A stretch of 32,000 nucleotides of DNA, taken from assembly GCF_005696695.1 (NCBI RefSeq), contig NZ_CP040006.1, forward strand, positions 1 to 32,000, written 5' to 3'. Positions within the stretch are counted from its first letter, which is position 1, and each line of letters starts with the position of its first letter. Origin of the DNA: Schaalia odontolytica (lineage in GTDB: Bacteria; Actinomycetota; Actinomycetes; Actinomycetales; Actinomycetaceae). Positions 1 to 32,000 of the stretch are shown here, in pieces. Made by a program: the position numbers and the translations under genes. The notes below the pieces were generated by a model. The model searched no databases. It was not told where the DNA came from and saw only the letters and a list, made by a program, of their open reading frames with translations.

Positions 1-1449
1 GTGGAGTCGGATTCCCTCACACGCGCGTGGGCTGCGGCCCTGGACGCAGTCCCCACCGACGAGCTGGGGCCCGTCGCCACGTCGATGCTGCGCTCGGCCC
101 GTCCCCTCGGCGATATCGAAGGCACGATCCTCCTCGCCGTCCCCAACGATTTCACCAAGCAGTGGATTGAAGACAAGGCGCAGTCGAAGCTGACGACCGC
201 CCTGTCCGTGCACCTGGGCCGCACCGTCCGCATCGCCATCACGGTCGACCCCACGCTCGAGGTCGTCACGGAAGAAGAGGAAGAGGAGGAGCCGACCCCC
301 GCCGCACCCGCTGCGCCCGCGGCCACCCCGGCCTCGTCGTTCGATGAGGACGAGGAGCACCACTCCCCCGCCCTCGTCACCGCGCCCACCGACTCCGGCC
401 CGACCCACCTCAACCCGAAGTTCACCTTCGACACCTTCGTCATCGGCCCGTCGAACCGTTTCGCGCACGCCGCCGCGCTGGCCGCCTCGGAAACCCCGGG
501 CACCGCCTTCAACCCCCTCTTTATCTACGGCGATTCCGGGCTGGGCAAGACGCACCTGCTCCAAGCCATCGGCCACAACGCGCTGTCGATGATGCCTCAC
601 CTGAAGGTCCGCTACGTCAACTCCGAAGAGTTCACGAACGAGTTCATCAACGCGATTCGTCTGAACAAGACGGACAACTCCCAGGTCGAGGCATTCCACC
701 GCCGCTACCGCGAGCTCGACATCCTTCTCATCGACGACATCCAGTTCATCGGCGACAAGGAACAGACGGTCGAAGGTTTCTTCCATACCTTTAATGCGCT
801 GCACAGCGCGAACAAGCAGATCGTCCTGACCTCGGACCTGCCCCCGGCCCAGCTCAAGGGCTTCGAGGACCGCATGCGGTCGCGCTTCTCCTCGGGTCTG
901 CTCGTGGACGTTCAGCCGCCGGACCTGGAGACCCGCATCGCGATCCTGCATAAGAAGGCGGACGCCGAGGGCCTCGAGGTGACCCCTGAGGTCTTCGAAT
1001 ACGTGGCCTCGCGCATCTCCTCGAACATCCGTGAGCTGGAGGGCGCGCTCGTGCGCATCGGCGCGTGGGCGTCGCTGTATCAGGAGCGCATCGACCTGAA
1101 CCTCGCGCAGATGATGCTCAAGGATTTCGTGTCCAACCCGGACGACAACGAGATCACCGTCAGCCTCATCATGAGCCAGTGCGCCGTCTACTTCGGCGTC
1201 ACGATCGAGCAGATGGGTTCGTCGGAGCGCAGCCACAACGTCGTCGAGGCCCGTCAGATCGCCATGTACCTGTGCCGCGAGCTCACCGACCTGTCGCTGC
1301 CCAAGATCGGGCAGGCCTTCGGACGTGACCACACGACGGTCATGCACGCGAACAAGAAGATCTCGAAGCTCATGAAGGAGAAGCGCGAGACCTTCAACCA
1401 CGTGTCGGAGCTTACAAATAGGATTAAGCAGAAGGCCAGGGAGTCGTGA
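1..1449 (+). CDS. dnaA: chromosomal replication initiator protein DnaA
   Basis: 482-aa ORF from GTG at nt 1. AAA+ Walker [12 protein letters not shown] and Walker [10 protein letters not shown]-terminal DnaA DNA-binding signature [31 protein letters not shown]. Acidic/Pro-Ala linker after domain I. Followed by oriC and dnaN. Confidence 0.96.
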
Positions 1450-1858
1450 AAATGGCGCGGGCGCTGACGAAAGTCGGCGCCCGCGCGAGATTCACAGGAG
1501 TTGTGCACAGCTGGTGGACGAATACGCATCGGCTGTGGAGAAAAAGGCCTTGCCTGTGGATCTCAAAAAGTTGTCATTTGCTTCATGCACAGGCGCTCGT
1601 GACGAATCCACAGCCTCGTCCCGGAATGACATCACAGAGATTTGACTGAAATTCCAACGCATAAGGGAGTTATCCACAGAACTCACAGCCCTTATGATGG
1701 AGGGACAGTCAAATGACAAAAATTTTTTCACAGGCCTCCGCACAACAACGTCGCCGCCGACGCTACGTGATGGCACGCGCGAGGCAAATTTCCTGCCCCA
1801 CGTGGGCACACTTGTGGGTAAAGTAGTGTCCGATCCGTTTTGTGTTTTGGAGGCAGCT
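1450..1858. other. oriC (dnaA-dnaN intergenic replication origin)
   Basis: 409-bp non-coding gap in the canonical actinobacterial oriC position. Perfect DnaA box TTATCCACA at 1670-1678. Near-boxes: TTGTGCACA 1501-1509, GAATCCACA 1604-1612, TGTGGGTAA (rc TTACCCACA) 1813-1821, TGTGGATCT 1555-1563, TGTGGAGAA 1534-1542. AT-rich tract CAAATGACAAAAATTTTTTCA at about 1709-1730 is a candidate unwinding element. Confidence 0.75.
1455..1486 (+). terminator. GC-rich hairpin after dnaA (I-shaped terminator candidate)
   Basis: GCGCGGGCGCTGAC-GAAA-GTCGGCGCCCGCGC: 14-bp stem with one G.U pair and a GAAA tetraloop, 6 nt after the dnaA stop. No U-tract follows. Confidence 0.4.
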
Positions 1859-2995
1859 ATGAAGTTCACCGTCGCCCGCGATGTTCTGGCCGAAGCCGTG
1901 TCGTGGACCGCCCGCGCGCTCCCCGTGCGTCCGGCCTCGCCGATCCTGGCCGGCGTGCGCATCAAGGCTGAGGGCGACGAGCTGACCCTGTCCTCCTTCG
2001 ACTACGAGGTCTCCGCGAACTCGCACATTCCCGCGACCGTCGACGAGGCCGGCGAGGTCCTGGTGTCCGGTCGTCTGCTCGCCGACATCTCCAAGTCGCT
2101 GCCTTCCAAGCCTGTCTCCGTCGAGCTCGATGGCCAGAAGGTGAACCTGGTTTGCGGCTCCTCGCACTTCACGCTCGCGGTCATGCCCCTCGACGAGTAC
2201 CCGCTGCTGCCCGCGCAGCCCACGGGAGTCGGCGCGATCGATTCGTCGACGCTGTCGCAGGCTGTGTCCCAGGTGTCGATCGCCGCGTCGCGCGACGACA
2301 CGCTGCCCCTGCTGACAGGCGTGCGCATCGAGATCAACGGCCCGTCGATCACGCTGCTGGCTACCGACCGCTACCGCCTCGCCATGCGCGAGCTCGATTG
2401 GGAGCCCACCGACACCTCGATCGAAGAGGTTGCCCTGGTCAAGGCCCGCATCCTCCAGGACGTCGCCAAGTCGATGACCTCGGGTGCCAAGGTCGAGGTC
2501 GGCCTGTCCGGCGAGTCCCAGCCCGGCGCCTCGTCCCTCATCGGCTTCACCGCCCAGGGTCGTCGCACCACCTCGACCCTCATGGACGGCGACTACCCCG
2601 CCGTGCGTCGCCTCTTCCCCGACACGACGCCGATCCAGGCCGTCGTCGATCGCCACGCGCTGCTCGAGGCCGTCAAGCGTATGTCGCTGGTCGCCGAGCG
2701 CAAGACCTCCGTGCGCCTCGCTTTCACCGAGGGCCAGCTGGTCCTCGAGGCCGGCCAGGGCGACAACGCCCAGGCCTCCGAAGCCATCGAGGCGACCCTG
2801 AACGGCGACGACATCTCGACCGCGTTCAACCCGCAGTTCCTCATCGACGGCCTGCAGGTCCTGGACACCGACTACGTGCGCTTCGGCTTCACGCACCCCA
2901 CGAAGCCGGCCGTCATCACGGGCCAGAAGAAGGCCGACGAGGGCGAGGTCACGCAGTTCCGCTACCTGCTGATGCCCATCCGCTTCGGCATCTGA
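1859..2995 (+). CDS. dnaN: DNA polymerase III beta sliding clamp
   Basis: 378 aa from ATG 1859 (MKFTVARDVLAEAVSWTARALP...), preceded by GGAGG at 1849-1853. Three-domain clamp length and C-terminal YLLMPIRFGI. The track ORF start at 1694 lies inside oriC and has no RBS. Confidence 0.94.
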   Translation: MKFTVARDVLAEAVSWTARALPVRPASPILAGVRIKAEGDELTLSSFDYEVSANSHIPATVDEAGEVLVSGRLLADISKSLPSKPVSVELDGQKVNLVCGSSHFTLAVMPLDEYPLLPAQPTGVGAIDSSTLSQAVSQVSIAASRDDTLPLLTGVRIEINGPSITLLATDRYRLAMRELDWEPTDTSIEEVALVKARILQDVAKSMTSGAKVEVGLSGESQPGASSLIGFTAQGRRTTSTLMDGDYPAVRRLFPDTTPIQAVVDRHALLEAVKRMSLVAERKTSVRLAFTEGQLVLEAGQGDNAQASEAIEATLNGDDISTAFNPQFLIDGLQVLDTDYVRFGFTHPTKPAVITGQKKADEGEVTQFRYLLMPIRFGI

Positions 2996-2996
2996 C

Positions 2997-4193
2997 GTGC
3001 GCGTCTCCCACCTGGCCCTCGACGACTTCCGCTCCTGGAAGCACGGGGTCGTCGAGCTGCCCGAGGGCCCCACGGTCCTCGTGGGTGCGAACGGCCAGGG
3101 AAAGACAAACCTCGTCGAGGCGCTCGCCTACCTGTCCACGTTCTCGTCGCATAGGGTCGGCGCCGAGGGTGCCCTCGTGCGCATCCCCATCGACGAGGAC
3201 GAGGCCGCCCCGGGCGGTGCCGTCATCCGCGCGCGGGTCGTAGCCTCGGGCCGCGAGCAGGTCATCGAGCTCGAAATCGTTCGCGGCAAGGCCAATCGCG
3301 CGCGCATCAACCGTGCGCAGGTCAAGCCCCGCGAGATTCTGGGCATCGTGCGCACGGTCGTGTTTGCACCCGAGGACCTCTCGCTCGTGCGCGGCGACCC
3401 GTCGGTGCGCCGATCTTTCTTGGACGACCTGGCCACGCAGCTCTCCCCCATTCACGCCTCCGTGCGCTCCGACTTCGACCGGGTCGCGCGCCAGCGTGCG
3501 GCGCTCATGAAGGCCGCACAGGCCTCGCTTCGTCGCGGCCACTCCCCCGACCTGTCGACCCTCGAGATCTGGGACCAGCAGTTCGCCGCCCTGTCCGCGC
3601 GCATCACGGCCACTCGCGCATCCATCGCATCGCGCCTGGAAGAGCCTGCCGCGCGCTCCTACGACGACGTCGCTGACTCCCCGCGCCACCTGCGCCTCGC
3701 CTTCGACGCCTCGGTCGACCGCGTCATCGGCACCGACCCCGAGAACCCGGCCAGCGCCGACCTCACCAACGTGGATGCTCAGACCGAGCGCATGCTCGCC
3801 GCCCTCGCGTCGGTGCGAGAGAAGGAAACCGAGCGCGGCGTCAACCTCGTCGGCGCACACCGCGACGACCTGACCCTCAGCCTCGGCGCGATGCCGGTCA
3901 AGGGCTATGCCTCGCACGGCGAATCATGGTCGGTCGCCCTCGCGCTGCGCCTCGGCGCCTTCGAGCTGCTCAGCGACGACGGCGACACCCCGATCCTTAT
4001 CCTCGACGACGTCTTCGCCGAACTCGACTCCTCGCGGCGCGAGGGCCTGGCCGCCCTCGCCTCGAAGGCCGAGCAGATCATCGTCACCTGCGCGGTCGCC
4101 GGCGACCTGCCCGCCTCCCTCGACCACCACGCCCTGCACGTGCGCCTCGACCCCGAGCGCGGCACCGTCATCGACGAGGCCGACGATGAGTGA
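2997..4193 (+). CDS. recF: DNA replication and repair protein RecF
   Basis: 398 aa, GTG start 1 nt after the dnaN stop. Walker A GANGQGKTNLVEAL, SMC-like signature region, Walker B ILILDDVFAELD. Confidence 0.94.
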   Translation: MRVSHLALDDFRSWKHGVVELPEGPTVLVGANGQGKTNLVEALAYLSTFSSHRVGAEGALVRIPIDEDEAAPGGAVIRARVVASGREQVIELEIVRGKANRARINRAQVKPREILGIVRTVVFAPEDLSLVRGDPSVRRSFLDDLATQLSPIHASVRSDFDRVARQRAALMKAAQASLRRGHSPDLSTLEIWDQQFAALSARITATRASIASRLEEPAARSYDDVADSPRHLRLAFDASVDRVIGTDPENPASADLTNVDAQTERMLAALASVREKETERGVNLVGAHRDDLTLSLGAMPVKGYASHGESWSVALALRLGAFELLSDDGDTPILILDDVFAELDSSRREGLAALASKAEQIIVTCAVAGDLPASLDHHALHVRLDPERGTVIDEADDE

Positions 4194-4974
4194 GCGCGAG
4201 GACGTGGCCGCCGACGAGCTGAGCGGAGCTGTGGCCCCCGGCGAAGAAGCCGACGCCGACGAGTTCGTCGTCCGTGCCCTCGAGCGAGCCCAGAGCGTCG
4301 CCCGCACGCACGGCTACACGAGGTCCACCCTGCCCTCGTGGGGCCTGGACGAAACACGTCCCCGACGCAGCCTCGACGGATCCAGCGAATACGCAGCCAT
4401 CGAAACCGATGGATTCGGCCGCCTCGCCGACGAGGAGAGCGTTGCCGCGCGCGCCGCAGCCCGAGCCGCCGCCTACCGCCACGCCAACGGGATCGAAGCC
4501 CCGGCCTCGTCGACAGATGAAGACCCCGAGGGTGACCTCGCGGCCCTGCGCCAGGCCCTGGAGGGAACCGGCGCCTCGTGGAGCCGCGCCCCCGGCATGG
4601 CAGCCATGCGCCCGCGCTACCGCAGGGCCAACTCCCTGGGCGCGATCCTGGCGCGCACGATCAAGATGCGCGAATGGGACACCCCCACCAAGATGGGGTC
4701 GATCATGGCGAAATGGCGCGACATCGTCGGCCCGCAGGTCGCCGAACATGCCCGCATCGAGACCTTCGAGGGCCACCGCCTGGTCGTGCGCACCGACTCC
4801 ACGGCCTGGGCCAAACAGCTCCAGCTGCTCCTACCCACCATCGAGCGGCGCATCGCCGAAAAGGTCGGATCCGGCGTCGTCGAGCAGGTCATTATCCGAG
4901 GCCCCGTCGCCCCCTCGTGGCGCAAAGGCCCATACGTCGTGCGTGGCCGAGGTCCGCGCGCCGACTACGGGTGA
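4186..4974 (+). CDS. DUF721 domain protein (DciA-like, Rv0004 position)
   Basis: 262 aa from ATG 4186, overlapping the recF stop by 8 nt (ATGAGTGA). C-terminal block WRDIVGPQVAEHARIETFEGHRLVVRTDSTAWAKQLQLLLPTIERRIAEKVG is typical of DUF721. Conserved position after recF. The track start at 3907 would lie inside recF. Confidence 0.8.
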   Translation: MSEREDVAADELSGAVAPGEEADADEFVVRALERAQSVARTHGYTRSTLPSWGLDETRPRRSLDGSSEYAAIETDGFGRLADEESVAARAAARAAAYRHANGIEAPASSTDEDPEGDLAALRQALEGTGASWSRAPGMAAMRPRYRRANSLGAILARTIKMREWDTPTKMGSIMAKWRDIVGPQVAEHARIETFEGHRLVVRTDSTAWAKQLQLLLPTIERRIAEKVGSGVVEQVIIRGPVAPSWRKGPYVVRGRGPRADYG

Positions 4975-5074
4975 CAGCTCCGCGCACGTCGGCGTCCAAA
5001 TGATGTTTCTGACCGCGCGGTCTCTGATACGCTGTTCCGTTAGCCCGCGCGTGAGGGCTTGTTAAGGAGACATC

Positions 5075-5974
5075 ATGAGCAATCCATTCGCCAGGAACGA
5101 AGGAAGCGCCCAGGGATTTGGCCAGCAGGGCGGATACCCCGGTGCCGCCCAGGGCGGATACCAGCAGGGATTTGGCCAGCAGGGTGGGTACGCCCCCGGC
5201 CAGTACCAGGGTGGATTCCCCCAAGGTGCACCCCAGCAGGCCTACGGCCAGTGGAACCCGCAGGGTGGATACGGCGGACAGGGTGGATTCCCCCAGGGCG
5301 CGCCCCAGCAGGGCGGCAAGTCCAAGACGCCGCTCATCATCGGCATCATCGCGGCCGTCGTCGTCATCGCGATCATCGTCGGTGTCGTCATCTGGGCGAT
5401 GTCGGACTCCGATTCCGACGACTCCTCGAACACTTCCGCCCCCGCACCCGGCACCTCCGCACCGGCGAACCCGGGGAGCGGCAGCGCAAACCCGGCGAAC
5501 CCCGCGCCCGGCAACCCTCAAGCGCCGAACAACACCAACCCGTCCGCCGCACCCACGCAGGGAAACGGAACGGGAGCCAACGGCTTGCTCAGCATGACCC
5601 CGGTGGGCGCTAACTGTCTCTACGAGATTACCGATATCTCGTACGGACCCAAGGCCGATAACAACGAGCAGACGCTCAAGATCACCTTCAAGGTCACGAA
5701 CAAGGGTAATGCGGCGGAATTTGGTGGCATGTACCCCCGTCCGTACCAGAACAACGAAGAGCTCGGCTCGCCTAACTTCTTCCGGACTCCGGAGCCCGAC
5801 GACTTCGAATACGTGCCTGGCGTAGTCGACGTTCCTGCTGGGCAGTCGGTCGAATATGTCGTCTACCGGGTTATCTCGGATAAGAGGGACCCCATCGAGT
5901 TCCGCGACCCGAACTGGATCATCCTCCAGGGCCAGGGCAAGGATTACCAAAAGTGGACCTGGCAGCCGAAGTGA
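5075..5974 (+). CDS. single-pass membrane protein with Q/G/Y-rich N-terminus and C-terminal beta-rich extracytoplasmic domain
   Basis: 299 aa, ATG with AAGGAG RBS at 5064-5069. N-terminal low-complexity repeats (GFGQQGGY, QGGFPQGAPQQ twice). TM helix LIIGIIAAVVVIAIIVGVVIWA. Ser/Pro/Asn linker, then a roughly 115-aa globular domain. Family not recognised with certainty. Confidence 0.75.
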   Translation: MSNPFARNEGSAQGFGQQGGYPGAAQGGYQQGFGQQGGYAPGQYQGGFPQGAPQQAYGQWNPQGGYGGQGGFPQGAPQQGGKSKTPLIIGIIAAVVVIAIIVGVVIWAMSDSDSDDSSNTSAPAPGTSAPANPGSGSANPANPAPGNPQAPNNTNPSAAPTQGNGTGANGLLSMTPVGANCLYEITDISYGPKADNNEQTLKITFKVTNKGNAAEFGGMYPRPYQNNEELGSPNFFRTPEPDDFEYVPGVVDVPAGQSVEYVVYRVISDKRDPIEFRDPNWIILQGQGKDYQKWTWQPK

Positions 5975-6075
5975 TCAGCTGATCAGGCGTCGCGCACGCA
6001 TCCGCTCAGAGCTCTGTATCGGCGTCGTACGGAGCCTCCTGGCGCGCGAATCATCGCTGCTGACGAGTGAGTAAC

Positions 6076-6107
6076 GGGGCCGCCCTCCCAGCCGGGAGGG
6101 CGGCCCC
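6076..6107 (+). terminator. perfect 14-bp GC hairpin (terminator candidate)
   Basis: GGGGCCGCCCTCCC-AGCC-GGGAGGGCGGCCCC, about 100 nt after the 5974 stop. No U-tract. Confidence 0.5.
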
Positions 6108-6227
6108 GTGCGTCCCAGCCGCAACCACAATCGACATGTGACTGATCACAGTCTACTTTTCGTTGGAATCATGCAGTTTGTAAAGTAACCCTCCGAGCCT
6201 GTCAATCCCGGGAACAAGCGCCACTTT

Positions 6228-6236
6228 TGGTAGAAT
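6228..6236 (+). promoter_or_regulatory. candidate extended -10 promoter element for gyrBA
   Basis: TGG-TAGAAT (TGn plus -10 hexamer TAGAAT at 6231-6236), 46 nt upstream of the gyrB GTG, in an AT-richer stretch. No good -35 hexamer. Confidence 0.35.
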
Positions 6237-6281
6237 CTACAAGGTTAAACATCTATTTTCGCGCAATGCGAGGGGAGCCAC

Positions 6282-8306
6282 GTGGCTGACAACGAGAAGA
6301 CCGCCGAAGGCGAGCAGTCCTACGGCGCATCGGACATCACCGTCCTCGAGGGCCTGGAAGCCGTCCGCAAGCGCCCGGGCATGTACATCGGATCCACCGG
6401 CGAACGCGGCCTGCACCACCTGGTGTACGAGGTCGTCGACAACTCCGTGGACGAGGCCCTGGCCGGCTACGCCGACCACATCGAGGTCACGATCCAGGAA
6501 GACGGCGGCATCAAGGTCGTCGACAACGGTCGAGGCATCCCCGTCGACGAGCACCCCACCGAGCACAAGCCCACCGTCGAGGTCGTCATGACGATCCTCC
6601 ACGCCGGCGGCAAGTTCGGCGGCGGCGGCTACGCCGTCTCGGGCGGCCTGCACGGCGTCGGCATCTCCGTCGTTAACGCCCTGTCCACCCGCGTGAACAC
6701 CGAGATCCGCCGCCAGGGCTACGTGTGGCGCATGTCGTTCGCAAACGGCGGCACCCCCATCACGCCCCTCGAGCGCGGCGAAGAAACCGACGAAACCGGC
6801 ACCACGCAGGTCTTCTACCCGGACCCGGAGATCTTCGAAACCGTCGAATTCGACTTCGAGACCCTGCGCCAGCGCTTCCAGCAGATGGCCTTCCTCAACA
6901 AGGGCCTGCGCATCACCCTGACCGACGAACGCGAGTTCGCCACCGACGAAGGCGACGAGATCGCCGGCGGCGAGGAGGCCTCGGACAAGAAGACCAAGGG
7001 CCACCGCACCGTCTCCTACTGCTACGAGCACGGCCTGCGCGACTACGTCGAATACCTCGACTCCGCCAAGAAGTCCGAGACGATCAACAACGAGATCATC
7101 GACTTCGAAGCCGAAAACGACGAAGGCACCATGAGCGTGGAAATCGCCATGCAGTGGACCACCGCCTACTCCTCGTCCGTCCACACCTTCGCCAACACCA
7201 TCAACACGACCGAAGGCGGCATGCACGAGGAGGGCTTCCGCACCGCGCTGACCTCCCTCGTCAACCGCTACGGCCGCGAAAAGGGCATCATCCGCGACAA
7301 GGACGACAACCTCACCGGTGACGACGTCCGCGAAGGCCTGACCGCCGTCATCTCGATCAAGCTCACCGAGCCCCAGTTCGAGGGCCAGACGAAGACCAAG
7401 CTCGGCAACACCGAGGCCCGCACCTTCGTCGCCCAGCAGGTCTACTCCAAGCTCACCGACTGGTTCGATGCCCACCCCGCCGACGCCAAGGCCATCATCA
7501 ACAAGGGCCAGGCCGCCCAGGCCGCCCGCGTCGCCGCCCGCAAGGCCCGCGAGGCCACCCGCCGCAAGGGCGTCCTCGAGTCGGCTTCGATGCCCGGCAA
7601 GCTGCGCGACTGCTCCTCGCGCACGCCCTCCGAGTGCGAAATCTTCATCGTCGAGGGCGACTCTGCAGGCGGCTCCGCCGTCGGCGGCCGCGACCCCGAG
7701 CGTCAGGCCATCCTGCCGATCCGCGGCAAGATCCTCAACGTCGAAAAGGCGCGCTTGGACCGAGCCTTGTCCTCGGACACCATCCGCTCCCTCATCACCG
7801 CCTTCGGCACCGGCATCGGCGAAGACTTCGACATCTCGAAGCTGCGCTACGGCAAGATCGTCATCATGGCCGACGCCGACGTCGACGGCCAGCACATCGC
7901 CACGCTGCTGCTGACCCTCCTCTTCCGCTACATGCGACCCCTTATCGAGGGCGGCCACACCTTCATCGCCATGCCCCCGCTGTACCGCATCAAGTGGACC
8001 AACGCCGAGCACGAATTCGCATACTCCGACAAGGAGCGCGACGAACTGCTCGCCGCCGGCGCCGCCGCGAACCGCCGCCTGCCCAAGGAAGGCGGCATCC
8101 AGCGCTACAAGGGTCTGGGCGAAATGAACGACCACGAACTGTGGGAGACCACCATGGATCCGGCCAGCCGAATCCTCAAGCAGGTCACCCTCGACGAGGC
8201 CGCAGACGCCGACGAGACCTTCACGATCCTCATGGGCGACGACGTCGACCGACGCCGCACGTTCATCCAGCGCAACGCCACCGACGTGCGCTTCCTCGAC
8301 ATCTGA
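6282..8306 (+). CDS. gyrB: DNA gyrase subunit B
   Basis: 674 aa. GHKL ATPase motifs ([24 protein letters not shown]), Toprim [24 protein letters not shown]. Confidence 0.98.
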
Positions 8307-8381
8307 CATCACCCACGACCAGCCCAGCCCCGGCCTCGTACCGGGCGGGCCTGATCGAGCAGAAACAACGTAAGGAAAAAC

Positions 8382-11012
<2,631 letters not shown>

Positions 11013-11016
11013 CGCG

Positions 11017-11054
11017 TGATCACGGGACGAGGCCCACGCCTCGTCCCGTGATCA
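11017..11054 (+). terminator. perfect 16-bp hairpin after gyrA
   Basis: TGATCACGGGACGAGG-CCCACG-CCTCGTCCCGTGATCA, starting 5 nt after the gyrA stop. Confidence 0.6.
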
Positions 11055-11139
11055 ATCTGCCAAAGCGGCGCGGAACCAGCGCCGGTGCCAGGCGATGCGG
11101 TAGCCTGGCAGGTAGGAAGTGCGACCTGGAAGGAAACCC

Positions 11140-11532
11140 ATGAGCGACCACGTCTCGAGCACCCGCAGCGACGCTCCCCGCCGAGTTGACCTGGCCATCG
11201 CGCGCATCGACGCGTGGACCGTCATGAAGGTGGCGTTCCTGCTGTCCGTCGCCCTGGGTATCGCAATGGTCGTCGCCACGATCGTCCTGTGGCTCATGGT
11301 CGACGCCATGCACGTCTTCAGCCAGCTTGAGGAATTCCTCAAGACCATGGGCGCCGGACGCTACGCGGACCTCCTGGACTACGCTCGTCTGCCGCGCGTC
11401 ATCTCCTACGCGACCATCGTCGCAGTCATCAACGTCGTGCTGCTCACCGCCCTGTCGACGCTGGGAGCCATGCTCTACAACGTCGTCGCCTCGTTGGTGG
11501 GTGGCGTCAAGGTGTCTCTCATGGATGAGTGA
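11140..11532 (+). CDS. DUF3566 domain membrane protein (Rv0007-like)
   Basis: 130 aa from ATG 11140 (RBS GGAAGGAAA); an alternative GTG lies at 11119. Two TM helices. DLAIARIDAWTVMKVAFLLSVALGI and the C-terminal LYNVVASLVGGVKVSL are typical of the family. Conserved position after gyrA. Confidence 0.82.
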   Translation: MSDHVSSTRSDAPRRVDLAIARIDAWTVMKVAFLLSVALGIAMVVATIVLWLMVDAMHVFSQLEEFLKTMGAGRYADLLDYARLPRVISYATIVAVINVVLLTALSTLGAMLYNVVASLVGGVKVSLMDE

Positions 11533-11544
11533 GGGCACTCGCGC

Positions 11545-11573
11545 AAGGGGTCGGCTGATGTCGGCCCCTTTTG
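11545..11573 (+). terminator. intrinsic terminator after the DUF3566 gene
   Basis: AAGGGGTCGGC-TGAT-GTCGGCCCCTT followed by TTTG. 11-bp stem including two G.U pairs, with a T-run. Confidence 0.6.
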
Positions 11574-11600
11574 CTATGCCTTGTGACGGTTATCGCGCTG

Positions 11601-11642
11601 CTTGTAGCCCCGCCTGATCTCCTTGTAGCCCCGCCTGATCTC
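11601..11642. repeat. perfect 21-bp tandem duplication
   Basis: CTTGTAGCCCCGCCTGATCTC occurs at 11601-11621 and again at 11622-11642. Confidence 0.95.
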
Positions 11643-11700
11643 CGGCCGCCGCGTGTCCTGCCCGCCCGCGAGTCGTCCGCGCCGCGAGCTTCGCTCGGCG

Positions 11701-12052
11701 CGTCGTCTCGAAGCACGGCCAGGCCCCGCAGGCCACGCGGCGGCCTCCAATCGGGCGGTGCTTGGTACGTGTGCCCCGCCACCGCCCACCGGCACTGCGG
11801 CAGCTCCCTCCGGCGCCCTTCACATCAGTGGCGCCTTGTCGCTGACGTGTGGCCGGGGCGTCGTCTCGAAGCTCGGCCAGGCCCCGCAGGCCCCGCGGCG
11901 GCCTCCAATCGGGCGGGGCTTGGGGTGCGTGTGCTTGCTCTGGCCCCGCCACCGCCCACCGGCACCGCGGCAGCTCCCTCCGGCGCCCTTCACATCAGTG
12001 GCGCCTTGTCGCTGACGTGTGGCCGGGGCGTCGTCTCGAAGCTCGTCCCGGC
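11701..12052. repeat. GC-rich tandem repeat, module 1 of the composite element (locus A)
   Basis: Units start with CGTCGTCTCGAAGC at 11701, 11859 and 12029 (158 bp, 170 bp, then a partial unit). Copies 1 and 2 are nearly identical apart from a 12-bp indel. Preceded by the hairpin CGCGC(CG)CGAGC-TTC-GCTCGGCGCG at about 11679-11703. Confidence 0.9.
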
Positions 12053-12143
12053 CCCACTATCGCTCACTGTCGCCCGATGTCGGCGCTGCGTGGCCTCACC
12101 TGACTGTGTGTGCTGTACCTCGCTCGATGCCGGGTCATTAATT

Positions 12144-12249
12144 TCGCACGTAATTCCCCTGCGACTGTTTCAGGATTTGAATTGTGATCGTTGGTATTTC
12201 AACGTTTCTGCGTGTTGTTGTGGGGTCGGTCCGATCGAATTACGTGCGA
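12144..12249. repeat. 13-bp perfect inverted repeat flanking an AT-richer 80-bp core
   Basis: TCGCACGTAATTC (12144-12156) and GAATTACGTGCGA (12237-12249). Confidence 0.7.
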
Positions 12250-12300
12250 TTTTTCTAGGAGTGGGTTTGAAGCTACGTGTGGGTGTCGCAGATCCTTCGC

Positions 12301-12507
12301 GTGAAACCGGTTTGCCTGTGCTTGTGCGTGCTTGCGTGGGATTGAAACCGGCGTCGCCTTTGCGCGCTCGTACGTGGCTGGGGTTGAAACCGCCATCACC
12401 TTTGCGGGTGAGATACGGGTGTTTTTAGTGCGTTTTTCGGTTGCAGTGGTGTTGTTGGTTTCAATGGTTGCTGTTCAGGGGTGCGCAGTGGTGATGGTGG
12501 TTTCATG
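12301..12507. repeat. module 2 (locus A): 42-bp phased TGAAACC-N7-CC(T/A)(T/C)TGC motif array, 3 forward then 2 reverse units
   Basis: TGAAACC at 12302, 12343 and 12385. GGTTTCA at 12457 and 12499. The centre carries T-tracts (GTGTTTTTAGTGCGTTTTTCGG). Confidence 0.85.
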
Positions 12508-12571
12508 CTGGCCTGCATCAGTGGCTGCAGTGGTGTCATTATTTGCAAAGTCGCCACGGGCGGGGTCCTGC

Positions 12572-12735
12572 GTGTGAAGAAGTTCGCCCAGCACGGCCTG
12601 ATCGTGGGTGTGAGCGTGAAGTAGTTCGCCCAGCGCGCTCGAAACACCCCACATTTGACGTTTTTAAGGTTGCTGGGCGAATTTTGTCACGGGTTGAGTG
12701 GGGGACAGGGCGCGCCGGGCGAACTTTGTCACGCC
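12572..12735. repeat. module 3 (locus A): 42-bp phased GTGA-N5-TTCGCCCAGC motif array, 2 forward then 2 reverse units
   Basis: AGTTCGCC at 12581 and 12623. GGGCGAA at 12675 and 12717. AT-rich centre CACATTTGACGTTTTTAAGG. Confidence 0.85.
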
Positions 12736-12789
12736 TACCGGCTCGCTACTGTCACCGGCCCTTGCTCGGCCACAGGCCCCGTCCCCGTC

Positions 12790-12880
12790 CCGGAACAGTC
12801 CCGGCCCCGCCACCGCCTGCCGGCCCCGCCACCATAGTTTGCGGTGCCTCCGGCACCCTCCACATCGGCGTCGGTGGGGG
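12790..12880. repeat. degenerate extra copy of module 1
   Basis: CCCGGCCCCGCCACCGCC...GCGGTGCCTCCGGCACCCTCCACATCGGCG aligns with the GGCCCCGCCACCGCCCACCGGCACCGCGGCAG.TCCCTCCGGCGCCCT.CACA core of module 1. Confidence 0.6.
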
Positions 12881-13088
12881 TTTTGCAGCATTAGGAGCTG
12901 GATGTCGGCGTGTCGGCGGCGTGTCGGGGTTCTAATGACGTCATTTCCCCATGTGGCAGCAGTGAGGTCACGGTTCGAGGCCAAAGTGCAGACCACCTTG
13001 ATGAACAACGCTGACAACGGGCTGTTATGGGCGAGGTGGTCAAGGTTTTGGGTACACCGGTGATGTCGGTTTCTGTGGTTCCTTGTTG

Positions 13089-13119
13089 GGGGTGTGCAGT
13101 GGTGATGGTGGTTTCAATG
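13089..13119. repeat. distal near-identical copy of a module 2 reverse unit
   Basis: GGGGTGTGCAGTGGTGATGGTGGTTTCAATG (13089-13119) versus GGGGTGCGCAGTGGTGATGGTGGTTTCATG (12478-12507): one mismatch and one indel. Confidence 0.9.
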
Positions 13120-13323
13120 TCGCCACTTTATCGCCCAGTGGGCCTGGTGGCTGGGTCTATCTACTGGCGACCTTAACCCACCGATGCGCAGCTAAACCCC
13201 ATTGGTGGCATGGTGGGCAGCCCGCCCAGACCACCACCTGTCGGGTTAACGTGCGCGTAGGTGGGCTTAGATAGCCACCAGGTGGGCCCGCGTGCGCATC
13301 ACAGGGCCCGGGTGTCCGGTTCG

Positions 13324-14201
13324 CTAGTTGATGCCAATCCGCGTCGGGCGAGCCCGCAACAGTGCGCTGAGAACAGCACGCAGAAATCGGCCCGACCGCG
13401 ACGGCTGACGGTAATCGGGCGCAAGCGAAGACCTCTGACACCGCCACGCATAGGGGTTGTGGCTGAGCGGCCCCGGCCATGACGACGCGACGACGGTGGC
13501 CGGCGCGGGCAGGGGGAGCAGCGGACTCACCCAGGAACCCGCCGTCACGTAGATGTGTATCAGCCCGCAGATGCTCGCGAAAAATCCACCGTCAACAACC
13601 GGGGCTGGAAAACCCACGGGATCAAACGCGTAGACGTGCTTGAGCGGCGGAGGAGTGACCGTCGCAGCCGCGTACAGCGCGAGATTCGCGCCCTTCGAGT
13701 GTCCGACAACAATAATCGGCCCATCGGATCGCGACGCCGCATATGCCAGATAGTTGGCGGCCCACCGCTGCGAATCAGTCGGGAAATCAAGGCCGAAGCG
13801 GGCATCCTCCGCCCACCCGACCGCGCTTGCATTCGTCCCGCGGAAGACCACGTAGGTCGCCCCGGCCTCGTCGATGAAGGTGACGGAACCGAACTGAGCA
13901 AGCGGGCTCGACGTCAGCCGAGTGACCGCATCGCACACCGCAGGTCCCCGAAGCGCGCGCTCGCACCGGCGGCCTCGAGGAGGGGACGATCGGCGTGGGA
14001 CGCCAACGAATAGCGATACAGAGACGGGATTGACGAGGCCTGGGCGACTTCTCGGAGCAGGCATCCGCGCGCGGAACGAGGGCCGGGCAGCGCGTGGAAA
14101 TCCACGTAGACCAGGCACGAGAGAGCGAGGGCGTCGGCGGGGGAGAGGTCCGCTCGTAGCGGTGTGTGCGAGTCTCGGACGTGCTCGATGACGGTGGTCA
14201 C
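13324..14201 (-). pseudogene. DUF2974 (Mbeg1-like) alpha/beta hydrolase, disrupted by a -1 frameshift
   Basis: The N-terminal 95 aa (GTG 14201, RBS GGAGGAGG) stop at 13914. The rest of the fold continues in another frame (..LAQFGSVTFIDEAGATYVVFRGTNASAVGWAEDARF..IIVVGHSKGANLALYAAA..) down to 13324. This includes the GHSKG nucleophile elbow. Frame geometry fits loss of a single base near 13915-13975. Confidence 0.7.
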
Positions 14202-14268
14202 GAGGCCTCCTCCTCTCCATCGAGGGCCGGACGATCGCGGTCGTGTTGGACGTCACCAACGCTCGATT

Positions 14269-14297
14269 TTGCCGGATGGCCCTGTGCTGTGTACTAT
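14269..14297 (+). promoter_or_regulatory. candidate promoter of the tRNA-Ile / micro-ORF / tRNA-Ala unit
   Basis: -35 TTGCCG (14269-14274), 17-nt spacer, -10 TACTAT (14292-14297), about 28 nt upstream of tRNA-Ile. Confidence 0.4.
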
Positions 14298-14324
14298 ATC
14301 CGAGTGCCCGAAAGGGTGCCGGTT

Positions 14325-14401
14325 GGGCCTATAGCTCAGTAGGTTAGAGCGCAGTCCTGATAAGACTGAGGTCGGTGGTTCGAGCCCACCTAGGCCCACC
14401 A
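14325..14401 (+). tRNA. tRNA-Ile (anticodon GAT)
   Basis: GGGCCTATAGCTCAGTAGGTTAGAGCGCAGTCCTGATAAGACTGAGGTCGGTGGTTCGAGCCCACCTAGGCCCACCA. 7-bp acceptor stem GGGCCTA/TAGGCCC, anticodon loop CT-GAT-AA, T-loop GGTTCGAGCC, CCA encoded. Confidence 0.96.
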
Positions 14402-14431
14402 TCCGCAGGCGAGCGAAAGCGGAGGATCATC

Positions 14432-14566
14432 ATGAAGAAATGGGTCACCTGTTGTGTGGCTGTCGGATCCGTCGTGGCCGTCGGCATCGCCGTCCGACAA
14501 ATTCTCGTTGATCTTTCCGATAACGCTGACCTGTGGACGTCCGTCACGGACGCCGTGGAGGACTGA
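14432..14566 (+). CDS. small membrane protein, DLW-39-like
   Basis: 44 aa, MKKWVTCCVAVGSVVAVGIAVRQILVDLSDNADLWTSVTDAVED. GGAGG at 14421-14425, 6 nt before the ATG. One TM helix plus an acidic tail with a DLW motif. Sits between tRNA-Ile and tRNA-Ala. The family name is from memory. Confidence 0.6.
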   Translation: MKKWVTCCVAVGSVVAVGIAVRQILVDLSDNADLWTSVTDAVED

Positions 14567-14577
14567 GTTCCTCCAAC

Positions 14578-14650
14578 GGGGCTATGGCGCAATTGGTAGC
14601 GCACCTGCTTTGCAAGCAGGGGGTTACGGGTTCGAGTCCCGTTAGCTCCA
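14578..14650 (+). tRNA. tRNA-Ala (anticodon TGC)
   Basis: GGGGCTATGGCGCAATTGGTAGCGCACCTGCTTTGCAAGCAGGGGGTTACGGGTTCGAGTCCCGTTAGCTCCA. G3:U70 Ala identity pair, anticodon loop TT-TGC-AA, CCA not encoded. Confidence 0.96.
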
Positions 14651-14662
14651 CTCGACGTACAA

Positions 14663-14708
14663 GGCTCGAATCCTTGCCATCTTGGATGGTTTCGGTTCGG
14701 GCCTTTTT
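14663..14708 (+). terminator. intrinsic terminator after tRNA-Ala
   Basis: Long imperfect hairpin GGCTCGAATCC..CCATC-TTG-GATGG..GGTTCGGGCC, followed by TTTTT (14704-14708). Confidence 0.55.
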
Positions 14709-14784
14709 GCTGTCTTAGGTCCGGCCCGGCCCGGGCGTTGGTGAGGGTGGCTCCGGCGTCGGCGTCATCCCGTGGACACTCACC

Positions 14785-16212
14785 TCAACCACGTTGAGGC
14801 CTGGCATGGGAGCCGGATGCCCCGCGTACTTGCTCGTAAGCGGCGAGTGCCTCGCGTCGCGACTCGGCCAGGTCGACGACAGGGACGACAGGCCGATCGG
14901 CTCCCTCCGGGATCCAGCGCTTGACATAGCAGCTGCGCGGGTCGAAGCGGGTGCGCTGGAGGTCAGGGTTGAAGATGCGGAAGTAGGGCGCAGCGTCCGC
15001 GCCGCAGCCGGCCACCCACTGCCAGGAGACAGGATTGTTGGCCTCGTCTGCGTCCACGAGAGTCTCCCAGAACCATTGCTCGCCGTCTTGCCAGGGCTGG
15101 AGCATGTTCTTGGTGAACAGCGATGCCGCGACCATGCGCACCCGGTTGTGCATCCAGCCTGTCTGCCATAGTTGCCGCATTCCAGCGTCGACGAGGTCGA
15201 TGCCGGTGCGGCCCTGTCGCCAGGCCTGCGCCAGGTGGTCGTTGGGATCGTAGGGGAATTCCGCGAAAGCCGGACGCATGGGGGTGTCCTCGAGATATTC
15301 GCGGTGGTGGAGCAGGTGCCAGCTGAACTCGCGCCAGTAGAGTTGCCTGGTCCAAGCGGCTATATCCTCGCCCGAGGCCGTGCTGCTACGGGCTGCGGCC
15401 ACGGCTTGGCGCGGCGATAGTTCCCCGCACCGCAACCTCGGCGAGATTCTACTGGTGGATGTTTCCTCCCCGGGCAGGTCGCGGCGTGTGGCATAGCCGG
15501 GCAACCAGCTGTCAATCGCATCCAGTTGCTGCAGGGCCGCCAATTCACCGGGCTCCCAGTGCTGTGCGAGGGTCTCTTCCCACCAGGCGGGGCCGTCGTC
15601 GAGCAAGCCAATGTCCTCTAAGTTCTGCAGGACGCCGTCCTCCCGCAACGAGGCGAGGGCTGTGGCCGCGCCGTCCGGATCAATGACCGGTGAGGGCTCG
15701 GGCAGGAGGGGACCGAGGGGCAGGGAGGCTACGGCGTGGCTGAACGGTGTGAAAACTTGGTAGTGGGAGCCGTTGGTCGTCTGCATCAGCCAGGGCTCGG
15801 TGAGCAGGCTGCCGGGGTGGCTGTGCACCTCGGTGCGGGATTTCAACTCTTGCTTGATGGCGGCGTCCAGTCGGCAGGCTGCCGGGGCGTAGCGTCGTGT
15901 CCAGTGCACGACGGTAGGTTGTAAGGCGTCCACGACTCGGCGCATGACGTTCGCGGCATCACCCCGGGCGAAGACGAGTGGAATGCCAAGGTCAGCAAGC
16001 CGCGGTGCCAGCTGCTGCAGACTGCGGTGGTACCACCACCGGGTGGCCGCACCGAGCGGGCGTGGGCCGTGCCGGTTGTTGTCTTCATCGGTCCTGCGGG
16101 TTTCGTGGATCCATAGTGCCACCACGGGCCCATGTGCTGCCGAGCAGGCGGCCGTCAGAGCTGGATGGTCAGCCAGACGGAGGTCGTCGCGAAGCCAGAT
16201 CAGTGTGGTCAT
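14785..16212 (-). CDS. phr: deoxyribodipyrimidine photolyase (class I CPD photolyase/cryptochrome family)
   Basis: 475 aa. N-terminal LIWLRDDLRLADHPAL. FAD-binding C-terminal motifs WREFSWHLL, TGWMHNRVRMVAASLF and DADEANNPVSWQWVAGCGADAAPYFRIFNP. Confidence 0.94.
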   Translation of the reverse strand: MTTLIWLRDDLRLADHPALTAACSAAHGPVVALWIHETRRTDEDNNRHGPRPLGAATRWWYHRSLQQLAPRLADLGIPLVFARGDAANVMRRVVDALQPTVVHWTRRYAPAACRLDAAIKQELKSRTEVHSHPGSLLTEPWLMQTTNGSHYQVFTPFSHAVASLPLGPLLPEPSPVIDPDGAATALASLREDGVLQNLEDIGLLDDGPAWWEETLAQHWEPGELAALQQLDAIDSWLPGYATRRDLPGEETSTSRISPRLRCGELSPRQAVAAARSSTASGEDIAAWTRQLYWREFSWHLLHHREYLEDTPMRPAFAEFPYDPNDHLAQAWRQGRTGIDLVDAGMRQLWQTGWMHNRVRMVAASLFTKNMLQPWQDGEQWFWETLVDADEANNPVSWQWVAGCGADAAPYFRIFNPDLQRTRFDPRSCYVKRWIPEGADRPVVPVVDLAESRREALAAYEQVRGASGSHARPQRG

Positions 16213-16468
16213 GGATGGTCCTTGAGAGTGTTCAGCGCAGGAGTTGGCCGGCGATCGTGTCGGCGAAGGGTGGGAGGGTCATCGGCTGCTGCTCTCGATC
16301 AAGGAAGGGGTCCGCCCAAACCCGGGCTTGGAGTGCTGTGGTCATGCACGTTATCGTCGCTGGTCATCGTACTTGACAGGCGAGCTGTGCCACCAGATAC
16401 GTCGGAGGTCTGGGGATGGCGCGTGGCCGAGCCAACACTCTCAACCTGTCTACGGAGGTCCGCGTGTC

Positions 16469-16496
16469 ACCCGCAACCTGGTGGTTGCGGGTTTTC
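16469..16496 (+). terminator. orphan intrinsic terminator in the photolyase/adhesin divergent region
   Basis: ACCCGCAACC-TGGT-GGTTGCGGGT followed by TTTCT. Perfect 10-bp stem. No annotated plus-strand gene ends here. Confidence 0.5.
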
Positions 16497-16856
16497 TGTA
16501 TGTGAGCTTCGACAATTTGAGCAGGTCAGCGGTGCCGCTGAGGCCATATTGTGCGCTCGGATAAAACTTGTCCGACCACCTGGTTACAGGTGGGGAATCA
16601 GGGTGCCACATCACAAAATACATGCAAAGTGGCCCATCAGCTGCACTGAAAGCCCGTATTTATCCACAGCGCTATGCACAGTTGTGTATAAACCGTGTGG
16701 ACGGTTGTTTGTCGGCGCTCCACCATTGTTTGAAAACTGACCTACATAAGTGAAGTTGGAAGGCTTCTCATCTCGGAAAATAGCTTCTTCACACTTGTTG
16801 AGAAACTCGTAAAATTGGCTTGAAATATACACTTTTCGCACATTCAGGAGAAGGCT

Positions 16857-19800
16857 GTGCACATCAACCACACGTGGTCGAAGGCTTCCAAGCCGGCCCA
16901 GCTGCTTGCCATGCTGGTCACGACCGCCCTCGTTATGCTCGGCGTCACGACGCTGCCCACATATGCGGCGGCCCCGACGCTCAAACTCGCCATCACACCC
17001 GACGAGACCTCGTATCTCTCCGGTGTCGAGCAGCGCTACGTCGTCGAGTTCGCGTGCGCCTCCACCACGGAGGACTGCCTCGACTCGGTCGTCACCATCA
17101 CGCTGCCCCACACGGTGACCCCCGCGGGCAACTCGAACCTCGACTCGGCCCCCGAAGGCGTCAACGCCACGGCGACCGCCGGCAAGAAGGTCGTCACCCC
17201 CACGATCAAGGCTCCGACCGCTAACGCCGATGGCCTCGTCACCTACAACCTCGGAACAGTCGCCGCCGGCTCGTCGTTCCAGACGGTCCTGACCTTCACC
17301 GCCCCGCGCGGCGTGACCCCCGGCGGCTCCACCGTCACCCCGGTCGCGACCTTCACCTCGGGCGAGAGCAAGGAAACCTCCCAGGCGACCGTCACGATCA
17401 AGTCCGAGCCGACCCCGCTCCTGAGCAAGACCGGCCCGGTCGCAACCCCCAAGAACGTCGACGTGACCTACCAGATCACGCCGAAGTACGACACCAACGT
17501 GGACGGCCTCAACGGCAAGTCCAACATGACCGATGTCGTCATCACCGACCCGCTGCCCGCGTGCGCGAAGTACGTGTCCTCCTCGGCCTCGGGTAACACC
17601 AAGACGAACACGGCCGCGACCGTCGAGAGCTCCTACGACGCCGCGACCCACACCGTCACCTGGAACGTCGGCGACGTCAACCCCGCGTTCATGAACATCG
17701 TCCTGTCCGTCACCGTCCACTACGACGACACCTGCACGGACGAGACCGTCACCAACACCGCGAAGCTCACCGGCAAGGAGATGCACAACGAGACCAACGT
17801 TGTCACCGCCGATGCTTCCTTCACGCACCGCTTCGACAGCGAGATCCGCTACGGTGGCGGCTTCAACAAGCGCGCCATGAGCCAGTTCGAGCGCGGCAAG
17901 CAGGGCAACTGGCTGTACAGCTACTCCAACAACTCCAACGTCCCGGTCGTCATGGAGTACACCGACTACATGACCTGTGGCCTCGTCTCCCCGACCGACG
18001 GCTCCAAGGACTGCGACAAGCCCCTCATGCGCGTCAAGACGATCGACACCCAGACGACGACGCCCATCGAGATTACCTACTGGACCAACAAGGGCAACAC
18101 CGGCACTCAGACCGTCTACCGCGGCAAGGCATTCGACTTCTCCTCCTTCGCCGCCGACGAGTACCTGACCGTCTTCCACTACAAGCAGACGATCCCCGCC
18201 GGTGAGTCCTCGATCCTGAACGTCGCCGGCCCGGTCGGCGCCGGCACCCCAACGACCGAGGACGGCACCACCTACGTCCAGGCCGATACCAACTCCGCCG
18301 CATGGAAGGCCGGCAAGTCCGACCAGTACGTGCGCGTCCAGAACTGTGTCTCCGACTGGTCCATGAAGTCCCTCGACGGCTCCCGATCCATCCAGATCCC
18401 CGCCGACGACTACTGCGACATCCTCACGCTGGGCACCGCGCTGCCCAAGTACTACAACGCCAAGTCCACCATCAAGGGCAACCTGGCGTCCCCCGGCTCC
18501 GAGGTTACCTTCAGCGTCACCGCGAACAACACCTCGACCGTCGTTGACTCCCAGCCCGTCATCTCCGACCTGCTGCCCTGCGGCATGACCTTCGTCGAGG
18601 ACTCCGTCACCGGTGGTCCCGCAGGTAAGGAAAAGACCGTCACGGTCCGCGACGTCACCGACGCCACCGGCTGCACCCGCCAGCTCGTCCAGGTCACCTG
18701 GCCCGGCTACCAGACCAAGGGTGGCACCACCATCCAGCTGCGCGGCAAGGTCGGCCCCTCGATGAGCGCAGGCACGCACAAGAACGAGGCCTACATCTCC
18801 GCAGCCGAACCCGAGTACGCGCTGACCTCCAAGAAGACCACGATCTGCTTCTACGGCTCCACCGACGACACCTACGATGTCAACGGTGATGGCAACACGG
18901 CCGACCAGGTCTGCCCCGTCTCCTCGACCTTCACGGTCTCCGAGCAGGCCGGTGCCGACGTCGTCCTCGAGAGCCTCGGCTCCGTGGAAGGCTCGACCTA
19001 CAAGAAGTACACCGACGGCGTGTCCATGATCCGCCAGGGTGAAGACGGCCAGTACCGCATCACCCCCACCAACTCCGGTAACGCGGACCTGTCCGACATG
19101 ACCGTGTACGGCATCCTGCCCCACGTTGGTGATACCGCCATCCAGGGTTCTGATTCTCGTGGCTCCGAGTGGGCGCCCATCCTCACCGGCCCCCTCCAGG
19201 TCGGCGCAGGCTCGGGCATCGACCCCTCGCAGGTCACCATCGAGTACTCAACCTCCTACAACCCCTGCCGCGGCGAAGTCATGAAGCAGGGCGACGCGAT
19301 GGCGGCTGGCCCCGCCGGATGCGACAACAACTGGACCGCTACTCCGGCCTCGTGGGCCGACGTGAAGTCCTACCGCATCTACATCAACGGCAAGGCCACC
19401 CCGATCAAGGCCGGCGCATCGATCCCGATCATCGCGCCCATCAAGGCCCCCGATAACGCGACCGGCATCGCCTACGAGTCCGTCGCGATCGCGGCCACCC
19501 AGGCCTCGAACAACCGTGCCATCCTGCCCGCCGAGCCGATCAAGGTCGCCATGGCCCTCGCGCTCGACGTCGCCCTCAACAAGACCGTCGTCTCCGACGC
19601 TTCCAACCTGAAGCCCGGAGACCAGGTCACCTACCGCATCGACGCCGGCAACATCGGCCAGGGCAAGGCCCCCGACCTCAAGGTCAAGGAAGCCTTCCCC
19701 GCAGGTACCACCTTCGTGTCCGCCGAGACGCACAAGTGCGCCTCCGGCTACACGACCGGCCTGCCGCAGGAATGTAAGGGCACCGACGAGGCCGGCACCT

Positions 19801-22800
19801 TCGACGGCACCACGTGGACGATCGGCGACATGCTCGCCGGCGAATACGCCTCGCTCTTCGTGACCGTCACGCTGGACGCCGGCACCGACGGCAAGACCCT
19901 CAACAACACGGCCGCCTTCGTGAACCCGCCCGAGTACGACCTCGTGCCCGGCAACAACTCCTCCTCGGCGTCCATCACCGTCAAGCATCGCCTCTCCGGC
20001 AAGGTGTACTACGACGCGAACGAGTCCTCCTCCTTCGACAACGGTGAGGACCCCTTCAAGGACATCACGGTCGAGCTGGTCGGTGCCGACGGTAACGTCG
20101 TCGCCACCACCAAGACCGACGCGGACGGCAACTACTCCTTCACCGGCCTTGACGCCGGAACCTACACGGTCAAGGTCACCAAGGCCGGCGAGATCGCCGA
20201 GCTGACCCAGACCGAGGATCCGGACGGCACGAAGGACAACGCCTCCGGCGCGATCACGCTCAACGCCGACAACCCGGTCCGCGAGAACGTCAACTTCGGC
20301 TACATCAAGAAGCACGCGATCTCCGGCAACGTCTACCTCGATCAGAACCGCGATAAGACGAAGAACACGGGCGATATCGACCTGTCCGGTGTCACCGTGA
20401 AGCTGCTCGACAAGGACGGCAACGTCGTGGGTACCACCACGACCGACAAGGACGGCAACTACTCCTTCACCGGCCTCAGCGACGGCACCTACACCGTCCA
20501 GGTCGACAAGACCGGCCCGCTGGCGGACAAGGAGCAGACCGAGGATCCCTCCGGTAAGACGGACTCGCGTTCGCAGGCCATTACCTTCACGCGCAGCGAC
20601 CCGGACGTCACCAACGTCAACTTCGGCTACGCCGAGGACTACACGGTCTCCGGCACTGTGTACTACGACAAGGACCGCTCCGAGTCCCTCAACAACTCCG
20701 AGCCCGGCTTCGACGGCATCACCGTGAACCTGCTCGGCGAGGACGGCTCGGTCGTCGCGACGACCACGACGAAGGCAGACGGCACGTACTCCTTCTCCAA
20801 GCTGCCCGCCGGCAAGTACACCGTCAAGGTGGAGCCCTCCGACCTCCTCAAGAAGCTCGAGCAGACCGAGGACCCGGACGGCACCAAGGACCACACCTCC
20901 GGCGTCGTCCAGGTGAACCACGACAACCCCTCCGTGAAGAACGTGAACTTCGGTTACGCCACGAACTACACGATCAAGGGCACCGTCTACCGTGACGCCG
21001 ACCGCTCCGAGTCCCTCGAGAACGGCGAGAAGCTCTACCAGGGTGTGACCGTCGACCTTCTCGACACGGACGGTAACGTCGTGGCCACCACGACCACCGA
21101 CGCCAAGGGCGCCTACGCGTTCACCAACCTCGAGGAAGGCACCTACAAGGTCCGCGTCCACAAGGAAGGCCCCATCGCCGACCTCGTCCAGACCGAGGAC
21201 CCCGACGCCACCAAGGACAACACCTCCGGTGACATCACCCTCGAGCTGAACGACCCGATCAAGGAGAACGTCAACTTCGGGTACATCTCGAACAACTCGA
21301 TCTCCGGCACGGTCTACCGCGACGACAACCGCTCCAACTCCCTCAACGGGGGAGAGGCCGGCTACCCCGAGCAGACGGTCCAGCTCCTCGATAAGGACGG
21401 ACAGGTCATCGCGACCACCAAGACCGACGCCAACGGCAACTACTCCTTCGACAACCTGCCCGACGGCACCTACTCCGTCAAGGTCGTCAAGGACGGTGCC
21501 CTCACCGACCTCGAGCAGACCGAGGACCCGGACGGCACCAAGGACAGCGCCTCCGAGCCCATCGTCCTGAACGAGGACAACCCCACGAAGAAGAACGTCA
21601 ACTTCGGCTACGTGCCCGACTACTTCATCAAGGGCACCATCTACCGTGACGGCAACCGCTCCGGCGCGCTGGACACGGATGAGAAGCTCTACGAGGGCGT
21701 GACGGTCAACCTGGTCGACGCCGACGGCAACGTCGTCGCCACCACCACGACCGACGAGAAGGGCAACTACTCCTTCGACAAGCTCCCCGCGGGCACCTAC
21801 TCCGTCAAGGTCGTTCAGGATGGCCCCATCGCCGGCCTCGAGCAGACCGGCGACCCGGACGCCACGAAGGACAACGCCTCCGAGCCCATCACGCTGAACA
21901 ACGACAACCCGTCCAAGACGGACGTCAACTTCGGCTACGTGAACAACAACTCCCTGTCGGGCACCGTCTACCGCGATGACTCGCGCAACGGCGACCAGGA
22001 CGGCACCGAGCCCGGATACTCCGGCGTGACGGTCCAGCTCCTCGACAAGGACGGCAACGTCGTGGGTACCACGACGACCGACAAGGACGGCAAGTACTCC
22101 TTCGAGCACCTGCCCGACGGCACCTACTCCGTCAAGGTCGTCAAGGACGGCGAGCTCGCCGACACCGAGCAGACCGAGGACCCGGACGCGAACAAGGACA
22201 ACGCCTCCGAACCGGTGACCCTGGGCGAGGACAACCCCTCCAAGGACAACATCGACTTCGGATACGTTCCCGACTACTCGATCCACGGCCTCGTCTACCG
22301 AGACGGTGACCGCTCCGAGTCGCACGGCGCGACCGAGAAGGGCTACGCCAACCAGACCGTCGAGCTGCGCGACAAGGACGGCAAGGTCGTCGCGACCACC
22401 ACGACGGACGAGAACGGCGCCTACTCCTTCGAGAAGCTGCCCGCCGGCGACTACACCGTCAAGGTCGTCAAGGACGGTGCCCTCACCGACCTCGACCAGA
22501 CGGAGGACCCGGACTCCACCAAGGACTCCACCTCCGGCGTCATCTCGCTGAGCAACGACCACCGCACCGAAACGGACGTCAACTTCGGCTACATTGCCAA
22601 CAACTCCATCAACGGCACCATCTACCGTGACGGTGACCGCGATGGAAAGAAGGGCGACACCGAAGGACGCTACTCCGGCGTGACGGTCCAGCTCCTCGAC
22701 AAGGACGGTAAGGTCATCGCCACCACGACGACCGACAAGGACGGCAAGTACTCCTTCGAGCACCTGCCCGACGGCACCTACTCCGTCAAGGTCGTCAAGG

Positions 22801-23714
22801 ACGGTGCCCTCACCGACACCGACCAGACCGGCGACCCCGACAACAAGCTGGACAACGCGTCCGAGCCGATCACCCTCGACGAGAAGAACCCCACCAAGGG
22901 TGACGTCGACTTCGGCTACGTCCCGAACAACACCATCAAGGGCACCGTCTACCGCGACGACAACCGCGACAAGACGATCGACGGTGACGAGCCCGGCCTC
23001 GAGCGTGTGAGCGTCCAGCTCCTCGACGAGGACGGCAAGGTCCTCCAGACCCTCGACACCGACGCGGACGGCAACTACGCCTTCCAGCACCTGCCCGACG
23101 GCAAGTACACCGTCAAGGTCGTGCGCTCCTCGTCCATCAAGGACTACGACCAGACCGAGGACCCCGACGCCACCGTCGACGACACCTCCGCGGTGTACAC
23201 GATGGGCCCGGAGAACTCCCTGCAGGAAAAGGTCAACTTCGGCTACGTCCCGGACTACTCGATCGCCGGTCGCGTCTACCGCGACTCCGACAAGTCCGGC
23301 TCCTACACCGACGGTGAAGAGACCTTCTCCGGCGTGACGGTCGACCTGCTCGACAAGGACGGCAACGTCGTGGCCACCACGACGACCGACAAGGACGGCA
23401 ACTACTCCTTCGAGAAGCTGCCCGCCGGCACCTACCGCGTCAAGGTCCACCCGGACGGCGACCTCGCCGGCCTCGACCAGACCGAGGACCCGGACGGCAT
23501 CGCCGACTCCATGTCCGGTGAGATCACGATCGGCTTCGACAACCAGAAGGTCACCGGCGTGAACTTCGGTTACGTCGCGCCCGACGTCCCGGCCACCAAG
23601 CCGAAGAAGGGCCTCGCCCGCACCGGCTTCGACGGCCTGATCGGCGGGGCTGGCCTGGGAGCGGCCGTCGTTGGCGGCATGTTCCTGTGGATGCGTCGCC
23701 GTCGCCAGGACTGA
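16857..23714 (+). CDS. cell-wall-anchored surface adhesin: DUF11/Ig-like N-terminal region, 11 SdrD B-like (Cna-B type) repeats and an LAxTG sorting signal
   Basis: 2285 aa, GTG start with AGGAGAAGG RBS. Signal peptide (..LVMLGVTTLPTYAAAP). DUF11-type segments, e.g. LNKTVVSDASNLKPGDQVTYRIDAGNIGQGKAPDLKVKEAFPAGTTFVSA. C-terminal LARTG (23613-23627), then a hydrophobic helix and RRRRQD tail. Confidence 0.94.
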   Translation: MHINHTWSKASKPAQLLAMLVTTALVMLGVTTLPTYAAAPTLKLAITPDETSYLSGVEQRYVVEFACASTTEDCLDSVVTITLPHTVTPAGNSNLDSAPEGVNATATAGKKVVTPTIKAPTANADGLVTYNLGTVAAGSSFQTVLTFTAPRGVTPGGSTVTPVATFTSGESKETSQATVTIKSEPTPLLSKTGPVATPKNVDVTYQITPKYDTNVDGLNGKSNMTDVVITDPLPACAKYVSSSASGNTKTNTAATVESSYDAATHTVTWNVGDVNPAFMNIVLSVTVHYDDTCTDETVTNTAKLTGKEMHNETNVVTADASFTHRFDSEIRYGGGFNKRAMSQFERGKQGNWLYSYSNNSNVPVVMEYTDYMTCGLVSPTDGSKDCDKPLMRVKTIDTQTTTPIEITYWTNKGNTGTQTVYRGKAFDFSSFAADEYLTVFHYKQTIPAGESSILNVAGPVGAGTPTTEDGTTYVQADTNSAAWKAGKSDQYVRVQNCVSDWSMKSLDGSRSIQIPADDYCDILTLGTALPKYYNAKSTIKGNLASPGSEVTFSVTANNTSTVVDSQPVISDLLPCGMTFVEDSVTGGPAGKEKTVTVRDVTDATGCTRQLVQVTWPGYQTKGGTTIQLRGKVGPSMSAGTHKNEAYISAAEPEYALTSKKTTICFYGSTDDTYDVNGDGNTADQVCPVSSTFTVSEQAGADVVLESLGSVEGSTYKKYTDGVSMIRQGEDGQYRITPTNSGNADLSDMTVYGILPHVGDTAIQGSDSRGSEWAPILTGPLQVGAGSGIDPSQVTIEYSTSYNPCRGEVMKQGDAMAAGPAGCDNNWTATPASWADVKSYRIYINGKATPIKAGASIPIIAPIKAPDNATGIAYESVAIAATQASNNRAILPAEPIKVAMALALDVALNKTVVSDASNLKPGDQVTYRIDAGNIGQGKAPDLKVKEAFPAGTTFVSAETHKCASGYTTGLPQECKGTDEAGTFDGTTWTIGDMLAGEYASLFVTVTLDAGTDGKTLNNTAAFVNPPEYDLVPGNNSSSASITVKHRLSGKVYYDANESSSFDNGEDPFKDITVELVGADGNVVATTKTDADGNYSFTGLDAGTYTVKVTKAGEIAELTQTEDPDGTKDNASGAITLNADNPVRENVNFGYIKKHAISGNVYLDQNRDKTKNTGDIDLSGVTVKLLDKDGNVVGTTTTDKDGNYSFTGLSDGTYTVQVDKTGPLADKEQTEDPSGKTDSRSQAITFTRSDPDVTNVNFGYAEDYTVSGTVYYDKDRSESLNNSEPGFDGITVNLLGEDGSVVATTTTKADGTYSFSKLPAGKYTVKVEPSDLLKKLEQTEDPDGTKDHTSGVVQVNHDNPSVKNVNFGYATNYTIKGTVYRDADRSESLENGEKLYQGVTVDLLDTDGNVVATTTTDAKGAYAFTNLEEGTYKVRVHKEGPIADLVQTEDPDATKDNTSGDITLELNDPIKENVNFGYISNNSISGTVYRDDNRSNSLNGGEAGYPEQTVQLLDKDGQVIATTKTDANGNYSFDNLPDGTYSVKVVKDGALTDLEQTEDPDGTKDSASEPIVLNEDNPTKKNVNFGYVPDYFIKGTIYRDGNRSGALDTDEKLYEGVTVNLVDADGNVVATTTTDEKGNYSFDKLPAGTYSVKVVQDGPIAGLEQTGDPDATKDNASEPITLNNDNPSKTDVNFGYVNNNSLSGTVYRDDSRNGDQDGTEPGYSGVTVQLLDKDGNVVGTTTTDKDGKYSFEHLPDGTYSVKVVKDGELADTEQTEDPDANKDNASEPVTLGEDNPSKDNIDFGYVPDYSIHGLVYRDGDRSESHGATEKGYANQTVELRDKDGKVVATTTTDENGAYSFEKLPAGDYTVKVVKDGALTDLDQTEDPDSTKDSTSGVISLSNDHRTETDVNFGYIANNSINGTIYRDGDRDGKKGDTEGRYSGVTVQLLDKDGKVIATTTTDKDGKYSFEHLPDGTYSVKVVKDGALTDTDQTGDPDNKLDNASEPITLDEKNPTKGDVDFGYVPNNTIKGTVYRDDNRDKTIDGDEPGLERVSVQLLDEDGKVLQTLDTDADGNYAFQHLPDGKYTVKVVRSSSIKDYDQTEDPDATVDDTSAVYTMGPENSLQEKVNFGYVPDYSIAGRVYRDSDKSGSYTDGEETFSGVTVDLLDKDGNVVATTTTDKDGNYSFEKLPAGTYRVKVHPDGDLAGLDQTEDPDGIADSMSGEITIGFDNQKVTGVNFGYVAPDVPATKPKKGLARTGFDGLIGGAGLGAAVVGGMFLWMRRRRQD
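19992..23576 (+). repeat. 11 tandem in-frame repeats of about 327 bp (109 aa) encoding SdrD B-like domains
   Basis: Each unit reads xSGxVYxDxxR..GxxGVTVxLLDxDGNVVATTTTDxDGNYSFxxLPxGTYxVKVxxxGxLxxLxQTEDPDxTKDNxS..NPxxxNVNFGY. There are 11 (N/D)FGY unit ends. Confidence 0.92.
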
Positions 23715-23762
23715 GGATCATTCGGCCTGAGCCTCGACGAGGCAGTGGCTGAGTGAGCCGAC

Positions 23763-23794
23763 AAGGGGCGGGTACTTCGGTACCCGCCCCTTTG
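23763..23794 (+). terminator. intrinsic terminator of the adhesin gene
   Basis: AAGGGGCGGGTAC-TTCG-GTACCCGCCCCTT then TG. Perfect 13-bp stem, UUCG loop, short T-run, 49 nt after the stop. Confidence 0.7.
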
Positions 23795-23952
23795 GCGTAC
23801 CTGGGTGGTCGTGTGATGTACCCGGGCGGTTGTGTGGGCCGGGCTACTTGTGGCCTCACGGGTGTTCCGGGTGCCGTCGGGCCCGGCCGCTGTGTGTTCC
23901 GGTGGGCGGCGGCCCGCCCGCTCGCCGTCCGCGCCGCGAGCTTCGCTCGGCG

Positions 23953-24148
23953 CGTCGCCTCGAAGCCCGGCCAGGCCCCGCCACCGCCCACCGGCACCGC
24001 GGCAGATCCCTCCGGCGCCCTCCACACCAGTGGTGCCGGGTGTGTTGATGGGCACGGCGCGTCGTCTCGAAGCCCGGCCAGGCCCCGCCACCGCCCACCG
24101 GCACCGCGGCCAGGCCCTGCCGCCATCCACCGGTGTGGCCGGTGACTC
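23953..24148. repeat. module 1 (locus B): two 107-bp tandem units
   Basis: CGTCG(C/T)CTCGAAGCCCGGCCAGGCCCCGCCACCGCCCACCGGCACCGCGGC starts at 23953 and 24060. Preceded by the same hairpin-containing lead-in CCGCGCCGCGAGCTTCGCTCGGCG as locus A. Confidence 0.9.
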
Positions 24149-24150
24149 TC

Positions 24151-24316
24151 GTGAAACCGTCATCACCTTTGCTGGCGCGTGCTCTGTCTCCAGTGAAACC
24201 GACGGCACCATTGCTCGACAGAAACACCCGTTTTTGATGCTATGTCTTCGAGCAAAGGCGTCGTGGGTTTCATGGTGGCATCATGAGGCTCCAGCATTGG
24301 TGCCCGCGGTTTCACA
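24151..24316. repeat. module 2 (locus B): 2 forward plus 2 reverse TGAAACC-type units, 42-bp phased
   Basis: TGAAACC at 24152 and 24194. GGTTTCA at 24266 and 24308. Centre GAAACACCCGTTTTTGATGC. Confidence 0.85.
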
Positions 24317-24339
24317 CAACGGCAGGGCGAGCAGTTTCG

Positions 24340-24462
24340 GCGCGAAAAAGTTCGCCCTGCTCGGCCTGGTGTGGGCGTAAGCGCGAAAAAGTTCGCCCAG
24401 CATACGAAAAATGGCCCAAAAATGGTGTTATATGGCGTGCTGGGCGAGTTTTTTCGCGGGCG
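24340..24462. repeat. module 3 (locus B): 2 forward plus 1 reverse TTCGCCCAGC-type units
   Basis: AGTTCGCC at 24349 and 24390. 21-nt inverted repeat CGCGAAAAAGTTCGCCCAGCA (24382-24402) / TGCTGGGCGAGTTTTTTCGCG (24438-24458), 19 of 21 complementary. 35-nt A-tract spacer. Confidence 0.88.
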
Positions 24463-24647
24463 TGAGCTCGAAGGCCTCGTGTGGGTGGCAGGTGGTCAGT
24501 CTCCAGTGTTCAAGCCACCGCGGCACCCGGTGTGACTGGTGTTGTGGGTGCCTGGGGGATGTCGCGAAGGTGGGCAGGAAGCTGTTGCAAACGCAAACCT
24601 GTGAGGATGAAGCCGATGACGCCGCGTCCAACGATCTGCATACAGAA

Positions 24648-24673
24648 GCGCCCGGGGCCGTGGCCCCGGGCGC
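24648..24673 (-). terminator. terminator of the minus-strand murJ-trxB-PAP2 operon
   Basis: GCGCCCGGGGCC-GT-GGCCCCGGGCGC, a perfect 12-nt inverted repeat 27 nt downstream of the PAP2 stop. On the minus strand it is followed by TTCTGTAT. Confidence 0.6.
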
Positions 24674-24699
24674 TCCCGGCAACAACTGAGCTCCGATAA

Positions 24700-25341
24700 C
24701 TAGCGGAACAACTTTAGGGCGTTAGGCCCAATCATGAACGGCGCCAAGATCATCGACGAGCCCAGACCCACGCTGAAGCCGGCGATCACGTCGGTCACCC
24801 AGTGGACGCCCAGGTACAGGCGAGTCACGCAGATGAAGACGATGAGCGTCAGCGCCGCGGCCCACAGCAGGTAGCGCAGACGGCGACCGACGCGCGTCGT
24901 CGTCAGGACCAGCACCAGGGACACGAACAGCGCAGTCACGGCCGTCGCGTGACCCGACGGGAACGAATAGCCGTCCTCGGTGATCAGGCGTAGCGCCTCC
25001 TCGGGGCGAGGACGCTCGTACAGGTGCTTGATGATGTAGCTGTTTGCGGCCGAGAACACGACGGAACACAGGATGTACAGGGCGTTCATGACCTTCTTGA
25101 TGAACCACCACACGGCGCCCGCCACGACCAGCGCCACGACGACCGCGCGCTTGGGGTCGAACAGCCACGAGGCGCCCGTCATGAAGGAGTTCATCGCCGG
25201 CGTGCGCGACGCGACGAAGTCAGACCACACCGTGGTGTCGATCGACAGGGGACTCGTGATGAATCCGCCCGCGACGGCGACAGCAGCGACGAGGAGAACC
25301 CCGATGATCACGGGGGGAGTCAGGAGGCGACGAGCAATCAT
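24700..25341 (-). CDS. PAP2 superfamily phosphatase (membrane lipid-phosphate / polyprenyl-diphosphate phosphatase type)
   Basis: 213 aa with multiple TM helices. The three PAP2 motifs are KHLYERPRP, SFPSGHA and TRLYLGVHWVTDV. Confidence 0.9.
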   Translation of the reverse strand: MIARRLLTPPVIIGVLLVAAVAVAGGFITSPLSIDTTVWSDFVASRTPAMNSFMTGASWLFDPKRAVVVALVVAGAVWWFIKKVMNALYILCSVVFSAANSYIIKHLYERPRPEEALRLITEDGYSFPSGHATAVTALFVSLVLVLTTTRVGRRLRYLLWAAALTLIVFICVTRLYLGVHWVTDVIAGFSVGLGSSMILAPFMIGPNALKLFR

Positions 25342-25361
25342 AGTGAAATCCTACCGTAGTG

Positions 25362-25793
25362 TCAGTCGTTGGCGCCGTACTCGTACATCCAGCGCCCGGC
25401 CCGGCGTGAGAAGCGCGAATGCTCCCGCATCTGCCCGGATTCGCCAGTCGATGTGTCCCGCCACGAGGCCACGAACGTCACGGTGCCCTCCTCGTCGGAA
25501 GGACCCCCGGCCTCGGCCCCCAGGATCTGCAGACCCGTCCACTGCGTCCCCTCCACCCAGTAGGGGGGAGCGGGGCGCGTGCGCGGGTGCCACGTGCGGA
25601 ACAGGTAGTCCTCGTCGCGCAGCGCGAACGCCGTGTAGCGCGACCGCATGAGCGCCTCAGCGGTCGGAGCTAACTCGCCGTCCAGGTAGCGCCCGCAGCA
25701 CTGCGCCAGCATCGCCCCCGACCCGCACGGGCAGGTACGAGGCCGGGGCGCGCCAGCGCTCGCAGCGCCGGGGGCAGCGGGGGAGGAGGTCAC
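25362..25793 (-). CDS. ychJ: YchJ family (UPF0225) SEC-C motif protein
   Basis: 143 aa. CPCGSG metal-binding SEC-C motif, then YchJ-type core [21 protein letters not shown]. The GTG start overlaps the trxB stop (GTGA). Confidence 0.85.
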
Positions 25794-26827
25794 GCCTGGT
25801 CGCCCAGGGAGGCCAGCCAGCGCTCCGCATCCAGGGCCGCACGGCAGCCGGAGCCGGCCGCCGTGATGGCCTGGCGGTACGTGTGGTCTACGGCGTCACC
25901 GCAGGCGAAGACGCCCGCGACGGACGTGCGCGTCGACGGCTCGTCGACCGTGATGTAGCCGGCCTCGTCGAGGGCGACCTGGCCACGCAGGAAACCCGTG
26001 CGGGGCAGGTGACCGATCGCGACGAACACGCCGTCCACGGCGATCTCACGCGTGGAACCGTCCACCGTGGAGGCGAGGCGCAGGCCGGTCACGGCCTCGT
26101 CGCCCAGGACCTCCTCGACGGTCGCGTTCCACTCGAAGGAGATCTTCGGGTTGTTCAGGGCGCGCTCGGCCATGACGCGCGAGGCGCGCAGGGTGTCGCG
26201 ACGGTGCACGACGACGACCTCGGACGCGAAGTTCGTCAGGAAGGTGGCCTCCTCCATCGCGGAGTCGCCGCCGCCGATGACGGCCAGGCGACGATCCTTG
26301 AAGAAGAAGCCGTCGCAGGTTGCGCAGTAGGAGACGCCGCGGCCGGAGAACTCGTCCTCGCCGGGCACGTTCATGTGACGGTACTCCGAGCCGGTGGCCA
26401 GGATGACGGCGCGCGCGTAGAAGACCTCGTCCTCGGTCGCCACGGCCTTCACGTCGCCCTCGAGGTTAACGGCGATGACGTCCTCGTAGCGAACGTCCGC
26501 GCCGAACTTCTCGGCCTGCTCGCGCATGTTGTCCATGAGCTCGGGGCCCTGAATGCCCTCCGGGAAACCGGGGAAGTTCTCGACCTCGGTCGTGTTCATC
26601 AGCGCGCCACCCGCGGCCAGCTGACCGGCCAGCACGATGGGGGCGAGGCCGGCGCGGGCCGTGTAGACCGCGGCCGTGTAGCCGGCCGGACCCGAGCCGA
26701 CGATGACAACGTCGTGGACGGTGGCGCCCTCGGGCACCTGCGCCGACGGGATCTGCACCTCGGCGGTCTCAGCGGTGGTATCGGTGGATTCGGCCGTCAC
26801 CAGGCCCGGAATCGTCACGAAAGACAT
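25790..26827 (-). CDS. trxB: thioredoxin-disulfide reductase
   Basis: 345 aa, AGGAGG RBS. FAD motif [13 protein letters not shown], redox-active CATCDG, NADPH motif [10 protein letters not shown]. Roughly 35-aa N-terminal extension. Confidence 0.96.
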
Positions 26828-26845
26828 GCGTACCCTCCTTCAGGG

Positions 26846-29800
26846 TTACTGAACTGTAAGTTCGGAGATCCACGCCCAGTTGCGTCCGTCCTGGCCCTTG
26901 GGCATGGAGCGGAACTGCAGCGCGATCGAGTCGGTTTCGACGGCCGCGGGCAGCTGAATCGTCGTCGTCGGAGACAACGCTGACATGGCCAGCTCTGTTC
27001 CGCCGCGCGGGTTCGCCGGGTCCGTGACGTTACGCACGACGACCTCGCCGCCGGTCGTCGCCGGATCCATGTTGAGCGTCACCGAGGACACGGTGGCCTT
27101 CTGCTGGAGCTTCACGACGATCGTCACGGAGGTCTCGTCGCGGAACTGGTTGTTATCGAACCAGCGCGAGGACCAGGACGTCGACGGGTTTGAGTCGATC
27201 ATGTTGATCGCGCGGTCCGGGTGGTCGCCGTCGTCGTTGTTCCACGACAGGACCTGCACGGAAGAAATCACGGGGGTCGTGGTCGGGGCCGGCGGGGGCG
27301 TCGTCGTGAGCGCGGGGCTGGGCTCCTCGTCAGACTGCTGCTGTGCGACGCCGGCGCGCAGGGACTGGGTGAGATCCAGATCGGTGACCGGTCGGGTGGC
27401 CATCCACGGACCCCAGATCGCGCCAAAGAGCACCAGGACGACGCCGAAGATCAGCGCGGGCTTCGTCGGGTCGATGAGCGTGCCGGAGCGCTTGGAGGAG
27501 CCCTCCTCGTTTGACGAGGCCGGGGCTGCCTGCGCGGGAGCGGCAGGCATCGGGGGGACGGGGTCCATGACCTCGGTGGCATCCTCGACCGGGGGAGCGG
27601 GCACCGCCTCGGGTGCCTGCACGCGCGGGATCTGATGCGTCGAGGGGCCGTCCGTCAGGGGAGCGGGATGGGGGTAGTCCTCGGGGTTGACCTCAGCGCC
27701 GCGCTCGTATCCGCTGGCGGCGGGGGCCGGCGGCGGGGGAGCGAGGGGGAACGCGGGGGCCTCAACCTGCGCGGCGTCCGTCTCGTCCGTCACGGGCTCG
27801 ATGCCGTACTCCGCGAGGGACTCGGGGATCGCCTGTGCCTGCGCGGCCTCCGTGGCCTCGGCAATGTCGTCGACGATGGGCGCGGCCACGGCCTCGGCAA
27901 CCAGCGGGTTTTCGACGGGTGCCTGCGTCGCGGGGCCGAGGGTCGGGACCTCGGCGGGCGCGGGGGCCGGCGGCATGTCGGCAAGTTCCGCGCCCTCAGC
28001 AGCGGCCAGTTCCTCAGCCTCATCGGCTGCGGGGGCCGCGGGAGGCGCGGGGGGCGCGGGGATCGGCGAGGCGGAGAGCACCTCATCAAACGACGGCAGC
28101 TTCTCGTCGTCGCCGGTGCGTTCGGGCGTGGGAGCCATCGGTTCCTCCGTCTCGTCGGGTGTGTGTCCCGTCATTATCTCAGCTGGTGCGGGGGTGGGCG
28201 TGGAGGACGCTGCCAGGATGTTCACCACAGCGCCGGGCACGCGCAGGCGGGTGAGCAGCGGGCGCATCATGACGGCGGATTCGCCGGGCGCTGCGAAGCG
28301 CAGGACCAGGAGGTACACGAGGCCGGTCAGCGCGGACACGAGCGAGAGCTTCACGCCGGCCAGTGCCATGCGGCCCAGCGTCGACGAAATCTCGGTGTGG
28401 ATGCCCATGAGCCACAGGAGGCCGAAGCCCACGAGGCCAGCGACGATCGCCGCGCCGAGGTAGGACACGTAGGAGCGCAGCAGGCCCGCGCGGTCGACGT
28501 AGCGGTTCTCGCGCGACACCCACACGACCGCGATAATGCCCTGGGTCAGGCGGCACACGGTCTCGCCGAGCGCGGCCGCGACGACCCACCAGCGGGCGCC
28601 GGTCAGGGCGTACATCGACCAGCCCACGATCACCTGGAGGATCGTGGGACCAATGCCCATGAGGAACACGGGCTTGACGTCCTCGTAGGCGAAGAAGACG
28701 CGCTGGCTCATGAGGACCATGCCGGTCGAGGCGACACCGGGCATGAGCGAAGCGAGAACGAGGGCGTAGCCGGTCACGGCCTCGGGATCCCCGCCCTTGG
28801 CCGCCATCGCGATCTCCATCATGGGGATGGAACCGGCCATCAGCATGGCTGCGGCGACGAGGGTCAGCGATGTAATAGTGCGCACGCCCAGGTGGTAGTT
28901 GTCGGCCACCGCGCGGTCGTCGCCGTCGGCGACGGCGCCCGCCATGCGGGTGAAGATCGCGGTCGTCAGCGACACCGTGATGAGTGACTGGGGCACCATG
29001 AAGATCATGAACGCCGTCGAGTAGGCGAGGATGCCGACGACGCCGCCCTGAGCGCCGTTGCGGCCGATGAAACCGTCGGCCATGGCAGCGAGGTTGTTCG
29101 TGGACAGGACGCCGACCTGGGACACGCCCAGGGTCGCGAACGTCCATCCGGCCACGCGCGGCATCGACCCGAAAGAGGTTCCGCGGAAGTGGAAGTCCGG
29201 CTTGAAGGAGACTCCCGCCCGACGCATCGGCCACAGCAGGCACAGGGCCTGGCAGATGACGCCGAGGGTCGCGGATCCGGCGAGGACCCAGAACTGCGCG
29301 CCCGTCAGGTCGCCCGCGGGAATGCCGCCGTCCGGTGCGCCGCCCCAGATGGCGAGGAAAGCGCCGAGGCCCGCGATGCCCACGACGTTGTTGACGACGG
29401 GCGCCCACATGTAGGGCCCGAAGATCTCGCGCGCGTTGAGGAGCTCGCCGAGCAGGTTATACAGGCCGTAGAAGAACAGCTGCGGCAGGCACAGGAGGGC
29501 AAAGAGAATCGCGAGGTTGCGAATGTCCTCGGTGTAGCCCGCAGCCGTGATCATCACCAGGACGGGGGCGAGCACCATCGTCGCGAACGTGACGAGGAAG
29601 AGCAGGGTTCCCGCGAGGGTCAGCAGGCGGTTGACGTAGGTGTCACCGTCGTGGCGGCGCTTGATGGCGCCGACGATCTGCGGGACCAGGACGGCGTCGA
29701 AGATGCCGGAGGCCAGCAGGTTGAAGACCGTGTTGGGCAGCGTGTTCGCGGTCTGGAACGCGGCACCGACACCGCCGGCGGTCGCGCCGACCGCGGCGAT

Positions 29801-29905
29801 GAGCATCGCGTTGCGCACGAAGCCGAGGATGCGCGACACCATGGTGCCCGACGCCATGAGCGCCGATGCCCTCAGGATCGATCGGCGAGGCGTGTTCGAG
29901 CTCAT
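26846..29905 (-). CDS. murJ: lipid II flippase MurJ (MviN) with Pro/Ala-rich linker, extra TM helix and C-terminal extracellular discoidin-like domain
   Basis: 1019 aa. N-terminal roughly 550 aa is a MurJ/MOP core (ASGTMVSRILGFVRNAMLIAAVG, FQTANTLPNTVFNLL). Next is a roughly 250-aa P/A/E-rich low-complexity segment, then TM helix ALIFGVVLVLFGAIWGPWMA. The final roughly 150 aa (..NPSTSWSSRWFDNNQF..WAWISELTVQ) resembles an F5/8 type C sugar-binding fold. The ATG overlaps the upstream stop (ATGA). Confidence 0.9.
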   Translation of the reverse strand: MSSNTPRRSILRASALMASGTMVSRILGFVRNAMLIAAVGATAGGVGAAFQTANTLPNTVFNLLASGIFDAVLVPQIVGAIKRRHDGDTYVNRLLTLAGTLLFLVTFATMVLAPVLVMITAAGYTEDIRNLAILFALLCLPQLFFYGLYNLLGELLNAREIFGPYMWAPVVNNVVGIAGLGAFLAIWGGAPDGGIPAGDLTGAQFWVLAGSATLGVICQALCLLWPMRRAGVSFKPDFHFRGTSFGSMPRVAGWTFATLGVSQVGVLSTNNLAAMADGFIGRNGAQGGVVGILAYSTAFMIFMVPQSLITVSLTTAIFTRMAGAVADGDDRAVADNYHLGVRTITSLTLVAAAMLMAGSIPMMEIAMAAKGGDPEAVTGYALVLASLMPGVASTGMVLMSQRVFFAYEDVKPVFLMGIGPTILQVIVGWSMYALTGARWWVVAAALGETVCRLTQGIIAVVWVSRENRYVDRAGLLRSYVSYLGAAIVAGLVGFGLLWLMGIHTEISSTLGRMALAGVKLSLVSALTGLVYLLVLRFAAPGESAVMMRPLLTRLRVPGAVVNILAASSTPTPAPAEIMTGHTPDETEEPMAPTPERTGDDEKLPSFDEVLSASPIPAPPAPPAAPAADEAEELAAAEGAELADMPPAPAPAEVPTLGPATQAPVENPLVAEAVAAPIVDDIAEATEAAQAQAIPESLAEYGIEPVTDETDAAQVEAPAFPLAPPPPAPAASGYERGAEVNPEDYPHPAPLTDGPSTHQIPRVQAPEAVPAPPVEDATEVMDPVPPMPAAPAQAAPASSNEEGSSKRSGTLIDPTKPALIFGVVLVLFGAIWGPWMATRPVTDLDLTQSLRAGVAQQQSDEEPSPALTTTPPPAPTTTPVISSVQVLSWNNDDGDHPDRAINMIDSNPSTSWSSRWFDNNQFRDETSVTIVVKLQQKATVSSVTLNMDPATTGGEVVVRNVTDPANPRGGTELAMSALSPTTTIQLPAAVETDSIALQFRSMPKGQDGRNWAWISELTVQ

Positions 29906-32000
29906 GGGGTCTCCTTCGTCGTTGCTGTCTCGGATTCAGTGGTGATGTCTGTCGTGTCGGTGTCGCCGGATGCGGCCCGCGCCTTGCGTGCGGCCCTCTT
30001 GCGCAGTGAACGCGTGATGCCGACCAGGAAGAGCAGGCCGAAGAGCGAGGCGATGACGGCCGTGATCGCATCCTCCCACCCGGCGCGCATGCGCACGGTC
30101 ACGGTCTGGGAGTCGTCGAGGACGAGGCCGTCGGGTGTGGTGACCTTGTACGTGACCTCGATGTCGCCACTGCCGATCGCGCCCACGGGCACCTCAACCG
30201 TCGTCGCGCCCTGCGCGGCGAGCGTCTGGGATTGGGCGGGGGTGGCGCGCAGACGCGGGTCGTCGGGCACGAGGGTCACGTCGACGCGCACCGGCCAGGG
30301 CAGGTTATTGCGCACGAGGACAGGGAAGTTCGCTGATTTGTTAATGAGGTTGACGGCCGAGGAGGGCTCGACGGTCACGGCGGAGAGCATGGTCGTGACC
30401 TGCGAGGTGACGGCAGTCGCCGCGTCGAGCTGCTCGGAGGGGGTGAGCTGCGCGGACAGAGCCGGGAGAATCTGGGGGGTGACCGAGGCGTACACCGCGT
30501 CGGCGTCGTCCGTCGCCTTCGCCAGCGGTGTGAGCATGGTCAGGGACGAGGCCATGGCCGAGATCGCGGTCTCCGTGTCGGCCTCGAGGACGCCGGCCCC
30601 GACGGTCTGGCGGTCGATGTCGGTGGGTTCACTGGCGGCCATCTCGCTGAAGGACATGGCGCTCACCCAGCGTGGCGAGAACAGGGCTTTTGTGCGGCCG
30701 GTGAGCCGCTCGTTGATGACGGTTCCGCGCTGGGCCGCAGCGAAAATGGTGCGCGAGGAGGCTGGGCGCTCGCGGGTGATGATCGCGGTGATTGCGGTGA
30801 GGGCCTGTTCGGCGTCGAGCTCGTCGCCGCCGGATGCGTTCCACGACAGGAGCGCCGCGATGTCGCTCTGCTGGGCGAGGGTGCGTGCGCCCGTCCCGTC
30901 CGTCGAGGTCTCGCCGGTGGCGGGGTCGACGTTGACGCGCGCGTAGGAGGTGAAGGGAACGTCTTCGGAGGGGGTCAGGGTGCCGACCGGAGCGATCGTG
31001 ATCTGCTGCGAGGAGGCGAAACCCGACAGGAATGACGTGCCGAAGGTCGTGTCCGCAGGCCAGGCGACGTTACGCAGGATCGAGGGCCCGGAGTCGGGCG
31101 CGGAGGTCGTCGTGGTGGACTGGCCGGCGGTGTTCGTGGATGCGCTCGGCGTGGGCGTGGCCTCGGGTGTCCCGGAGGGGGAGGGCGTGGCCGAGGCCGA
31201 CGGGCTCGGGCTGGCCGGAGAGTTGGCGGGTGCGACCCACCCGGCCTTGCGCAGCGTGTCGGGGAAGTCGGCCATCGAGCGCGAGGCGCGGTCCCAGAAG
31301 CCGGTGTTGCCCGATAGCGACAGGGCACCGAGGTCGGCATCTCCCTCGGGCAGGGCGATGATCTCGGTCGCGTTCGACAGGAGCGCCGCGACGAAGGCCT
31401 CGGACTGGAGGTCACGCGCGCGCTGCGCTGGGTCCGTGGCCGTGGGGGCGGGCGTCGGGGTGGGGGACGCGCTCGGCGAGGCCGAGGGGGCACCGGACTG
31501 ACCCGATTCCGCGTCGGACTGGCCGGACTGGGCGGGGTCAGATCCGGATTGGCCCGCGTCGGCCGAAGGGGAAGCCGAAGGGGAAGCCGAAGGAGAAGCC
31601 GAAGGAGAAGCCGAAGGGGTCGGCGTGGCCGTGGGCTGCGGGCCGCGAGGGATCAGCAGCGGGTCGACGGCCAGGGTGACGCCGCTGGCGGAGGCGAGGC
31701 TGAGGACCGCCGAGCGTTCGCCCTGGTCCTGGGTGGCGCTCGTTGATGTCCAGGGGATCACGGTGCTCACGCGCGAGGCGGAGACCTGCGCGCCCGAGTC
31801 CCACACGATGATCGATCGGTCCTTGCCCGAGTATTCGCCGGAGGTCGCAGTCACGGTTGTGACGCGCGGGCCCCACTCATCGGCGTCCGTGAGAGGCAGC
31901 GAGGACGTGGGAATGTGGATCTCGAAGGAAGTCGTGGCTCCTCGGGCGACGTCCGTGAGCGAGGAGGAGGCCGCGTGGGTGGCGTCCGGCTCGTCATCGG
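29902..32000 (-). CDS. large secreted/membrane-anchored protein, DUF6049-like (Rv3909 position), 5' end outside the window
   Basis: The frame is open from 32000 down to the stop at 29902, with no stop upstream of the track Met at 31854. C-terminal TM helix AVIASLFGLLFLVGI and basic/acidic tail. Ser/Pro/Ala low-complexity inserts. Lies immediately upstream of, and overlapping, murJ as in other Actinobacteria. Family assignment is by position and memory only. Confidence 0.7.
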   Translation of the reverse strand, partial: DDEPDATHAASSSLTDVARGATTSFEIHIPTSSLPLTDADEWGPRVTTVTATSGEYSGKDRSIIVWDSGAQVSASRVSTVIPWTSTSATQDQGERSAVLSLASASGVTLAVDPLLIPRGPQPTATPTPSASPSASPSASPSASPSADAGQSGSDPAQSGQSDAESGQSGAPSASPSASPTPTPAPTATDPAQRARDLQSEAFVAALLSNATEIIALPEGDADLGALSLSGNTGFWDRASRSMADFPDTLRKAGWVAPANSPASPSPSASATPSPSGTPEATPTPSASTNTAGQSTTTTSAPDSGPSILRNVAWPADTTFGTSFLSGFASSQQITIAPVGTLTPSEDVPFTSYARVNVDPATGETSTDGTGARTLAQQSDIAALLSWNASGGDELDAEQALTAITAIITRERPASSRTIFAAAQRGTVINERLTGRTKALFSPRWVSAMSFSEMAASEPTDIDRQTVGAGVLEADTETAISAMASSLTMLTPLAKATDDADAVYASVTPQILPALSAQLTPSEQLDAATAVTSQVTTMLSAVTVEPSSAVNLINKSANFPVLVRNNLPWPVRVDVTLVPDDPRLRATPAQSQTLAAQGATTVEVPVGAIGSGDIEVTYKVTTPDGLVLDDSQTVTVRMRAGWEDAITAVIASLFGLLFLVGITRSLRKRAARKARAASGDTDTTDITTESETATTKETP
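31562..31619. repeat. 12-bp in-frame tandem repeat (4.8 copies)
   Basis: GCCGAAGG(G/A)GAA repeated. On the minus strand it encodes (SPSA)n inside the DUF6049-like protein. Confidence 0.9.

Follow-up and report, generated by a model that had tools for sequence, protein, structure and literature searches.

Interspersed hairpin repeats such as the REP/BIME, BOX, ERIC and Correia elements shape termination, mRNA stability, recombination and assembly quality, and they have scarcely been described in the Actinomycetaceae. Eukaryotic foldback (FB) transposons have long inverted arms of short tandem sub-repeats, often unequal, around a short central loop; they show 9-bp target duplications and some of them carry a transposase. 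The sopC site of the F plasmid consists of 12 repeats of 43 bp, and the ends of Tn7, Mu and IS21 carry multiple sub-terminal binding sites. The BIME/REP elements of enterobacteria and pseudomonads, associated with RAYT, are mosaics of palindromic units. In S. pneumoniae, BOX elements (boxA-boxB(n)-boxC) contain variable numbers of tandem boxB units, are enriched between convergent genes, vary in length between strains and cluster with other repeats (PMC3049150). The BrickBuilt MITE of Porphyromonas gingivalis holds an internal tandem array of 23-nt units, and this array is of variable length (PMC4596501).

The DNA analysed here, in the following simply called the window, is a stretch of 32,000 nucleotides from Schaalia odontolytica. 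Its positions 1140-21532 are 100% identical to LLVT01000001.1 of strain XH001, which serves as model host for TM7x, an epibiont of the Saccharibacteria. Positions 11574-13323 are a real, gene-free gap of 1.75 kb. With good confidence, this gap can be described as a repeat island, namely a collinear A-H-B-C-E-F-G mosaic of a lineage-specific intergenic repeat family of the Schaalia/Pauljensenia ('Actinomyces odontolyticus') group. The family appears to be undescribed so far and is best read as BOX/BIME-like in behavior and foldback-like in architecture. The first-pass annotation had recognised no described repeat family or RNA in this region, and this held. In the cmscan comparison with Rfam that it had proposed, Rfam 15 at gathering thresholds matched only two tRNAs in the window, none of them in the island; a relaxed E-value gave a single meaningless match to a plant miRNA precursor (22.5 bits versus a gathering score of 268), and a description of these Schaalia repeats was not found in the literature.

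The gap extends from the stop codon and terminator of the DUF3566 gene to an Mbeg1-like gene on the minus strand (13324-14259). The gyrA/DUF3566/tRNA-Ile synteny assumed initially has thus to be corrected, as the gene after the gap is this Mbeg1-like gene and not tRNA-Ile. That the gap holds no credible coding was borne out: Pfam gave zero matches for six ORFs from this gap and from the second island described below, and a protein search returned no named family. The island begins 3' of the DUF3566 terminator. It comprises at least seven modules (A, H, B, C, E, F and G), all of them palindromic and non-coding, arranged as follows:

11547 to 11573, + strand: intrinsic terminator of the DUF3566 gene, a 9-bp stem GGGGTCGGC/GTCGGCCCC followed by TTTT (terminator scan and sequence)
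11601 to 11643, + strand: 21-bp perfect tandem duplication, CTTGTAGCCCCGCCTGATCTC twice (TRF, 2.0 copies, 100% match)
11650 to 12067, + strand: module A with sub-parts A1 and A2, GC-rich, 2.3 tandem copies at a 158/170-bp period
12140 to 12253, + strand: module H, an AT-richer hairpin, about 110 nt long, whose outer stem of 14 bp is TCGCACGTAATTC / GAATTACGTGCGA
12302 to 12547, + strand: module B, a foldback array of 42-bp units with the core TGAAACCGNCRTCRCCTTTG
12570 to 12738, + strand: module C, a foldback array whose GAARNAGTTCGCCCAGC cores, at 12576 and 12618, are spaced by 42 bp
12790 to 12862, + strand: degenerate partial copy of module A, GGCCCCGCCACCGCC...
12863 to 12965, + strand: module E, hairpin-forming, GGGGGTTTTGCAGCATTAGGAGC ... 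GGTTCTAATGACGTCATTTCCCC, about 30 loci
12975 to 13055, + strand: module F, an 81-nt hairpin, CCAAAGTGCAGACCACCT ... AGGTGGTC..GTTTTGG, about 19 loci
13046 to 13119, + strand: solo piece of a B right arm carrying two inverted cores, 13055-13074 and 13097-13116, spaced by 42 bp
13150 to 13300, + strand: module G, short CGCACGTTAAC-like motif arrays facing GGGTTAACGTGCG, about 19 loci

Every repeat listed in the first-pass annotation was recovered where it had been placed. The 21-bp duplication, also detected by TRF, shows partial complementarity to a stretch within module A and is shared only with strain L003. The copies of the 158/170-bp GC-rich tandem repeat, our module A, begin at 11696, 11854 and 12024 (spacing 158 and 170 bp), with 90% identity between 11696-11885 and 11854-12055; of the fetched loci (about 120), about 60 have module A, as tandem or inverted pairs. 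The 13-bp perfect inverted repeat that brackets the AT-richer core lies at 12144-12156 / 12237-12249 and belongs to module H, which has an inner stem CGTTG/CAACG and was found in about 40 fetched loci. The TGAAACC array corresponds to module B, with direct cores at 12302 (degenerate), 12343 and 12385, a T-rich centre at 12405-12443 and inverted cores at 12444-12463, 12486-12505 and 12528-12547 (the last degenerate). Its motif reads TGAAACC on the + strand at the three direct cores and GGTTTCA at 12457 and 12499. The second motif array (12572-12735) is module C, where the motif is GTTCGCCC at 12582 and 12624 and GGGCGAA at 12675 and 12717, and where the inverted cores GCTGGGCGAAYTTTGTC at 12672-12688 and 12714-12730 are again 42 bp apart. 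The degenerate extra GC-rich copy is matched over 12800-12834. The re-occurring motif unit at 13089-13119 lies inside the solo B fragment, in which 13046-13116 is 79% identical to 12435-12505. Module G has a period of about 21 bp in other strains and terminates at the stop of the Mbeg1-like gene. The 20-nt B core (up to 3 mismatches) occurs 8 times in the window versus 0.03 times expected, and the 17-nt C core 8 times versus 0.09; in both cases none of 100 shuffles reached this number.

Modules B and C are foldback arrays, in which an arm of 1-9 units of exactly 42 bp faces an inverted array across a T-rich centre. Each unit consists of a conserved 21-bp core and a poorly conserved spacer. The first reading of these motif arrays had missed the exact 42-bp period and the convergent layout. 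Nearly all loci follow the scheme B+(n)-59-B-(m)-49/91-C+(n)-54-C-(m) or its reverse complement. Cores of the same orientation are spaced by exactly 42 bp in 262 of 281 B pairs (93%) and 106 of 146 C pairs, and the distance between facing arms is 59 for B (107/115) and 54 for C (74/78). Beyond the TGAAAC anchor, cores carry 1.04 bit per position versus 0.21 for spacers. The spacers fall into few types (mean pairwise identity 0.42 versus 0.28 when shuffled), so that the fixed length may be inherited from ancestral 42-bp units and not selected. This weakened the idea that fixed-length, hypervariable spacers are a sign of spacing selection. Left-arm and right-arm cores differ systematically. How many units one arm has does not correlate with the number in the other (r = -0.17 and 0.11), which implies that the long hairpins are not maintained as such. 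Both modules have terminal inverted repeats, TGAAAC...GTTTCA cores in B and CGCGAAAAAG...CTTTTTCGCG in C.

A second island in the window begins past the terminator of a surface-protein gene:

23765 to 23793, + strand: intrinsic terminator of the gene for a 2285-aa surface protein, GGGGCGGGTAC TTCG GTACCCGCCCC TTT
23896 to 24125, + strand: module A, two copies 107 bp apart
24146 to 24318, + strand: module B (sub-family B2) with two direct cores (24152, 24194) and two inverted ones (24253-24272, 24294-24314)
24322 to 24466, + strand: module C, cores at 24344 and 24385 (+), inverted core at 24439-24455

As had been noticed before, the GC-rich module and both motif arrays recur here in the same order and orientation (23912-24460); within module A, 23912-23981 is 93% identical to 11660-11729, and a stray inverted C core lies at 24322-24338. 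The earlier notion of a structured, duplicated non-coding element is right in that the DNA is structured and recurring, but instead of one element in two copies there is a mosaic whose modules, at least seven in number, recur separately. Comparison of filled and empty sites of the second island across strains did not reveal a clean insertion. Between the same flanks, other strains have either B-C or a TTCTGGATAGG array with E-F-G, and these different module sets point to module replacement.

A pattern scan of species-representative genomes returned at least 120 stretches, and the copy numbers and taxonomic range given here are lower bounds. Among the matches listed, nearly all stretches were from Schaalia, Pauljensenia or 'Actinomyces'. 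More than 100 fetched loci contained the modules, mostly arranged in the same order; these loci stem from about 10 genomes at species level within the odontolytica group. The order A-H-B-C-E-F-G repeats in many unrelated loci. About 30 site groups were sampled, which share flanking genes across species, with at least 10-18 loci per genome (at least 18 in Pauljensenia sp. 27098_8_107 and at least 16 in the MAG DRR247344_bin.12). Virtually all of 11620-13290 was matched in other loci, while the flanking genes matched only 2-3 orthologous loci. The concern that the modules might be found nowhere else and not be conserved in close strains could thus be set aside, as there are many copies in several species. 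Because the sites are often orthologous between species, the islands are taken as long-standing residents and not recent insertions. They follow the 3' ends of genes in the orientation of the upstream gene, which was co-directional in 33 of 39 cases. Tandem contexts were co-oriented in 19 cases versus 4 anti-oriented, and 14 gaps were convergent versus 2 divergent; after rough de-replication these ratios were about 11:2 and 8:2, all obtained with a crude GC3-based ORF caller on loci that are partly orthologous and non-independent.

At the DUF3566 site, ten assemblies sharing an identical DUF3566 protein were compared. The gap ranged in length from 1344 to 1792 bp, its arms had 2 or 3 units each, and it was 79-90% identical or unalignable, versus about 96% identity in the flanks. 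Unit numbers shift between strains, and between the two arms, by whole 42-bp steps. The family accounts for long, strain-hypervariable intergenic regions, spurious ORF calls and contig breaks in S. odontolytica. The variation in 42-bp units offers a ready marker for strain typing in a host that is very common in oral and gut metagenomes. RNA-seq and saturated Tn-seq data exist for XH001, and function is therefore testable without new experiments.

Compared to BOX, the Schaalia family is likewise composite, modular, non-coding and dispersed over intergenic sites, with variable internal tandem sub-units (45-bp boxB, 42 bp here) and length differences between strains. Stem-loops are predicted in both, both are enriched at the 3' ends of genes and in gaps between convergent neighbours, and both cluster or nest with other repeat families (PMC3049150). 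However, a BOX element has a single boxB array, running in one direction, with boxA and boxC as distinct ends, whereas the Schaalia family has two convergent arrays of the same core, modules chained in fixed order over up to 1.8 kb and a host with 66% G+C, an actinobacterium. We would therefore not file it as a BOX element; the likeness is one of behavior, and a relationship in sequence is not expected. With BIME/REP it shares the mosaic of palindromic units in both orientations with short linkers, the position after genes, the variable unit number and a strand-specific hairpin form. In contrast to REP units, which are imperfect palindromes of 20-40 bp, the cores TGAAACCGNCRTCRCCTTTG and GAAAAAGTTCGCCCWGC are not self-palindromes and have no GTAG/CGTC head; RAYT was not found in about 120 Schaalia-group loci, the period is strictly 42 bp, and the arms are blocks of direct repeats instead of alternating orientations. 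The resemblance to FB elements is one of architecture only, since their target duplications and transposase were not seen in Schaalia. A CRISPR array was rejected: the cores have 21 nt (below 23 nt), form two convergent blocks with few recurring spacer types, and are spread over dozens of loci.

Altogether, the islands most likely behave like BOX, BIME/REP or ERIC. They would be hairpin DNA close to terminators that is tolerated and for the most part selfish, and an influence on termination or on the stability of mRNA 3' ends may come as a secondary effect. A role in the upstream mRNA is weakened by the position of both window islands downstream of intrinsic terminators. Replication slippage or unequal recombination would expand and contract the arrays, and ectopic recombination or gene conversion would swap whole modules between loci; such swapping would account for the much stronger divergence of the gap compared with its flanks. 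The cores may be kept by sequence-specific recognition through some factor or by concerted evolution. As only the B-to-C strand can form G.U (G.T) pairs, the relevant single-stranded form would be this strand, present as read-through RNA or as DNA of the lagging-strand template.

If RNA is that form, the + strand of the island, or its H-B-C and E-F-G parts, could be transcribed and act as a structured RNA, for example as a 3'-UTR stabiliser, an insulator of convergent genes or a scaffold of repeated protein-binding hairpins. G.U pairs are indeed confined to one strand of the island hairpins, and the B hairpins contain 2045 Watson-Crick and 602 G.U cells versus just 147 A.C. Stability favours the element strand in 77 of the 85 B hairpins and in 56 of the 70 C hairpins. 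Within the window, the + strand is predicted to fold better by 10-29 kcal/mol over 12100-12700 and 12850-13370, and for module B (12296-12512) the RNA MFE is -94 kcal/mol on the + strand versus -49 on the minus strand. Flipped B hairpins retain their own skew, so the skew moves with the sequence and is not set by the local strand. The orientation along upstream genes and the preference for 3' ends would also suit an RNA. On the other hand, the G.U asymmetry is a property of the family consensus and could have been inherited from one founder copy. Covariation across aligned loci, a check suggested at the outset, did not appear in the arms: in 71 B and 70 C hairpins, arm-to-arm pairing was at the shuffled expectation (z = -0.2 and -0.1). 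In 6 of 20 copies of the H stem, both partners are altered in 2 of the 14 pairs (CACGTA to CATGCA), which would speak for an RNA, but probably reflects a single sub-family event. Furthermore, arm unit numbers vary independently, the cores are conserved as sequence and not merely as pairing, and neither an Rfam family nor a sigma-70-like promoter was detected, the latter in a scan of 11400-14400 that covers actinobacterial promoter types poorly. Together with the terminators ahead of both islands, this makes a structured RNA doubtful.

If DNA is that form, the hairpins would fold on the lagging-strand template as substrates of a strand-specific recombinase or nuclease that disperses or homogenises them, as modelled on REP/RAYT, IS200/IS605 ends and integron attC sites. 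The strand-specific asymmetry is compatible with G.T pairs, and the foldable strand of both islands is the + strand to the right of dnaA-gyrA, which under standard replication geometry would be the lagging-strand template. The sequence conservation of the cores is what protein recognition would predict, and the DUF559 nuclease-like genes described below, which lie between module copies, also speak for this reading. Nevertheless, a Y1/HUH transposase or an integrase was absent among the recurrent ORFs of about 120 loci, the B termini TGAAAC...GTTTCA are unlike attC RYYYAAC/GTTRRRY, and the consensus has no REP-type head. Such a single-stranded DNA element is therefore unlikely.

The foldback arrays, the one-strand G.U bias and a possible DUF559 link raise the question of how the repeats are maintained without a transposase. 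We give only a small chance to the more specific proposals that a dedicated protein recognises the conserved 21-bp cores and maintains the family, or that the H-to-G chain represents a new class of long modular hairpin RNA. The most specific candidate for recognising the cores are genes with wHTH and DUF559/MTES_1575 domains (Vsr-like PD-(D/E)xK nuclease), the only ones seen bracketed by modules. In at least four species-level genomes, such a gene lies between direct B arrays at trkH-trkA, with 97% identity of the arrays over 164 bp in L077 and 85-94% in L084, L130 and L067. In L107, two F hairpins with 99% identity to each other enclose a paralogue of 40% identity. REP repeats flank a single-copy associated gene, and the DUF559-like genes flanked by B or F are a possible, putative parallel. 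If true, this would be a partnership like that of REP and RAYT with a different nuclease fold, strand-asymmetric foldback arrays and a 42-bp lattice. As a mobile partner the gene was discarded and remains a low-probability lead, as homologues occur at 2-4 fixed orthologous sites (trkH-trkA; ROK-AP_endonuc_2), one each, and were partly found by B-array ascertainment. One exact DUF559 protein was seen in two contexts (L138 versus L140), which looks like a rearrangement or chimera.

The cores could also serve double-stranded DNA, as a lattice phased by 42 bp (four helical turns) that binds a nucleoid-associated, centromere/ParB-like or iteron-like protein. The very rigid spacing of B and the contrast between conserved cores and weakly conserved spacers are in line with this. 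Moreover, the window adjoins oriC and the core begins with TGAAAC, half of the parS palindrome; actinobacterial parS joins the half-sites GTTTCAC and GTGAAAC. Arrays of the sopC type and iterons are likewise tandem units of about four helical turns, each with a conserved, protein-binding core. However, those arrays are single-locus, unidirectional and located beside partition or replication genes, whereas the Schaalia arrays are dispersed over about 30 or more site groups without clustering at the origin, convergent and orphan. The 16-bp parS palindrome with GTTTCACGTGAAAC was absent in the window and in the strain loci L001-L010, which have half-sites only, and a parS/ParB centromere was rejected on this basis. 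A double-stranded DNA binder would not need the systematic difference between left-arm and right-arm cores, the fixed spacer length may be ancestral, and the plasmids of PLSDB and the phages of INPHARED have nothing similar. We consider the lattice quite improbable.

Ordinary MITEs, non-autonomous cut-and-paste elements mobilised in trans, could explain small, multi-copy, intergenic modules with inverted ends (single modules of about 120-330 bp), and the core arrays would then be multiple transposase-binding sites per end, as in Tn7, Mu and IS21. A minisatellite-bearing MITE exists in another oral bacterium (BrickBuilt, PMC4596501). Against this, target-site duplications, which the first-pass annotation had wanted checked, showed no excess at the boundaries of 105 B and 66 C modules (2-9 bp, any tested offset). 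Apparent boundary matches of 2-4 bp at C modules are part of a CGCG palindrome. Clustering of about 750 coding-like ORFs from about 120 loci yielded no recurrent transposase, only housekeeping orthologues and ABC paralogues, and an autonomous IS with B/C-type ends was found neither in the fetched loci nor in PLSDB plasmids or INPHARED phages. The fixed order and distance between modules is contrary to independent insertions, and many sites are orthologous across species, so that ordinary MITEs are a very unlikely explanation.

Lastly, a decayed gene, for which open ORFs such as 11571-12428 (285 aa, the longest of the gap) could be invoked, and an assembly artefact have a practically negligible probability, since the entire gap is built of dispersed repeats and its architecture, with variations, lies between the same flanking genes in nine further independent assemblies, ten in all. 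Long open ORFs are expected at 66% G+C, and the protein-homology check proposed for a decayed gene left no residual similarity to a protein family: there was no Pfam match, and in a search of 5.8 billion proteins the 285-aa ORF matched only unnamed, Pfam-less ORFs on metagenome contigs, with patchy coverage. Such patchiness is typical of ORF calls across repeats. A plasmid or phage origin (iterons, att sites) was likewise rejected, as blastn in 'distant' mode against PLSDB and INPHARED returned no match to the island. The arrays were seen on just 3 IMG/VR contigs, where they keep the same module order as on chromosomes.

Positions 1140-21532 of the window are 100% identical to LLVT01000001.1, a record of Actinomyces (now Schaalia) odontolytica subsp. 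actinosynbacter XH001. The Saccharibacteria epibiont TM7x lives on this strain, for which strand-specific RNA-seq data sets (cited in PMC12369343 and PMC10768705) and a saturated EZ-Tn5 library (PMC12369343) exist. The window represents the origin region of this high-G+C actinobacterium. Two repeat islands were analyzed here, the gene-free gap at 11574-13323 and a second gap at 23795-24647. They are placed among the following genes:

5' of the DUF3566 gene: dnaA, dnaN, recF, DciA, a 299-aa ORF, gyrB and gyrA, in this order
11140-11532: DUF3566 gene, last gene before the first gap
13324-14259, minus strand: Mbeg1-like gene (PF11187), first gene past the gap
14325: tRNA-Ile
14432-14566, plus strand: conserved 44-aa ORF (MKKWVTCCVAVGS...DLWTSVTDAVED) between the two tRNA genes
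14578: tRNA-Ala
14785-16212, minus strand: photolyase gene, 3' of tRNA-Ala in gene order
16857-23714, plus strand: gene of a 2285-aa, sortase-type surface protein with SdrD_B repeats, followed by the second gap
beyond the second gap, minus strand: PAP2 gene

The first-pass annotation had described the first island as an ordered series of repeats, and this account was borne out. The 21-bp perfect duplication, the GC-rich 158/170-bp tandem repeat, the 13-bp perfect inverted repeat, the arrays of the motifs TGAAACC and TTCGCCCAGC and the degenerate GC-rich copy were all found in the gap. The re-occurring motif unit was recovered at 13046-13116, and the GC-rich module and both arrays indeed recur, with order and orientation kept, at 23912-24460. 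The proposed lack of credible coding also held, as no Pfam domains were detected in the gap ORFs and the longest of these matched only metagenome-contig ORFs with neither name nor domain. Likewise, the Rfam search of the islands returned nothing, in agreement with the earlier remark that no described RNA was recognised.

What had not been remarked is a 42-bp register in two of the repeat modules, B and C, which becomes visible when the region is printed in rows of 42 nt. The left arm of module B consists of 2-3 direct units, each starting with the 21-nt core TGAAACCGNCRTCRCCTTTGC; a T-rich centre and 1-3 inverted copies of the core, also 42 bp apart, follow. Module C is organised in the same way around a different core (CGCGAAAAAGTTCGCCCWGC). 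Both cores occur eight times in the window, compared to 0.03 (B) and 0.09 (C) occurrences expected by chance. Over all loci gathered, the spacing was exactly 42 bp in 262 of 281 pairs of B units and in 106 of 146 pairs of C units (41 bp in 36 others), while the distance from direct to inverted units was 59 in 107 of 115 cases for B and 54 in 74 of 78 cases for C. Conservation per position amounted to 1.04 bit in the cores (anchoring hexamer left out) versus 0.21 in the spacers. Since only a few diverged types of spacer exist, the fixed period may simply be inherited. B units were additionally seen in one-directional super-arrays with a super-period of 178 bp (42 + 136), adjoining a DUF559 gene at trkH-trkA:

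L067, 83-2532
L130, 73-513
L115, 1186-1490
L081, 1242-1598

To describe strain variation, nine other assemblies with an identical DUF3566 protein and the same flanking genes were compared. They share about 96% identity with the window in the flanks, whereas the gap, 1344-1792 bp long, is 79-90% identical in pieces and in one strain (L004) unalignable by megablast. The B and C arrays were kept in all strains compared, each arm having 2 or 3 units. In some strains, B-C gives way to other modules at the second island. In three of these strains (L001, L008 and L010), three copies of TTCTGGATAGG face three copies of CCTATCCAGA with a period of about 20 bp (alignment columns about 540-660; absent from the window), followed by modules E, F and G. 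This foldback array indicates that several unrelated core families in the lineage have a common convergent-array architecture, and different modules between the same flanks imply module replacement rather than clean insertion. Judging from these strain comparisons, array length would change by slippage or unequal exchange, and modules would be swapped through ectopic recombination. The same three second islands also contain a palindromic module, GTTACAAACG / CGTTTGTAAC.

The family extends well beyond these strains. A two-unit B pattern, scanned against one genome per species, matched at least 120 stretches; those listed, a few chance matches aside, belong to Schaalia, Pauljensenia and 'Actinomyces' of the odontolytica group. 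Host range and copy counts are lower bounds, individual genomes of about 2.3 Mb holding at least 18, 16, 11 and 10 loci. The composite B+(n) B-(m) C+(n) C-(m), i.e. direct and inverted units of B and then of C, or its reverse complement is present at almost all loci, where n and m range from 1 to 9. When the whole gap was compared with the loci listed by BLAST, 11620-13290 proved to be almost wholly repeated DNA, the only unique stretches inside being 12075-12140 and 12750-12790. Among the matches listed, module B was found at 110 loci, A and C at about 60 each, H at about 40, E at about 30, and F and G at about 19 each; the order A-H-B-C-E-F-G recurs across loci, each module being optional. 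By flanking proteins the loci form about 30 sets, each common to several species, so that many islands lie at orthologous sites and are old. Two assemblies, 'Sanguibacter keddieii 250_SKED' (NZ_JVOJ01...; L015, L022, L043 etc.) and 'Xylanimonas cellulosilytica 352_XCEL' (NZ_JVKM01...; L052, L060 etc.), hold 10-11 family loci among the matches listed; as their flanking genes are common to Schaalia/Pauljensenia genomes, they are probably mislabelled.

The composites also carry a strand signature. When they are oriented, the right-arm cores deviate by transitions from what exact complementarity to the left-arm cores would require, and these transitions yield G.U pairs on the strand reading from B to C. 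The 85 distinct B inner hairpins contain 2045 Watson-Crick, 602 G.U and 147 A.C cells, and the C hairpins 1796, 235 and 109, respectively. Folding was better on this strand for 77/85 B and 56/70 C hairpins. In the window, the B module reaches -94 kcal/mol on the plus strand versus -49, and the plus-strand advantage spans H-B-C and E-F-G, not A. A small number of B hairpins have the opposite orientation to C and retain their own skew, thus the skew belongs to the sequence family and not to the local strand.

Position relative to genes was examined with every composite oriented B to C, using approximate gene calls from a GC3-based ORF filter. The left-hand gene points at the element in 33 of 39 cases; tandem contexts comprise 19 co-oriented versus 4 anti-oriented ones, and convergent gaps outnumber divergent ones 14 to 2. 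The loci are partly non-independent in these counts; rough orthology de-replication leaves about 11:2 and 8:2. Together, the G.U bias and the co-orientation suggest that one of the two strands is relevant in single-stranded form, as RNA or as lagging-strand DNA. Intrinsic terminators, at 11547-11573 and 23765-23793, precede the two window copies. Arm-to-arm covariation among copies gave pairing no better than with shuffled partners (z about 0), and unit numbers of the two arms showed no correlation. Both results speak against a maintained structure, as does the conservation of the cores at the sequence level. In the 14-bp stem of H, 6 of 20 copies have both partners of two pairs replaced, probably in a single event. 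Because of this lack of covariation and the upstream terminators, an RNA function is unproven.

Altogether, the islands are best described as a lineage-specific interspersed mosaic repeat. Their behaviour is close to that of pneumococcal BOX, in which tandem sub-unit number is variable, length differs by strain, repeat families cluster and 3' and convergent gaps are likewise preferred (PMC3049150). BIMEs are also close in behaviour. However, the architecture of BOX differs, and in this respect the islands are closer to foldback elements. Nor do the islands fit the definitions of REP/BIME, MITE, CRISPR, parS or any Rfam family, and for this reason, together with the different architecture of BOX, we file them under none of these families. 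No description of these repeats was found in the literature searched.

Regarding mobility, no target-site duplications were seen at the modules, no transposase was recurrently near them in the loci gathered, and plasmid and phage searches with the islands found no match. Three 'viral' contigs that derive from a single oral metagenome (IMG/VR UViG_3300045988_*, L131-L133) contain B, C, H and A, ordered as usual on the chromosome, and probably represent host sequence bordering a prophage or a binning error.

A possible link exists to a nuclease-like gene. Between trkH and trkA, a gene whose 367-aa product has an MTES_1575/DUF559 nuclease-like domain at its C terminus is bordered on both sides by B arrays of the same orientation, 97% identical over 164 bp in L077 and 85-94% identical in L084, L130 and L067. 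In L107, a 40%-identical paralogue is enclosed by two 99%-identical F hairpins, which have H modules on their outer sides. The bracketed genes, which combine wHTH and MTES_1575/DUF559 nuclease-like domains, are:

L077, 5414-6517
L084, 1833-2876
L130, 691-1734
L067, 399-1442
L107, 2177-3187

As the homologues are confined to a few fixed sites and the first examples were ascertained via B arrays, this link is unproven. Many homologues come from very short contigs, which would fit a position between repeats.

Several observations concern the neighbouring genes. The Mbeg1-like gene is frameshifted in XH001, with a frame switch near 13938-13947: residues 1-88 of the 292-aa L003 protein match frame -2 and residues 86-292 frame -1. 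It is publicly annotated as 204 + 95 aa and is intact (292 aa) in nine other strains; in XH001, it represents a pseudogene unless the frameshift is a sequencing error. The photolyase gene is a strain-level presence/absence polymorphism, being present in XH001 and L003-L006 and missing from the interval that separates tRNA-Ala from the surface-protein gene in L001, L002, L007, L008 and L010. Within the surface-protein gene, a tandem repeat at 20088-23496 comprises about 10.4 copies of a 327-bp (109-aa) SdrD_B/CarboxypepD_reg unit, and protein length varies by strain (1742, 1744, 1958 and 2285 aa). Directly 3' of the DUF3566 terminator, two strains (L005, 10448-10476; L010, about 10450-10480) carry GGGGGTTCGATTCCCCCCATCTCCACA, which resembles a tRNA T-arm plus 3' acceptor strand of neither tRNA-Ile nor tRNA-Ala. 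ARAGORN detected no full tRNA there, and the sequence could have been left by the att site of an integrative element. Finally, the 44-aa ORF between tRNA-Ile and tRNA-Ala is annotated as a gene in 10 of 10 strain loci.

Follow-up and report, generated by a model that had tools for sequence, protein, structure and literature searches.

The two TGAAACC arrays in the window (the whole 32,000-nt stretch of Schaalia odontolytica DNA analyzed here) belong to a dispersed mosaic repeat that lies in intergenic DNA and is specific to the Schaalia/Pauljensenia lineage (formerly Actinomyces odontolyticus); they are copies of one of its modules, and each copy is an oriented imperfect palindrome of 42-nt units. 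As far as the literature was searched, no description was found of repeats of this kind in Schaalia or A. odontolyticus, a common oral actinobacterium, and the family of small interspersed repeats is to that extent undescribed. The arrays have no special link to oriC, and the idea of a ParB array at the origin can be dropped. That the family is a dispersed modular repeat we take as shown; on balance, we consider it probable that it is of the BIME/BOX type and that any activity it may have is that of a hairpin in a single strand, probably of RNA.

Anatomy and distribution of the TGAAACC arrays

TGAAACC has 11 matches in the window against 2.13 ± 1.67 expected, a number reached in none of 100 shuffles, and the two-unit pattern TGAAACC-N7-CCNNTGC-N20-22-TGAAACC occurs four times against 0.00 expected. 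An earlier note on this DNA had placed the motif at 12302, 12343 and 12385 on the + strand and at 12457 and 12499 on the − strand (locus A), and at 24152 and 24194 (+) and 24266 and 24308 (−) (locus B), and all of these starts are exact. Its spacing of 41–42 bp is also correct (41, 42 and 42 at locus A; 42 and 42 at locus B), the 41-bp step being due to a 1-nt deletion in the outer left unit, and both arrays do flip orientation, about T-rich centers. The same note proposed a duplicated 42-bp unit as the building block and a core that is conserved against a variable remainder of the unit. We find that orthologous copies differ by clean indels of 42 or 84–85 columns and that a 21-nt core is constant. 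It had missed that loci A and B are paralogous across ~500 bp, other repeat modules on both sides included. The units of the arrays are the following:

12302..12321, + strand: outer left unit of locus A, degenerate (TGAAACC-N6-CC-TG-TGC)
12343..12363, + strand: left unit L2 of locus A, core TGAAACCGGCGTCGCCTTTGC
12385..12405, + strand: innermost left unit L1 of locus A, core TGAAACCGCCATCACCTTTGC
12406..12442, + strand: 37-nt center of locus A, with two T5 runs
12443..12463, − strand: innermost right unit R1 of locus A, on the + strand GCAGTGGTGTTGTTGGTTTCA
12485..12505, − strand: right unit R2 of locus A, on the + strand GCAGTGGTGATGGTGGTTTCA
12527..12547, − strand: degenerate right unit R3 of locus A, GCAGTGGTGTCATTATTTGCA
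13054..13116, − strand: one-armed copy of two reverse units, 13054-13074 degenerate and 13096-13116 exact
24152..24172, + strand: left unit L2 of locus B, TGAAACCGTCATCACCTTTGC
24194..24214, + strand: innermost left unit L1 of locus B, TGAAACCGACGGCACCATTGC
24215..24251, + strand: 37-nt center of locus B, containing …CCCGTTTTTGATG…
24252..24272, − strand: innermost right unit R1 of locus B, on the + strand GCAAAGGCGTCGTGGGTTTCA
24294..24314, − strand: right unit R2 of locus B, on the + strand GCATTGGTGCCCGCGGTTTCA

Two members of this list had been overlooked before, namely the degenerate third reverse unit at 12527-12547 and the one-armed array at 13054-13116. The former (R3) is intact, with GGTTTCA, in the orthologous loci L038 and L086; the latter has a T-tract center before its reverse units and is without a left arm.

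Searched with the two-unit pattern, 185,579 species genomes gave at least 120 blocks of 8 kb. Among the blocks listed, at least 99 come from 23 Actinomycetaceae-type assemblies, and a single assembly can hold 14 blocks or more. The sources of these 99 listed blocks are Schaalia, Pauljensenia and 'Actinomyces sp.', together with one assembly labelled Sanguibacter and one labelled Xylanimonas, in both of which the flanks are 92–97% identical to Schaalia/Pauljensenia loci. The 21 listed blocks from other phyla are single matches, none of them flipped, and their number is close to chance expectation. On Contig1 (1.67 Mb) of Schaalia sp. ORNL0103, copies stand at 40 kb and at 1.6 Mb, and the family is therefore not tied to the origin.

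The architecture is that of n forward 42-nt units, a fixed 37-nt center and m reverse units, in which each unit consists of a 21-nt core, TGAAACC-N5-C-N-CC-NN-TGC, and a 21-nt spacer. Among the matches listed, the core is near-invariant (89–96%) in units beyond those that the search pattern required, outer units are added at 42-nt steps, and the offset from the innermost forward start to the left edge of the innermost reverse unit is 58 nt at 104 of 106 centers, which makes the 37-nt center length a fixed property of the family. Arms range from one to five forward and from one to six reverse units among the copies listed, two plus two being the commonest arrangement (40 of 103 copies). The spacers are not random either: among the matches listed, about three classes per arm account for more than half of them, and these classes recur among copies and genomes. 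Spacer length (21 nt) and center length (37 nt) stay constant even across classes that have no sequence in common. A diverged relative of the array is found in Schaalia meyeri (L025, 5624-5743), where the cores read TGAAACC-N7-CCCCTGC and GCGGGGG-N7-GGTTTCA, that is, with TT/AG changed to CC/GG on both arms, and the 58-nt offset is retained.

What remains of the proposal that these are degenerate or half-site ParB loading arrays, or some other centromere-like array, near oriC? The units do have in common with the parS half-site GTGAAACA the hexamer TGAAAC, two copies lie 12 and 24 kb from dnaA, and sopC of the F plasmid, a phased centromere array of 12 x 43 bp, is a precedent for the ~42–43-bp phasing. 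It was also correctly noted that the window is without a full parS (0 matches at up to three mismatches). The half-site itself, however, does not hold up: among the matches listed, TGAAACC follows a T in 188 of 425 units, a C in 100, an A in 72 and a G in only 65 (15%), so that only the hexamer TGAAAC resembles parS, and the further 14 nt of the core (N5-C-N-CC-NN-TGC) have no parS counterpart. The search for full parS sites elsewhere, which the note had suggested, yields four perfect 16-bp sites, TGTTTCACGTGAAACA, for the same strain; they lie in its parA-parB region, on a contig (L001) that is 99% identical to the window over dnaA and beyond. These sites lie at 759, 2584, 3034 and 3157 of that contig, 5–7.5 kb upstream of dnaA, and one of them is within the parB coding region. 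The dispersal of the repeat likewise speaks against confinement to the origin, with at least 99 blocks on many contigs of 23 assemblies or more, and the array of locus B is missing in other strains. Centromeres occupy one or few loci per replicon, next to or near partition genes, whereas the Schaalia repeat is dispersed, can be dispensed with at any one site and resembles parS in no more than six bases of its core. It is very unlikely that the arrays serve ParB or act as a centromere, and we attach next to no probability to the half-site loading array near oriC.

A mosaic intergenic repeat that varies between strains

The window carries, in order, dnaA, dnaN, recF, DciA, gyrB, gyrA, DUF3566, the repeat zone of locus A, an Mbeg1-like gene, tRNA-Ile, tRNA-Ala, photolyase, a 2285-aa SdrD-B surface protein, the repeat zone of locus B, PAP2, a thioredoxin-reductase-like gene and MurJ. 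When loci were fetched via their two flanking proteins, those of the window proved 100% identical to LLVT01000001.1 of assembly GCA_001462375.1, which is Actinomyces (now Schaalia) odontolytica subsp. actinosynbacter XH001 (PMC4742689). In that record, the repeat zones at 11.5–13.3 kb and 23.7–24.7 kb of the window correspond to ~644.3–646.3 kb and ~656.8–657.5 kb. Convergent genes flank the arrays at both loci. The mosaic begins 3' of the terminator-like hairpin of the DUF3566 gene at locus A, and 3' of a G+C-rich hairpin at locus B. A consensus scan found no promoter or intrinsic terminator within the arrays, its sole matches being 11553-11566, which belongs to the upstream gene, and 12122, and a terminator scan of 23600-24800 gave no terminator-like site. 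The features around the arrays are the following:

11545..11572, + strand: terminator-like hairpin and T-run of the upstream DUF3566 gene (terminator scan: 11553-11566)
11660..12095, + strand: module a copies of locus A, units at 11696, 11854 and 12024
12570..12740, + strand: module c of locus A, AAGTTCGCCC 10-mers at 12580+, 12622+, 12675− and 12717− (spacings 42, 53 and 42)
23762..23795, + strand: G+C-rich hairpin and TTT, following the surface-protein (2285 aa) stop codon (by-eye reading only)
23840..24125, + strand: module a of locus B, G+C-rich repeats CGGCGCGTCGYCTCGAAGCCCGGCCAGGCCCCGC…
24340..24465, + strand: module c of locus B, GCGAAAAAGTTCGCCC units at 24348+ and 24389+, reverse arm at ~24440

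Two of the neighboring genes deserve a brief description. At 13324-14259, between the repeat zone of locus A and tRNA-Ile, lies the Mbeg1-like (lipase-like) gene, whose third-position G+C signal is weaker than that of its neighbors but which keeps its position in all ten orthologous loci. The surface-protein gene at 16857-23714 contains 11 tandem 327-bp (109-aa) SdrD-B/CarboxypepD_reg repeats of 62–76% DNA identity, and its orthologs in other strains encode 1742–1744 or 2285 residues.

The whole mosaic repeat measures ~0.6 kb, and the TGAAACC array is the module in its middle. At locus B, coverage by other loci delimits the common region to 23840-24465, with module a at its left end, the TGAAACC array as module b at 24140-24320 and module c at its right end. 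The array usually lies in this way, between the G+C-rich module a and the second flip array c; of 73 oriented copies among the matches listed, 48 have module c on the 3' side of module b and 5 have it on the 5' side. Module c is a flip array of its own, made of AAGTTCGCCC units that are spaced by 42 nt (38 cases) or 41 nt (20 cases) and flip at 53 nt, on a lattice similar to that of module b (41–42 nt). The intergenic DNA of S. odontolytica is largely a patchwork of repeat modules.

Several further observations concern these modules. The units of module c read G(Y)GAARAAGTTCGCCCAGC, forward and then reverse about an A/T-rich center. Module a, the most widely shared part of the mosaic among the fetched loci, consists of CGGCGCGTCGTCTCGAAGCCCGGCCAGGCCCCGC… repeats, of which the window has five copies at spacings of 107–170 nt (11660-12095 and 23840-24125). 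More shared intergenic modules lie at ~12140-12165, 12870-12950 and 13130-13320, and also in L086 and L135; one such additional module is a hairpin, GGGGGTTTTGCA…TGCAATTCCCC, and another, a segment of ~190 nt, precedes the Mbeg1-like gene and is found again in the alternative cassette that other strains carry at locus B.

How the repeat varies can be followed at orthologous sites. We compared the DUF3566–Mbeg1 spacers of ten strains or species that encode an identical DUF3566 protein. All ten contain modules b and c; module b ranges from (2,1) to (3,3) units, and module c from (2,1) to (2,3). In the alignments the copies are set apart by clean indels, 42 or 84–85 columns long; left-arm spacers are swapped for other classes between species, and one ortholog (L150) has a module c with diverged cores. 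At locus B, strains with an identical PAP2 protein and the same surface-protein gene are without modules b and c and have an unrelated ~1.3-kb cassette instead, with breakpoints inside shared sequence. Unit number is thus altered by gain and loss of whole 42-nt units in a VNTR-like manner, probably via slippage or unequal recombination; whole cassettes are swapped between strains; and a given array copy is dispensable. Strains that lack the array of locus B have, at the orthologous position (L135, 5366-5447), four copies of CCTATCCAG, three in the same orientation at 19-nt spacing and one inverted, an arrangement with an iteron-like look; this motif is absent from the window.

Other identities of the arrays were considered and rejected. 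Although 42 nt equal 14 codons, a coding repeat is not indicated, as no ORF in 11.6–13.3 kb or 23.7–24.7 kb passes the GC3 criterion of the coding neighbors; the sole exception near the repeats is the Mbeg1-like gene, which is partly recovered. The ORFs at 11571-12428, 12543-12935 and 12698-13063 have no Pfam match. A CRISPR array does not fit either, with every copy flipping orientation and, among the matches listed, spacers that recur in few classes between copies and genomes. In a search for known RNA families only two tRNAs of the window pass the Rfam 15 gathering score, and at the E-value threshold the repeat region gives only chance matches to plant miRNA precursors, at 22 bits against a gathering score of 268. 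A phage or plasmid origin finds no backing in blastn, in which the 626-bp mosaic had no match among 50,697 phage records or among 72,556 plasmid records. Four prophage-like IMG/VR contigs (L127, L129, L131 and L132; sample 3300045988) do end within ~600 nt of a TGAAACC flip array. Their genes include a tape measure and a major head protein and, in L129, a ParB-like nuclease-domain protein. For these contig ends, an assembly break is a more likely explanation than carriage of the repeat by phage.

Strand asymmetry and possible modes of action

The two strands of the array are not equivalent. Orientation was set by the central base, which is T in half of the copies and A in the other half. In copies oriented accordingly, the cores differ systematically between the arms, with CgCCTTTGC on the left and CaCC(t/a)CTGC, as its reverse complement, on the right. 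The top strand is rich in G (35%) and T (29%). An element has on average 20.0 G·U-type pair positions on the G/T-rich strand against 5.6 on the other, and core positions 13 and 17 are G·U between the arms in 71% and 61%, respectively. The mean RNA folding energy is −79.3 kcal/mol for the top strand and −53.2 kcal/mol for its complement, and in 89 of the 96 copies it is the top strand that folds better. For locus A of the window, the + strand reaches −112.5 kcal/mol (z −3.3) and the − strand −65.4 (z −0.85); for locus B the values are −86.9 and −79.2 kcal/mol, respectively.

Orientation is also biased with respect to genes, as called by a simple GC3 gene caller that recovers most genes of the window. 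Between tandem genes, the G/T-rich strand is the sense strand of both neighbors in 21 cases and their antisense strand in 4; after orthologous flanks were merged into 46 clusters, there are nine sense against one antisense, with seven convergent spacers and one divergent, so that divergent (promoter) spacers are rare (1 of 46 clusters). Within 8-kb blocks the directions of replication and transcription are confounded, and the one usable block, to the left of oriC (L107, ORNL0103 Contig2), has an ambiguous gene context.

Is the pairing itself under selection? Across 36 diverse copies, 71.7% of cells pair, against 70.7% when partners are shuffled (19 of 500 shuffles reach the observed value), and element-specific compensatory pairing is not demonstrable at this difference. 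Sliding the register lowers the pairing of the full-length hairpin to 39–46%, and the spacer columns pair in only ~30–60% of cells; most of the hairpin pairing is therefore owed to the inverted cores, which are conserved. A G+T compositional skew, rather than selection for pairing, could account for part of the G·U excess.

We regard action as a single-stranded, probably RNA, hairpin as the most likely, though unproven, mechanism. The repeat, if active at all, would work as a single strand: the G/T-rich strand, usually sense to the gene on its 5' side, would fold as a long G·U-rich hairpin in read-through RNA, as for BIME, BOX and Correia-type repeats, and could protect, process or insulate the neighboring transcripts, with the conserved core as the recognition site for a putative factor. 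The window arrays would be transcribed only by read-through, as both sit downstream of a terminator-like hairpin (that of locus B identified by eye). The strict lengths of the 21-nt spacer and the 37-nt center, on the other hand, are not needed for an RNA hairpin, and a ruler-like protein contact would account for them at least as well.

Such a contact is the essence of a reading in which the repeat acts as double-stranded DNA, which we hold to be unlikely though by no means negligible. A putative DNA-binding protein, be it nucleoid-associated, topological or regulatory, would read the 21-bp core every 42 bp, that is, every four helical turns, would bind in opposite orientation on the two arms and would make the arrays dispersed protein-loading platforms. 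The near-invariance of the core (89–96%) where the search pattern made no demand would suit this, as would a spacer and a center whose lengths are fixed across sequence-unrelated spacer classes, a second core family (module c) on a similar 41–42-nt lattice, and the weak covariation of the hairpin. However, the differences between left-arm and right-arm cores are systematic transitions through which one strand keeps its G·U pairs, and a reader of the duplex does not require them. The strong orientation bias relative to genes also counts against this reading. Exact 42-bp phasing, moreover, is an automatic result of whole-unit duplication, the array of locus B is dispensable in other strains, and no candidate protein was found. 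There is a small chance that the 42-nt lattice of two unrelated core families (TGAAACC…CCTTTGC and GAAAAAGTTCGCCCAGC), both of which flip about fixed centers and keep their spacer lengths invariant, represents a new periodic recognition platform, on which a protein or ribonucleoprotein would recognize the 21-nt core at 42-nt steps, either in a folded strand or in a duplex. If so, the repeats would be functional cis-elements behind genes, for instance direction-dependent insulators of transcription or RNA processing, and not selfish DNA.

Mobility offers another explanation. The repeat might be a non-autonomous, MITE-like transposable element whose cores are subterminal transposase-binding sites, as in Tn7, Mu and IR-DR elements; high copy number, intergenic dispersal, adjacency to prophage contigs and the presence/absence polymorphism of locus B would all be in keeping with it. 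Each copy does have terminal inverted repeats, in the form of inverted arms with several repeated sites, and the outermost units end in 5'-TG…CA-3' (TG opens each unit, and CA closes its mirror image). Nonetheless, we give this explanation little credence: no direct repeat was seen in the sequences beside 31 two-plus-two copies, and hence no target-site duplication surrounds the outermost units; with one to six units per arm there are no fixed termini; the flanks are other shared modules in a fixed order; the polymorphism of locus B is a cassette replacement and not a clean insertion; and inspection, which was not systematic, of the window and the fetched loci revealed no transposase gene with such ends. 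The chance is slimmer still that the hairpin is read in single-stranded DNA during replication, for example by a RAYT (REP-associated tyrosine transposase) or another HUH enzyme, with G·T mismatches tolerated in the folded strand. The strand asymmetry would be the same as for RNA, the organization is a BIME-like mosaic, and the top strand of the window is the + strand just downstream of dnaA, which would make it the leading strand if oriC lies beside dnaA and the forks travel outward from there. Yet the units, as read from their sequences, are without a GTAG or CGTC tag and are far longer than REPs, and orientation tracks the neighboring gene, with replication and transcription confounded in 8-kb blocks.

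Relation to known repeat systems

By analogy of organization, the closest counterparts are the pneumococcal BOX elements and the enterobacterial BIMEs. BOX (boxA-boxB(n)-boxC) of Streptococcus pneumoniae is a modular intergenic interspersed repeat with a ~45-nt internal module of strain-variable copy number; it has a predicted RNA fold, is often clustered with other repeat families, and shows no clear target duplication and no proven mobilizing enzyme (PMC3049150). The Schaalia repeat resembles it in its defined order a-b-c, its internal module of variable number and its whole-unit indels between strains. In contrast to BOX, which has one tandem boxB array between unlike ends, the Schaalia units stand on both arms, inverted about a fixed center, and two core families occupy a similar 41–42-nt lattice; no sequence relationship between the two repeats is apparent, moreover, and they come from different phyla with different G+C content.

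REPs and BIMEs are extragenic, high-copy mosaics of palindromic units in alternating orientation and short motifs, mostly after genes; hairpin formation in the RNA and protein binding by the DNA have both been proposed as their mode of action. The Schaalia repeat, too, is a high-copy extragenic mosaic of palindromic parts in alternating orientation. The REP unit is described in PMC3733652 as a short hairpin of 20–40 nt with a GTAG or CGTC tag, and that paper, with PMC3049150, also supplies general background on REPs and BIMEs. Measured against that description, the Schaalia unit differs in being 42 nt long, with a non-palindromic 21-nt core and no GTAG or CGTC tag, and its palindrome is made by whole arrays and not by single units. 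Similar to MIRU-VNTR loci, the 42-nt intergenic units of Schaalia vary in number at orthologous loci, whereas unlike MIRUs their arrays flip orientation and form array-scale palindromes. MIRU-VNTRs (mycobacterial interspersed repetitive units) are actinobacterial intergenic tandem units of 40–100 bp whose number varies between strains at orthologous loci; MIRUs form direct arrays inside operons, and some MIRUs are translated.

If the hairpin or the lattice is functional, then the fixed geometry, the strand asymmetry and the placement after genes would provide a defined high-G+C system for the study of BIME- and BOX-like repeats. TM7x, an epibiont of the Saccharibacteria, has XH001, the strain of the window arrays, as its laboratory host. 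In practice, the repeats break short-read assemblies, with metagenome contigs terminating there, and yield spurious ORF calls. Because whole 42-nt units come and go at orthologous loci, they are also ready-made markers of the VNTR type.

Follow-up and report, generated by a model that had tools for sequence, protein, structure and literature searches.

A lineage-specific, non-coding mosaic repeat of ordered palindromic modules at gene ends in the Schaalia odontolytica group

In the genome of the oral bacterium Schaalia odontolytica XH001, a plus-strand adhesin gene and a minus-strand PAP2 gene converge on a repeat-rich intergenic region (locus B, positions 23,795 to 24,647 of the window, which is the whole stretch of 32,000 nucleotides analysed). 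A longer region of similar build (locus A) lies in the same window, with a DUF3566 gene and a Mbeg1-like gene as neighbours. The question raised by locus B is what this repeated sequence is, how far it is spread and how it is placed relative to genes. Loci A and B are copies of a lineage-specific, non-coding mosaic repeat family of the S. odontolytica group. The family is apparently undescribed so far, as a full-text search found no description of this repeat in the literature.

Modular layout of loci A and B

In the full element, different imperfect palindromes are strung together with a set order and polarity: a head and module 1 come first, followed by the optional modules 4, 2, 3, 5, 7 and 6, in that order. 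Every module is an imperfect palindrome, and the composite as a whole lacks inverted ends, its head and distal end being different. Locus B and its flanks contain the following features:

23765 to 23794, plus strand: intrinsic terminator of the adhesin gene, read from the sequence, GGGGCGGGTAC-TTCG-GTACCCGCCCC then TTT; a flank, outside the element
23836 to 23913, plus strand: head of locus B, the G-rich left arm of the module-1 palindrome, GGGCCGGGCTACTTGTGGCC..GGTGTTCCGGGTGCC..GTTCCGGTGGGCGGCGGC, conserved across about 50 loci
23914 to 23979, plus strand: module 1 apex, a hairpin and then the most conserved core of the family, CTCGAAGCCCGGCCAGGCCCCGC
23949 to 24150, plus strand: module 1, two 107-nt units, each with part of the apex and the C-rich right arm GCCACCGCCCACCGGCACCGCGGC...CCCTCCGGCGCC
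24152 to 24314, plus strand: module 2, unit TGAAACCnnCnnCRCCnnTGC, forward at 24152 and 24194, reverse at 24252 and 24294, 42 nt apart
24342 to 24457, plus strand: module 3, unit GCGAAAAAGTTCGCCCAGCA with the palindrome GCGAA-N4-TTCGC, forward at 24342 and 24383, reverse at 24438
24458 to 24636, plus strand: tail of locus B, locus-specific G-rich sequence whose family membership is not demonstrable
24648 to 24673, minus strand: terminator hairpin of the PAP2 gene, GCGCCCGGGGCC-GTG-GCCCCGGGCGC; a flank and the right-hand limit of the variable region

Module 1 is predicted to be a hairpin of roughly 200 nt or more, the right arm of which is often tandemly repeated. At locus B its cores start at 23949 and 24056, 107 nt apart (repeat families D4, D5, D7 and D8). 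The apex hairpin is closed by GAG...CTC in most copies; the left side of the locus B apex reads CTCG and not CGAG, and the closing pairs are not predicted for such a variant. Modules 2 and 3 consist of 20-21-nt units every 42 nt, forward on one side of a conserved centre and reverse on the other. The module-3 unit holds a 5-bp palindrome, and the module-2 unit is non-palindromic. In module 2 of locus B the starts of the last forward and first reverse units are 58 nt apart, with 37 nt between the units, and the centre is a divergent subtype, unlike the subtype of locus A. The corresponding starts in module 3 are 55 nt apart.

Locus A possesses additional modules:

11601 to 11661, plus strand: head of locus A, a second variant, two tandem 21-nt copies of CTTGTAGCCCCGCCTGATCTC and then CGGCCGCCGCGTGTCCTGC
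11662 to 12057, plus strand: module 1, three units with cores at 11697, 11855 and 12025, periods of 158 and 170 nt
12138 to 12258, plus strand: module 4, an A+T-richer palindrome, TCGCACGTAATTC ... GAATTACGTGCGA, with a perfect 13-nt inverted repeat (I9)
12299 to 12550, plus strand: module 2, forward at 12343 and 12385 and weakly at 12301, reverse at 12443 and 12485 and weakly at 12527
12574 to 12732, plus strand: module 3, forward at 12574 and 12616, reverse at 12671 and 12713
12780 to 13300, plus strand: distal modules of the full-length composite, with 5-14 related matches per 50-nt bin in other loci
12780 to 12870, plus strand: C-rich right-arm-like stretch of this distal part
12878 to 12955, plus strand: module 5, GGGGGTTTTGCAGCATTAG...CTAATG...CCCC
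12965 to 13045, plus strand: module 7, AAAGTGCAGACC...
13054 and 13096: two reverse module-2 units in the distal part
13140 to 13300, plus strand: module 6, GTTAACCC...GCGCAGCTAAACCC...GGGTTAACGTGCG

The head variant of locus A is 80% complementary to both 11728-11762 and 11886-11920 (I1 and I2), and therefore pairs with the matching right-arm variant. Module 4 has 15-32 related matches in other loci; it is missing at locus B of XH001 and present at locus B in strain L104. None of the distal modules of 12780-13300 occurs at locus B of XH001, while locus B in strains L002 and L104 carries modules 5, 7 and 6. The order of module 3, linker, module 5 and module 7 recurs at four further loci (L028, L055, L118 and L119).

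Local alignment of locus A (11540-13323) with locus B (23715-24699) gave a score of 203, compared with 27.8 ± 2.7 and a maximum of 33 for dinucleotide shuffles. Four blocks stand out against shuffles: the head (B 23795-23948 vs A 11660-11696, z 12.5), module 1 (B 23949-24150 vs A 11773-11887, z 32.8), module 2 (B 24152-24314 vs A 12343-12505, z 9.7) and module 3 (B 24330-24465 vs A 12576-12693, z 20.4). The first-pass annotation had described locus B as a shorter collinear copy of locus A, which holds for 23836-24457 against 11601-12732. Motif matches also reproduced the unit numbers it had given, namely two 107-nt units in module 1, two forward and two reverse in module 2, and two forward and one reverse in module 3. 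However, the weakly similar tail that it had proposed was not confirmed, as 24470-24640 reached only shuffle level (z 0.3-2.2) against 12950-13323 or all of locus A. The tail of locus B has fewer than 3-5 related matches in 120 other loci. Within the window, the module motifs were found in loci A and B only, except for one chance match with 6 mismatches. Each locus has, as first described, a plus-strand gene ending in a terminator hairpin on one side and a minus-strand gene, facing it with its 3′ end, on the other; on the DUF3566 side of locus A, the terminator scan placed a terminator-like site at 11553-11566.

Distribution, position and turnover of the family

A genome scan with the exact 22-base module-1 core as pattern revealed this core in at least 120 8-kb tiles, a count that is a lower bound, and nearly all of the tiles come from Schaalia, Pauljensenia and 'Actinomyces sp.' genomes. 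One single genome has at least 16 such tiles. The GTDB name for the S. odontolytica group is Pauljensenia. Modules 1, 2 and 3 follow each other in this order in about 35 clusters, with two exceptions. The period of module 2 is 42 nt in 71 of 75 intervals, and 33 of 36 modules have 58 nt between the start of the last forward unit and that of the first reverse unit. For module 3, 22 of 28 modules show a distance of 55 nt here, at a period of 42 or 41 nt. Unit number per array varies from 1 to 4 forward and from 1 to 5 reverse, at the 42-nt period. The linkers between modules are conserved and common to different loci, and the modules are thus not independent insertions. No direct repeats were found in the 24-nt flanks of 36 module-2 and 28 module-3 copies.

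Decay among the copies is not uniform, because column identity is 0.84-0.94 in the unit cores and 0.60-0.72 in the spacers. Together with the number of tiles and the recurring module order, this agrees with the earlier preference for a multi-copy family or selection on motifs over a recent segmental duplication.

The element is placed at the 3′ end of the upstream gene, usually in the orientation of that gene. Element-bearing intergenic regions are 44% convergent, 51% tandem and 6% divergent, compared with 14%, 66% and 20% for the other regions of the same tiles (chi-square p = 7e-9); the suggestion that copies always sit between convergent genes therefore fails. Element and adjacent upstream gene point the same way in 85% of cases, a share that falls to 56-59% for genes farther off on either side; the polarity is therefore a local one, and a replichore-driven orientation is out. 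In tandem contexts, 26 copies are co-oriented and eight opposed (p = 0.003). The head in other loci starts 5-30 nt past a terminator, a tRNA or a stop codon. Read-through into the element may be low, because in many cases the head is directly preceded by a terminator that belongs to the upstream gene.

A given chromosomal site keeps its copy from one species to another, although units and whole modules are gained and lost there. Both loci A and B have element-bearing orthologues in other species, and the orthologue of locus A in L036 has other unit numbers. The module content of locus B differs between strains, and the site is occupied in every genome seen, with no empty site recovered. The strain comparison revealed an identical PAP2 protein, yet different modules at locus B; likewise, the PAP2 terminator hairpin is common to L002 and L104, whose internal modules differ. 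An orthologous copy is 80-89% identical, compared with 95-97.6% for the flanking genes and 94% for third codon positions, which argues against strong purifying selection on the element sequence. Orthologous copies thus diverge faster than the flanking synonymous sites. In other assemblies, made from short reads, contigs break inside the element.

Folding of the modules and likeness to known elements

In the RNAalifold consensus of module 1, the left arm pairs with the right arm. Paired cells amount to 98.5%, and sliding the partner columns lowers this to 34-42%. The arms occur as two covarying haplotypes (CCGG/CCGG and CCCG/CGGG; UA/CG), and 30 cells are changed on both sides, against 14.2 ± 2.4 after shuffling, a value of 30 being reached in 0 of 500 shuffles. 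The apex hairpin has at least four sequence types, all of which fold. Among its paired changes are GAGC/GCTC to GAGCC/GGCTC, GAGGC/GCCTC to GAGAC/GTCTC, and CGCGCC/GGCGCG to CACGCC/GGCGTG.

Module 2 has 86% of its cells paired, compared with 39-51% after sliding. No covariation beyond conserved columns was detected in module 2 (86.2% observed, 86.0% shuffled) or in module 3 (0.695 and 0.701), so the pairing potential of these two modules could be inherited and not selected. In the hairpin model, most of positions 8-12 in the module-2 unit stay unpaired, and the centre columns, which correspond to the apical loops, have an identity of 0.79-0.87. G.U is more frequent than A.C, at 63:13 and 57:5 for module 2 and at 38:7 and 19:2 for module 3. 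In blocks of modules 2 and 3 the sense RNA folds better than the antisense RNA in 29 of 30 cases (-174 vs -134 kcal/mol), whereas this holds for 0 of 40 coding DNA controls. Module 1 lacks this asymmetry (17 of 47). For locus B, the sense fold reaches -452.8 kcal/mol (z -6.9) and the antisense fold -409.5 kcal/mol (z -4.0). The asymmetry in modules 2 and 3 arises because the sense strand is G+T-rich, which could be an inherited or a mutational property. A mutational origin of this skew could not be read from fourfold sites, as C-ending codon usage dominates them.

A protein-coding repeat was rejected, since none of the unit lengths (107, 158 and 170 nt) is divisible by three and the five overlapping ORFs have no Pfam match. 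A Rho-utilisation site in the C-rich right arms was unconvincing, with a C/G ratio of only about 1.9 and G still at about 28%.

The element is of the same general kind as the mosaic repeats of E. coli and pneumococcus. Like the enterobacterial BIMEs (REP clusters), it is extragenic, multi-copy and variable in unit number, consists of G+C-rich palindromic units and conserved linkers in a mosaic, and is biased towards 3′ ends and convergent pairs (PMC3184786). BIMEs affect mRNA stability and bind IHF, gyrase and Pol I (review PMC3184786). They are built of alternating single REPs of about 35 nt. The Schaalia element, in contrast, has no alternating palindromic units of 20-40 nt, its units being arranged in forward and then reverse blocks at a 42-nt period. 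It also differs in having at least seven different modules in fixed polar order, a length of up to 1.8 kb, no GTAG-type REP signature, no RAYT seen, and an actinobacterial host with 66% G+C.

The BOX elements of Streptococcus pneumoniae (boxA - boxB(n) - boxC) are similarly modular, with a variable number of internal units of about 45 nt; they are intergenic, transcribed and non-autonomous, and their ends can pair into a long hairpin (PMC3184786). However, BOX has three module types with direct boxB repeats between two end boxes, whereas the Schaalia element has symmetric forward and reverse arrays of varying unit number and several independent palindromes in a row. A known IS is believed to mobilise BOX; for the Schaalia element none is known. 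The pneumococcal SPRITE (Rho-independent-terminator-like) and the REPs of convergent Pseudomonas genes resemble it as hairpin-forming repeats with a proposed role at the RNA level (PMC3184786). Unlike these short single hairpins with a U-tract, the Schaalia modules lack U-tracts, are far larger and are composite; the terminator scan detected no intrinsic terminator (hairpin and U-tract) inside modules 1-3, and such sites only in the locus flanks.

The neisserial intergenic mosaic elements (NIMEs) and the Correia MITEs (the latter treated in PMC3184786) are also mosaic intergenic repeat arrays with inverted-repeat ends. Correia elements have terminal inverted repeats, TA target duplications and a length of 100-160 bp, whereas in the Schaalia element inverted ends occur per module and no target duplications were found, the flanks being conserved linkers. 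The polar multi-module order has no counterpart in these repeats. The hairpin RNA of NIMEs and Correia elements can be cleaved by RNase III. RAYT-mobilised REPINs are comparable to module 3, the unit of which is a small palindrome in its own right (GCGAA-N4-TTCGC), so that a pair of inverted units can make a larger hairpin after the manner of REP doublets. Unlike REPINs, no RAYT was found near any Schaalia copy, and the units follow a 42-nt period within an ordered composite of larger size. Plasmid F, in its 43-bp sopC repeats, has short conserved cores about every four helical turns, a spacing also found in modules 2 and 3. However, sopC-type centromere sites are direct repeats at one replicon site by the partition genes, whereas the Schaalia element has tens of chromosomal copies with inward-facing units and no adjacent partner gene.

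Explanations of the family and its significance

With somewhat better than even confidence, we regard the family as a BIME- or BOX-like mosaic repeat new to the record, which is probably co-transcribed as a predicted chain of 3′ hairpins. The element would be transcribed as read-through or 3′-UTR RNA of the upstream gene, and this RNA may fold into long hairpins, one after another. If the cell is affected at all, this would happen at the 3′ end, by blocking 3′-5′ decay, by supplying RNase III-type processing sites, or by holding back read-through into the neighbouring gene, especially where genes converge. At first the family probably spread as selfish, non-autonomous DNA, and its present evolution may consist mainly of slippage of the 42-nt and 107-nt units and recombination between copies. 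A DNA-binding protein would likewise be compatible with the invariant cores TGAAACC/GGTTTCA and GCGAA-N4-TTCGC and with the strictness of the 42-bp phasing.

A purely selfish or neutral relic of non-autonomous mobile DNA (MITE- or REPIN-like), tolerated behind genes with no host role, is a possible alternative to which we give roughly one chance in four. The conserved cores would then reflect the needs of a former mobilising enzyme, or recent common descent and gene conversion. Palindromes in all modules, as in MITEs and REPINs, are consistent with this explanation, and so are the divergence of orthologous copies ahead of flanking synonymous sites, the swapping of modules between strains, the absence of within-copy covariation in modules 2 and 3, and the depletion of copies in divergent (promoter) regions. 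Nevertheless, target-site duplications are absent and the conserved linkers indicate that the modules are not independent insertions. No transposase or RAYT-like gene was seen adjoining any copy, the window contains no RAYT, and no autonomous relative was found in the motif maps of about 1 Mb of Schaalia tiles or in phage or plasmid collections. BLAST of these collections was empty, without a full-length relative, and a phage or plasmid origin was rejected. IMG/VR yielded chance single matches, together with three host-like contigs from one oral metagenome for module 2 and three single matches for module 3; the module-1 core had none. Moreover, positions are conserved across species, so that recent movement is not visible, and a further assumption is required to explain why the adjacent upstream gene shares the orientation of the element in 85% of cases.

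It is unlikely, in our estimate, that the arrays act at the DNA level, as cooperative protein sites made of inward-pointing 20-21-bp units in a 42-bp phase (four helical turns) with an A+T-richer centre. The binder would be a nucleoid-associated, gyrase-like or partition-like protein acting at the ends of transcription units, on the model of BIME-2 with gyrase, BIME-1 with IHF, or the sopC repeats. In all species, modules 2 and 3 adhere strictly to their period and centre length, and TGAAACC and GCGAA-N4-TTCGC are invariant with variable spacers, as such an array would have it; the unpaired positions 8-12 of module 2 fit a protein target of two half-sites. Positive supercoils accumulate behind genes and between convergent genes, where the copies lie. 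However, no candidate for the partner protein was found, and fixed periods also follow from tandem duplication of a 42-nt unit. Binding to the duplex predicts neither the excess of G.U over A.C and the G+T-rich sense strand nor the polarity towards the upstream gene. There was no support for TGAAACC as a ParB/parS half-site, since module 2 resembles only half of parS and the host parS sites are perfect 16-mers elsewhere (L066 and L103), with none in the window.

A more far-reaching and equally doubtful idea is that the inward-facing, 42-bp-phased arrays of modules 2 and 3 are more than passive hairpins and offer docking sites to a dedicated factor of the host (a topoisomerase, or a protein that binds DNA or RNA), and that the composite is a domesticated 'gene-end insulator'. 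If true, the composite would control read-through, supercoiling or RNA decay where transcription units end, at tens of places in genomes of the S. odontolytica group, and would correspond, among actinobacteria, to the BIME/gyrase/IHF system, though with a far more elaborate ordered architecture.

Very improbable is an independent ncRNA gene, or an RNA-based system with its own promoter, such as a repeat RNA of the type III antitoxin kind or a CRISPR-like array. The strong predicted structure, the conserved apical loops and the repeat arrays of fixed period point in this direction. Nonetheless, with Rfam 15 only two tRNAs in the window reached the gathering score, and at E <= 1 nothing meaningful was detected in loci A and B. 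Neither locus has a promoter-like site, and a genome carries tens of copies of variable module content. A CRISPR array was rejected, as the units run forward and then reverse and are not all direct, the 'spacers' are a few conserved types common to different loci, and no cas gene occurs in the window and no cas or toxin gene adjoins the loci.

A segmental duplication within one genome, which predicts two copies and uniform decay and could only point to the collinearity and shared orientation of loci A and B, is refuted by the genome scan, which found the core in many genomes, the recurring module order, the element-bearing orthologues of both loci in other species, the uneven conservation and the different module-2 subtype of locus B, and has practically no chance of being correct.

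In the laboratory, S. odontolytica XH001 serves as host to the ultrasmall epibiont TM7x; it is now also a genetic model with a transposon library, and the Tn-seq study applied a mapping-quality filter (PMC12369343). A repeat family at many gene ends breaks short-read assemblies, and mapping-quality filters drop reads from near-identical repeats; together these distort intergenic analyses. Unit-number variation at fixed loci could serve as a marker for strain typing. Whether intrinsic terminators of high-G+C actinobacteria need a U-tract is debated, which makes these bacteria well suited to the family as a test bed for the effect of long 3′ hairpin chains on termination and mRNA decay. To a class described mostly in proteobacteria and streptococci, the family adds a mosaic repeat that is large, ordered and polar.

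Setting and collinearity of the two loci

The window has a G+C content of 66% and harbours two intergenic regions bearing the element, designated locus A and locus B. NCBI contig LLVT01000001.1, which is Schaalia odontolytica XH001 according to a Tn-seq paper (PMC12369343), is identical to locus B plus its flanks.

Features of the window around both loci
dnaA - dnaN - recF - gyrB - gyrA in this order, all plus strand, with gyrA at 8382-11012
11119-11532, plus strand, DUF3566 gene, directly before locus A
~11540-13323, locus A, between the DUF3566 gene (plus) and the Mbeg1-like gene (minus)
13324-14259, minus strand, Mbeg1-like gene, after locus A
Beyond the Mbeg1-like gene, tRNA-Ile, tRNA-Ala, then a photolyase gene (minus strand)
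16857-23714, plus strand, adhesin gene (2285 aa), before locus B
23715-24699, locus B, between the adhesin gene (plus) and the PAP2 gene (minus)
24700-25341, minus strand, PAP2 gene, after locus B

The adhesin contains 10.4 tandem 327-nt (109-aa) repeats of the SdrD_B/CarboxypepD_reg type with 69% identity, and its C-terminus comprises LARTG, a hydrophobic stretch and RRRRQD. This C-terminus is an LAxTG-type sorting signal, the type used by class E sortases. The Mbeg1-like gene, wedged between locus A and the two tRNA genes, has a fourfold-site G+C of 0.70 versus 0.77-0.94 in the other genes sampled (at least 0.82 except for photolyase, 0.77), and may have been acquired horizontally. Near the window end, a tandem 12-nt repeat GCCGAAGGGGAA (31562-31619, 4.8 copies, 95% matches) lies within overlapping minus-strand ORFs.

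The first-pass annotation described locus B as a shorter collinear copy of locus A, and this was borne out. Local alignment of the loci scored 203, versus 27.8 ± 2.7 for dinucleotide shuffles, and in block alignments the head (the start of the element) and modules 1, 2 and 3 of locus B matched locus A in the same order, with z of 12.5, 32.8, 9.7 and 20.4, respectively. The unit counts proposed for locus B were also recovered: two units in module 1 (cores at 23949 and 24056, spacing 107 nt), two forward (24152, 24194) and two reverse units (24252, 24294) in module 2, and two forward (24342, 24383) and one reverse unit (24438) in module 3. Both loci share a 42-nt period, and the start-to-start distance from the last forward to the first reverse unit is 58 nt in module 2 and 55 nt in module 3. 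The weak similarity suggested for the tail (24470-24640 versus ~13034-13095) does not rise above chance (z 0.3-2.2).

Anatomy of the mosaic element

Compared with the initial finding, the element family proved larger and more modular. The head TTGCTTGTGGCCCCGCTGGTGTTCCGGGCGCC...GTGCCGGTGGGCGGCGGC is conserved in about 50 loci, starting 5-30 nt past the terminator that ends the preceding gene or tRNA or, where a terminator is absent, a few bases past the stop codon. The head and the previously described module 1 together make up a long imperfect palindrome, the former as its G-rich left arm and the latter as its C-rich right arm; the hairpin of both spans about 200 nt or more, as estimated from the paired segments. 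An apex hairpin followed by an invariant core lies between the head and the right arm, and the tandem 107-nt units are additional copies of the apex end plus right arm. The head of locus A is of a second type, 2 x CTTGTAGCCCCGCCTGATCTC..., and is complementary to a corresponding variant of the right arm (11728-11762, 11886-11920). Four further modules (m4-m7) of locus A, and one found only in other strains, were identified.

Additional palindromic modules
12138-12258, m4, recurs in other loci
12878-12955, m5, recurs in other loci
12965-13045, m7, recurs in other loci
13140-13300, m6, recurs in other loci
~11400-11470 of L002, and L104, module of CTGGATAG units, only in other strains and absent from XH001

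In the CTGGATAG module, CTGGATAG / CTATCCAG units with a period of about 20 nt, three forward and three reverse, flank a short A+T-rich centre. Since XH001 lacks it, the family includes strain-specific modules. Full elements are most often ordered head - m1 - (m4) - m2 - m3 - linker - m5 - m7 - m6; locus A comes close to this full length, and the XH001 locus B represents a short form. Conserved linkers form the junctions, and comparison of module flanks revealed no direct repeats, so that the modules are not independent insertions of MITEs, whose mark is target duplication.

Upstream of element heads, a terminator-like hairpin GCCGCCCGGCCCC-N3-4-GGGGCCGGGCGG(T/C)TT was found at three non-orthologous loci (L038/L105, L039/L045 and L087/L100/L102). 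It is reminiscent of the pneumococcal SPRITE and may represent a further mobile 'terminator' module.

Distribution, position and turnover

A scan of 185,579 species-representative genomes with the module-1 core CTCGAAGCNCGGCCAGGCCCCGC detected it in at least 120 8-kb tiles, with at least 16 tiles in one genome and at least 11 in another. Apart from two chance matches, those listed belong to Schaalia, Pauljensenia and oral or gut 'Actinomyces sp.'; the two loci belong to a multi-copy family and are not a recent segmental duplication. Many copies were present in the records 'Xylanimonas cellulosilytica strain 352_XCEL' and 'Sanguibacter keddieii strain 250_SKED' (NZ_JVKM01..., NZ_JVOJ01...), and the sequences flanking them have orthologues at S. 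odontolytica loci; both records are probably mislabelled Schaalia genomes.

Mapping four motifs onto the core-bearing tiles revealed the order m1, m2, m3 in about 35 clusters among the matches listed, the exceptions being L060, with an inverted m2-m3 block, and L097. Among the same matches, 71 of 75 module-2 intervals have a 42-nt period, and the cross-centre start-to-start distance of module 2 is 58 nt in 33 of 36 modules; in module 3 the period is 42 or 41 nt, and the cross-centre distance 55 nt (22/28 modules). Unit number varies there from one to four forward and one to five reverse. Column identity is 0.84-0.94 in units, 0.79-0.87 in centres and 0.60-0.72 in spacers; decay is therefore uneven, and the cores are better kept than the rest, as had been proposed.

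Genes around the elements were called with a crude GC3-based finder, which missed some genes. With these calls, element-bearing intergenic regions were 44% convergent, 51% tandem and 6% divergent, versus 14/66/20% for the remaining intergenic regions of the tiles (chi-square p = 7e-9), and the earlier suggestion that copies always sit between convergent genes is thus wrong. Element and adjacent upstream gene point the same way in 85% of cases, versus only 38% for the adjacent downstream gene and 56-59% for second and third neighbours on either side; the polarity is therefore tied locally to the gene end and goes beyond a replichore effect. Within tandem contexts, co-oriented copies outnumbered opposed ones by 26 to 8 (p = 0.003). 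The better rule is that the element lies behind a gene, in the same direction, and seldom in promoter regions.

Both loci have orthologues elsewhere. In Pauljensenia sp. 27098_8_107 (L036), locus A has the same module order with different unit numbers; its flanking genes are 95-97.6% identical (third codon positions 94%), versus only 80-89% for the aligned element, and purifying selection on the element sequence is not evident from this comparison. L002 and L104, from other strains or species, hold locus B with the same head, m1 and PAP2 terminator, and m4, the CTGGATAG module, m5, m7 and m6 replace m2 and m3, although the PAP2 protein of L002 is identical to that of XH001. The sites are thus old and stable; their content appears to turn over by slippage and recombination. 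Several contigs of short-read assemblies encoding an identical PAP2 or DUF3566 protein terminate within the element.

No similarity to the element was detected in phage and plasmid records. Viral contigs yielded chance single matches, three further single matches to the module-3 pattern, and three host-like contigs from one oral metagenome (IMG/VR, 3300045988). The latter (L135, L146, L150; G+C 64-65%) are classed as viral, carry the m1/m2/m3 element close to a contig end, and could be either the borders of Schaalia prophages or host DNA that was wrongly classified.

Folding and interpretation

RNAalifold on 47 distinct copies of module 1 recovered the long-range stem and the apex hairpin, with standard pairs in 98.5% of cells versus 34-42% with partners slid. 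Changes on both sides were present in 30 cells versus 14.2 ± 2.4 in shuffles, none of 500 reaching 30. This covariation rests mainly on two linked positions, corresponding to two arm haplotypes, and thus reflects few independent events. The apex hairpin occurs in at least four sequence types, all folding, with paired changes that include a simultaneous C...G insertion and G-C to A-U swaps.

In module 2, 86% of cells are paired versus 39-51% when slid. Beyond conserved columns, no covariation was found in module 2 (shuffles 86.0%) or module 3 (0.695 observed, 0.701 shuffled); conserved columns fully explain the pairing, which gives no direct evidence of ongoing selection for it. A purely selfish or neutral element is a less likely reading than a co-transcribed hairpin chain, and a DNA-level array of phased, putative protein-binding sites would be less likely still.

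G.U exceeds A.C in module 2 (63:13 and 57:5) as well as in module 3 (38:7 and 19:2). Sense RNA of both modules is stabler than antisense in 29 of 30 blocks (-174 versus -134 kcal/mol) because the sense strand is G+T-rich, whereas the sense strand of coding DNA is less stable in all 40 samples; module 1 showed no strand asymmetry in folding. Folding of the complete locus B gives -452.8 kcal/mol (z -6.9) for sense and -409.5 kcal/mol (z -4.0) for antisense. C-ending codons predominate at the fourfold sites of neighbouring genes, which are thus uninformative on mutation bias as the source of the skew.

Rfam contains no family matching the element, ORFs overlapping it encode no Pfam domains, and its modules contain neither promoter-like sites nor the hairpin plus U-tract that marks an intrinsic terminator. 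A rut-like role of the C-rich right arms was considered and is not convincing. TGAAACC as a half parS site was likewise dropped: perfect parS sites occur elsewhere, and the oriC-proximal window has none, even with three mismatches. Clusters of perfect parS (TGTTTCACGTGAAACA) are present in related genomes (five sites in L066, two in L103), and one of these sites adjoins an element head.

Among described repeats, those nearest to this one are BIMEs, BOX and SPRITE of pneumococcus, and the mosaic elements of Neisseria (review PMC3184786). The alternating units of REP/BIME and the defining features of CRISPR were not found, the window contains no RAYT gene (a further REP/BIME mark), and since the defining marks tested are lacking, the element is an interspersed mosaic hairpin repeat outside any named family. 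Full-text searches found no description of it. These repeats constitute a new lineage-specific, ordered and polar mosaic palindromic family at gene 3' ends. The element would be co-transcribed with the upstream gene, its RNA folding as a chain of long hairpins that could stabilise, process or insulate 3' ends.
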